A DNA stretch of 61,707 bases, filler included, from Jimgerdemannia flammicorona (Eukaryota): NCBI GenBank assembly GCA_003990765.1. It is 2 parts of 2 records of this genome, joined end to end, with 100 filler letters (N's around TTAATTAATTAA, not from the genome) between each part and the next. Parts side by side here need not be neighbours in the genome. Positions count along the whole stretch, not along the records: positions 1 to 30,814 come from RBNJ01000424.1; 1 more part is not named here. One strand, given 5' to 3'. Positions 1 through 61,707 of this stretch are shown in pieces; the stretch's first letter is position 1; each line of letters starts with the position of its first letter. The translations under genes were made by a program, and so were the position numbers. The notes below the pieces were generated by a model. That model was not told the origin of the DNA. It did no database searches and saw only the letters and a list, made by a program, of their open reading frames with translations.

Positions 1-48
1 AGTTATTTAGACTTCTGTCTTTATTAACACATTATCTATCCTCTATAT

Positions 49-202
49 TATTGAAATATATAGGTTACAACTCAATATATGGTGGCGCAGCCTTCCTTGA
101 CTATGTCATCATGTAAATGTCACTAATTGTGATGCATAAAAGCATATAAGAATTAGCAATAAATAGTTTGCTTGCTCCCTCCATTCTAAGTATTCCACAA
201 TA
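49..202 (+). repeat. Copia 5' LTR (154 bp)
   Basis: Direct repeat of 4979-5132. Termini read TATTG...CAATA, i.e. TGTTG...CAACA after transitions. Confidence 0.95.
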
Positions 203-205
203 AAA

Positions 206-217
206 GGTTATGAGCCC
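206..217 (+). promoter_or_regulatory. Primer-binding site GGTTATGAGCCC (internal/half initiator tRNA-Met type)
   Basis: Lies 3 nt after the 5' LTR and matches the GGTTATG(A/G)GCCC PBS known from copia and Ty5-type elements. Confidence 0.85.
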
Positions 218-268
218 CGCTTAGTGGCTATATACCCCTCTTATACATATGCTATACTACACTATACA

Positions 269-3200
269 ATGACTACTAGTCCAAGCAGTGCTAGCAGTGC
301 ACTGCCAAGTTCTGGTAACATGAACACAAACACAGCTGGAATGGGTTTCACTTCCATGATGACAAACATTCTGGCAATGGCGCCAATGTCAATGGTAAAG
401 AGGATGATTCCTGTCTTTGACGATAAGGACTATGCCATATGGGTATACCATATGAAGAATCTCCTAGAAGAATGTAGTTTGGAGGACTACTGGAAGCCAC
501 AGGTGTAAGTAACGATATATGATGCTGTGAAAGATCACAAAGCACTAAGGGAGATTATGTTCACCCTTTCGAATATGCAAATGAAGCTAGTAATCAATGC
601 TATGACAGCAAATGAAGCCTGGGAGATTTTACGCAATCACCATCAACAGGCATCCACATCAAACAGATTCCACTTAAAGGTGCAACTATTCAATCTTCAA
701 ATTAAGTCCAAGGAGAGCATCTGGGACTATGCCAATCGAGTCGACGAGCTGGCAAATCAAGTGAATTCCTTACATCTATGCTGGCGGACACCATCAAGGA
801 TGAAGACAAGGTCCTGGCTCTTATACAAGGCCTTCTCGAAGCATACAATGTGGTTGTCACTACTATGAGGGAATCCAGCAGATTATCAGATTATAAGCAT
901 GTCGTCACAAGCCTTTTAAACAAGGAAACAAGGCTAGGCAGCAACAACACCAATGAGGAATATGACAAGAAAGTATTCTATGGTGGAGCACGTGGATGAG
1001 GCAAAGGTAAGCTGAACAAAGGTCAAGGCCAGCAACGCGAGAAATTTGATGGTAAATGCTTTTACTGTAATAAGTGTGGACATTGTGAGCAGGACTGCAA
1101 CCGCAAGAAGAAGGAAAAGGGTGACCAACAGCAAGGACAACAGCAGGCAAATGCGGTGGATGCCAACAATGAAAACAGCAGTGGTGGAGGTCTATTCTTC
1201 GCAGAAGCGGTGACCTATCCATATGCAGAAACCATTGAAATAGGAGGAAATTCGGAACCAACTGCCAGTTCCACCAATGTCAGTTGCAGAGGCAATTCCA
1301 CCAATTCAACATCTACAAATCCTGGTCAACAAAACACTTTTCAGACAGTGAAAAATAGTGATGTCAATATTGGTACCAGCGCAAATGTAAGCTATATGCC
1401 GAACAGCACTTATGCATGCAGTGAAGAGGTCTGGCTCATGGATTTGGGTACAACACAGCATATGACGGCTCACTGGGAGTGGTTCTCTATGTACAAGAAG
1501 TTTGAGCATCCCATACCTATCAAGCTAGGTGACAATAATGTCATTTATGCTCAAGAGAAAGGCAACGTAGACATACATCTACATGGAAACATTGATGAAC
1601 CTTCAGGCACCTTCGTGGATATATTATACACTCCAGATATAGGCAAGAACCTCTTCTCAATAGGCCGGATAATGGCTTGCAGGGACAGAGGAGTAAATAT
1701 ATACCCAAATGGTATAATGGTAATCAATCTGAAGAATAATAAGGAGTTAATGTATACATCAAAAAAGGGAAATCTATATGCAATCAATGGCATGCCAAGT
1801 GGTGCATCATTCACATATTCTGCAACTATGACTGGAGAGGATATCTGGCGTATATGGCACGAATGCTTAGGATATATTGGCAAGACGAGCCTGGAATGGA
1901 TGATAAGGAGTAAGTCCGTATATAGTTTATCAGACTATATGCCACCAGATTTCTTTTGCGATGGATGTGCAGCAAACAAGGCTTCCCAGCAACCTTTTCA
2001 GGAATGAACAAAGTGAGTGGCTGGCATTCTCGATTTGATTCATATGGATATTTATGGCCCCATGTGAATGGCATCACACTCCGGGAAGAAGTATTTTATT
2101 ACATTCATTGATGATTATATATGCAAAGTCCATGTATATTTCATTGCAGGGAAAAATGAGGCATTCGACAAATTCCGGGAATTCAAGGCAGCTGTGGAGA
2201 ATGAGATGGAATGTAGAATACGAACCCTATGCTCAGATAATGGCAAAGAATACATCAACAAAGGTTTCAGACACTTCTTGAAGAAGAATGGTATATAGCA
2301 CTCTATGATAGCCCCTTATATACCTTAGCAAAACAGCATAGCGGAATGATTCAATCAAATGGTAGTGGAAATGGCTAGAACAATGATGAATACAGCTGGC
2401 TTATTGAAGTCCTTTTGGGCGAAAGCAGTGAATATGGCGGCATATATTTGAAATCATTGTTTCTCTCGAGCTCTAAGCAAGGATCCCAGCAAGCAATCCA
2501 GGAACGACAGCAATCTTACCCCTGAGGAATTATGGAATGGATCCAAGCCTGACATTTCACACTTACACATATTCGGAAGTGAGGCATACGTTCTGGACAA
2601 AGGTGGCAACTGAGGCAAGTTCGAACCTAAGGCAGATAAGTATATATTCCTTGGATATGATGGAGTGGGATACAGACTTTGGAACCCGCAGAAACGACAT
2701 ATGATCATTTCATGCGACGTATAGTTCAAGGAGACTAAGCAGGAAATTTATGTGGAAATTCCTATCTTGAATCTGATGGTGAATCCAACAATGAATTCGA
2801 CGGTACAGCTAGCGACATCTACACCAACTGCAAAGGCTAGCAGAACAACATCTATATCTGGAACGACACCAAAGACTATGCCAAAGACATCCTTGGGACC
2901 TATGCCAGCGAATGTACTACCCATTCAAATGACAATGAAGTTGCAAGAACCAAGGATAACAGAAATTACAGACAAGGATGATGAAGAGGATACCTCTCTA
3001 AAGGGTAAGAAGAAGTGCAAATCTGGGATAGATAACGAAGTCCAAGCAGATCTGGGAAATTACTGGAACCCACCCAAGTTATCTCGTCACAAACAACATC
3101 ACATGAACTATGCCTGCGAATGCGCTTACATAGTAACGACTGGTGAGCCAGCACACTATGACGAAGCCATTCATTTGAATGATAAAAAGGAGTGGAAAAA

Positions 3201-4721
3201 GGCTATAGATGAGGAGTATAACTCACTCATCGAGAATGACATGTGGGACTTGGTCCCTCTTCCGGCAAATCAACAAGCCATAGGATCCCAATGGGTGTAT
3301 AAAATTAAATGTGATAGCAATGGTGGCATAGAATAATACAAGGCCTGATTCATGGCAAAGGGGTATTCACAAGACTTTGGAGTTGACTATGACAAAACAT
3401 TTTCCCTGGTATTTAAGCTTACTTCGCTTAGAATACTTCTTGTGATCGGAGCCAAGTATGACTATGAGATACATCAAATAGATGTTAAGACAGCCTTCCT
3501 AAATGGAGATGTGGATACCAAACTATACATTCTTCAATCACAAGGATACAAACTCTACAACAATGAGAAGGAGTTAGTATACAGACTATGCAAAGGTCTC
3601 TACAGCATAAAACAGGCGGTGAGGCTGTGGAATCGAAAGATCAACGATTATCTCATAGAAGAGAACAGGTTCAAATGATGCGAAGCAGACCCATGCATAT
3701 ACACTTGTCATCATCCTCAGAAATGGTGTACCTGGAAATTTGGGTTGATGATATCATTCTGGTCGGGATGACAAGTGAGATCAACGAAGTAAAGGTGGCA
3801 TTATACAAGAAGTTCAAGATGACAGATATGAGTGACGCATCTTTTCTTTTAGGGATATCCATTGTATGTGACAGGAGCACGCATACTATACACCTAAGCC
3901 AAGAAGCCTACATTCAGACAATACTCAAGCGATTTGGCATGAGCGAGTGCAAGCCAGTCGGAATACCGATGAAGACATCTGTGAGATTAAAGAAGTCTGG
4001 AACTACGCTCGAAAATAACAACATCCTCTATTGACAAGCTGTGGGATCCCTCATGTATCTTATGCTCGAGATGAGACCTGACATATCATTTGCAGTCAAC
4101 AAAGTGGTGCAATACTTGTCATGCTATGATAATTCACATTAGACGGTGGTTAAGCACATTCTTCGGTATATCAAAGGTACAGCACATTATATGCTCAGCT
4201 TAGGCAACAATGGCAAAAGAGTAAGCAGGAGTACTATAAATCTCTCTGGCATATGCGATGCTGATTGGACTGGCGACTTAGATGACAGAAGGTCTATGAC
4301 TGGATACATCTTTAAAGTAAACAATGGAGTCATTTCGTGGCAAACACATAAGCAACCTTCAGTGGCAACATCCTCTATGCAAGCAGAATATCAAGTGTTG
4401 TCAATGGCAACAAAGGAGGCTATCTGGCTTCGAGAACTGTTAAAGGAGCTGAGATATAAGTAACGGCACTCTACGCTACTCCAGCAAGATAACCAATCAA
4501 TGATTGCTTTGGCGAAAACCCCTATACATTACGCCAGAATGAAACACATTGACATACAGCATCATTTCATATGTGAATGCATGGAAAACGGCACTATACA
4601 CCTTGAATATACCCCAACAGAATATATGATGGCGGATTCATTAACTAAAGATCTTCTAAAGGCAAAGTTTGACTTATGTGTGCAAGGAATGGGTATTACG
4701 GGACTCTACGCTAGTAATTAA
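269..4721 (+). pseudogene. Copia gag-pol polyprotein with multiple stops and frameshifts
   Basis: Zinc knuckle CFYCNKCGHCEQDC (~1057), protease VWLMDLGTTQHM (~1429), IWHECLGY/CDGC, integrase KKYFITFIDD and LCSDNGKEY, RT HQIDVKTAFLNG and IWVDDII, RNase H CDADWTGD..DRRSMTG and KHIDIQHHFI. Confidence 0.95.
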
Positions 4722-4969
4722 GGACAATTCAGGATGAGATAGGATAATAGAGTGACAGCAAGCTTCTTTAATATTGATTCCTGTATTGGTGATTTCTACC
4801 AACATTGCTCATCTACGAATGTTTACATTTCTACTTTTCAACCTATTTTTCGAGCTTTAAGCAGGCAATTCAGGTGTTTTTCGGTTTCTAGATAGCAGTC
4901 TGAACATTGTAGTGAGATTTGCAGTAGTTATAGCTTAGTATTGCAGTTTGGGAATTTGTATATCTTGTT

Positions 4970-4978
4970 GAGCGGGAG
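4970..4978 (+). promoter_or_regulatory. Copia polypurine tract
   Basis: GAGCGGGAG immediately before the 3' LTR. Confidence 0.7.
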
Positions 4979-5132
4979 TATTGAAATATATAGATTACAA
5001 CTCGATATATGGTGGTACAGCCTTCCTTGACTACGTCATCATATAAATGTCACTAATTGTGATGTGTAAAAGTGTATAAGAATTAACAATAAACAGTTTG
5101 CTTGCTCTCTCTATTCCAAGTATTCCACAACA
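4979..5132 (+). repeat. Copia 3' LTR (154 bp)
   Basis: 16 differences from the 5' LTR by manual count, all transitions. Ends in CAACA followed by the TSD. Confidence 0.95.
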
Positions 5133-5235
5133 TATATGATATACTGTACCCACTCATATCCAATTCCCCTACCCAATCCCCCCTAAGAGGACCTCCCCTC
5201 CCTCCCATAAACTACTTGATTATAAATCTCACTAT

Positions 5236-5642
5236 AGTTACCAAATTAGTTACTTATACTTAGTTAGAAATTATAGACCAACTTGTATAAATACTCTCCA
5301 GTTTCTATCTGAAATCAAGTAGTTTTAGTTCAGTCCTTGATATAAGAATCAAGTCTTCTTCTATATATATACATTCCCCTAAGTCTTAGTAATGACATCT
5401 AAGCGACTCTAGTGTTTCTGACTAAACTTCAGAAGCTTAGCTAACTTCTACCAGAACTGAGACTGATATATAAATTACAAAGGCTTAAGTAAACCCATTG
5501 AATCTAAGTTCCAAAATGAATTCAGTCTATATATAGCAAAAACCAAGTCTCTTACAACTAAGGTTGATAAGAAAGATACTGCTGCTATAACTACTTTCAA
5601 GTGAGTGCTTCCTCAAACTGAAGGCTTCTTGGTATATTATTA
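5236..5642 (+). repeat. Possible old LTR remnant
   Basis: AACTTGTATAAATAC at ~5280 resembles the TATA region of the family C LTR (AACTTGTATAAATTAC at ~22732). No termini were identified. Confidence 0.25.
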
Positions 5643-7215
5643 TGTAGTAATCACTGAGTCCTTCAAATATATCAGATTCTCTTCAAGGTGTATCTCTTAG
5701 ACTAACTCAAGTTTATTATACATAAGTAAGTTCTTATTAGAGTATCTATCTAAGGTCTTATAGTCCTCAAACTTCTTATCTTTAAACTATCTTGTTATCT
5801 CTTTAGATTATTTGCAAGGAATTGTATATATTGCACTAAGAAGAACTGACTTTATTTTGAAGGAAATAAGAGGGGTATTTATACAAAATGTAATTCAATA
5901 ATTGCTAAGATATGTATAAAGCTAAATATAAATTCCAATAACCAATAAAATACTGAAACATAGAAAACTACAGTTGTCAGTATAGATTTCAGTATTGATA
6001 CAGATAGTTGTTCAAGTTCAGGGTACTAGTAGAATTCAGTAGTATAGGAAAAGGATGCTGGAAGAATTCTGAGTTACACAAGATCAGAATACTAGCGGAA
6101 GGATTAATGTTATATAGGAAAAGGATACTGACAGAATTCAGTATTACTAAGAACTTTAAAGCAGAATGTTCAGAACCATGGAGGCTTTATTCTCATCATT
6201 ACTGAAGGAGATGAGATCTGTAAACATTTCATCTATCTTATTATATAGGTCATATGTTTCATATATATTGTGTGGAATGATATCATCACCAATGATGTCA
6301 TCATATTTGGTGGTAATAAGGGCTCTCCAATCTATAACATTCTCTTCAACAAAATAAGAAACAAATGTGGAGTCTTGGAGAGATCTAACCTAGATACTGG
6401 GGTCTTGGAATGCTAAGATCAATTCTTACAGGAACTGATCTGGGTTGTTCTGGAGAATAGAATACCAGAACTCTTCTACTTCATCACTATTGAGAGTAAT
6501 AGTGGACTAGACCTCTGTAGCTACTATAGCTTCTAGTGCATTAATATGATGGACTGATAGATCCCTGAAGTCTGAGACTCTGGTATACTCCAAGTTAGAG
6601 ATTGACCATAGTATATATCTGAAGATCTGATGAATCTTCTTGGTTGTCCTTATTTCATATATATCCATGGGAGTGGTATCTTATAGCTCTTGAGGGCTGG
6701 CTTGAGGAAATTCCCAATAGAGGAGGTTTTCTATTTTATATTCTTACCATATATGAAGCCATTCTGTAGTAATAGTGATTCTTGTTTCCATCTCATAGTA
6801 GTAGAGAATATAATAATAAGGGTCACCAGTACCCAGGTTGACACTAGGAGTCCTTGTAGTGTAGGTCCTTATAACTCTTTGGATATCTTGGAACATCCTT
6901 TCCTAGACTGAGAGGCCTTGGTGGTTTCTTGATTTTGAGATTTGGCAGACAGCAGAAATTTTGTTTATAATAAGTCTTTGAGCTATTTCAGGATTAGTGG
7001 GTCTTATTGATTTCTGCTACTGTGATTTCTTGATCCTTCTTTTATATTTCTCAAGATGTTTATATTATAGTCCCAATGACTCATAGTTGGTTATTATTGC
7101 TCATCTTATAGTCTGAATGAGTCATACCATATAATCTTCTTGTGCTCCAATCTGATGGCTTATAAGGAAAGGCTGTCTCTTATACTGATATTATCATTCT
7201 GAGATCACTATTGCA
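5643..7215 (-). repeat. Element B 3' LTR (1573 bp)
   Basis: Direct repeat of 20513-22075, with TG..CA termini. Confidence 0.92.
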
Positions 7216-7984
7216 TCTTTCTCTTGAATAAGAATCTTCTTGAATGTCTTTATTCATTAGTCCAGTCTTGAAAAATTTGCTGATCTCATAACCTCTAGCA
7301 GGGGGTCAAAAAGTGGTATTTATAGGCTGGTATCTTCTCTATATATTTTGGTATGATGGTGAAGGATTGCTCCCTTCATATAGAGCAAGGGCCTGATTCT
7401 GATCTTGACCAATCAGTTGATAGTTTGAACTCCTTGGACTTCAAAAGTCTCATGGATGAGTAGTTGCTAGTACTATATCCCTTAGAGAATAGTCTAGACA
7501 GATTGCCTGCTGGTCACAGATAGTGCTCCCAACAAATCGAATCAAATCGAATTTGGCCCAAACTCGATTCGATTCGATCGAATCAAGGGTCCAATTCGAT
7601 TCGATTTGAATTGAATCAAAGGTCCAATTCGATTTGAAGTTTGATTTGAACCTTAATTTTCAAAATGTAATAACTCGATGAAAACTCATCCGAATTTAAC
7701 GTATTTTAGCTTGTTAGATTCACTGTATTCATGTGATTCTAACAAGCTAAAGTACGTTAGATTTGGATGAGTTTACGCTGAGTTATTGCATTTTGAAAAT
7801 TAGGGTTCAAATCAGACCCTCAATTCGATTCAACTTTCGATTTGATTCGAATTGATTCGAATTGAAAAATCCCCAATTCGATTTGACTCGTTTGAGAGCA
7901 CTAGTCACAGGACATACTATTATGATTTATAGACTAGAACCTTATAGGCAGTCATTATGTTTTACTTCTCTTATATAGGTTCAT
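6156..7984 (-). pseudogene. Element B accessory ORF of unknown function, running from the post-integrase region into and through most of the LTR
   Basis: One minus frame reads ..KILIQEKDAIV..RAIITNYESLG..YEIRTTKKIHQIFRYILWSISNLEYTRVSDFRDLS..KASMVLNILL-stop (6156), broken only by stops explicable as CAA/CAG/CGA C>T changes. The exact start is uncertain, and the region is interrupted by the MITE at 7521-7903. Confidence 0.65.
7521..7903. mobile_element. hAT-type MITE (383 bp)
   Basis: TIR TAGTGCTCCC..AATCGAATT / AATTCGATT..GAGAGCACTA, 8-bp TSD GTCACAGA/GTCACAGG, subterminal (ATTCG)n repeats and an internal palindrome at ~7650-7810. Confidence 0.88.
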
Positions 7985-8769
7985 GATACTTCTTGAGTCT
8001 GTTCCTATATACTATGATAGGAAGTATGGTCTCTGAGAGTTTTCTAAGCCAGAAGGTAGTTCTCTTGATATCTTGCACATAGAACAGTCCTTTCCATTTG
8101 GGCTCCAGTTTTCACAACCATGAGGTTTCTATACAGTAAGACCTTTTCTCTGATTTGGATGGGTTCTAGGGTCTTGTGATTCTTTTCTGCATTCTTTCTT
8201 ATCAGCACTTGTGACTTGATGATGTAATCTTCAGCCTTCTTTCTAATTTGGTGTAGTCTCCAGATTTCTAAGTCAACCTATCTCTAAGTTAGGTCTAGAT
8301 TTGTAGCTGAGATTCCATTGGAATCTTCTTCTCTAAAGAGCAGTTCTCTTGGGGTAAAGTGTGTACTCTGTAACTGTATATCTCATAGAATAGAGAGAGC
8401 AGTTGGGAGATAGTTATCCTAATTCTTGTATGTATCTGAAATCTTTGCCAGAATGTTCTTGAGAGTCTTGTTGGTTCTCTCTGTCTGTCCATTTTCTTGA
8501 GAGTAATACATAGTAGTCTTGATGTGCTGAATCTTATATTTCTGATTAGAATCTATTGACAAATTCTGTACCATAGTCTGTAGTAATTTGCTTTGGTATC
8601 TTGTAGTGATAGATGATTTCTTGATATAGGAAGTTGGCTATAGAGAGAATATTGGCTTCTTGTAATACTTCTGCTTCTATCTATTTGGTAAAGAGATCTA
8701 TAATAACTATAATGTAGCAGTTTCCTGATAGTATTACTGGTAGTGGTCTAATAATGTCTATTACAATGT
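7765..8769. repeat. Left copy of a 1005-bp direct duplication flanking the PLE
   Basis: Colinear with 13059-14063, no indels seen, about 20 differences, all transitions. Confidence 0.95.
7971..8769 (-). pseudogene. Element B integrase, C-terminal part (duplicated copy)
   Basis: KTTMYYSQENGQTERTNKTLKNILAKI and KLEPKWKGLFYV..VYRNRLKKYHEPI-stop. Confidence 0.85.
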
Positions 8770-9087
8770 AGAGGAGAAAGAAGGCCCAGCAGGAGCCAAG
8801 GGAGCAAACCCAGAGCCAGTGTCAAAGTGAACGGAAGATATGTGGAAAAGCATGTATAAGGGGAACGAACAAAGAACGTAACCGAATTTGCATCAGCCAT
8901 TTATTGCTACATAAAAATGCGGTCCTTATACAAAATATGACGTCCCAAAAGGGAGGATGCGCCACAACTCGGGGCGAACCAAATTAGGAACCACATGACT
9001 GCCAGAGATAGGTGGAGATAAAGGGGGAGCTAATCCCAGTTGCAGGATAAAAATCACAAACAAACACAAACAAAACAAATCCAAATC
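8770..9087 (-). repeat. PLE 3' pseudo-LTR
   Basis: Direct repeat of 12234-12553. Confidence 0.93.
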
Positions 9088-9089
9088 CT

Positions 9090-11130
9090 CTCTGGCAGAA
9101 CCGGAGGCACCAGAAGGTGACGAAAATGCAAAACAAGAGCAATGGATTGAAGAAGAAATAGAAGGAAGATGCGAACGAGCAATCAGAGGGCGTCAGGAAA
9201 GAGATGAAAGTCCATGGCATGAAAGAGAAGAGTGCAGGATGGTATCAGGGCATTGAGTGACCCAGCAAGTATGATCAAATGGTACAATGAGAATCGGGAG
9301 TGGGAAAGAAGAGGGGGTACAGAGAGGGTAAGGGGGGAGAGAGGGAAGGGAGGGGGGATAAAGGGGAGAGAGAAGGGAAGAGCGAACAACAGACCATTCA
9401 ACAGAAGCAAGCAGATCGTGAACAATAGAAATAGGGTAGACATGACAATGGACCACAAAGTTGCCAAGAACCTGAACAGTAGACACCCAATCAGAATGAC
9501 GGGAGCAGCATAATGCAAGACGACGAGCCTTACATTCAAGAAGAGTGTGATGAGGATAATTGGACAAGAAGTCAGGGAACTGTTGGGAATGGGGAAAACA
9601 GGAATAAACAACAGTTCGGAAGGGAGAAAGAGAAATGGAAAGGTCCAAAAAGGAGATACTAGTCATACCGTGCACCCAAGTAATAGAATGATGGGGAGGG
9701 TAGATGTCCAGGAACACACTAGGGATATCAATGCCAGTAACAGCGAAGACAATAAAGTCATCAATGTATCAGCAAAAGAAGATATCCCCAGCCCAGAATG
9801 CAATGGAAAGAGGTGAAGTAGCATCACATAATGCATGCAATTCATGGGCCAGGCCAATGAGGTTGGCAAGGGTGGGGGCACATTTCGTACCCATGGCAAT
9901 ACCAGAAGTCTGGTGAAAGGAGCCAAGGGCTGACTCAAAATAATTAGAGCCACAGATGAGGAGTGTAAGCTCAACAATGGAAGCCAGCGAAACTGGGGAA
10001 TCTAAAGGAAAAACCAAGGAACCCAGGAAGCAAAGGCAATCATCGATCTCATCAAAATGAATAGCAGTATAGAAGGAAGAGAAGTCATCAGAGGCCAAAT
10101 GGGAAAAACGGTGAACAGGTACAATGGTGGAGCAGAGAAGGGCGAGCTCCTGAGTATCATGAAGAATAGTATACTCAGGCCCAAGACAGTGTTGTAAGAG
10201 AGCCATCCAGGAGAGAAAGAAGCAGGATAACCACTTTGAAATCTCGGTGGTAGGAGAACTGTAAGCAGCCGTAATAGGACGCCAAGCCAAAGTAGGCTTG
10301 TGAACTTTAGGAAGAGCATAGAAAACCAGAAGAGAAATATCCAGGGAGGACAAAGAGTCCTGGAAGAAGTTAAAAATGGGGTTTGCAAATGGGAAATCCA
10401 AAAGCGATCTAGTGTGAGCCAGAGAAACCCAAAGAAGAGCAAGAACCTCATCCAATCCAAGAGCACTAGGCTTGTAAGCCGTGGCTCGAAGGAGGGCAGA
10501 AAGGCCATCAAGGTAGAGTGACTTAGGAATAAGTGCAAAACCCTGATTCTTATCAGTGACTGTGAGCAAATGCATAGGCAATTGCTTGACCGATTTAAGT
10601 GCAGTATGCATGACACAGTCCGAAACTAAGCAAGAGCGAGCTCATCCAGGAACAGACAGCGAGCAAGCCATGTCGAGGAATATGTAGTGTGAAGAGACAT
10701 TGGGAGGGGGGACCCAATCGCTAGGAACAAAATAGCAAGAGGGCATCTCACCACGATCTTGAAAGAAAATGGCAAGGTCAAGAGCATGATGAAAACATGT
10801 TAGACAAGCCAGATCAGTGAAGGAGAATTGTGAGGGAGTTGCAGGAAAAACAAAGTGAGGACCCAAGGATAAGGCAAAGACTTAAAGGGGAGAAAGGGGG
10901 CAGTTAGCTGAAGAAAAAGGAGGAGACAAAAGAGTTCTATGAGAAGAATAAACCTGAAAGTTCAGGACAAGCAACTGGGAAAGGCAAAGGGGGGACAACA
11001 TGAGGAACCACTCAGGGTGCACCAGAAGCGATGACAGAATCCAAGAAGGGATGGGGACACTGGGGGAGAACCATGCCAGGGGGAAGTTTAAGAGCAGGAG
11101 ACCTTCCTCTTCCCTCTGACTTTTTTTGAA
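9090..11130 (-). pseudogene. PLE ORF2 reverse transcriptase: one frame with four in-frame stops
   Basis: LSLGPHFVFP, TDKNQG, FYALPKVHKPTLAWRPI, SDDFSSFYT, QTSGIAMGTKCAPTLANL, YIDD, ISFLDLSI. ORF-track segments 10642-10866, 9769-10611 and 9193-9717 share one frame. Confidence 0.9.
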
Positions 11131-12305
11131 GGTGGCGAGCCCGACGAGCAGGAGTACACCCCATCAGAGTGCCAGACCTTGTGGCCACAGGCTTTTGTGC
11201 AGCCCTTACATTCAGGGGCATGGGTGGAGGAGGCGGAGGAGGAACCGGCGGAGGAGGCCAAAGGCGAGCGAGCAGCTGAAGGGGCAGCAGTGTGAGGAAC
11301 ACCACCATGAGGACAGATGGACTTGGCTGGGTGCCAGTAGGCATGGTGGAGGCGACTGGAGCAGACAGCACAAGGCCAGGCCCTGACAGGGTGAGAACCA
11401 AGTTGGCGGCCATGCTTGGGGGCAGGGGGAACAGAGGAGGAAGTCTTGGTGGGGGAGGGGGACTGGGAAGAGGCCGACGAAGCCTGGTTGGGCTTGGCGG
11501 GGGTCTTGGCAGGGGTCTTGGAGGGGGCCTTGGTGGCAGCAGCAGTGAAGGAATGAACCTCAGCATGAGCAGCGGCACGAGCTTCGGCGCGGATGGCCTT
11601 GGAGACCAAAACCTTGGGGGAGGCAGGCAGGGGAGCAGTGGCAGCAGCACGAGCAGCAGTGGCAGCATGTGATGACTCCTGCTCGTGAAGGCGAGCAACA
11701 AAAGAGGTGCTGGTGAGAAGGAAGCAACACACAGCATCGATGTCAGCAGCGACAGAAGGAATGTCTTGGATGGCGAAGCCACAGAAGAGGGCAGCATCCG
11801 AAAGGTGGGAGGAGACAAAGGCCACGAAAGCAGCACAGGCACGTTGGAAGGAGGTGGAAGCGGTGGCGGCGGAAGCAGCAGCGGCATCAGCGGCGGCGAG
11901 CTTGGCAGCAGCAGTGATGGCACAAACCTCTTCAGAGAGGGCTTGGCAGCAGGCCTTAGGGAGAACAGAGTAGTGGATGGTGGGCAGAGTGACGATGTCG
12001 ATGTTATGGCAGAGACGAGCCTTCTTAGCAGAGAGGGCAAGAACTGACCAGAACTGAGAGAGGAGCAGACGACCAGAAGGACGAAGGTCCAAGGGGAGGA
12101 AAAGGATGGCAGAAGTGACGTAGGTCTTGAAGGAGACAGTAGCAGGGGTGAAGGCAGGGGGAGGGGGAGGAGGAAGTTCCTCATCCATGAGCTCGTCGAC
12201 GAGGACGGAGGCCCTGAGGGCAGGTGGTACAGCAGAGGAGGAAGAAGGCCCAGCAGGAGCCAAGGGAGCGAACCCAGAGCCAGTGTCAAAGTGAACGGAA
12301 GATAT
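11088..12305 (-). CDS. PLE ORF1 (~405 aa): Ala-rich helical core, two Cys/His motifs, basic C-terminus; start codon mutated to ATA in this copy
   Basis: Uninterrupted frame. The inverted repeat copy keeps the ATG (12987-12989, MSSIHFDTGSGFAP). Motifs CAVCSSRLHHAYWHPAKSIC and CKGCTKACGHKVWHSDGVYSC. Confidence 0.75.
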   Translation of the reverse strand: MSSVHFDTGSGFAPLAPAGPSSSSAVPPALRASVLVDELMDEELPPPPPPAFTPATVSFKTYVTSAILFLPLDLRPSGRLLLSQFWSVLALSAKKARLCHNIDIVTLPTIHYSVLPKACCQALSEEVCAITAAAKLAAADAAAASAATASTSFQRACAAFVAFVSSHLSDAALFCGFAIQDIPSVAADIDAVCCFLLTSTSFVARLHEQESSHAATAARAAATAPLPASPKVLVSKAIRAEARAAAHAEVHSFTAAATKAPSKTPAKTPAKPNQASSASSQSPSPTKTSSSVPPAPKHGRQLGSHPVRAWPCAVCSSRLHHAYWHPAKSICPHGGVPHTAAPSAARSPLASSAGSSSASSTHAPECKGCTKACGHKVWHSDGVYSCSSGSPPSKKVRGKRKVSCS

Positions 12306-12569
12306 GTAGAAAAGCATATATAAGGGGGACGAACAAAGAACATAACTGAATTTGCATCAGCTGTTTATTGCCATGTAAAAATGTGGTCCTTATATACAAA
12401 ATATGACATCCCAAAAGGGAGGACACACCACAACTCGGGGCGAACCGAATTAGGAACCACATGACCACCAGAGATAGGCAGAGATAAAGGGGGAGCCAAT
12501 CCCAGTTGCAGGATAAAAATCACAAACAAACACAAACAAAACAAATCCAAATCGAGATTAAAAAACATC
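12234..12569 (-). repeat. PLE 5' pseudo-LTR (left arm of a 336-bp inverted repeat)
   Basis: Contains a TATATAAG box, AATAAA and the first 24 codons of ORF1 on the minus strand. Confidence 0.92.
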
Positions 12570-12722
12570 TGCAGACCCTGGAGGGGTGAGCATGAGTGAG
12601 GGGTGAGGCCGAAACAGAGCAAGTCACAGCAAGCCTGAGTGAAGCGAGGGGCCGAAGGCAGTGGAGGGGAGCAGAGTAAAGCCGAGACCCTGGAGTAAGC
12701 GCGAGACCCCGGAGGGGGCAAG

Positions 12723-13058
12723 GATGTTTTTTAATCTCGATTTGGATTTGTTTTGTTTGTGTTTGTTTGTGATTTTTATCCTGCAACTGGGATTGGCTCC
12801 CTCTTTATCTCCACCTATCTCTGGCAGTCATGTGGTTCCTAATTCGGTTCACCCCAAGTTGTGGTGCATCCTCCCTTTTGGGACATTGTATTTTGTATAT
12901 AAGGACCACATTTTTACATGGCAATAAATGGCTGATGCAAATTTGGTTACATTCTTTGTTCGTCCCCCTTATACACGTTTTTCCACATGTCTTCCATTCA
13001 CTTTGACACTGGCTCTGGGTTTGCTCCCTTGGCTCCCGCTGGGCCTTCTTCCTCCTCT
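12723..13058 (+). repeat. PLE inverted pseudo-LTR (right arm)
   Basis: Reverse complement of 12234-12569, separated from it by a 153-bp spacer. Confidence 0.93.
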
Positions 13059-14063
13059 GGATGAGTTTACGCTGAGTTATTGCATTTTGAAAATTAGGGT
13101 TCAAATCAGACTCTCAATTCGATTCAACTTTCGATTTGATTCGAATTGATTCGAATTGAAAAATCCCCAATTCGATTTGACTCGTTTGAGAGCACTAGTC
13201 ATAGGATATGCTATTATGATTTATAGACTAGAACCTTATAGGCAGTCATTATGTTTTACTTCTCTTATATAGGTTCATGATACTTCTTGAGTCTGTTCCT
13301 ATATACTATGGTAGGAAGTATGGTCTCTGAGAGTTTTCTAAGCCAGAAGGTAGTTCTCTTGATATCTTGTACATAGAACAGTCCTTTCCATTTGGGCTCC
13401 AGTTTTCACAACCATGAGGTTTCTATACAGTAAGATCTTTTCTCTGATTTGGATGGGTTCTAGGGTCTTGTGATTCTTTTCTGCATTCTTTCTTATCAGC
13501 ACTTGTAACTTGATGATGTAATCTTCAGCCTTCTTTCTGATTTGGTATAGTCTCCAGATTTCTAAGTCAACCTATCTCTAAGTTAGGTCTAGATTTGTAG
13601 CTGAGATTCCATTGGAATCTTCTTCTCCAAAGAGCAGTTCTCTTGGAGTAAAGTGTGTACTCTGTAACTGTATATCTCATAGAATAGAGAGGGCAGTTGG
13701 GAGATAGTTATCCTAATTCTTGTATGTATCTGAAATCTTTGCCAGAATGTTCTTGAGGGTCTTGTTGGTTCTCTCTGTCTGTCCATTTTCTTAAGAGTAA
13801 TACATGGTAGTCTTGATGTGCTGAATCTTATATTTCTGATTAAAATCTATTGACAAATTCTGTACCATAGTCTGTAGTAATTTGCTTTGGTATCTTGTAG
13901 TGATAGATGATTTCTTGATATAGGAAGTTGGCTATAGAGAGGACATTGGCTTCTTGTAATACTTCTGCTTCTATCTATTTGGTAAAGAGATCTATAATAA
14001 CTATAATGTAGCAGTTTCCTGATAGTATTACTGGTAGTGGTCTAATAATGTCTATTATAATGT
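13059..14063. repeat. Right copy of the 1005-bp duplication (includes MITE end 13059-13197)
   Basis: Matches 7765-8769. The integrase sequence continues uninterrupted beyond 14063. Confidence 0.95.
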
Positions 14064-14442
14064 GGTAGAAGGGGATAGGCTCAATTCTTGATAACCTGAG
14101 TGCTTGGTCTTACTGATCTTATTTCTGTTTTTGATACTTATTATACTCTTTGACAAATTGGTATAGGTTTTCTTCTATCTTGGGCACCACATAGTTCTTC
14201 TTGCCTTGTTATATATGTTGGTTCCTCTTAGATATCCTTGTTCATATACTTTCTTCATTACTTGATACATACTTCTTATATTTAGGTATTACAAGCTTTT
14301 CTCCTTTTCTGAGTATAGTGTTGTCTAGTTCAAACTGTTTTTATGTCTGGTTGATAATAGTGATTGTCCAGGGTTCAAGGTGGTTGTGCATCTTCTGCTG
14401 CCTAAGATAGCTGATTAATCTATAGTATAACTCCTTATTTAT
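13265..14442 (-). pseudogene. Element B integrase (separate frame from pol)
   Basis: Begins (M>I)NKELYYRLISYLRQQ and includes DIIRPLPVILSGNCYIIVIIDLFTK and NGQTERTNKTLK. Confidence 0.8.
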
Positions 14443-14808
14443 ATTGAATAGTCTTGATGGAAGTATTTCAGAGTACTCTTGAGAGTGTATCAGTATTGAC
14501 ATTAGTTCTTCCTGAGTAGTACTTGACAGTACAGTCATACTCTTGCAGCCTGTAGATCCATCTGGTATATATTCCTTTGGAGTTTAGAGTGTAGAATAGC
14601 CAGGTAAGAGCAGAATGGTCTATTTGAATAGTGAAGTATTTCCTGGCTAGGTAGTAGTAGAACTTGTCTACTGCCCAAACTACTGCTAAGTATTTGAGCT
14701 TGTATAACTTGTAGTTCTGTTCTACTCTGTGGGTACCTTGGCTTACATAAGAGATAATATATTTATATCCATCTTTCTTTTAAGCTAGGACTGCCCTAAG
14801 TTCTATAA

Positions 14809-14811
<3 letters not shown>

Positions 14812-14840
<29 letters not shown>

Positions 14841-16131
14841 CAAGTATGAATCATTTATTAACTATCTATAACATGCCACATATCCTCATATAACATCAGT
14901 AGTCCCATTCTACCCCAATCTCAACCCACTCCCAGTCTTGTACCTTTAGGGTGTGAGTTGTGACCTCACTGCCCGAGTAACTAGATCCTCCTACCTGGCC
15001 TGCCCCACCCAGTAGGTATGGGTTGTAAGCCCCAACCACCTCAAGTACTTGGCATCTAGTGCACCTGACCTACCCCTATTAGTGCCTTCTGTCTTGCCCA
15101 TCTAGCCCATCTTGCCTGCCTATATTGCCTGTGTTGCCATCTTGCTGTCTTGCCCATCTTGCCTATCTTGCCTGTCTTGCCCACCTGTGTTGCCCATGTT
15201 GCCCGTATTGCCTATATTGCCCACCTGTGTTGCCCATATTGCCCATCTTGCCCGTGTTGCCCATGTTACTCATCTTGCCCATCTTGTCCATCTTGCCCAT
15301 CTTGTCTGCCCATATTGCCCATATTGTCCATATTGCCTGTTTTGCCTGTTTTGCCTGTTTTGCCTGTTTTGCCTGTCTTGTCCATGTCATCTGTCTTACC
15401 ATCTGCCCATCTTACCCATGTCACCCATCTTGCCATCTTGCCCTTCTTGCCCATCTTGCCCACTCATGTTGCCCATATTGCCCATGTTGCCCATGTTGCC
15501 CGTGTTGCCCATGTTGCCCATATTACCCTCCTGTGTTGCCTGTGTTACCCATGTTGCCTGCCCATGTTGCCCGTGTTGCCCGCCCATGTTGCCGGTGTTG
15601 CCCATATTGCACATTTTGCCTGTTTTGCCTATTTTGCCTGTTTTGCCCATTTTGCCCATTTTGCTCATCTTGCTCATGTCTCCTGTCTTGCTGTCTGTCC
15701 ATCTTGCCCATATTGCCCATCTTGCCATCTTGCCATCTTACCCGTCTTATCCATCTTGCCCGTCTTGTCCATCTTGCCCATCTTGCCCGTCTTGCCCATC
15801 TTGCCCATGTCACCTGTCTTGTCATCTTGCCATCTTGCCTATCTTGTCCATCTTGCCTGTCTTGCCTACCCATATTGCCCATGTTGCCCGTGTTGCCCGT
15901 GTTGCCCATATTGCCCATGTTGCCTGTATTGCCCATTTTGCCCATGTCGCCTGTCTTGTCATCTGCCCATCTTGCCTATATTGCCCATCTTGCTGTCTTG
16001 CCATCTTGCCCATCTTGCCCATCTTGCCCATCTTGCCTGTGTTGCCCATGTTGCCTGTATTTGTTTCTTCGAGTTATATGTAAAACCGTTGCTTGAAGTT
16101 TGTGTAACGCGAATTGTACCGGAGAGAGATC
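14812..16131 (-). mobile_element. Non-autonomous poly(A)-tailed retro-insertion (~1320 bp) in RNase H of element B
   Basis: T29 at 14812-14840, AATAAA on the minus strand just upstream of the tail, and a perfect TSD AAGTTCTATAATAC(TT) at 14798 and 16132. Confidence 0.88.
15088..16059. repeat. Degenerate 9-bp minisatellite (GCCCATCTT / GCCCATGTT / GCCTGTTTT variants)
   Basis: About 970 bp of tandem 9-mers with shorter variant units. Confidence 0.95.
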
Positions 16132-17274
16132 AAGTTCTATAATACTTGTATCTATCTGCAGAATGAACTCTAGGTTCCAATCTGGTCTTCTGAAGATAGA
16201 TGCTTGGATCAATCTGATCTTGAGTTCATTGAAGGTTTCTTGGTATTTCTTGGTCTATTCAAATTTGGTCTCCTTCTTCAGTAGCTCATAGATGGGTGCT
16301 GTAATATTAGAGTATTCTTTGATGAATCTTCTATAGTAGGAGGCCAGTCTAAGGAAGGCATGGACTTCCATAGTTGTTCTGGATCTTGGATAGGCTGCAA
16401 TAGTCTCAATCTTCATGGGATCTATATAGATTCTAGTCTGATTGATGAGGTGTTCTAGATAGGTAATTTCCTGAGCTGCAAACTTGTACTTCTTGGGCTT
16501 AATGTAGAGGTCATGCTCCTTGAGCTTCTTAAGGGCTAGCTGTATATAGTTGATATATTCCTGTACAGTATTGCTAAAGATGATTACATCATCAATATAG
16601 ACAAAGAGCCATTTTCTAATCTCATTGCTGAAGACTCTATTCATCATTTGCTGAAAACTTACTGGGATATTGCATATTCTAAATGGTATTCATAAGTAGA
16701 TATAGGTGGCATCAGATATGATAAAGGCTGATTCTCACTAGTATCTTGAGTGAGACCAATCTGATAGAAATCTGAGACAGATCTAAGGTGGTATAGTATT
16801 TGGCTTCACTTCTAAGAGTGGTAAGAATTTCTTGAATATTTGGCAAGAGCTACCTATCCTTCTTAATGATTGCATTGAGCTTCCTGTAGTCAACACAGAG
16901 TCTTGGGACAAACTCTCCAGGCTTACTTTTTTTCTTTGGAACAAGGACAATGAGTGAAGCCCAGAGACTGATAGCTTGCTTAATAATTCTAGCTTCTTTT
17001 ATTTTCTTGAGTTCTGCTTATAGCTATTCTCTGTAGATAGATAGTATAGGTCTGGCTTTCTGGTAGATGGGCTTGGTATTGCTGATATCAACTTCATGAT
17101 AGTACTTGGGTTCTTGATTGTAGATATCTCTGAAGTCTGTAGTAAGTACTCCTTCATTCTGGTGTAGGATCTTGAGAAGTTGTTCTTCTAGAGAAAAGTT
17201 TTCTCCAATGGTAATGTATATTTGTTCTGGTCCTTGTTTTTCTTATGCTCTAGTTCAGTAATCTTAGTGGCAGC

Positions 17275-18290
17275 ATAGGCTCCTCTTCCAGTAGATCTAA
17301 AGCCTTGTTCTCCTCTTTTGGTCTTGATGAGTTTGATGGCTTCAGTGATCTTGGGCTTCTTGATTTTATGGATTAGTATTTGGCCAATTCTGTCATACTT
17401 CTTGACTTTGAATGGGGTAGTGGAGTTGTGATTTCTAACTATGAGAAAGATCTTTCCAGTGTAATCAGAGTCAATTACTCCTCCTTTAACTGAGATTTTA
17501 CTTTTGGCCAGACTGCTCCTGGTCTTGATAATTCCAGCATAGTTCTCTGACAACTTGACTTCAATTCTAGTACCAAGTAGAGTAGTAGTCTGTAGTTCAA
17601 GAGTAGTATCTTGAATGCTGGCAAGGTCCATTTCTAGTGCTCCAAATGAGTCAATCCAGATGGGATTCGAATTCCATCCAGATAGATTCAAATCAACCAT
17701 TGTTTTGATTTCAAAATTAGACAATTAAATGTTTACATCAATAACTTGATGAATAATCATCCAAATTTGATGATCTTAGTGACATTTGAAAGCCCTTAAT
17801 AAGGCCTTTCTAATGATATCAAGTACATTAAAATCAGATTACGCGTTGCTGATATATTAAGGAAAACATTCTATTTGATGAAATTTCCAAAATCGGTAAA
17901 TCAAACAATTTCCAAAATTGGTGATTCAGACATTTTCCTTCATAACTCAGCAACACATGATCTGATTTCAATGTTCTTGGTATCATTAGATAGGCCTTAT
18001 TAAGGGCATTCAAATGACACCAAGATCATCAAATTTGGATAATTATTTATTGAGTTATTGATATAAACATTTAATTGTCTAATTTGGAAATCAAAACAAT
18101 GGTTGATTTGAATCCATCTAGATGGGATTCGAATCCCATCTGAGTTGATCTGGATGGGATTCAATCTGAATCAATCTAAATCCAATCTGGATTAAATTGA
18201 CTCATTAGGAGTACTATCCATTTCTATGGCTCCTTCAGTCTTATATTCTGGAATCTTAGCTTCAGGGTGAAACTTCTTGATCTTGAGGAT
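17275..18290 (-). pseudogene. dUTPase domain of element B, split by a MITE
   Basis: KFHPEAKIPEYKTEGAIEMDLAS | IKTRSSLAKSKISVKGGVIDSDYTGKI..DRIGQIL..TKRGEQGFRSTG. Confidence 0.9.
17635..18216. mobile_element. hAT-type foldback MITE (582 bp)
   Basis: TIR TAGTGCTCCAAATGAGTCAAT / ATTGACTCATTAGGAGTACTA, perfect 8-bp TSD TCCATTTC (17627-17634, 18217-18224), and long internal inverted arms. Confidence 0.92.
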
Positions 18291-20512
18291 AATGTCTAGT
18301 TCTTATTCCTCCTTATCATCACTGTCAGCTTGAAGCTCTGGGGGCTGGTCATCTTCTTTGGCTTTCCTTTTTGCTTCAGCAGCTTCTTAATCATACTTCT
18401 GTTGGTGGATTTTTCTGACTTCACTGATATAAGACCAGTAGTTATTCAGATATTTAGAGCAGTACATCCTAGTATCATGGAGGCATCTTCCTTGAGGGGC
18501 ATAGCCATTGATGATCTTGTTATACTACTGCTCATCTGTGAGCTAGGGTGTCTTGTTCTTGTTCTTATTCACCAAGTGCATGAAGACTTCTGTGTCCTCT
18601 TTATTTCCTTCCTCTATGTCTGATAGAACTCCTTTATAGACATTGATATAGACTTGTACCTTTTGTTCTCTATAGTTGATTTGCATCTTCTGGACATTGA
18701 GGTCAATTATGGTCTTGGCCTTGTAAAGCCATTAGTTGTCAATAAGAATGTCATAGTTAGTGGTACTTATAATAATCATATCTACTGGGATGGTAGCTTC
18801 TCCAATCTTGTTGAGAACTTATCAGATCTTGCCAAGAAGGATAGCTTGTATACTATCTGCTGTGATATAGATCATCTTGATAGACTCTTCAATGTTCCAG
18901 CCTAGACAGTCAATTGCCTTCTTGTTTATGAGATATCCTCCAGTGCTGGTATCAATGATGGTATCAAAGATACAATCTTCAATCTGATATAGGGTATAGG
19001 CTGATGTTTTGTGCTGGTCTTCAGATTCTTTTCCTAAGTCTTCTTGATCATCTTCTTGTATATTGTGAGCTTCTATGATCTTGTATTCTTGGTTCTTGAC
19101 AGTGGTTGTAAGTCTTACTCTCAACTACTGTCTGAAGGCAGGGACTTTGGCTAGTTGTCCAAAAGTAGTATTGATCTTCTATTCCTTGAGGTCCTTGTAG
19201 ATATCATACTGGTGGATCTTGGTCTTGCACAGCTTCTATTCCTTCTTGCTTTCACTTTCTCCTGAGACTAGAGTAGTGTCTTTAATGATTTAGTAGGGAG
19301 CTTCATCTAACTCCATATCTTGATCAATCTTCTCAGATTGGATCTTACTTTGAATAGTGACAGCTGGAGTCTTCTTCAGTCTTCCAACTAGCTTGCTGTT
19401 ACTCTTCTTGTTATAGGGCTTAGACTGGGTTCTGGTACCTTTAGTAATAGGGCAGAATTCAGGCTCTTCATAGTATTCTTCATCATCAGTATCACTAATC
19501 TCCTTGATGACTACTGTGTTGGTTTATTCTCTGGTTCTAGTAGCATTACTTGGTTGGGCTTTACATCTTGTTTTGGTTATACAACTCTTTGTATTATGGC
19601 CTTCTTCTCTATATCTGAAGTATGTGATATTGTATTCTTCTATAGTAGCTACAAATCTCTATACTGGTCTCCTGTTGGTGCTTTAAACTTCTCTAACAAT
19701 ATCACTAAAGTATGCAGTCATCTTGGCAAACTGCTTGGTGAGTTCCTCTACTGGATCAGCTTTGGCTGCCTTGGGGATAGGTGGGGATGTTTGTCTGTTT
19801 ACAACTATAGTAGATATGTATGATACTAGTTGGCTTTGATGGCTCTATCTTAATACCAGTTATTTTCTCTATTGAGTGTTCAGCAGAGTGTCTGGCAGTC
19901 CAATATCTCTGTGCAAAGACCACTTTCTGATCAAGGGTCAGTACAGCTGGGGTAGACCAGATTGCTAGAGCAATTTCAGAGTGAACTCTTTTGATGAAGA
20001 TTGAATTTACTATTTGTTCCTTGAGGCAGTCATAATAGCTAGCCAAGATAATCCAGTGGTAGATTTAGGTATAGAATGAGTTGGGATCTTCACTGAGTCT
20101 CTGACAGATAGTGTTGAGTTAATTCTTGAGAGCTTGCTTAATCTTTTCAGTATAGTATATAGTTCTGAGGAAGGTCTTCATGTTGCCAAGTTTGGCTGCA
20201 CCAGTATTAGCAATAGTGGCTATATTGAACTTGTCTCTGGTAGGTCCTCTGAGGCTGACTGGTAGAAGGGCCAATTGTGCATCTATATTGAGGGCTCATA
20301 CAGTGGCAAATTGTTCAAAGTCTTCAATGAAGGTCAGGATTGACTCTTCAGTAGTATATTTATAGAATGTGGGGGGACACATTTCAACCTTATCTTGAAT
20401 TCTTATAGGGGTGACTCTTGTAGTCAGGGTAGTTGTTGTGGTAGTTATTCATTTTTTAGCTTGAAAGTGAGGGATTCATCTTGAATCACCAGCCAATGGG
20501 TATCAAGTTATA

Positions 20513-22075
20513 TGTAGTAGTCGCTGAGTCCTTCAAATATGTCAGATTCTCTTCAAGGTGTATCTCTTAGACTAACTCAAGTTTGTTATAAGCAAGTTCT
20601 TATTGAAGTACCTTTCTAAGGTCTTATAGTCCTCAAAATTCTTATCTTTAAACTGTCTTGTTATCTTTTTAGATTGCTTGTAAGAAATTATATGTATTAT
20701 ATTAAGAAGAACTGACTTTATTTCAAAGGAAATAAGAGAGGTATTTATACAAAATATAATTCAATGGTTGCTAAGAAATAAAGCTAAATATAAATTCCAA
20801 TAACTAATAAAATACTGGAATATAAAAAACTACAGTTATCAGTACAGATTTCGGTATTGATACAGATAGTTGTACAAGTTCAGGGTACTGGTAGAATTCA
20901 GTAGTATAGAAAAAGGATGCTTGAAGAATTCTGAGTTATATAAGATCAGAATATCAGTAGAAGGATTAACTGTTACATAGGAAAAGAATGCTGGCAGAAT
21001 TCAGTATCACTAAGAACTTTAAAGCAGAATGTTCAGAACCATGGAGGCTTCATTCTTGTCATTGCTGAAGGAGATGAGATCTATGAATATTTTGTCTATC
21101 TCATTATATAGGTTGTACATTTTGCATATGTTGTATGAGATGATGTTATTGTCAATGATATCATCATATTTGGTAGCAGTGGGGGCTCTCTAATCTATGA
21201 CATTCTCTTCTACAAAATAAGGAACAAATGTGGGGTCTTAGGGAGGTCTAACCTGGATACTGGGGCCTTAGAATGCTGAGAGCAATTCTTGCAGGAACTG
21301 ATCTAAGTTGTCCTGGAGGATGAGATACCAGAACTCTTCTATCTTATCACTATTGAGAGTGATAGTGGACTGGACCTCTGTAGCTACCATGGCTTCTAGT
21401 GTATTGATATAATGGGCTGACAGATCTCTGAAGTCTGAGACTCTGATATACTCCAAGTTGGGGATCAATCATGGTGCATGTCTGAAGATCTGATAAATCT
21501 TCTTAGCTGTCCTTGTTTTACATATATCCATGGGAGTGGTATCTTGTAGCTCTTGAGGGCTGGCTTGAGGGAATTCCCAGCAGAGGAGGTTTTCTATTTC
21601 ATATTCTTGCTATATCTAGAGGTATTTGGTAGTAATGGTGATTCTTTCCATCTTGTAGTAGTAGAGGATATAATGATAAGAATCACTAGTACCCAGGTTG
21701 ACACTAGGAGTCCTTGTGGTATGAGTCCTTATGGCTCTTTGGATGTCTTGGAACATCCTTTCCTAGACTGAGAGATCTTGGTGATTTCTTAATCTTGAGG
21801 TTTGGTGGGCAGTGGGTATTTTGTTTATAATAAGTCTTTGAGCTATTTCAGGATTAACAGGTCTTATTAGTTGTTGCTACTGCAGTTTCTTGATCCTTCT
21901 TTTATATTCCTCAAGATGTTTGTATTGTAGTCCCAATGACTCACAATTGGTCATCATTGCTCATCTTATAACCTGGATGAGTTATACCATATGATCTTCT
22001 TATACTCTGATCTGATGACTTGCAAGGAAAGGCTGTCTCTTGTACTGATATCATTATTATGAGATCCCTGTTACA
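20513..22075 (-). repeat. Element B 5' LTR (1563 bp), carrying a second copy of the LTR ORF (21019-22075)
   Basis: Direct repeat of 5643-7215. ORF-track 21268-21468 (IPNLEYIRVSDFRDLSAHYINTLE) is part of that frame. Confidence 0.92.
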
Positions 22076-22401
22076 ATATATTGTATACTAAGTCTCAAAG
22101 TAATACCTTATTTCCCCAAGTATTCAAAGGATAAGAGAGAGATAAAAATAAAAGTTATTATATAAAGTCTCTTGAAACTACTTTATAAAAATAAACTAGA
22201 ACTGATTTATTATCCTTAAGTAGTTTATAAATTTATTTAATAATAGTAATCTGAGTATAAGAGATCTGATAGATAGAAATATATTTCTTTTTTATTATAT
22301 CTAATTGTTAATTAATAAGTTATTTTAATTAAAAATACTTCTGAAATCTAGCACTATATTAGTATATTTCAAAATAAGAGATTTATAATAGATAAGTCTA
22401 T

Positions 22402-23854
22402 TGTAACAAGACCAAAACATACCACCTGAATTATAACTTAGCCAGATGACATGAACAATTAGCATACTTACTCAGCATGATGTGACTTCCAGTGTATCAT
22501 AGTTACTCATGCCTGCCACACTTATAATTAGCCAAGACACCAGATCAGGATTGTTTACCTGTATCCTGAGGACACACTCATGTCCTGTGGACACACTCAT
22601 GTCCTGTGGACACACTCATGTCCTGCAGACACACTCATATCCTGTGGACACACCTGTACCCAGAGGACACACCCAAACATTATCAAAGATAGCAAATCTA
22701 TAGTTAGCCACATAGTAACCAGATAGTAACTAACTTGTATAAATTACCCCAGAGGCGCGAGTGAATAAAACCTCAGTCCAAATTGAAGTGCAAACCAAAG
22801 AAGCTTCTAAAGATTGAGCAATTGGTCCCCTTATTCCCACTCCAGTCCACTTTCTGATACAAAGAAGAGTTTGTTACATTTTTGGTTCACTTGCCAGATA
22901 AGCCTGAAGATTTGCTGCCTAAGTTCAAGGAGAACTTTGCCGCCTTTTGAAGAACCTGCCACTTAAAGGAATAAGCCGCGCTATTAGTATGCTTGCCAGA
23001 TAAGCCTGAAGAACCCTATTCTCCACCTTTCCAAGAAAGCCGCCTTGCTCAAACCAGTTTCTGATATAACTTCGCACTGATCTGTTTATGCAAACAAAGC
23101 CAGTCTTTGACGTAACTTTGCCAAGAGACCCTTTCCCAAAGAATGCTACCAGTTGTTCATATTTCCAGTAGAAGCCCACCAATTCAGGAAGAATCTGCAC
23201 CATCCTGTTTCCCAGTTAAGCCACCATCCTCAAGAAACCGCTGATTCAGGAAGAATCTGCATCATCCAAGTTACCCAAGTTATTGAATTATCTGCCTCCC
23301 ATGATATCTGAGTTATTCGTCATTCCCAGTGAGCCCGAGTTATCAAGTTATCCACCACCCAAGATAATTCCCAGTTGAAGCCACCGAGTTATCTGCATTC
23401 CCCGAGAACCCTGCCGTTTTAGGAAGAATCCATGCCATACGATTCCCAGTGAGCCAAATTGAGTTATCCGCCGAATTATCAGAACATCCACATAAGGAAC
23501 CCACTGTGCTACACAAAGATCATCGCGCTACACAAGATCATTATGCAGAAATCACCCGCCACCCAAGAAGGAGAACTGCTAAATTGCCAGACCATCATGC
23601 ACAAGGAGATCGTCACACTATACAGAAATTGTGCCATTCCCAGTTGACCCAAGAAGGAAAAGGCATACAAATCGCCACTACACCCAGAGAACTGTCCCAA
23701 TAAGGAAATCGCATGCACAGTATCCAGATCTTGACTATTATACCGCTAAACACCAAGAACATTTTGTTGCTTTTAACAAAGTAACTGGGGGCTCAAGCCA
23801 AACTACATCAACCCCCAATCTTGTAATTTGCCTCCATTGAGCTAGCACATTACA
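22402..23854 (+). repeat. Family C copy 1 5' LTR (1453 bp)
   Basis: TGTAACAAG...CATTACA. Homologous to 45739-47314 and 53255-54598. Contains internal CTGTGGACACACTCATGTC and GAGTTATC repeats. Confidence 0.9.
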
Positions 23855-23856
23855 TT

Positions 23857-23874
23857 TGGGGGCTCAACTAGGAA
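23857..23874 (+). promoter_or_regulatory. PBS, probably tRNA-Pro (also at ~31181 in copy 2)
   Basis: TGGGGGCTCAACTAGGA 2 nt after the LTR resembles the tRNA-Pro PBS TGGGGGCTCGTCCGGGA, mostly by transitions. Confidence 0.7.
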
Positions 23875-23893
23875 GATTTCAAAATTGACGTGA

Positions 23894-26800
23894 CTTTTCA
23901 GCTCACAAGAACCCACAGTTAAACTGGATACATTTGATACAATACCAATCTCTACTACTACAGGAGAACCAGTCATCACTAGCATTTGGACAGGAAGAGA
24001 AGTAATCACCTCAAGACTTGCCAACTATCCAGCATCAGAAGGATCTCAACCAGAAGTAGGAGGCAGTACAGCCCGAAATCCCCAACCAGATCAACCAGAT
24101 CAACCAGATAATATAGACAGCCCTGCTAGAGTTTTTGGAGAACTTGCACAAGAACTAGACAAACTTATTACCTGGACCCAACATCTTACAGCCAGACAGC
24201 ATACACCAGTCCCACCAATCTCACCAATAGAACCCCTAGCACAACCTCTTGCAAAACCAGAAGTAGCTCCTACAAGGATACCTAGGCCTATTCCACCTCA
24301 CCCAAGGACCAGAACACCATCTTCAAGATACCCAAGCACTCCTGTCTCTAGTGACAGTTCAGAAAGTGAATCAGAATCAGAATTCAAACCTGAATCAGAA
24401 TCAGAAGAAAGTGATGACGAAATGGCCACCTCATTGCCAACCTTTGTAGGATACCTGGAGGAAGACCCCAGAGAATTCCTTGATGGAATTGAAGGAATTG
24501 CAGCCTTGAGGAACCTCTCAGATGAAAGAAAAATCACCATCTACAAAGCCCAGCTTAGAGAACCAGCTAGAGGAATTTTCCACTGAACAGCAAACAATCC
24601 AGATTCGGAACTAGCAAGATAGATATAAGCAGTATTCTCTGATGAGCTAGAATATGAAGCCATGGTCCACTGGCTCATCGAAAAGTATGCAGGAAATGAA
24701 ACCTGCTACAAGGCTCAGGAATCCATCATGGGAATGAAGATGAATCTTGGAGAATCACAGAGCCTTCTTTACAAGAATCCAGAAGAGAATGTATTCTGCC
24801 AGGTTCAATGCTACCAATCAGGACATTATAGGCCCAATGACCTTTATGAATGGAATTCCCCTGAATATTGCTCAGTATGTCTACACCTTAGGCATCAGAA
24901 GGTCTGAAGAGCAAGTAGATACAGCCCAAGGATTCTTTGATATCAGGCAAGGAACCACTTGGAGTGATCATGATAAAAAGGAAGATAAAGAAGATATCCT
25001 GGTCAAGGCCCTCCAAGGACTCCTTCAAGGACAAGAAAGATCTGAAGAAAGGAGGCCAGCCAAGGAAGGAAAGAAGAACAGAAGTGAAATTCAAGACCTC
25101 AGCTCCAAGTTAGACCGATTGGTTGGACAGATTGAAAAACTCACCACATGCGAAAATCGGGACTACCAAAACAACAGAGGGTACCCACCACAGAGGAGCT
25201 AAGGTTATCCATCAAGAGATAACAGGAATTACCAGCAAGAAGAAAGAAGGTACCCTGTCTGAGACAGAGCCCAAGTCCAATGCTTCCACTGTGGACAATT
25301 CAGACACTATGCCACTGAATGTGACAACAAAAGAAGTGACCAAAGGGACTCAGAACCACCAAACCGAAGGAATGACACCCAGTACAAGAAGACTGAAGCC
25401 CATCCTGTTGAAGATTTTGAGGAAGCAAGCAACAGTGAAGACTACAGTGACCTAGACTTATACCCTACCAAGGTTACTACCCAAAAGACAGTCTACCCAG
25501 CTGAAAAAAGAAAGAGACCTGTGGGAAGACCATCCAGGAACATCAGCAGAAGAATTATTCAAGAAGGAGATAAAGAACATGAGGAGGAACAAGTCGAAAC
25601 ACCTCCCCAAACCCCTTCACCTTTCATGCCTAAGACAAACAAATTACCACCAGAAGATGAAGAATTGGAACAAGAAGAATGGGAACCTGCTGCTCTCAAG
25701 TCTAAGAAGAAGTATACCCTGAAGACCATGCCTAGGGATATTTACAATGAAGCCTGGCAGAAGATCCAAGAAGCTAAGATGGAAGTTCCTCTTTTGCAGT
25801 TCTTGCAACTGACACCAGCTGGAGTCCGAAACAAATTGCTGAGAACCACCAGGTCTAGCACTGGCCAAGTTCCAATCCCACAGCAAGAACCAGCCTCCAT
25901 CCCTGTCCAAGCAGCTGAAAGACATGTCAGCACCTACTTATATGGAGATATTGGAGGACAAAAAGTGAAAATCCTCATAGATACAGGAGCAGCTATCTGT
26001 GTCATTGTCAAACAATTCTTGGACACCCTCCAATGGCCCATTGATGGACCATCCAACCTCAGCATCATAGTAGCAGATAGAGCCCGAACTCAACCCCTTG
26101 GAGAAGTACGAAATATCACTATCTCCCTTGGACACATTCAGTTCTCCATCCCCAAAGCTGTTGTCACCGAAGCTGTCACCTATGACATGATTCTTGGTAC
26201 CAACTGGATGAAGGAAATAAATGCAGTTGTTGATATTGGCCAACAAGTACTCAAGTTTGACTACTGAGGCAAGAAGTATAGAGTTAAGGTGACCAGCTAT
26301 GAGCAATCAAAGAAGAAGAAGAAGGTCACTATTCAAGAAGAATATGCCAGCAGTGAGGAGTCTACTACAGAAGAGGAAGAAGAATCCAAAGATGGAAATG
26401 ATCCCAGACTCAATCCATGAATTAACCTAGTGGATGACAGACCAGAAGACAATGTGTGGGCCAAGAATACTATCCCTATCACCATTGGAGCCATCACAGG
26501 AGAAGCCAAAGGATGCCCTACATGCCTCAAGAGACACAAGTGTCCCGAGCACTCCTCCAAGATCATGGGAAAAAGGAAATTGCCTGGTGCAGCCTGCCCA
26601 GAATGCAGAAGAAAGAAGAAGAAATGCAGACATGTTCCAGAAACACCTGCAACTGAAGCTGCAGAAGTATAAGCAATTTGGGATCAAGAATCATCTGAAG
26701 AAGAAGAAACTTCTGACCAAGAAGTTCCTGAACAAGAAGCACCTGGTGAAGAAGAAGTCCCTGAGCTCATCCCCTGGGATGACCCTTGCTGGACACCACC

Positions 26801-29800
26801 TGAAGACAATGACCCCTGGAATACAGAGGAAAGACCCAGTACTATCACCATTATCCTCAAGAAAGAAACCCACCAAGAGAAAGCTTTCCAGCTAGGAAGA
26901 TGTTCACATCAAATGGTCTTCCACTCTCCCCGAGACTACTGCTATCAGTGTCATCTGTTGGATCAATAAGAAAGACAGAGATCCCAGAGACCAGAACCCC
27001 CAACTACTCTTGCACAGTCTACCACCTTCCAAGAAGTCACTACAAGGTTACAAAGTCGATTTAGGGGACAAGGCTTCTTTACCCAAACAGAAATATACCC
27101 CTTATCTATCCTTCCGCCAACTTATGATTAAGATGGGTACCGATTCCCAAGACAACAAGAGATAAATAGCTGGGAACATCATTTCCGAGCAATGGGATAT
27201 TGCAACCATAGAAGACACCCTGACTGCAGAGACTGCAGACATCAGAAGATTCACCTCAGTCATGATGTTGCAGTGTATACCTTGAAGAAAGGAGATAACC
27301 GAAGCTAGATCCGAAAAAGTCAGATTTGAAAAAGCCAGACCAAGAAGCCTGGAAAAAGAATTCTCAAGATCTACGATTTGGGAGAAGATATCCTAGCTCT
27401 CATCAGACATGTAACCCGCCAAGGAGGGGCAGAAGATGCCACCAACTTCATGGAAGCCCTTGACCCTACAGGAAGGAGGAGAATCAATTACCTCCAAGAC
27501 CCCTCTACTGGAGCCAGATGGCCACACCTCAACCTTAGAGCTTGGAGACTTTCCGCTAGTGGAGCTTCAGCCCTAGGAAAGCCTGAACTCAGCAAGGACA
27601 TTGCCCAGTATGCCCTGCTGCACCCCAAGGCCAAACCCATGACCAAAGCCCACCCAGAGGATGTAGGATATGATCTTTACAGCCTGGAGGATGAATCTAT
27701 CAAGCCTGGAAAAACCTTTATGGTCAGAACGGGATTAGCCATGCAACCACCTCAAGGAGCTTATATTCAACTGACCTCAAGGTCTGGACTTGCCAGACAA
27801 GAGATAACTGTAGAAGGAGGAACCATTGACCCTGGATATACAGGCGAAATCAAGGTTATCCTACACAACAGCAGTGCAGAATGGTACCAAATCATTAGAG
27901 GACAGAAGATTGCCCAAGCAGTCTTCATGAAGGTCGAGACCCCACAGTTACAGGAGGTCTCTGGACTAACCAAAGGGACAAGACAAGCTGAAGGATTTGG
28001 AAGTTCAGACAGGAAAGAAGTTCATCTCCTTCAAGTCAACTACCTCAAGAGGAATGTTCCCCAGCAAGTATACTGGCAGCCAGTCAGACTGCATAAGAAT
28101 CTCATCCTGGAGCCTGGAGAACAAACTACCTTCGAAATCTTTGCACCACCTGACCCCAGAAACCTTTTCTTCGAACCCAAGGAAGATATCCCACACCTGG
28201 ACATAGAGGGACACACATTCCCTGACAAGATAAACCCAGTACACTCCTGAGCAACCAACCAAAGTTGGGAGACCATCATCCTGCCAAAAGGAACCATCAT
28301 AGGATATCTGGTGCCTTTTCTCAACCGAACTCATAGGGAAGTTTATGAACTAAACCTATCGGGAAACAGCAAAAGGTCCCAGAAGAAAGGAAAGGCCCCT
28401 CTGTGACCCAGGAGACAGTGAAGCCTTCCACCAACATTGGAGAAGAATTGACACCTCAACAACAGCAACAACTAGTAGAACTTCTCAACAAATATCAAGA
28501 TATCTTCACCACCAATTATGGCAACCTGCCATACAATCCATCATATTACCACAGCATAAATACAGGAAGTGCAACACCCATCTGGCAGAAATCCTATAGA
28601 ATACCCCATCACTTGAAAACATTTGAAAAGGAGCACATCCAAGAACTCTTAGACAATGGAGTCATCCAACCCTCTACCAGCCCCTGGGCCAGCCCTATAC
28701 TTATTGTACCAAAGAAAGGAGGATGGAGACTCTGCATGGATTATAGAAAACTCAACTCAGTCATTGAAAAGGATGCTTATTCTTTGCTCAGAATCGATGA
28801 CCTTTTGGACCAGTTACAAGAAGCCCGATACTTCAGCAGTATGGACCTCTTCACAGGATTCCATGAGATCCCCATGGACCCCAAGGACATTTAAAAGACA
28901 GCTTTCCTTGCTCTAGGAAAACTGTTTGAATACCTCCAAATGCTCTTTGGACTTTGCAATACACCCCCTACCTTCCAGAGAATGATAAATTCAGTCTATG
29001 CCCCCTTGATCCACCACTGTCTGATTGTATACATGGATGACTCCAATATCTATTCAGCAAATTTCAAAGAACACCTGCACCACCTAGAAGAATTCTTCAA
29101 GCTCACCTGCAAGAATCACTTGAGACTAAATGCAAAGAAATGCTACTTTGGAAAACAGAAACTCGAATTCCTGGGATTTGTGGTTTCAAAAGAAGGAACT
29201 CATACAGACCCAAAGAAAACTGAGAAGATCAACAATTGGCCAGTACCCAAGACTCCAAAAGAAACACTATCATTCCTGATGCTAGTATCCTACTACAGAA
29301 GGTTCATCAAGAATTTTGCCCAAATCGCTGCCCCAATCCGAATCCTTCTCAAGAAAGGAATAACATTCAAGTGGACAGAATCACAGGAAAAAGCCTTCAG
29401 AGAACTCAAGAACCGCATGACTACAGCACCAATCCTTGTGCACCCCAATCTATAGAAGCCATTCATCTTGTATACAGATGCTTCCAAAGATGGCCTCGGA
29501 GTAGTTCTAGCCCAAGAAGGACCTGACCAATAGCACCATGTGATAGCTTATGCAAGCAGGGCTACCAATCAGCAGCAGATGAACTATGGCAGCACCAAAC
29601 TGGAATGCCTTGCAGTCATATAGGCAGTCACCCTGTTCAAGCATTACCTCATCGGAAAAAGGTTCACCCTGATCACAGACCATGCAGCCCTCAAATGGTT
29701 ATTCAACCACATGGAACCTGCCGGAATTCTAGCCTGCTGGATCCTTATCCTTCAGGATTACAAAATCACCATCATTCACAAGCAGGGAAAGCCCACAACA

Positions 29801-29832
29801 ATGTTGATGTACTTTCCCGCCAGCCCCAATGA
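23894..29832 (+). pseudogene. Family C copy 1 gag-pol (gag, PR, Cys/His-rich insert, dUTPase, RT, RNase H)
   Basis: MATSLPTFVGYLEEDPREFLDGIE, CFHCGQFRHYATEC, KILIDTGAAICVI, WASPILIVPKK, IVYMDDSNIYS, FILYTDASKDG. Confidence 0.93.
27610..28010 (+). CDS. dUTPase domain (uninterrupted frame) in family C copy 1
   Basis: DVGYDL, SRSGLA, GTIDPGYTGEI, GQKIAQ, RQAEGFGSS (the five trimeric dUTPase motifs). Confidence 0.93.
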
Positions 29833-30814
29833 ATCAGAGGAAGGGTGTCCCGAGGAACCACACTCTAAAGGAAGCTCCTCAGACTATCAAAGCACAAGAA
29901 GATCTTATCCAAAAAGAACATTAGAAGGCCCACCAAGGACAGACAAGCATAGAAGACAGAATTCGAAAACAATATCAACATTGGCCCTACCTCAGAACTC
30001 AAGTTCAGGACATCATCCAGAAATGTGACATCTGCCAGAAGTACCAAGGAAAGAAGAACTATCAAGCCCCTCTGCAACCGATTCCCCCACCCACTCACAT
30101 CTTTCAAAGATGGGGAGTAGATGTAATTGGACCTCTACCAGTTACACCAAGAAGAAATAAATACATCCTTGTATTTGTAGAACATCTGACCAAGTGGCCC
30201 AAGGCTTTCCCAATGGAAATTGCAGATATGTACCTTAACTGTTGTAGGCCTCCTCCATAGACTCACACTTAGATATAGACCTCCAGAAGAACTCATCTCT
30301 GACCGAGGCACAGAATTCATCAACAATATAATCACAAGTTATGCCTGAATTCACAAGATCCACCTCAAAAGGACCACATCATACCACCCTCAGACTAATG
30401 GCATGACAGAAAGAATAAACCAGACCATCAAAAAAGAACTTGCTCGAGTCAATCCTACTAATTGGGACCTCTGCTTACCTGAGATCCTATGGGAAATTCA
30501 GAATACCCCTGCCACATCTACCAAACAAAAGCCATTCGAAATGATGTTTGCCAAGAAAACCAGAACTGCTGACTATGAGAATCTCGGAGACCTCCTCAAG
30601 AAGGCAGAACAGTTATGAAATCAAGCCCAAGGACAGATTATCAAAGCCCAGGAAAGACAAAAGAAGTACTATAACCAAAAACAGAAGGATCAGGAGATCA
30701 AGATTGGAGATCAAGTCCTAGTTTGGAGAAGCATGATTGAGACAAACTTTGCTGCCAAACTGGAACCAAAATGGGAAGGACCTTATCTTGTACACAACAT
30801 CAGAGGAACCAGCA
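29829..30814 (+). pseudogene. Family C copy 1 integrase (own ATG overlapping the RNase H stop)
   Basis: H-x3-H..CDICQ, RWGVDVIGPLP, ELISDRGTEF, YHPQTNGMTER, KWEGPY. Confidence 0.9.
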
Positions 30815-30914
30815 NNNNNNNNNNNNNNNNNNNNNNNNNNNNNNNNNNNNNNNNNNNNTTAATTAATTAANNNNNNNNNNNNNNNNNNNNNNNNNNNNNN
30901 NNNNNNNNNNNNNN
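30815..30914. other. Assembly gap with artificial TTAATTAATTAA linker
   Basis: 44 N + TTAATTAATTAA (30859-30870) + 44 N. Confidence 0.97.
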
Positions 30915-33900
30915 AAAAAAAAAAAAAAAAAAATAAGAAGGAAATTGCTAAATTACCAGACCACCTATGCTATACAAATCACTGCTACACCCAGAGAACC
31001 ATCACAATAAGGAAATTACTTACAGATATCCAGCTTTGACTATTATACCACTAAACACCAAGGACTTTAGGAATTATTGAATATTTTATTACTTTTTAAC
31101 AAAGTAACTGGGGGCTCAAGCCAACCTACATCAATTCACAACCATATAATTTGCCTCTATTGAGCTAGGCATATTACATTTGGGGGCTCAATGGGAAGAT
31201 TTCAAATTGAAGTGACTTTTCAGCTCACAAGAACCCACAGTCAAACTAGATATATTTAATATAATACCAATCTCTGCCACTATAGAAGAACCAGTTATCA
31301 CCAGTATTTGGACAGAAAGAGAAGTAATTATCTAAAGACTCATCAACTACCCAGCATCAGAAGGATCTCTACCAGAAGCCAGTACAGTCTGAAATTCTCA
31401 ACCAGATCAACCAGACAATACAGGCTGCCCTGTTGGAAACTTTGAAGAACTTGCACAAGAACTAGAAGCTCTTATTACACAAGTCTGGCATCCTGTAGTC
31501 AGATATCCCAGAGAGGTCTCATCAATCTCACTCATTGAACTATTACCACTAGCTTTTGCAGAATTGGTAGTAGCTTCTTCAAGAATACCCAGGCTTATTC
31601 CACTTCATCTGAGGTCTATAACACTATCCTTAAGATACCCAAGCACCCCCAATCTCTAATAATAGTTCAGAAAGTGAATCAGAGTTAGAATCCAAATCAG
31701 AATCCAGACCAGAACTAGAATCAGAAGAAAGTGATGATGAAATGTCCACCCCATGGCCAACCTTCACAGAATATCCAGAGGAAGATTCTAGAGAATTTCT
31801 TAATAGAATTGAGAGAATCACTGTCCTGAGGAATCTCTCAGATAAAAGAAAAATTGCCATCTACAAGGCCCAGCTCAGAGAACCAGCCAGAGGAATTTTC
31901 CACCTAGCAGCAAATAACCCACATTCAGAACTTACAACAGAAATGCAAGCAGTAGCATATTATCAGCTAGAATACATAGCTATGGTCCACTGACGAAAAA
32001 TATACAGAAAATGAAACCTGCCACAAGACTCAAGAATTCATCATGGGAATGAAGATGAACCTTGGAGAATCACCCAGAGCCTTCTTTATAAGAATTTAGA
32101 AGAGAATGCATATAGTCAGATTCAATGTTACCAATCAAGACATCATAGGTCCAATAATCTTCATAAATGGAATTCCTCCAAACATTGTCCAGCATATCTG
32201 TATCCTTGGCTTCAGAAGGTCTGAAGAGCAAGTAGATATAGCTTAAGGATTCTTTGATATTAGATAAGGAACTGCCTGGAGTGACCATGAACAGAAGGAT
32301 GACAAAGAAGATATCCTGGTCAAAGCCCTTCAAGGAATCTTTCAAGAACAGGAAAGATCTCAAGAAAGAAGGCCAGCCAAAGAAAGAAAGAAGGACAGGA
32401 TTGAAATTCAAGAGCTTAGTTCTAAGTTGGACCAATTGGTTGGATAGATTGAAAAACTTATCATATGTAAAAATCAGAGTTATTAAGATAACAGAGAATA
32501 CTCACCACAAAGGAGCCAAGGTTATCCACTCAGAGATAATAGGAACTACCTGTAAGAAGAAAGAAGATACTCTGTCTCAGTTAGAGCCTAAGTTCAATGC
32601 TTCCACTGTGGACAATTCAGTCACTATACTACTGAATGTGACAATAGAAGAAGTGACTGAAGAGACTCAGAACTACCAAACCAAAGGAATGAAATCCAGT
32701 ATAAGAAGACTGAATGAAGACTTCAAAGAAGAAAGCAACAATGAAGACAACAGTAATCTGGACTTATATCCAGCCAAAGTCACCATCCAAAAGATAGTTT
32801 ACATAGCAGAGAAGAGGAAGAGACCTGTAGGAAGTCCATCCAGGAATACTAGCAGAAGAATTCAGGAAGAAGACAAAGAACATGAAGAAGAGCAAGTAGA
32901 AATACCTCCCCAGTCTCCTTCACCTTTTGTTCCTGAAACAAATGAGCTACCCCCAGAGAATAAAGAAACAGAGCAAGAAGAACAGAAACCTTCCACCCCA
33001 AAGCTCAAGAAGAAGTATACCCTGAAGACCATATTCAGAGATATGTATCTACAATGAAGTCTGGCAAAAGATTCAAAAAGCCAAGATGGAAGTTTCTCTC
33101 CTACAGTTCCTGTAACTGATACTAGCTGGAGTCTGAAACAAATTACTGAGGACCACTAGATCTAGCACTGGCTAAATTTCAATCCCACAGTAAGAGCCAG
33201 CTGCCATCTCTATCCAAGCTGTAGAGAGATATGTCAGCACCTACCTATATGGATATATTGGAGGACAAAATGCAAAAATCCTCATAAACATAAGAGCAGC
33301 TGTCTGTATCATTGCCAAATAATTCCTGAATACCCTCTAATGGCCCATTGATGGACTATACAATCTCAGCATCATAGTAGCAGATAGAACCTGAACTCAA
33401 TCTCTTAGAGAAGTACAAAACATCACCATCTCTCTTGGACACATTTAGTTCTCTATCCTGAAAGCTATTATCACTAAAGCTGTCACCTATGACATAATTC
33501 TTGGTACTAACTAAATGAAGGAAAGAAATGCAGTTGTTGATATGAGTCAATAAGTTCTCAAGTTTGATGACTAAGGCAAGAAGTACAGAGTTAAGGTGGC
33601 CAGCTATGAGCAATTGAAGAAGAAGAAAAAGATCACCATCTAGGAAGAATATGCCAGCAGTGAAGAATCTACTACAAATGAGGAAGAATCCAAAGACAGA
33701 AACAATCCCAGACTCAATCTCTGAATCAACCTAGTGGATGATAGGCCAGAAGACAATGTATAGGCCAGAAATACTGTCCCCATCACCATTGGAGCCATTG
33801 CAGGAGAAATCAAAGGATGCCCTACCTACCTCAAGAGATACAAGTGCTCCAAGCACTCCACTAAGATCATTAGGACATGGAATTCGTCTGGCACAGCCTA

Positions 33901-34866
33901 CCCTGAGTGCAGAAGAAAGAAGAAGAAATGCAGACATATTCCAGAGATACATGCAGCTGAAGCTGCAGAAGTACAAGCAATTTGGGGTCAAGAATTATCT
34001 AAGAAAGAAGAAACTCCTGAACAGGAGGTTCCTGAGCAAGAAGTACCTGAAAAGGAAGAAGTTCCCAAACTCATTCCTTGGAATATCCCTACTAGACACC
34101 ACTCAAAGATAATGATCCCTGGAAGATTGAAGAAGGATCCAGCATAATCACCATTATTCCCAAGTAAGAAACATATTAAGAAAGAGCCTTTTGGCTAGAA
34201 AGATGTCCACATAAAATGGTCTTCTACTCTCTCTGAGACTACTGCTATCAGTGCCATATACTGGACCAGTAAGAGAGACAGAGACCCAGAAGATTGGAAC
34301 TTCCAACCACAGTTATACAGTCCACCACCTTTCAAGAAGTTATCACTAAGTTGTAATGCCAATTTAGAGGACAAGGTCTCTTTACCTGAACAGAAGTATA
34401 TCCATTGACCACCCTTCTCCCAACTTATGATTAAAATAGATACTAATTATCAAGACAATAAGAGATCAACAACTGGGAATAGCATTTTCAAGTATTGGAA
34501 TATTGCAATCATGGAAGATACCCAGACTGCTGAGACTGCAGACACCAGAAAATTTACCTTAGTCAGGACATTGCAATCTATATCTTGAAGAGAAGAGATA
34601 ACAGAAGTTAGATCACAACTTCGTTTGCTTGAAAAATGCAGAGCAAGCTAAGCCACATAAGTATTCTTTGGCAAAAACAATATGTTCGACCATTTTCTCT
34701 TCAGCAAACAAGGTGTACATAGTGTGGCAGAGATCTGGTGACTATACACAACTAGTTTTATTAAAATCTGATACGTTTTGAGTATATAGCAAGCCAAAAA
34801 TCTTTTGGCTCTGAGTAATTGGTGAGGAGGAGACCTGGTCTGGGTCTACTTAAGGGCTTTGTGACA

Positions 34867-36624
34867 ATGGTGGGGACTGGTGCTGTAGCTAGTGAGATTG
34901 GTGGTCAGGGAAGGCCTACTGGTATTGAAGCTGGCATACTGTAGTAGGGGACAGGAGGGCTGCTGCTAGGCCCATAGGGGTAGGGCAGAGGGGACATAGT
35001 ATTAATAGGGAGAGGAGTCAGATGACTGGTCAGGTGACTGGCCAGGTGTTTGGCAGAGGGCAGGGGTCTGGTGGTGTGATAGCCAGGACTGGTTCTTCTG
35101 GGGCTAGACTGGTGGCTGGGGGAGTAGCTACTGGTAGTATGGCAGTGACTAGTAGTGTGATTGCCAGAGGTTCTGAAAGCAAAGAGAAGATGATATTGGT
35201 AACTGGGATAGGTGAACTGGTAGTGTGCTCTTTCTTCTATAAGTCTGTATTGATGTGGCTTGGGCAGCCAGCCAGAGAGATTCTGTAGCTAGTTGGTGAG
35301 AAGATTTCAAGAGCTGAGTCTTTGAAGATTATTCCATCAGCAGAGGCAGTGGAGGTTGGCTTTATTGAGGAGGATACTATGGTGAAAGCCCTGGAGAAAG
35401 AGCTAGTGGTCAAGAATATCAAGGTGGGGATAGCAAGGTACCTGAGGTGGGACCCATATGCAGTATGCTTGCTGGTTGAGGGTCTGCTAACTTTGAGTCA
35501 ACAAGAGACCAAAGTAATGGTGGCTGAGATACTGGAGAGCTTTGGCAAAATAGTTGAATTCAGGTTTATGTTCTGAGAGAGCACAAAGCTGAGAAATGAT
35601 AATTGTGAGGTGATATTATAGTGAGGAGGAAAGGAGGCAACTGGGCTGAGATGGGACTGGCCTAAGATGAGCCAGATAGGAGGGCAGGAGTGCAAGGTAT
35701 GGAGGAGGAAAGGGTCTGAGCAGGAAGAGGAAGAGATATTGATTACCTTAGAGGAGAGGGAGGCTGAAAAAGAGTTGAGAAAGAGGAAATGGAAGGAGTT
35801 TGCCAAGGATTGGATCTGGATTGAGGCTGATAAGAAGAGGAGGAAGAGGCAGAAGGAGAACTGGGAGTACCTGCAGACAGTCTTCTGGGGATCAGCTGAG
35901 GAGGAGATGGTAAGTGCTAAAGCTGCCAAGGATCAGATAGAAGGAGTGAGAGCAGCTGAGGTGTCCTTTTCACAATTAGGTAGCATGGAGAGCTTGGTTC
36001 ATACTCTGATAAAGAGAAGTGGACTGATAAGGAGATGGTTGGAGTAGGGGGCTTTGAGGATATTGTTGAAGTTATCTCTGAGACTCAGATAGTGGATATC
36101 CACATAGCTGGGGCAGTAAACGTACATTGGGAGTACCCTGAGATAGGTGAGGTGGTGTGGCTAGAGAAGGTTACTGAGGAGGATGACTTGATAGAGGTGG
36201 CCTCAGATGTCTCGACTGACAGAAAGTTACTGTAGGAGCTGGATAGGGTCTCTAGGCCTGCTACTCCTGGGCCCTTAGTGTCAGCAGATGATTGGTATCA
36301 GGCTATACTTGAGGAACTGGTGAAAGAGGACATCAAGGAAGTAGATGTGTTTCATAGTTCTCAGGAGGTGTGGGAGGGGTTTCATAATGTTGCAATGTAG
36401 AACCAAAGTTGGTGATGGTGATGGTGGCAGCACTTTGGGAGGATGAGGGATATGATGTTGGTGAGGAGAGAATGGCAGCTATTAGGAAGGTGATATCTGA
36501 GTGGGTGGACTTTTTCTGTGATAGTGTAAATGACCATTGCATCTAGAGGGCTATTTGTGAGAACCAGAAGAAAATCATTAGGGGTAGGGCTGAGAAGGTG
36601 GCAGCAGTTACAGCAGAGCTTTAA
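34867..36624 (+). pseudogene. LINE ORF1 (RRM-like region, charged C-terminal part)
   Basis: EAVEVGFIEEDTMVKALEK..ILESFGKIVEFRF aligns with EVKVGFVKEASLLEAVEK..IKEYREIVDIRF in the LINE at ~56 kb. Confidence 0.7.
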
Positions 36625-36636
36625 ATAATTTTTCTG

Positions 36637-38357
36637 ATGATAATGAACAGTTTACTTATTTTATCACTCAATGTCAATAGTCTGCATAATGGAGTTAAGT
36701 GGCAGTAACTGTTTTGATAGCACAAGATCAGGAGATATAATATTGTATTTCTTTAGGATATTTGAGCCTATAGTGAGAAGGATTATGAAGAATGGAGCAA
36801 GGAATGGTATGGTGGAACTGGTTGGAATAGACAGGTGGGCATACTGATTGGTGTAGACAGGGGTGAACTGGTGGAGGTAGAAGTTTATGGTAACCAATTG
36901 GTATAGGGTAAATTGTGGGAGCGGGTAGGTAATAGATTGGTAGTAGGCTCAGTTTACCTTCTGGTAGTTGGCAGAGAGCAAAAGCAATGGATGGAGGATT
37001 GGCTAGCTTGGGAAGATTGGGAGGTAGTTGGAATAGTCATTTTTGGAGGGGACTTCAATATGGTATATGATAGAATACTAGACAGGTCTGATAGTAGGGC
37101 AGAGATGGTGCTCTTCTCTGGACTATCTCAATGACTTCAGGTGGAGCATGACATTGGGTTGGTTGATGGTATCCATCAGTAGAGTGACTTCTTTCTCTCG
37201 AACCATACCAGTCAAAAGGTCCAGGTGGAAATTGGATCCCTACAGTGCAGGAGAAGGGGGGCCATCAGTGCCCTGAGGTTGGGTGTACCAGAAGCAGCAA
37301 GAGAAGAGCAGTCCAATGGTATTGAGTTGCCCCAATCTCAAGGCTACAGTTTTTAAGAATTCAAGGGTTTCATCATTTTATGGGCCAGACGGTGTGAGGC
37401 AGGCTCTGGGGGCCACTGGCAAGTTCTCAAGGAGATGTGGAGTCTTATATCTGGTGATGTGGCTGGCTTTGTGGTGAGCATCTGATTCACTGGTGTACTC
37501 TAGCAGGCTGGGGGATGTGGGTCAGGCCCTTAGGCTTTCTTCACTCAGGGGGGGGACTCTCACTGCATCCTCAAGGCATAGAGGTGTACCAGGTGATTTC
37601 GGAAGGGGCTCGGAGAATTTTGGAAGGTGCAGCTGATGATTGGCTAAGGTGGATGAGGTGATCTCAACATATATAGTGATGGCGACTAGTGATTGGTAGA
37701 TACAGGATGGTGCAATTCAAGATGACAGTGATGATCAGACCAGGTGATTGGCCGGTGATGGTGTGATGATCAGCAGAGAGATCAGCAGGTGACTACTTCG
37801 CCACTTTGGAGAGGGAGGAGCTGGTAGGCCGGGTGCATGCTGCAGAGGTACTCGAGGTGCTGGGGTCACGTCCAGTGACCCTTTGGGGCAAGACCAGATA
37901 TGATGGCAGTATCACTTGAGGTGCTGGTATCACAAGCCAGATGGTGACTTCTGACTCAGAGTTGGGCAGGGAGAGCAGCGGTTGGATGGTAGACCCATTC
38001 ATTAAGTATATAGGTTGGTGCTGGGCGGCCAAGGTGGGGTGGAGTAACTCATGGTTGGGGTTTATCAGGCCTGCATACCATTTCATTTCTCTTCATTGTA
38101 TATATTATTTGTATGAGGGGGCTGGTTGTGGCCTTGGTGGTGCATTGTTATTGGCAGGGAGGTGGGGGTGGGAGTGGCTCAGGGCAGAGAGAGCCAGGCC
38201 CTGGTCACCTTGACTTTGCTAAGGTTAGGTGTCAGGTAGCTCGAGGCTACTCTTTTCAGGGCCTGACCCTACTTACTTTCTTGTCAGGTAATCCGGGGAA
38301 TGTTTTCCTGCTGTTCACTATGTAACTATGTTCAGAATAAATGAGTATAGAAAGAAG

Positions 38358-38394
<37 letters not shown>

Positions 38395-41300
38395 TATCTA
38401 TTAGTATCAGAGGAATAAATCAGAGCCCTTTGCTTGGTGGCATTTTGTTGGTAATGTGTTGGTGGGGATGAGAATCAATTAGGTGCTAGTAGCTGAGAGT
38501 TGGGGCAATGTGCTAGACATTATAGATGTGTGATGGTGCCCTTAGTTGGATTATTGAGGGATAGTGGTATGTGGTAGATTCCAGGTGACTAGTGGTAATG
38601 GAGGATATTGCTGCCTCAATGTGGTCTTACTCAGGAGGAAGGTGGAGAGGGAACAGTTTGTGACCATTGCTAGACAGGAGGTGATGTAATGGCAGAATGA
38701 TAAATAGTTAATAGTAGAATGGTAGGGCAAATTCAAGCACTTGGCAGTGCTTACTGGTGAGATATTGGAGAGGTGGCAGGAAAGGAGCTGAAGAATAAGA
38801 AGAGGAGGGTTGAGCAAGGGCTGTAATGGCGACTGAAGTTGATGAAAGGGAGAACTCTGTCTGGGGAGATATGCTGCTAACTAGCTGCAGAGGTGGCTGA
38901 GCTATAGTCAGACTTGAGGACAGCTGAGGACAGAGTAGTAGATGACCTGCTGGCCCAGCTGCAGGCTAGATTGCTAGAGGAAAGAGAGTGGCTGACTAAG
39001 TACCTATCTGGTATCTCGAATGTCAGAAGGGTGTGGTACAGCTTGGCCTCTATTCTGTGAGAGGATGGTGTTAAGGTCTCTGAGATTGCTGAAATACTGG
39101 AAGAGGTCTCAGGGGGATGTCAGGCTCTCTGGCAGGATGAAGGGAGGCCTGAGGAGGGTGAGGTACTTCAGGAGGACAATGCTAATTTGGTGAGCCATTG
39201 GCCAGTTATAGCATTGCCTGAGATGGGTAGTGTAGTGATAAGAATAGTATCTTTGAAAGAGGTGTTAGAGGTATTGTGTAAAGTACAGACAGGTTCATCA
39301 CCTGGGGAGAATAGGCTGCCCTGGAAATTCTGAAAGGAATTTCAGATTGAGTTTGACAGCTAACTGGTGGAAATGGTAAACTATATTTTGAAGGAGAGTT
39401 GCTGGATTGGTAATGGTTCTCTGGAATTAGTCTCACTACTATATAAGGAAAAAGGGGATCAATGAGTGTGGTGGAATTGGTGATCCATTATGCTGCTAAA
39501 TGTGGATAGGAAGTTGATCTCTAAGATTCTGGCTATGAGAATGCAGTAGTGGATTGGCAGGCTGAGAGATGAGAAATAGCAGGGTTTTATCAAGAAGAGA
39601 CAGATTAGAGACAATACTGCTTGGGTGCAGAATGTCTTGAAAGGTTGCAGGAGCTGACAGATAGATGGGTGGATGGTCTTCTTGGATCAGGAGAAGGCCT
39701 ATGACAGGGTGCAGTGGAATTATTTAAAGGCAGTACTGTAGAAGGTGGGGTTTGGTATGATAGAAACTGGGAGATTGATGGGCTTAGTATGAGGCTGCTG
39801 AATAGCTATACTGATGAATGAGTGGAGTGGCCCTGAGTTTGCATTGGGGAGAGGTATGCTACAGAGTGATCCTCTCTCCCCCCTCCTCTATATAATCTCT
39901 TTGAAGCCTTTACTAGTATGGCTAAAGGGGCAGATATTGGGACTGCAGATGAGAGATATGGTCTGGAAGTTGGGGGCTTTCACTGATGATATAGTGGTAG
40001 GATTAGATTGCATGGCAGATGTGGATCTCTTGCAGGAGGGAGTTGGACAGTATGAGAGGCTGGAAGGAGTGAAGTTGAACTCTGACAAGTGTGAGACAAT
40101 AGAGTTTGGTGCTGGGCTGAGAGAGAATGGACAATTTGGGTAGACAGTGGTTGAGGGAAAGGTAGTTAGGTATTTGGGTATTTGGTTCTCAGTATATAGG
40201 ACAGTATTATTGAAGGAGTATTGGTATAGTATGATATAGAAGTGGGAAGGAGCTTTGACTGAGTGGTCAGAAAGGAGTTTCTTCTTAGTGAGCAGGATAG
40301 TAGTCTTAAATGTATATTGGTTGCCCAAGTTGTAATATCTGGAGTATCACCTAGACTTTCCTGAGTGAGTGGTGCAGTGGTTGAAGAAGATAGTAGAGAG
40401 CTGGCTATAGTGTGGGAGGTGGCCACAGATTGGTTGAGAGACATTGTTGATGTGAACAGTAGATAGAGGTCTGGAATTAGTGGACTTCCAGCAGTGATTG
40501 AAGGTACTCAGGGGTTGGTGGGAGAGGTGATTGATAGTACTGAGAGAGGAAGTTGGGGGCAGACTGGCCATGAACAATTGGGAGGTCAGATTCTGTCCCC
40601 ATGATGAGATTAGGAAGTACATATGGGGTTTGCTTCAGGTGAGGAGTATCAGTAGACTGCAGTATAAGGGGTTTTGGTAGGGTATCATAGAAGTGTGGCT
40701 GGCCATGAGATTGGCAGAGCTGAAGTTGGGTGAGGGTGAGGACCCTGAGCTGAGGTGGTAGTGACTAGGGGCCCTTGACATTGGTAGCCATAGCTTGAAG
40801 GAGTACTCACTGGCCAAGACAATGGAATAGATCCAGTCTGGTCCTCTTGAGAGGTGGCTGGTAGGTTGGCAGAAGGCTGGCATTGGTGAAGGAGGAGAGT
40901 GGGGACACATCTGGAGTCAGGAGGCTTTCTTGCTTAAGATAGTATCCCCTAAGTACTGAGTGATGTAGTGGCATTTCTTGAGGAGGAATATGATGCTGAG
41001 CTACTGGAGAGATTGAATGGAAGTGGATAGCTATCAGGATTATGAGTAGTGTAGTGTGGTAGATGATGGGGTAGTTCAGATGCTAGAGCATATCCTGGCA
41101 GCTTGTTCTAGTATTGAAGGATATTAGCAGACTTTGAAAGATTATTGGGGCTCTGAGAGTAGGGGGCTAGAAGATTCCACAAGTCTGGTAATTAAACAGC
41201 AACAGGTGGGGGTAACTAATGACACTTGGGGCAGTTTGGGTCAGGTCTTAGGAGTCTGGGTCCTAATGGCTGTACATTGGCAATGGGTGTCTGAGTAGGA

Positions 41301-41510
41301 TCTATGGATGAGAATTGGTGAATTGGTAGAGCATTAGCAGTGGCTCCTCTAGGAAGTGGTATAAGGGTGGTAGTATCAGAGAAAGTGATATCAGCTGGGG
41401 GCCTTGTGGAAAGTGTAGGATATTGTGCAGCAGAGTCAAGAATATCTAGTGTTGGATAACAAGGGGGTCTAGTAGAAGGAAGGTATTGGATGATTGGCCC
41501 TCAGAGTAGT
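36637..41510 (+). pseudogene. LINE ORF2 (APE endonuclease + RT), interrupted at 37182-38392
   Basis: LSLNVNSL, GGDFNMV, LLNVDRKLISKILA, FLDQEKAYDRV, GMLQSDPLSPLLY, AFTDD. Confidence 0.9.
37182..38392 (+). mobile_element. Poly(A)-tailed retrocopy or non-autonomous retroelement of unknown origin (1211 bp)
   Basis: 14-bp TSD GGTATCCATCAGTA / GGTATCTATTAGTA, AATAAA at ~38336 and an A35 tail. Confidence 0.85.
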
Positions 41511-44500
41511 TGGTTAGCCTCTTCCTAGCAATTTTAGTAATTGTGGTAGTGTTTGGTTTTTATTAATATATATAGATAATTTTAGATAATAAAGGAGTCC
41601 AAGTGGCTATAAAAAAAAAAACAAAAAAACAGAGCTCAGATCTGAAAAAGCCAGACCAAGAAACCAAGAAGAAGGATACTCAAGATCTATGATTTAGGAG
41701 AAGACATCCTAGCTCTCGTCAGACATGCAACTCACTAAGGATGGATAGAGGATGCCACCAACTTCATGGAAGCCCTAGACTCTACAGGAAAGTGAGAAAT
41801 CAACTATCTCTAAGATTGCTCTACTGGAGCCAGATGGCTGTATCTCAACCTCAGAGCCTGGAGGCTCCCTGCTAGTGGAGTTCCAGCCCAAGAGCAGCTA
41901 GAACTCAGTAAGGATATTGCCCAGTATGCCCTGCTACATCCCAAGGCCAAACTCCCGACCAAAGCTTACTAAGAAGATGTAGGGTATGACTTTTACAGTC
42001 TGAGGATGAACTCATCAAGTCTGGCAGAATACTGATGTTCAGAACCAGACTAGCTATGCAGCTACTCTAAGGAATCTACATTTAACTGACCTCAAGGTCT
42101 GGACTTACCAGACAAGGAATAACTGTGGAAAGAGAAACCATAGACCCAGGATATATAGGTGAAATCAAGATTATTTTATATAACAGTAGTACAGAATGGC
42201 ACCAAATTATTAGAGGACAGAAGATTGCTCAAGCAGTCTTCATGAGAGTCAAGACCCCTCAATTATAAGAAGTCTCTGAACTGACTGAAGGAATAAGGCA
42301 AGCTAAAGGATTTGGAAGCTCAGATAAGAAGGAAGTATATCTCCTTCAGGTTAACCACCTCAAAAAGAATTTCCCCCAGCAAGTGTATTATCAATCAGTC
42401 AAACTGCACAAGAATCTCATCCTGGAGCCTAGAGAGCAAACCACTTTTGAAATCTTTGTACCACCCGACCCCAGAAACCTCTTCTTTGAACCCAATGAAG
42501 ATATCCGAAATCTGGACATAGAAGGACACACATTTCCTGATAAGATGAATCCAGTATACTCCTGAGCAACCAACCAAAGTTGGGTGAGCATCATCCTGCC
42601 AAAAAAAAACCACCATTGGACATCTGGTGCCTTTTCTCAACTGAACTCATAGAGAAGTTATAAACTAAACTTATCAGGAAATAGCAAAAGGTCACAGAAG
42701 AAAGGTAAGGCCCCTCTGCGACCCAGGAGACAGTGAAGCCTTCCACCAATATTGGTGAAGAATTGATACCCCAGCAATAACAACAACTAGTAGAACTCCT
42801 CAACAAGTATCAAGATATCTTCACCACTGATTATGGTAACCTGCCATACAACCCATCATATTATGACAGTATGAATATATAAAATACAACACCCATCTGA
42901 CAGAAACCCTATAGAATATCCCATCACCTAAAGATATTTGAAAAGGAGTATATTCAAGAACTCTTAGACAATACAGTCATCTGGTCCTCTACCAGCCCTT
43001 GGGCCAGCCCTATACTTATTGTACCAAAGAAAGGAGGATGGAGACTCTACATAGACTACAGAAAACTCAATTCAGTCACTGAAAAGAATGCATATCCTTT
43101 GCCCAGAATTGATGACCTCTTTGACCAGTTACAAGATGCCAGATACTTCAGCAGTATAGACCTTTTTACAGAATTCCAGGACCCAAAAGACATTCAGAAG
43201 ACAGTCTTTCTTGCTCTAGAAAAACTGTTTGAATACCTCTGAATACCCTTTAGACTTTGCAATGTACCTCCCACCTTCTAGAGATTGATGAATTCAGTCT
43301 ATACCCCCCTGATTCACTACTGTCTAATTGTATATATTGATGATTCTAACATCTATTCAGCAAATTTTGAGGAATACATACACCACCTAGAAGAATTCTT
43401 CAAGCTCACTCACTAGAAGTACCTGAGACTTAATATCAAGAAATGCTACTTTGGGAAACAGAAACTTGAATTTCTTGGATTTATAGTTTTGAAAGAAGGA
43501 ACCCATATAGACCTAAAGAAAACCAAGAAGATCAACAATTGGCCTATACTCAAGACTCTGAAGGAAACACTATCCTTCTTGATACTAGTATCTTACTATA
43601 GGAGGTTTATCAAGAACCTTGCCCAAATAGCTGCTCCAATTCGAATTCTTCTCAAGAAAGGAGTACCTTACAAATAGACAGAATTACAAGAACTAGTCTT
43701 CAAGGAACTCAAGCATCATATGATCACAGCACTAATCCTTATCTACTCCAATCTACAGAAGCCATTCATCTTGTATACAGATATCTCCAAAGATGGTCTG
43801 AGAGCAGTTCTAGCCCAAGAAGGACCTGACCAACAACACTATATAATAACTTATGTAAGTCAAGCTACCAATCAGCAGCAGATGAACTATAGTAGTATTG
43901 AATTGGAATACCTTGCAGTTATATGGGCAGTCACTCTGTTCAAGCATTATTTTATCAGAAAAAGGTTCAATCTGATAACTGATAATACAGCCCTCAAATG
44001 GCTATTCAACTGTAAGAAACCTGCTGGAATCCTAGTCTGCTGGATTCTTATCCTCTAGGATTACAAAATCACCATTATCCACAAAGTAGGAAAAGCTCAC
44101 AACAATATTGATGTACTTTCCACCAACTCCAATAAACCAGAAGAGAGGTATACTGAGGAACTATACTCTAAAGAAAGCTCCTTAGACTATCAACCCAAGA
44201 AGATCTCATCTGAAATGATTATCAGAAAGTTCACTAAGGACAGGAACATATAGAAGAAAAGCTGCAAACAATATACCAATATTGGCCTAATCTCAGAACA
44301 CAAGCCTGAGACATACTCAAGAAATATGATATCTGCTAGAAGTACCAAGGAAGAAAAAACCATTAAGCATCACTACAACCAATCATACCACCAGACAATA
44401 TCTTTCAGAGATAGAGAGTAGACATAATTGGACTCCTACCAGTTATACCAAAAAGAAACAAGTACATTCTTATATTTGTAAAATATCTGACCAAGTGGCC

Positions 44501-45184
44501 TGAGGCTTTCTCAATAGAAATTATAGATGTCCTGACTTTTGTAGGCCTCCTCCATGAACTCACACTCAGATATGGACCCCCAGAAGAACTTATCTCTGAC
44601 CAAGGCACAGAATTCTTCAATAACATAATCATAAGTTATGCCTGAATTCACAAGATACACCTCAAATAAACCACATCATACCACCCTCAGACCAATGGTA
44701 TAACAGAATCAGACTATCAAGAAAGAACTTGCCCAAGTCAATCCTACCAACTGGGACCTCTGCTTACCTGAAATCCTATGGAAAATACAGAACACCCCTG
44801 CTGTCTCTACCAAATAAAAGCCCTTTAAAATAATGTTTGTCAAGAAAACTAGAACTACTGACAATGAGGACTTCAGAGACCTCCTCAAGAAAGCAGAACT
44901 GTTATATAATCAAGCTTGAGCTCAGATTATGAAAGCCTAAGAAAGACAAAAGAAGTATTATGACTAGAAGCAGAAGGATCAGAAGATCAAGATTGGAGAT
45001 CAAGTACTAGTTTGGAGAAGTATAATTGAAACCAAATTTGCTGCCAAACTGAAGCCCAAATGAGAAGGACCTTATCTTGTACACAATATCAGAGAAACCA
45101 GTATCTATTTAAGAAGCATAGATGGATGAACCCTGAGCACACCAGTATACATCAATCACCTCAAGATATATCTCTCCCTACACT

Positions 45185-45700
45185 ATGAATAAGAGAGTTG
45201 ACAACTATCTCCAAACTCTTATTCTCAGTTCTCTCTAAGCTCTACCAGTTCCCCTACTATAGTTCTGAGCACTCAATGTAATATATCTTCAAAGAATCAG
45301 GATTCATCAAAAAAACCTCACTCTGGCTGAGAGATTACTCTAGATCCACCAGCTGCAGGCCTACTATTCAATTGGAGAACAGTTGTAGAATCTTCTCCTC
45401 TCAGATCTGACCTATGTCCATAATATCACTGGCCTGAACAAAAGGAATACCACTACTGCAGAAAGACTATATACAATCTATAAATGGAATTCTTCAGTCC
45501 TGATCCAGGTCCAGTTCTCCCTAAATGATCTCCAAAAATAATCCTATCTACCTACCTCAGTATCATCCACCAAGTTGAGACTCTATTCTCTGAAGAAGAA
45601 GAGGAGCTCCTAGAATAGAGTGACTATAGTACAGATAATAAAGATGATGGAACAGGTATAGATGCAGAAGCTGCTTATGCTTATTGAGTTGATGACTGAA
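45185..45700 (+). pseudogene. Family C accessory ORF3 (~170 aa, acidic C-terminus), copy 2
   Basis: MNKRVDNYLQTLILSS..HQLQAYYSIGEQL..NTTTAERLYTIYK. A homologous frame is present in copy 3. Confidence 0.7.
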
Positions 45701-45738
45701 GAATAGTCTGAGGCAGACTATTCTTCAGTGGGGGCTGA

Positions 45739-47314
45739 TATGATGAGCAAATAGTATAATATAGCCAGATAATATAAACTCTCAGCATAGTATAGTTACC
45801 CATGCCCATCATACTTATAATTAGCCAGAATACTGAATCAGGGTTATTTATCTAAATTCTGAGGACATATCTATGTCTGACAGATATACTCATATTCTAC
45901 TATTCTGCAGACACACTTATGCCTTATAGATATACCTAAGCATTATTAGAGATGGTAAATCTATAATTATCCAGATAGCAACCAGATAGCAACTACAATA
46001 TATAGAATATCCCAGAGGTAAGAATGAATAAACCTCAGTCCCAATTGAAGTACAAACCAAAGAAGTCTCTAAAGATTGAGCATTGGTCCCCTTTTCTCAC
46101 TCCAGTCTACTTTCCAATATAAAGAATGGTCTATTTTTAGTTTACTTGCCAGATAAGCCTGAAGATTTGCTGCTAAAGTTCAAGTGAAGAACTTCACCAC
46201 TATTTGAGTAGTCCACTGCTTAAGAAATAAGCCACTGTTTTGAAGAAGAAGTCTGCCATCTTATCACCAAAGTCAGTCTATTGATATAACTTTACAGTAG
46301 AGCTATATAGTCTAATAATATAACTCTGCATAAACAAAGCCAGTCTTGAAGTAACTTTGCCAAGAGAAAAGAATCTAAGTTATTTAAGAAGTCTACCAAT
46401 TTAGGAAGAATCTGTATCATCTGCCATTTTTTTGTTATTTACTGTTATTTCCAGAGAGTTTGCCTTAAGAAATCTTGCTACAAACCAGTCTATCTTGATG
46501 CAACTTTACAGTAGAGCTAGTCTAACAATATAACTCCATATAAATGAAGCCAGTCTTGATATAACTTTGCCAAGAGAAGAGAATCCAAGTTATTTGGAGG
46601 TCTGCTGATTTAGGAAGAATGCACATTATCTGCTATTTTCAAGTTATTCACCACCATTTCCAGAGATCCCACTTTAAGAAACCTTGTCACAAGCCAGTCT
46701 ATCTTGATGCAACTTCACAGTGGAGTCAGTCTATGATATAACCCCATACAAATGATGCCTGTCCTTGATGTAACTTACCAAGAATCTGTATCTGAGCTAC
46801 CTATATCATCTTAGTTACAAGTTATTCCATATTCCCAAGAGAGCTAATTCAGGAAGAATCCATAACATCTAAGCTACCTGAGTTATTCAAATTATCCACA
46901 TCATCTGAGTTATTCATTCATTCTCAGTGAGCTGCCAATTAAGAAAGAATCTACATCATCTACTATTTCCAGTGAGTTTAATTTAGGCGAATCTGTACCA
47001 AATTGAGTTATCCACCAAATCACATTAGAAAATCCATTTGCAAGATCATCATATATAAGAAACCCACCACACTATATAGAGATTGTCAAACTACACAGAG
47101 ATCATTATACAGAAATCACATACTTTTAGAGATTACCACTTAAGAAGGAAATTGCTTGCAGATATCCAGCTTTGACTATTATACTACTAAACACCAAGAA
47201 TCTTGGAAGTTATAGAATATTTTGTTACTTTTTAACAAAGTAACTGTAGGCTCAAGCCAAACTACATCAACTCCCAATCTTATAATTAGCCTCCATTGAG
47301 CCAGGCATGTTATA
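45739..47314 (+). repeat. Family C copy 2 3' LTR with internal ~170-220-bp tandem repeats
   Basis: Homologous to 22402-23854. A CCAGTCT..TAACTT..CCAAGA block recurs about three times in 46270-46800. Confidence 0.85.
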
Positions 47315-48365
47315 TTACATAGTGACATTGGAGGACAAAAAGTGAAAATTCTCATTAATACAGAAGTAGCTGTCTATATTATTGCTAAATGATTTCTGGA
47401 TACCCACTCATAGCCCATTGATGTACCATCCAACCTTAGCATTATAGTAGCATATGAAGCCTGAATCCAATCCCTTGGAGAAGTATGAAATATCACCATC
47501 TATCTGGAACACATTTAGTTCTCTATCCTGAAAGCTGTTGTCACTGAAGCTATCACCTATGACATAATTCTTAGCACCAACTAGATGAAGGAAATAAATG
47601 TAGTTGTTGATATCAGTCAATAAGTACTCAAGCTTGACTACCAAGACAATAAATATAGAGTTAAGGTGACTAGCTATGAGTAATTAAAGAAGAAGAAGAA
47701 GGTCACTATCTAGGAGAAATATATCTGTAGTAAAGAATATACCACAGAAGAGGAAGAAGAATCTGAAGCTGAAAATGATCCTAGGCTCAATCCTCAAATC
47801 AATCTAGTAGATGACAGGCCAGAAGACAATATGAGGGCTAGAAACACCATCTCCATTCCTTTTGGAGCTATTCCATAATAGATCAAAGGATGTCTCATCT
47901 TTCTCAAAAGATACAGTACCTTGAGCACTCCTCTAAGATCATTGGGACAAGAAATATGCATGGCACAGTCTGCCCTGAGTACAGAAGAAAGAAGAAGAAA
48001 TACAGACATATTCTAGAAACACCTGCAGCCAAAGCTACAGAAGTACAAGCAATCTGAGATCAAGATCATCTGAGGAAGAAGAAACCCTTGAACAGGAGAT
48101 TTCTGAACAAGAAGTATCTGAAGAAGAAGAGGTTCCCAAACTCATTCTCTGGGATGACCCTTGCTGGATACTACTTAAAGATAATGACCCTTGGAATATT
48201 GAAGAAGGACTCAGTTTAATTCCCATTATCCCAAAGTGAGAAATACATCAGGAAATATCCTTTTAACTAGAAAGATATCCATATCAAATGCTCTTCCACT
48301 CTCCCCAAGACTACTGCTATTAGTGCTATCTATTGGATCAATAAGAAAGACAGAGACTCTGAAGA

Positions 48366-48793
48366 GAAAAATTTAAGAGATAGATTGGTGGGTGGGATTG
48401 GGAATAAATGGCTCACTGTTGGGTGGGTTTTGGCTGTATGGGTAGAATTGACTGGACACTAGTTGTTTGTTTTTGAGGAGGGGCAGTAGTTGAGTTTGGG
48501 TGAGTAATTAATGAAATGGAAAGAGTTGATGGAGATGTCTTGATAGATTGGTGGCTGGGGTGGGGTCTGCAAGGAGGTCATTATCACTGTCTAGTGGAGA
48601 AGATATATTGGCAGAGTGGGAAGAGAGTTGTAGTGAGAGATAAGAAAGTAGCATTCAATCATAAAGATGTGGGGAGAGGTCTCTCTTAGGAGATTAGGTA
48701 GTGGGTTGAGATATTGTAGTTAATGGAATCATAAATTATATATTGTTTTATAGAATCTATTGATAATAAAGAAGTCCAAGTGACTATAAAAAA

Positions 48794-48830
<37 letters not shown>
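48366..48830 (+). mobile_element. 5'-truncated LINE (3' ~430 bp plus poly(A))
   Basis: Same terminal motif AATAAAGAAGTCCAAGTGACTAT(A)n, and a degenerate TSD ACAGAGACTCTGAAGA / ATAGGAACCATGAAGA. Confidence 0.82.
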
Positions 48831-48833
<3 letters not shown>

Positions 48834-51800
48834 GGAACCATGAAGACTAGAACTCCCAACTATAGTTATATAGTCAACCACCTTCCAAGAAGTCACCACA
48901 AGGTTACAAAGTTGATTTAGAGGATAAGGTCTCTTTATCTGAATAGAAGTATAACTCTTGGCCATCCTCCCCCCTACTTATGACCAAGATAGATACTGAT
49001 TTCCAAGACAATAAGAGATTAATAGCCAGAAAAAGCATTTTCAAACAATGGGATATTGCAATCATGGAGGACATCCAGACTACCAAGACTGCAGATACCA
49101 GAAGATTCACCTCAGCCAGAATGTTACAATCCATACAGTGAAGAGAGAGGTCCAATTCAAAAAAGTCAAGCCAAGAAACCAGGAAGAAGATCTCTCAAGA
49201 TTTATGATTTGAGAGAAGATATCCTAACTCTCATCAGACATATAACCTACCAAGGATGGGTAGAGGATGCCACCAATTTCATGAAAGCTCTAGACCCTAC
49301 AGGAAAAGAGGAATCAATTATCTCCAAGATCTCTCTACTGGAGCCAGATGGCTGCACCTTAACCTCAGTGCTTGGAGACTTCCTGCCAGTAGAGCTTCAG
49401 CCCAAGGACAGCCTGAACTTAGTAAGAATGTTGCCCAGTATGTTCTGCTATATCCCAAGGCCAAACCCCTAATAAAAGTTCACTAAGAAGATATAGGGTA
49501 TGACCTCTACAGTCTGGAGGAAGAACTCATCAAATCTAGAAGAACATTGGTATTCAGAACTGGACTAACCATATAGCCACTCAAATGAACTTATATCAAA
49601 CTGACCTCAAGGTCTGGACTTGCCAGGCAAGGAGTAACTGTAGAAGAAGAAACTATAGATCTGGGATACACAGGTAAAATTAAAATCATCCTGTAAAACA
49701 GTAGTACAGAATGATACTAAATTCTTAGAGAAAAGAAGAATACTCAAGCAGTCTTCATGAAAATAAAGACTCCACAATTGCAAGAAGTCTTCACCTGACT
49801 GAAGGAATAAGACAAGCTGAAGGATTTGAAAGCTCAGATAAGAAAGTATATCTTCTTCAGATCAACCACCTCAAGAAGAATGCCTCTTAGTAAGTATATT
49901 GCCAATTAGTCAAACTGTACAAGAATCTCATCCTGGAGCCTAGAGAGCAAACCACTATCAAAATCTTTATACCACCTAATCCCAGAAACCTCTTCTTTGA
50001 ATTCAATGAAGATATCACAAATCTGGACATTGAAGGATATATATTCCCCAATAAGATGAATCCAGTATATGCCCAAGCAACCAACCAGAGTTGAGAAAAC
50101 ATCATCTTGCTAAAAGGAACCATCAGTACCTTCCTTTAAGTGAACTTACAGAGAAGTCTATATGCTGAACCTATTGGGAAACAGAAAAAGGTCCCAGAAG
50201 AAAGAAAAGGCCCCTCTGCAATCCAGGAGACAGTGAAGTCTTCCACCAACATTGGAGAAGAATTGATAACTCAGCAATGGCAACAACTAGTAGAACTCCT
50301 CAACAAGTATCAAGATATCTTCACAACTGATTATGGTAACCTGCCATACAACCAATCATATCACCATAATATAAATATAAGAAATGCAACACCCATCTGG
50401 CAGAAACTCTATAGAATATCCCATCACCTAAAGATATTCAAAAGGAATACATTTAAGAACTCTTAGACAATGGTGTCATCTGATCCTCTCCAGCCATTAG
50501 GCTCCATATATTTATTATACCAAAGAAAGGAAGATGGAGACTCTGTGTAGACTATAGGAAACTCAATTAAGTCACTAAGAAGGATACCTACTCTTTGTCC
50601 AGAATTGATGACCTCTTGGACCAGTTATAATATGATAGATACTTGAGCAGTATAGACCTTTTTGCAGAATTCCATGAGATCTCCATGGACACAAAATTCA
50701 TTTAGAAGACAGCCTTCCTTTCTTTAGGAAAACTGTTTGAATATCTCTGAATACTCTTTGAACACTGTAATATACCCCCCACCTTCCAGAAAATGATAAA
50801 CTCAGTCTACGGCCCACTGATCCACTACTATTTGATTGTATATATGGATGATTCAAACATCTATTCAGCAAATTTTGAGGAACACCTACATTACCTAGAA
50901 GAATTCTTCAAGCTCACCTACAAGAGCCACCTGAGACTCAATACCAAGAAAAGCTACTTTGGAAAACAGAAACTTGAATTCCTTAGATTCATAGTTTCAA
51001 AAGAAGCAATCTATATAGACCTAAAGAAAGCTAAGAAGATCAACAATTGGCCAGTATCCAAGACTCTTAAGGAAACACTATCATTTCTAATGCTAGTATC
51101 CCACTATAGAAAGTTTATCAAGACTTTGCCCAGATTGCTGCTCCAATTCAAATCCTTCTCAAAAGGAATATCTTATAAATAGATGAAACTACAAGAGAAA
51201 GCCTTTAAAGAACTTAAGCACCAATGACCACAGTATCAATTCTTGTTCAGCACAATCTACAAAGCCATCTATCCTGTATACAGATACCTACAAAGATGGC
51301 CTTGGAGCAGTTCTAGCCCAAGAAGGATCTGATCAATAGCACTATATACATAATAGCTTATGCAAGCTGAGCAATTAATCAATAGCAAACCAACTATGGT
51401 AGCACCAAACTGGAATATCTTGTAGTCATATGGGCTGTCACTCTGTTAAAGCATTATCTCATTAGAAAAAGGTTAACTCTGATAACTGGCCATATAGCTC
51501 TCAAATGGCTATTCAACTGTAAGGAACCTATCAGAATCCCAGCACACTGGATTCTTATTCTTCAGGATTACAAAATCACTATTATTTATAAAGTAGAGAA
51601 AGCTCACAATAATACTGATATACTTTCCTACCAACTCTTATGAATTAGAAGAGTATACATACTGAGGAACTACACTCTAAAGGAATCTCATCAGACTCTT
51701 AAGATACAAGAAGATCTTATCTGAATAGAATACCAGAAAGTCTACCAAGGATAGGCAAATATAGAAAAAAAGCTGCAAACTATACAAACATTGGCCCAGT

Positions 51801-52695
51801 CTCAGAATACCAATCTAGAACATACTCTAGAAATGTGACATCTGCCAGAAGTACTAAGGAAGGAAGAACCATCGAGCACTACTATATATATATAACTAAT
51901 TATACCACCAGATAATATCTTTCAGAGATGTGGAGAAGATGTAATTGAACCTCTACTAGTTATACTGAAAAGGAATAAGTATATCCTTGTATTTGTGAAA
52001 TATCTGACAAAGTGACCTAAAGCTTGCTCAATAGAAATTACAGATACCTTGACCATAATAGGCCTTCTCCATGAACTCACACTTAGATATAAACTCCCAG
52101 AAAAACTCATTTCTGATTGAGGCACAGAATTTATCAATAACATAATCACAAGTTATGCCCAAATTCACAAGATCTATCTCAAATAGACTATATCATACCA
52201 CCCTCAGACCAATGGTCTGATAGAGCAAATGAATCAAACTATTTTGTTTAAGACAATTCTACCAACTGGGACCTCTGCTTACCTGAGATCCTATGGGAAA
52301 TTCAGAACACCCCTGCTGCCTCCACCAAACAAACCTTTGAGATAATGTTTGCTAAGAAAACCAGAACTACTGATCATGAGAACCTTGGAGACCTCTTCAA
52401 GAAGGCAGAACAGTTATATAATCAAACATGAGTTCAGATTATCAAGACCCAAGAGTGACAAAAGAAGTACTATGACTAGAAGCAGAAGGATTATAAGATC
52501 AAGAATAGAGATCAAGTACTAGTTTGGAGAAGCATAATTGAAACAAACTTTGCTACCATATTAGAGCCCAAATAGAAAGAACCTTATCAGTATACAATAT
52601 CAGAGGAACCAGCATCTATTTAAGAAGTATGAATGGATGAACTCTGAGGATACCAGTATATATCAATTATCTCAAGATATATCTCTCTCTATACT

Positions 52696-53213
52696 ATGAA
52701 CCAGACAATTGACTAGCACCTCCAGACCCTTATCCTGAGTTCATTCTAATTACTTCCAGTTCCCCTCTCACAATTCTGCCAAGCTAATGGAAACTCCCTC
52801 TAATGAATCCAGATCCATCAGGAGAACCTCACCCTGGCCAGATATTTACTATGTATAAGTCTACCAGCTACAAACCTACTATATAATTGAAGAATAGTTA
52901 TAGAACCTTCTAGCCCCAGATCTAACCTATATCAGAAACTCCACTGATCTGACTTAGAAAAAACACTACTACTGCAGACAGACTGTACACAATCTACAAA
53001 AGAAATACCCCAGCCCCAATATAGGCATAGTTCTCTCTGAATGACATATAATAAATGAATTCCACCACCTACCTGAGTATCATCAACCATGTTGAAATCC
53101 TGTTCCCAGAAGAAGAGAATGAACCCATTAAATAGAGTGACTCTAATCAAAGATAAGATAACAGTTCAGATATTGATGCTGAAGATGCTTATACATACTG
53201 AAATGATGACTAA
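52696..53213 (+). pseudogene. Family C accessory ORF3, copy 3
   Basis: MNQTID(Q)HLQTLILSS..YQLQTYYIIEE..NTTTADRLYTIYK..DIDAEDAYTY, with frameshifts. Confidence 0.65.
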
Positions 53214-53254
53214 TAGATAGTCCAAGGACAGACTATTCTTTAGTAAGGGGCTGA

Positions 53255-54598
53255 TATGACAAGCAGTAGAATTGTACTGCTGAAATTATAAATTAGCCAC
53301 ATATTATATTTAGTATACTAAGTAATCAAGACTACTTTACTGGCCCAATCTGTATAATTAGCCAGAGATACCAGAAACAGTATGTTTATCTGTACTAGTT
53401 CAATACACTGTACCAAGTCAGTACACCATACTAGTCCAGTACACTGTACTGTTCAGGAATATTTGCCATAGATAGTAATATATAATTAGTAATATAGTAA
53501 CCAAATAGCAACCACAACTGTCTAAAATACCCCAGAAGAGTGAATAAACCTCAGTCTGAAAATCAAAGCAAAAGACAAGTCTGCCTATTATACTTTAAGA
53601 AATATGCCTGCCAAAAGCCAATTGATTCAGGAAGGATTGCAATACTAAGGAGAAACACCTACTCTAAAGTCACTACTAGGAGATTGTGAGCTTATTTTTC
53701 CCTCTGATCTACTTTCTGATACAAAGAATGAGTTCATTTTAAGAGAAGTATGTTTTGGTTCACTTGCCAGATAAGTCTGAAGAATCCACCAAGTTCAAGA
53801 TAAGAACTTCACTACTTTTTGAAAATCTACCATTCTCAGAAAGTCTGCCTATATTTCAATATAATTCAGTTCTTTGATACAACTTCTCAGTGGAGCCATT
53901 CCATCTAATGTAACCCTATACAAATAAAGTCAGTCTTAGATATAACTTGCCAAGAATCCATAACATCTGAGTTATCTATGACATCTGAGTTATCTGAATT
54001 AGCCAGGTTATCTAAGTTATCTGAGCTATTTGAATTATTTGATTTATCTGCACCATCTGAGTTATTTTCCAGAAGTCCACCAATTCAGAAAGAATCTATG
54101 ATATCTGAAACTACTCATATCATCTAAGTTATCAGAAGTTATCAAGTTATTTGATCTTTTCAGAGAACTCATCAATTCAGGAGAATCTCCACCAAAACTA
54201 AGTTATCTGCCAAATCAAGTTATCTGTCAAATTATATAAGGAAACTGCCAAATTATCAGACTGCATCACATAAGGAACCTGCTTGCACTACACAGAGATC
54301 ATTGCACTAGAGGTTATATACCTTTGGAGATTGCTGCCTCTCAAGAAGAAAAACTACTAAATTGTCAGACCATTATACATATTATACTACATACAAATTG
54401 CCGCTATACTCAGAAGAACCATCTCAATAAGCTAATTAACTTAAGATATCCAGCTTTGACTATTATACCACTAAATACCAATAAGGATACTAGGATGCTT
54501 AGAACATTTTGTTGCTTTTTAACAAAGTAACTAGGGGTTCAAGCCAAACTACAACCTCCAACCTTATAATTTGTCTCTATTGAGTCGAGCACATTACA
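53255..54598 (+). repeat. Family C copy 3 3' LTR (1344 bp)
   Basis: TATGACAAG...CATTACA after the PPT-like AGTAAGGGGCTGA. Confidence 0.85.
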
Positions 54599-54738
54599 AT
54601 ATATTTTAAATTATATTATTTAAATAATAAATTAGTTATTTATAATAAATTATTACATATCTATAGGCCTATGGAAATTTCTACCAAAATTCCAACTAGT
54701 AGTTATAGTTATTAAATAAAGTATAACTATATATATAT

Positions 54739-54918
54739 TCCTTATTCTGTAATATAATGCAGCCAAATTTGGCTGCAAAAAAATTTTAAATTTTTTAAAT
54801 TTTTTTTGACTTAATATTTATTATAAAATTATAAAAAAAAAAATTTTTGAAAAAAGTTAGGAAATTTGAAATTTTTTTTTTTTTTGCAGCCAAATTCGGC
54901 TGCATTACAGAGTAAGGG
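54739..54918. mobile_element. 180-bp TIR MITE with ATAT flanks (piggyBac-like termini)
   Basis: TCCTTATTCTGTAAT..GCAGCCAAATTTGGCTGCAAAA / TTTTGCAGCCAAATTCGGCTGCATTACAGAGTAAGGG, with ATAT on both sides. The superfamily assignment is tentative. Confidence 0.65.
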
Positions 54919-55765
54919 ATATATGTATTCAATATATGATATTTAGTTATAGCTTGAAATCTGTATAAATATCTTCTATACTGGTACATTATAACCTCAG
55001 CTCTACATTCTCTAATTATAAGAATAAAATAGTATTCAAAAGAAGAACTCTCAGACTCAATGTATTAATAATTCTAAGTCTAATTAACTTGAAATATAAG
55101 TATGATACCTCTATCACTAGTATAAGAATCTAAAAGTGATATTTAGACTATACTATTATAAAAGATAATTAGAACTTAATTCTTCCACATAAAAACTCAG
55201 AACTTAGAACTGATAGTTATCTTAATTATCTATAATATATTATTATAATTTAGTAGTAATAGAAGTTATACCCACTCATGAGCAAGCTTCCTCAAGAATA
55301 CCACTATAAATATTGACAACTCAGTCAATATTACTAATATTATATAATAACTAAAGAATATCTTCACTCTGGCTATTTTTTAGAACTAAGCCAAAGAAAC
55401 TAATAGAATTATTACTAAGTAGACTGAGACCTATATCAGTCAAGAGAAATTCAATATACTCCATAATAAAATTTTTTAAGAAATATTTTACATATTTATT
55501 ATATTTAATAAAAGTTACCCACACTTAAGGAGTTAGAAGAGAATTTAAAAGATTTAACAACTCCTTTTACTTAGACCAAATAGTTGGCTCTGCAACTAAG
55601 CCATCAGAAGAGTGAGTACATATCTCAAGCTTTAGAGACTACAAGCATAGGCTCTAAGGAGTGCTGACAGGTGTACCTTGTCTCTTAGGTATAGGGGTTC
55701 CATCTGGTCTTTGTGGTATAGCCATAGCTTCTAGTTATAGTAAGTTACAAAGATTTCTAGAATTT

Positions 55766-55948
55766 TGGGCAAGACAGCAAGAGAGCAAGATAGTAAGATA
55801 ATAAGATGGGTAAGATAATAAGATGGGCAAGATAAGCAAGATGGGCCAGATGGGTAAGATGGACAAGACAGACATAACAGAAAGATGGCAAGATGGGTGA
55901 TATGGGCAAGATAGGCAAGACAGGCAACAGGGGCAAAATGGACAACAG
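55766..55948. repeat. Second, more decayed array of the same 9-mer (AAGATGGGC orientation)
   Basis: Reverse-complement match to the unit at 15088-16059. Confidence 0.85.
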
Positions 55949-56199
55949 AAGTATATGATCCTTTCACTGGTAATATTCAGGTGACACAAGACTTAGATAA
56001 CACTTTCTGCAATATTTTTGGTAAAAGGAGACTATCAATATAGACAGCAATGACTATACTGGTGAGTATATCAGCCAGAGAGGCAGCAGTGCCTTTGACT
56101 AGCAGTATGTTGGAAGGAGACAGGGAGATGGTTTGGGGATGCCAGAGCCTTCAATGGTTGGTCGCAGCATTGGTGGTGGAGGGAGAGGTGAATTGAGGC

Positions 56200-57938
56200 A
56201 ATAAGGAGGGGGGAGGATGACCTTTACTGACAAGGTTAAGATGGGGAGAATGGCATCTGGTCTGAATAGTTGGTTGAGACTGGGAAAGGTGTTGACAGCT
56301 ATGGTTGGGGGACAGAGAGGGGCCCCCATGGGAGGGTTGGACAGTAGGGGAGAGGGGGAGAGTAGGAGCTGGAGATGTGACTACTGATGGTGCTGTGACT
56401 AGAGATCTGGAAAAAAATTCAGATGTGACAGTTGTTGGCAGATCAGAACAGGAGGAGGGCACAAGGCCCAGGGATCTGGCAGATGGCATGACTGACATGG
56501 TGTTGGCACTGTTACTCAAAAGGTTGAGGTCAGAATTCACTACCACATTGTGCTTCTGAGGCTTGGCAGTGAATACAAGAATGATGTTGGGGTTGGTGGC
56601 ACAGGAGGTGAAGGGGGTGGCTTTAGTGAAGTTCTTGAAGGAGAAAGAAGAGGTCAAGGTTGGATTTGTGAAAGAGGCATCATTGTTAGAGGCTGTGGAG
56701 AAAGGGATAGTGATGGATAGGGCAATGGTTTCTATGATCAGGTGTATGCACTGAGACCTCTGAGTGGTATAGTTGACAGTATTGGATCTTCCTACAGTAT
56801 TAAGGGAGAAGGCCAGAGAGCTGATTGTAGAAGTAATCAAGGAGTATAGAGAGATTGTGGACATCAGGTTCAGAGTTGGAGAGGGTACTGAACTCTGGAC
56901 AGAAGATGTCAACATCAGGGTGAGACTGGCTAGAAGGGAGAATACAGGGAAGACAAGGGACTGGCCAGTTGGGACAAGTTGAGTACAAGGTCATACAGGT
57001 GAAATGGATGCCAGAGGAAGAGGAGAACTTGCTGGAGGCTCTTGAGGATCTGGCAGGAGTAGTTAAGAGGAAGAGACTGGCTTGGAAGAAGTATTAAGCC
57101 AAGACAGTGGTGGAGATTGTGGATGGAAAGAGGATCAGAATAGACAAGGTGGCCTGGGAGAAGGTGTAGGGTAGGCAAATCCAGAAGAAGTTATTGGAGA
57201 AGCTGGGAGAGAGGGTGGCTGATAGTGGGGTGGGAGAAGGTGATGCTGGACTGAGAGAGAGTACCTGGGCTGGGGAGCATGAGATGGTTCAGCATGTGGC
57301 CCAGGGTGGATCGAGTGAGGAGGGACTGGGCAGCATAGTGGAGGATGCAGGAAGTATACAATCAGTATAGTGTCCTGAGTAGGGCAGAGGGGGAGAAGGA
57401 ACTACTAGACATACTGGAGGAGGAGTGGGATGAGTCAGAGAGGAGGAGCACTTTGGTGGACCCTGTGGTGGGGGTCGAAGGGGTTGCTCAGAGTGTTGCC
57501 AAGGTGGTGGATAAAAAGAAGTAACTGTGAAAGACTCTGGAGAGGGTGGGCCTGAGAAGCTGGGGGGAGAGGACTTCTGGATACTAAGTGATAAGCATTG
57601 GAAGGAGATTTTACATGGTGAGGAGGTGCTAAGAAAGATTAGGAATGAGATCTTAGTAGTGCTCTTAGAGTTGGTGGAATATCAAGTAGATGATCAGAGA
57701 GAGGAGGCCCTCTGAGGGATGGCAAATAACTAGGTGGAGTACTTGTGGAATTCAAAGAAGGGGTTAGAGAAGTGGAGAGTGGTATGTACAGATTATCAGG
57801 CAGAAATGGAGGTTGTAGATGGGGTGGAGTTTTAGGAAATCCTGGAAGTGCTAGATGCTCAGGCTATAGTAGAGGATGAGTTAGAGGCAGAGTGGTACTT
57901 GGATCTGGCTGGTGATGAGATGAGCATGGAATACTAGA
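56200..57938 (+). pseudogene. LINE ORF1
   Basis: Homologous to ORF1 at 34867-36624 (RRM-like segment at 56563-56982). Confidence 0.65.
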
Positions 57939-57968
57939 TGGGGCTCTCACTATCAAACATTATTCAAT

Positions 57969-60900
57969 ATGAACAGTACAACTAGAATCTTTTCTTTGAA
58001 CATGAATGGGTTGAGGGGAGTGGCATGGGGAAGAAATATCTTTAGCTGACTGAGGGGACTGGATGTAGATCTCTTCTTACTACAGAATGTATAGTATGAG
58101 ATAGATATAGACTTATAGGACTGGACTAGAGAATGGGGTGGGGCAGCTGTGTAGACTTAGCAGAGTGGGCATTCTGGTTCAAAAGGGGATGGGGAATATT
58201 GGAGATATTGGACATTAGGGGAGTAGGTTGATGTAGGGAGTATGGCAGAGGCCTAGATGGAACCCTTTGAGTGTGGGGTCATATTATTGCCCAGCTGAGA
58301 GGGAGGAATACATAGATTGGATCAGAGACTTGAGAGAGGCTGGTATTATGAATGAGGTAGAGATTAATTGCCTGGGGAGTGATTTTAACATAGTACATGA
58401 TAATGAGATAGACAGGACTGATGGCAGAAGAGGAATGAGAAGCAGAAGTGGTGGGTTAGATAATTGGATGGAGATTGAGAGGTTGAGCTCCTTGGTTGAC
58501 TTAAGGTGACAGTTTTGAGTGAATCGCCGAATTTATACCCACAGGGTGGCAGAGCTGGGCTCTATGATTGACTGGGTATTAATGGCAGAGTGCTGGGGAG
58601 TAGATGTCTGGGACATACTGGAGGTGGTTCAGTGACAATGGTCAGATTACTGGGGTCTAATAGAGAGTGGGAGATTTGGGGGAAATCAGGATAGGTCTGG
58701 ATATTGGTCACTGAATTCTACTTTATTGGAGGATGGTTTCTTATAGACAGACTGAGAGGTGGATAAGAAGATTGGTAGGTGGCAGGAGTAGGAATTGGTG
58801 ATTGGAGATTGCTAGTGGTGGCTGAAATCGAGTGCTCAGAGGTACTGAAGGGAGGCAGGGAAAGGGAGGAGTGCTCAGCAGCAATAGCAAGTGCAATGGG
58901 CTTCACAGGGAATGACAGTACTTCCGGAGAGGTGGGCAGGGTTGCTGGAGGATTGGGGGGTGGCTGATTGGCGAATTCTGCAGATACACAAGAAAGTAGA
59001 TGAGCTACAGGAAGTGCTATAGATGGCGGAAGAGGTTCAGCTGAAGGGAATGGTGGCAAGACTATGGTGGCAGGGGTTGGAGGAGGGGGAGAGGCCCACT
59101 AGATTTCTTTCATAGTTGCTCCAAGCTCAGAAAACCAGACAGCAGTAGGATGGTATTTTGAATGAAGATGGAGAGATGGTGGCAGGGACTTCTAAGATTT
59201 TGGGATTGCTGAGGACTTGCTGGAGGAATTTATGGAGTGAAGAAGAAGGGAGTGAGGATGCTCTGAACATTGAACAGCAGTTGGAGGATTGGCATCAAGA
59301 CCCAGCACTGGGTCTGGGGATACTGAGAGATCCAGTGTGGGGGGAGGAAGTATGCAAGGTCTTGGTTTTGACAACTAAGAGGACAGCTCCAGGAGAGGAT
59401 AGACTTCTCTGGGATTTTTGAAAGAAGATGGCTGGGGTGAAGGTAGTATTGGAGGAGATGATGGTGATGAGTGGTGAGGTCCTTTGGTCTGGAACTTGAA
59501 TTGAGAGCCAGTGCCTAGGGCTGGTCTCCTTGCTCTATAAGGATAAGAGGAGAAGAGTAGATTGGAATTACTGGTGACCAATCATACTTCTTGACATGGA
59601 CTGTAAGCTGGTGACAAAGATCTTGGTGACTAGGCTGTAGGAGATTGCTCAGCAGATACTAGCAGTGGAGCAGAGGGGATTTGTTGGTGGTCAGTTGATC
59701 CAAGATGGAACTGCCTGGGTTCATGGGGTGATTGAAGGGGCTTAGGCAGCTGGGGTTGATGGCTGGTTAGTGTTTCTGGATCAGGAGAAGACATATAACA
59801 GAGTGAGGAGGGTCTGGCTGGAGGGAGTGCTGAAATGTATAGGAGCTCTCCCAGAGTTAAGGAGGTCATTAAATAGTCTATTGGAGAATAGTCAAGCAGT
59901 ATTAGTAGTAAATGGGCACAGGGGTGTAACTTTTCCACTAGGTCATGGAGTGCCACAAGGGGATCCTTTATTACCCATCCTTTATACCCTTTCTTTAGAG
60001 CTCTTATTGGACAGGATTCAATGTCAAATTGGGTGTTTAGATATATTGGGAATTAACTGGAAGGTTGGGGCTTTTGCAGATGATATGGTGGTTGGACTGG
60101 GTTCATTGGAGGATGTGGAGGAATTAAGGAGGACTGTGAAATAGTATAAAAGAGGCTCAGGTGTTCAACTCAACTGGCACAAATGTGAGACTCTGGTGCT
60201 AGGTAGTAGAATAGTTGGTAGTAATATGATTGGAACAGTGGTTCCAGCAGAAGAACTGGTCCAGTACTTGGGGATATACTTTTCAGTATATGGGTCCCTT
60301 CTGCCCCATACATATATTGTGAAAACAGCAGCTACTAGTATGGGGGAATGTTCTCTTGAGATGGAGTAGTTGGCATATATCCTTGGTAGGAAGAGTGATG
60401 GTGCTGAATATGTATTGGCTGCCAAAGCTGTGGTATGTAGGGTATCATCTAGACTTCCCAGCATAGGTGGTCAGGCAACTTCTGAAGATGGTAAGATCAT
60501 GGATTTGGGCCAGGTAGCAAAGTCAGATAGGCTGGGAGGTTCTGACTCTACCTGTTGACAGAGGTAGGCTGGGATTAGTAGACTTTACCAAGTGTCTATA
60601 TTGTCTAAGAGTATGGTGGCTGAAGAGGGTGAGTGAGTTGAGAGGCTGAGAGTGGGTGCCACTTATGCAGAGGGTGTGGCAAGTCTGGTATTCTCCTTGT
60701 AGAGGAACTGGTGACCTGCTTGCAATGGTGGCCATGGATGGGAGCAGGAGGATGCATTATAAAGACATTTGGTAGAGAGTGGTGGATGGTGTAAGGAGAA
60801 TTGGACTTCAGTAGAGGGGTGATGAGGGGGTGGAGGATTGGGGACCACAGATGTGGAGATGGGACCAGCTACTATTGGGAGGTATATTGGTGGAGGACAT

Positions 60901-61630
60901 TCAGCTTGGCAATGGAATGGAATGTATGAGGGGGCTCGTGGGTGACATGTGGCCTGATGCATGGCAAAGAGTAGGGATTGGCAAGGAGTGGAACTGGAAT
61001 GGTATCTGGCCTTGGAGCAAGCAGGTAATGTAATGGCTTCCCCCCAAGTTCTGGGTGGTATGGTGGAGGTTCCTAAGGCGGAATGTGATGCTGAACTATC
61101 AGTCAGGGCACTTGGTGGAAGATGGTGCATTTGATTGTGAGGAATGCATAGATATTGGCCAGAAGGGGGGAGTGGTACAAATGCCAGAACATTGGCTAGG
61201 TGAGTGTGAAGTTTTGGGAGAGTTTTGGCACAGTATTTCTAGCAGACTGAGATTGCAGCCCCTGGTGGGGGGGGATGGAGGGAGATGGGGGGACCTCTAG
61301 CAAAGGTTAGTTGGTGGGGTGGGAGATAAATGGTTGACCTTGCGATGGACCCTGGCAATTTAGATAGAGATGGCTGATCATTGGCTTCATGTCTTTGAGA
61401 AGGGCCAGCAGGTTGGAATTGGAGCTAGGGTAGTATGTTGGGAATGGTTAATACTTGACATTTTGAATAGTTGGTGGAGAGGGTGGAGACCAGGTGGGGG
61501 GGGCTATCAGAACCTGGTGAATTGTATTTGTAAAAAGATTGGAGAGAGGGTTCAGGTGATAGTTGGTTGGGTTGTCCTTCAGCAGAGAGAGATAGAGAGT
61601 AGTGAGGGGGATCTGAGGTGCATTGGCTGA
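57969..61630 (+). pseudogene. LINE ORF2 (APE + RT + C-terminal CCHC)
   Basis: RIFSLNMNGLRG, LGSDFNIV, TAPGEDRL, FLDQEKTYNRV, GVPQGDPLLPILY, AFADD, CEEC..PEHWLGEC. Confidence 0.92.
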
Positions 61631-61707
61631 GGGGTTGTGAGTACATATTTATTATTATTTATAGATTGAGTGGTAATAAATAGAAGTCTAAGTGACTATA
61701 AAAAAAA

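Follow-up and report, generated by a model that had tools for sequence, protein, structure and literature searches.

How a retroelement without an endonuclease of its own comes to lie at an internal site, exactly between two kilobase-long copies of the same host DNA, is the question raised by this locus of Jimgerdemannia flammicorona, and it bears on the mechanism of Penelope-like element (PLE) integration. The whole stretch of DNA analysed here, hereafter the window, measures 61.7 kb. It contains a PLE of 4289 bp within positions 8770-13058, whose sense strand is the minus strand, a correction to a preliminary description of the locus.

That description had reported a 1005-bp repeat with about 20 transitions and no indels, bracketing the PLE, and ungapped comparison bore this out. 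The left copy of the duplicated host segment (7765-8769) and the right copy (13059-14063) form a direct repeat of 1005 bp with 20 mismatches, all of them transitions, and 0 indels. Likeness is lost immediately outside the repeat, where 20/25 positions differ leftward and 14/21 rightward, and both copies adjoin the PLE termini with zero bases between them, as a target-site duplication does. The left boundary of the repeat is ambiguous by 1 nt, since BLAST adds one base to it, a T found at both 7764 and 13058, and the T at 13058 is also the terminal base of the PLE. Before insertion, the segment was presumably single-copy.

The surroundings of the duplicated segment bear on its origin. A 1.57-kb direct repeat detected by self-BLAST at 5641-7215 has its partner at 20511-22075, and the two are probably the LTRs of an older host retroelement that encloses the PLE and carries a dUTPase ORF (17188-17724, minus strand). 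Since this LTR pair is just 86% identical, the host element would be much older than the PLE insertion. Self-comparison and folding also revealed an imperfect palindrome of 273 bp (7592-7864, with arms at 7592-7723 and 7733-7864), the right arm of which spans the left duplication edge at 7765, so that the left flank and the duplicated segment are natural neighbours. This geometry speaks against the very improbable reading that the 1005-bp repeats did not arise from PLE insertion at all, being instead LTRs that belong to an LTR element, or else a tandem duplicate of older date with a PLE at its junction. With a 4.3-kb RT-coding interior between direct repeats of roughly 1 kb, the arrangement does look superficially LTR-like. 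However, the left edge of the repeat cuts a palindrome that continues outside it, and, for an old tandem duplicate, an exact hit on the junction would be a coincidence of about 1 in 1000, to which the matching ages would have to be added. The LTR reading of the flanks was rejected because the repeat lacks the usual TG...CA ends, no short matching duplication lies outside it, and its inner edges adjoin the inverted termini of the PLE rather than a primer-binding site or a polypurine tract.

Within the PLE, two direct pseudo-LTRs and one inverted copy were found, all three ending at the identical nucleotide in the alignment. The 3' pseudo-LTR (8770-9089, minus strand) is 320 nt long and ends outwardly at 8770, the counterpart of the RNA 3' end. 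In the 5' pseudo-LTR (12234-12569, minus strand), alignment and BLAST distinguished 320 nt in common with the 3' copy (12234-12553) from 16 nt in common only with the inverted copy, to which the likeness continues as far as 12569. The inverted pseudo-LTR (12723-13058, plus strand) is 336 nt long and has at its outer end, 13058, the same terminal nucleotide as 8770. Since the three copies start at one and the same alignment column, the outer ends of the PLE are an identical nucleotide in opposite orientation, as the preliminary description had stated. The head-to-head joint, which that description placed at 12722/12723, may instead lie at 12569/12570, because the 153 nt between the head-to-head copies (12570-12722) belong to neither repeat. 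This spacer is GC-rich (63%) and has no other match within the window. As a 90%-identical contig from another sample, a soil metagenome, covers the spacer region (12606-12736), it is probably element-family sequence, namely a 5' leader, rather than random filler.

Fixed inverted termini, to which the preliminary description refers, are not new but part of the typical Penelope layout, in which two direct pseudo-LTRs are accompanied by an adjacent inverted one (PMC3846280, PMC8557442). As described in these sources for Pen2a_Av of Adineta vaga and Penelope of Drosophila virilis, the present element has one RT frame between direct pseudo-LTRs, an inverted pseudo-LTR on the 5' side that leaves the insert bounded by inverted repeats, an ORF start inside the upstream pseudo-LTR and a direct target duplication immediately outside. 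Canonical Penelope, however, encodes a C-terminal GIY-YIG nickase, and insertions with the inverted layout carry duplications of 8-10 bp (PMC3846280), whereas the present element has no endonuclease and lies within a duplication of 1005 bp. Unlike canonical Penelope, too, the present copy has no 30-40-bp 'tail' at either end, and no hammerhead ribozyme was detected. The preliminary description mentioned long duplications in some algal PLEs; the pertinent sections of PMC8557442 say only that PLE target duplications are often not discernible.

We next consider the coding capacity of the element. A decayed RT reading frame (9196-11163, minus strand) holds a DKN-type N-terminal motif, the RT motifs and YIDD, and is interrupted by internal stops at 10882-10884, 10642-10644 and 9769-9771. 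These motifs align with those of relatives and, together with the pseudo-LTR layout, identify the element as a PLE, in agreement with the earlier assignment. The only Pfam match on this decayed frame was a weak one to RVT_1, and a search of solved structures returned generic reverse transcriptases only. Upstream, in a frame other than that of the RT, a Pro/Ser/Leu-rich open frame (11012-12343, minus strand) begins with an ATG at 12343 within the 5' pseudo-LTR; it has no Pfam match and is possibly open merely through the pyrimidine-rich composition of its strand.

The absence of a GIY-YIG domain after the RT, also noted previously, held in both a Pfam search and a six-frame motif scan of the element. 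The RT frame stops about 190 residues past YIDD, and the alignment of the closest relative reaches 9172, 83 nt short of the pseudo-LTR. There are 1939 homologues with E<=0.001; full-length relatives have about 600 residues and end soon after the thumb. Of the 65 best homologues scanned with Pfam, 5 carry a GIY-YIG domain and the best 16 all lack it, while a motif scan located it C-terminal to the RT in 24 of 151 sequences. In a FastTree phylogeny of 75 rows of database proteins, for which the program warns of long branches, the query RT pairs with P0002 (support 100) within a five-member clade whose members all lack the GIY-YIG domain (support 96), and 10 of the 11 endonuclease-bearing rows group in one distinct 19-row clade. 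The element and its nearest relatives thus represent an RT lineage without a GIY-YIG endonuclease; an endonuclease-bearing partner may nevertheless act in trans. The nearest named relative is fungal, from Racocetra fulgida. A cluster look-up of 20 proteins recovered this name and that of Stenamoeba.

Endonuclease-deficient PLEs are described mainly from telomeres. No telomere arrays of at least 2 units occur in the window, which holds scattered single hexamers only, and the 3' end of the PLE is pyrimidine-rich and unlike telomere repeats. The insertion site is thus internal, not telomeric, within the window, and the junctions are devoid of telomere-type repeats, as had been observed before. 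The hammerhead core motif, CUGANGA...GAAA, is absent from both strands of 8770-13058, and no Rfam match was obtained at E<=1 in 7000-15000. This absence is not decisive, since the copy is decayed and hammerheads occur in all PLE groups except Naiads and most Chlamys (PMC8557442). With fungal and other Coprina and with rotifer Athena, the element shares an RT without endonuclease, a DKN-type N-terminal motif and terminal direct repeats. Coprina and Athena, however, are reported from telomeres or their vicinity, with telomere repeats on either side and with reverse-complement telomere repeats and a hammerhead at their 3' end (PMC8557442, PMC13159263), whereas the present copy is internal, ends differently and, unlike them, has the inverted head-to-head layout.

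If the duplication was made by the insertion, flanks and pseudo-LTRs should be of the same age. The pseudo-LTR pairs differ at 23/318, 22/318 and 27/320 positions, all transitions, of which 17, 15 and 22, respectively, fall at ancestral CpG sites; non-CpG divergence is 1.9%, 2.2% and 1.6% in the same order. The 1005-bp flanks, which were CpG-poor already (7 CpG observed versus 31 expected), diverge by 2.0%. Non-CpG divergence of the pseudo-LTRs (1.6-2.2%) therefore equals that of the flanks, and a one-event origin fits, although equal divergence could also be seen if the flank copies were alleles or close paralogues. After insertion, C-to-T-type transitions would have decayed the copy and created its in-frame stops.

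Taken as a lead rather than a result, because it concerns one decayed copy known from an assembly of a repeat-rich stretch, this combination of features is in our view probably, though by no means certainly, explained by priming without an endonuclease at two 3' ends that lay 1005 nt apart on opposite strands, in a single event. The anatomy, the common terminal nucleotide, the missing endonuclease, the internal location and the equal ages are observed directly; the double priming is inferred. An endonuclease-less PLE would have entered a non-coding part of the older LTR-type element, its RT beginning cDNA at the 3' end of the element RNA, with two host 3'-OH ends that were already present, at 8769 on the top strand and at 7765 on the bottom strand, as primers. 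The first priming would have produced the long copy, from 8770 to about 12569, and the second the short copy, which begins at 13058 and runs back to 12723, or as far as 12570 should the spacer be its leader. The two cDNAs would then have been joined head to head, and fill-in synthesis would have left the 1005-nt segment on each side as a very long target-site duplication, the segment being duplicated because both primer strands held the same 1005 nt. Both outer junctions lie at the RNA-3'-end nucleotide, as is characteristic of cDNA whose synthesis began at two DNA 3' ends facing outward. The integration reading of the preliminary description is supported in part (a PLE, no endonuclease, an internal site, both junctions at the RNA-3'-end nucleotide and a duplication of the same non-CpG age), but the inverted termini are not new. 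Candidate sources of the two ends would be nicks, two sister-chromatid ends, a free fragment or stalled nascent strands. To our knowledge, no PLE enzyme has been shown to displace a 1-kb duplex between two nicks, which counts against the mechanism.

Retroelements lying exactly between direct copies of host DNA that far exceed the customary few to 20 bp have precedents in R9 of rotifers, HERV-K HML-2 and tumour L1. The target duplication of R9 reportedly measures 126 bp. For HERV-K, duplications reach up to 250 bp (PMC5488345), and in the L1 model the cDNA joins a second 3' overhang elsewhere (PMC7058536). The L1 cases combine one target-primed end with one repair junction and are somatic, whereas at the present locus cDNA began at both junctions, the PLE has no endonuclease, and the insertion is an old one (2% decay) in the germline. 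The literature searched did not report any kilobase duplication flanking a PLE, though earlier PLE papers may hold one, and 1005 bp would exceed any germline retroelement target duplication found described there.

In another reading, the priming is the same and the ends do not belong to one duplex. The cDNAs may have bridged sister chromatids cut 1 kb apart, as published for L1-flanked tumour tandem duplications (PMC7058536), or a free 1-kb fragment with a cDNA at each end may have circularised head to head and re-entered by homologous recombination. Attachment to exposed chromosome ends has been described for PLEs that lack an endonuclease (PMC8557442, PMC13159263); a linear fragment has exactly two outward 3' ends, and the observed order is a circular permutation of 'copy-segment-copy'. 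We nonetheless consider this origin unlikely, as it calls for a longer series of steps than a pair of nicks in a single duplex would and the ends must escape resection for both junctions to stay exact, while no sequence feature sets it apart from priming within a single duplex.

Look-alike contigs from a soil metagenome run bear on whether one event is needed at all. The run has a word share of 0.07, and its short contigs were placed at 90% likeness, which positioned 1069 of them on the window, 226 fitting two places. Both the PLE and its flanks have look-alikes that are 90-99% identical. No joint was reported; among the short contigs listed, none spans a junction with at least 31 letters on each side, and parts of the PLE are uncovered. 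The abundance of look-alikes would suit two separate PLE insertions in the same orientation, the one at the left and the other at the right edge of the segment, which struck two alleles or two nearly identical host-element copies and were followed by a homologous crossover within the 4.3-kb element or by a switch of the assembler between haplotypes or copies there. Any pair of insertions defines a 'duplicated' segment, so that exact coincidence is unnecessary; alleles would likewise fit 2% divergence without indels, and complex PLE structures frequently give assembly problems (PMC8557442). Yet this scenario needs two rare same-orientation insertions within 1 kb of each other in 98%-identical copies, whereas most host-family look-alikes are merely 90-95% identical (631/1069), and the near-equal distances among the three pseudo-LTRs are expected for one event and not required by two. 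We therefore hold it to be improbable, on a par with separate ends. In metagenome scans, an invariant pseudo-LTR 21-mer gave 0 matches, and an alignment of endonuclease-less relatives gave 408 stretches, of which 237 were confirmed and 76 loci kept. These loci are merely 22-31% identical, and the 12 of at least 5 kb proved on self-comparison to be mostly head-to-tail tandem arrays, none informative on long duplications in the PLE family.

Double priming in a single event would have consequences beyond this copy. What is unusual here is the combination of an endonuclease-free RT lineage, an internal site and a duplication far beyond 8-10 bp, the inverted layout being already known. The cleavage properties of the nickase are held very likely to determine tandem and inverted pseudo-LTR structures, and mechanistic work has been called for (PMC8557442). 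That a PLE of an endonuclease-free lineage displays the complete inverted layout at an internal position speaks for double priming by the RT as sufficient in itself, provided that no partner contributes the nickase, and the 1005-bp duplication would offer a definite and testable view of how insertion proceeds without an endonuclease. Only tentatively, and with considerable doubt, do we extend this to a regular non-telomeric entry route for endonuclease-less PLEs, whose RT would prime on any two exposed opposite-strand 3' ends at any distance, such as those at nicks or at stalled strands close to hairpin-forming palindromes, and would yield the inverted layout along with target duplications from hundreds to thousands of bases in length. 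Were such a route true, the inverted layout would stem from the RT and its RNA rather than from the GIY-YIG nickase, and endonuclease-less PLEs would generate tandem duplications of host DNA on the kilobase scale.

In the more specific proposal of the preliminary description, the priming 3' ends would belong to the nascent leading strands at a replication bubble of 1 kb or, alternatively, to nascent strands that had stalled. Palindromes of the strongly folding kind are generally known to stall replication, and the present one, inside which the left end lies, folds as DNA at -87.5 kcal/mol (z = -16.2), with 0/200 shuffles as good; diverging 3' ends also match the geometry of a bubble. However, the left end is located about 100 nt inside a palindrome arm, not at its base, and the right end has no comparable structure. 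The sequence bears no origin mark, so that a bubble origin is conjecture, and extension of nascent strands alone does not integrate the product into the parental chromosome. We rate this proposal as decidedly unlikely, well below separate ends or two insertions, and favour double priming at two opposite-strand ends without specifying a replication origin. The palindrome itself also gave sub-threshold matches to hairpin miRNA-precursor models.

The 4289-bp Penelope-like element (PLE) has the minus strand as its sense strand and is inserted between two direct copies of a 1005-bp host segment (7765-8769 and 13059-14063). These copies differ at 20 positions, all of them transitions, with no indels, in agreement with the preliminary description. 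Sequence likeness breaks down directly beyond both repeat edges, and BLAST extension leaves the left edge uncertain by one T (7764/13058). Since the left end of the duplication falls within the right arm of an imperfect, MITE- or foldback-like palindrome of 273 bp (7592-7864; folding energy -87.5 kcal/mol, z = -16.2), the left flank and the duplicated segment are shown to be natural neighbours. A nick or stalled strand could conceivably have arisen from the palindrome; no comparable feature was found at the duplication's right end. Plant hairpin miRNA-precursor models matched the palindrome only below threshold (best 57.8 bits, gathering score 144), and a second, smaller hairpin-like stretch occurs at about 7527-7640.

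The insert carries three 320-nt terminal repeats, namely, the 3′ (8770-9089), 5′ (12234-12553), and inverted (12739-13058) pseudo-LTRs. All three start at the same alignment column; both outer ends of the insert are therefore the identical nucleotide, facing outward, as had been proposed. Two direct pseudo-LTRs with an adjacent inverted one form the typical layout of the Penelope examples described in PMC3846280 and PMC8557442, where the target duplication measures 8-10 bp, so fixed inverted termini are a trait of the family rather than a novelty. The 5′ and inverted copies both end at column 336 and have 16 extra bases in common that are absent from the 3′ copy. Between them lies a GC-rich spacer of 153 bases (12570-12722) that has no second match within the window. 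It is probably PLE family sequence, as hinted at by a contig of 131 nt from a different sample, which at 90% identity spans 12606-12736 and extends into the inverted copy by no more than 14 nt; the spacer is perhaps a 5′ leader belonging to the short copy. On that hint, the short product would measure 489 nt and the head-to-head joint would fall at 12569/12570, instead of the 336 nt and 12722/12723 initially given. A 14-nt motif recurs in direct orientation near both spacer ends (13/14 identical), with a third similar copy. The window holds only one PLE copy. Its sense strand is very pyrimidine-rich over 9000-12700 (plus-strand AT skew reaching 0.47, with a GC skew of about 0.3), an asymmetry that leaves several PLE frames open by chance.

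The reverse transcriptase (RT) frame runs from 11163 to 9196 on the minus strand with three internal stops, and its product displays YIDD along with a DKN-type motif and the standard RT blocks; the upstream frame has its first ATG (12343) within the 5′ pseudo-LTR. A word-index search with this RT returned five relatives (top 46% identical, one with GIY-YIG), and a full HMMER scan gave 1939 matches at E ≤ 0.001. Pfam detected a weak RVT_1 match in the PLE and nothing else, and a six-frame motif scan of the element revealed no GIY-YIG. Two motif matches elsewhere in the window were treated as chance, one containing stop codons and neither lying in a recognised gene. The RT frame stops about 190 residues past YIDD, and the nearest relative's alignment reaches 9172, 83 nt short of the pseudo-LTR. 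The domain sits about 250 residues beyond the catalytic motif in endonuclease-bearing relatives, which leaves no space for it here. Among the best 65 of 150 listed homologues, Pfam found GIY-YIG in 5 and in none of the top 16; the motif scan was positive for 24 of 151 sequences. A FastTree phylogeny was built on 75 rows, the first by rank among sequences of at least 380 residues, shorter ones being left out. The query pairs with P0002 (support 100) within a five-member clade that also holds P0007 (Racocetra fulgida), P0008, and P0009 (support 96), none of the five with a GIY-YIG domain, while 10 of the 11 motif-positive rows fall in one separate 19-row clade. The rows hold no named Coprina or Athena references, and FastTree warned of long branches and odd composition, query included. 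From these sequence comparisons, we conclude that the PLE belongs to a lineage without endonuclease.

Like other PLEs, the element has an RT and pseudo-LTRs, but neither Rfam at E ≤ 1 nor a core-motif scan detected a hammerhead in it. It resembles endonuclease-deficient PLEs in having no nickase but does not share their telomeric habit: the 3′ end is pyrimidine-rich without relation to telomere repeats, and the whole window contains single hexamers only and no telomere-type array, consistent with the reported absence of TTAGGG-type repeats at the junctions.

The pseudo-LTRs differ from one another by transitions only (72 pairwise), mostly at ancestral CpG sites: 23/318 between the 3′ and 5′ copies (17 at CpG; non-CpG divergence 1.9%), 22/318 between the 3′ and inverted copies (15; 2.2%), and 27/320 between the 5′ and inverted copies (22; 1.6%). 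The flanks are CpG-poor (7 observed versus 31 expected), and none of their 20 differences lies at CpG, giving 2.0% divergence. The gap in raw identity (92% for pseudo-LTRs, 98% for flanks) is thus attributed to the decay of CpG sites in an insert that was once rich in them, and flanks and pseudo-LTRs look equally old. This apparent equality, together with the rough equidistance of the three pseudo-LTRs, is what a single event would predict. CpA/TpG contexts account for 12 of the 20 flank differences, compared with 119 of 355 C/G sites overall. Short look-alike contigs from a soil metagenome, aligned to the window at 90% likeness, show 149 listed differences, 134 of them transitions, with A or T in the window and G or C in the contigs for 99 of these. 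Repeats of this genome evidently decay by C-to-T-type change, whether from deamination of methylated cytosine or from a RIP-like process. The old host sequence shows strong depletion of CpG.

At both outer ends, the element joins its flank through the nucleotide equivalent to the RNA 3′ end, and the simplest reading is that cDNA synthesis began twice, as the preliminary description had suggested. The primers would be a top-strand 3′-OH at 8769 and a bottom-strand 3′-OH at 7765, a geometry as in ordinary target-primed reverse transcription duplications but with a stagger of 1005 nt, and completion would require strand displacement across the segment. Junction pairing could involve at most 1 nt on the left and none on the right, making priming independent of homology. 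The shared 5′ end at column 336 suggests that both cDNAs extended to a fixed 5′ end of the RNA; the short one would then derive from a short transcript of the pseudo-LTR or from template switching between the two repeats. Candidate sources of the ends are a pair of nicks, two sister chromatids, nascent strands, and a free fragment that was recombined in later, and L1 provides a precedent for a tandem duplication bridged by cDNA, as described in PMC7058536. If two separate insertions had struck the two segment edges in different alleles or copies, a subsequent crossover or assembler switch inside the 4.3-kb element would yield the identical picture with no coincidence required. The long-duplication insertion comes from a single locus in an unverified assembly. 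No kilobase duplication around a PLE was found in the literature searched, with key older PLE papers outside it. The longest target duplications in the literature searched are those of R9, reportedly "exceptionally long" in the wording of a title, and of HERV-K. The latter are described as 250 bp in PMC5488345.

The surroundings consist of nested retroelements, with copia-type domains (about 1000-4000), gypsy-type elements with dUTPase (about 23.9-33 kb), and a minus-strand dUTPase ORF (17188-17724), all connected by large diverged repeats. The PLE and its flanks are located inside a direct repeat pair of 1.57 kb (5641-7215 and 20511-22075; 86% identical), probably the signature of an old LTR element. 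The dUTPase domains at 17188-17724 (minus) and 27330-28250 (plus) are embedded in LTR-type retroelements, and the closest database relatives carry dUTPase together with RT or integrase domains of copia type. A 9-bp unit repeated about 109 times (71% matches) at 15092-16055, inside the host element, leaves each of the three plus-strand frames uninterrupted over more than 320 codons. Two 44-N runs spaced by 12 bases (30815-30858 and 30871-30914) lie within a gypsy-type element, and two further blocks (35000-41000 and 56000-61000) have a GC skew of 0.4-0.55. Two metagenome scans did not find the PLE family. Five loci on long metagenome-labelled contigs (L020, L046, L073, L056, and L045) hold distant relatives of endonuclease-less type (22-26% identity), forming near-identical head-to-tail tandem arrays spaced at about 3.2 to 6.1 kb, the repeats being 99.5 to 99.99% identical.
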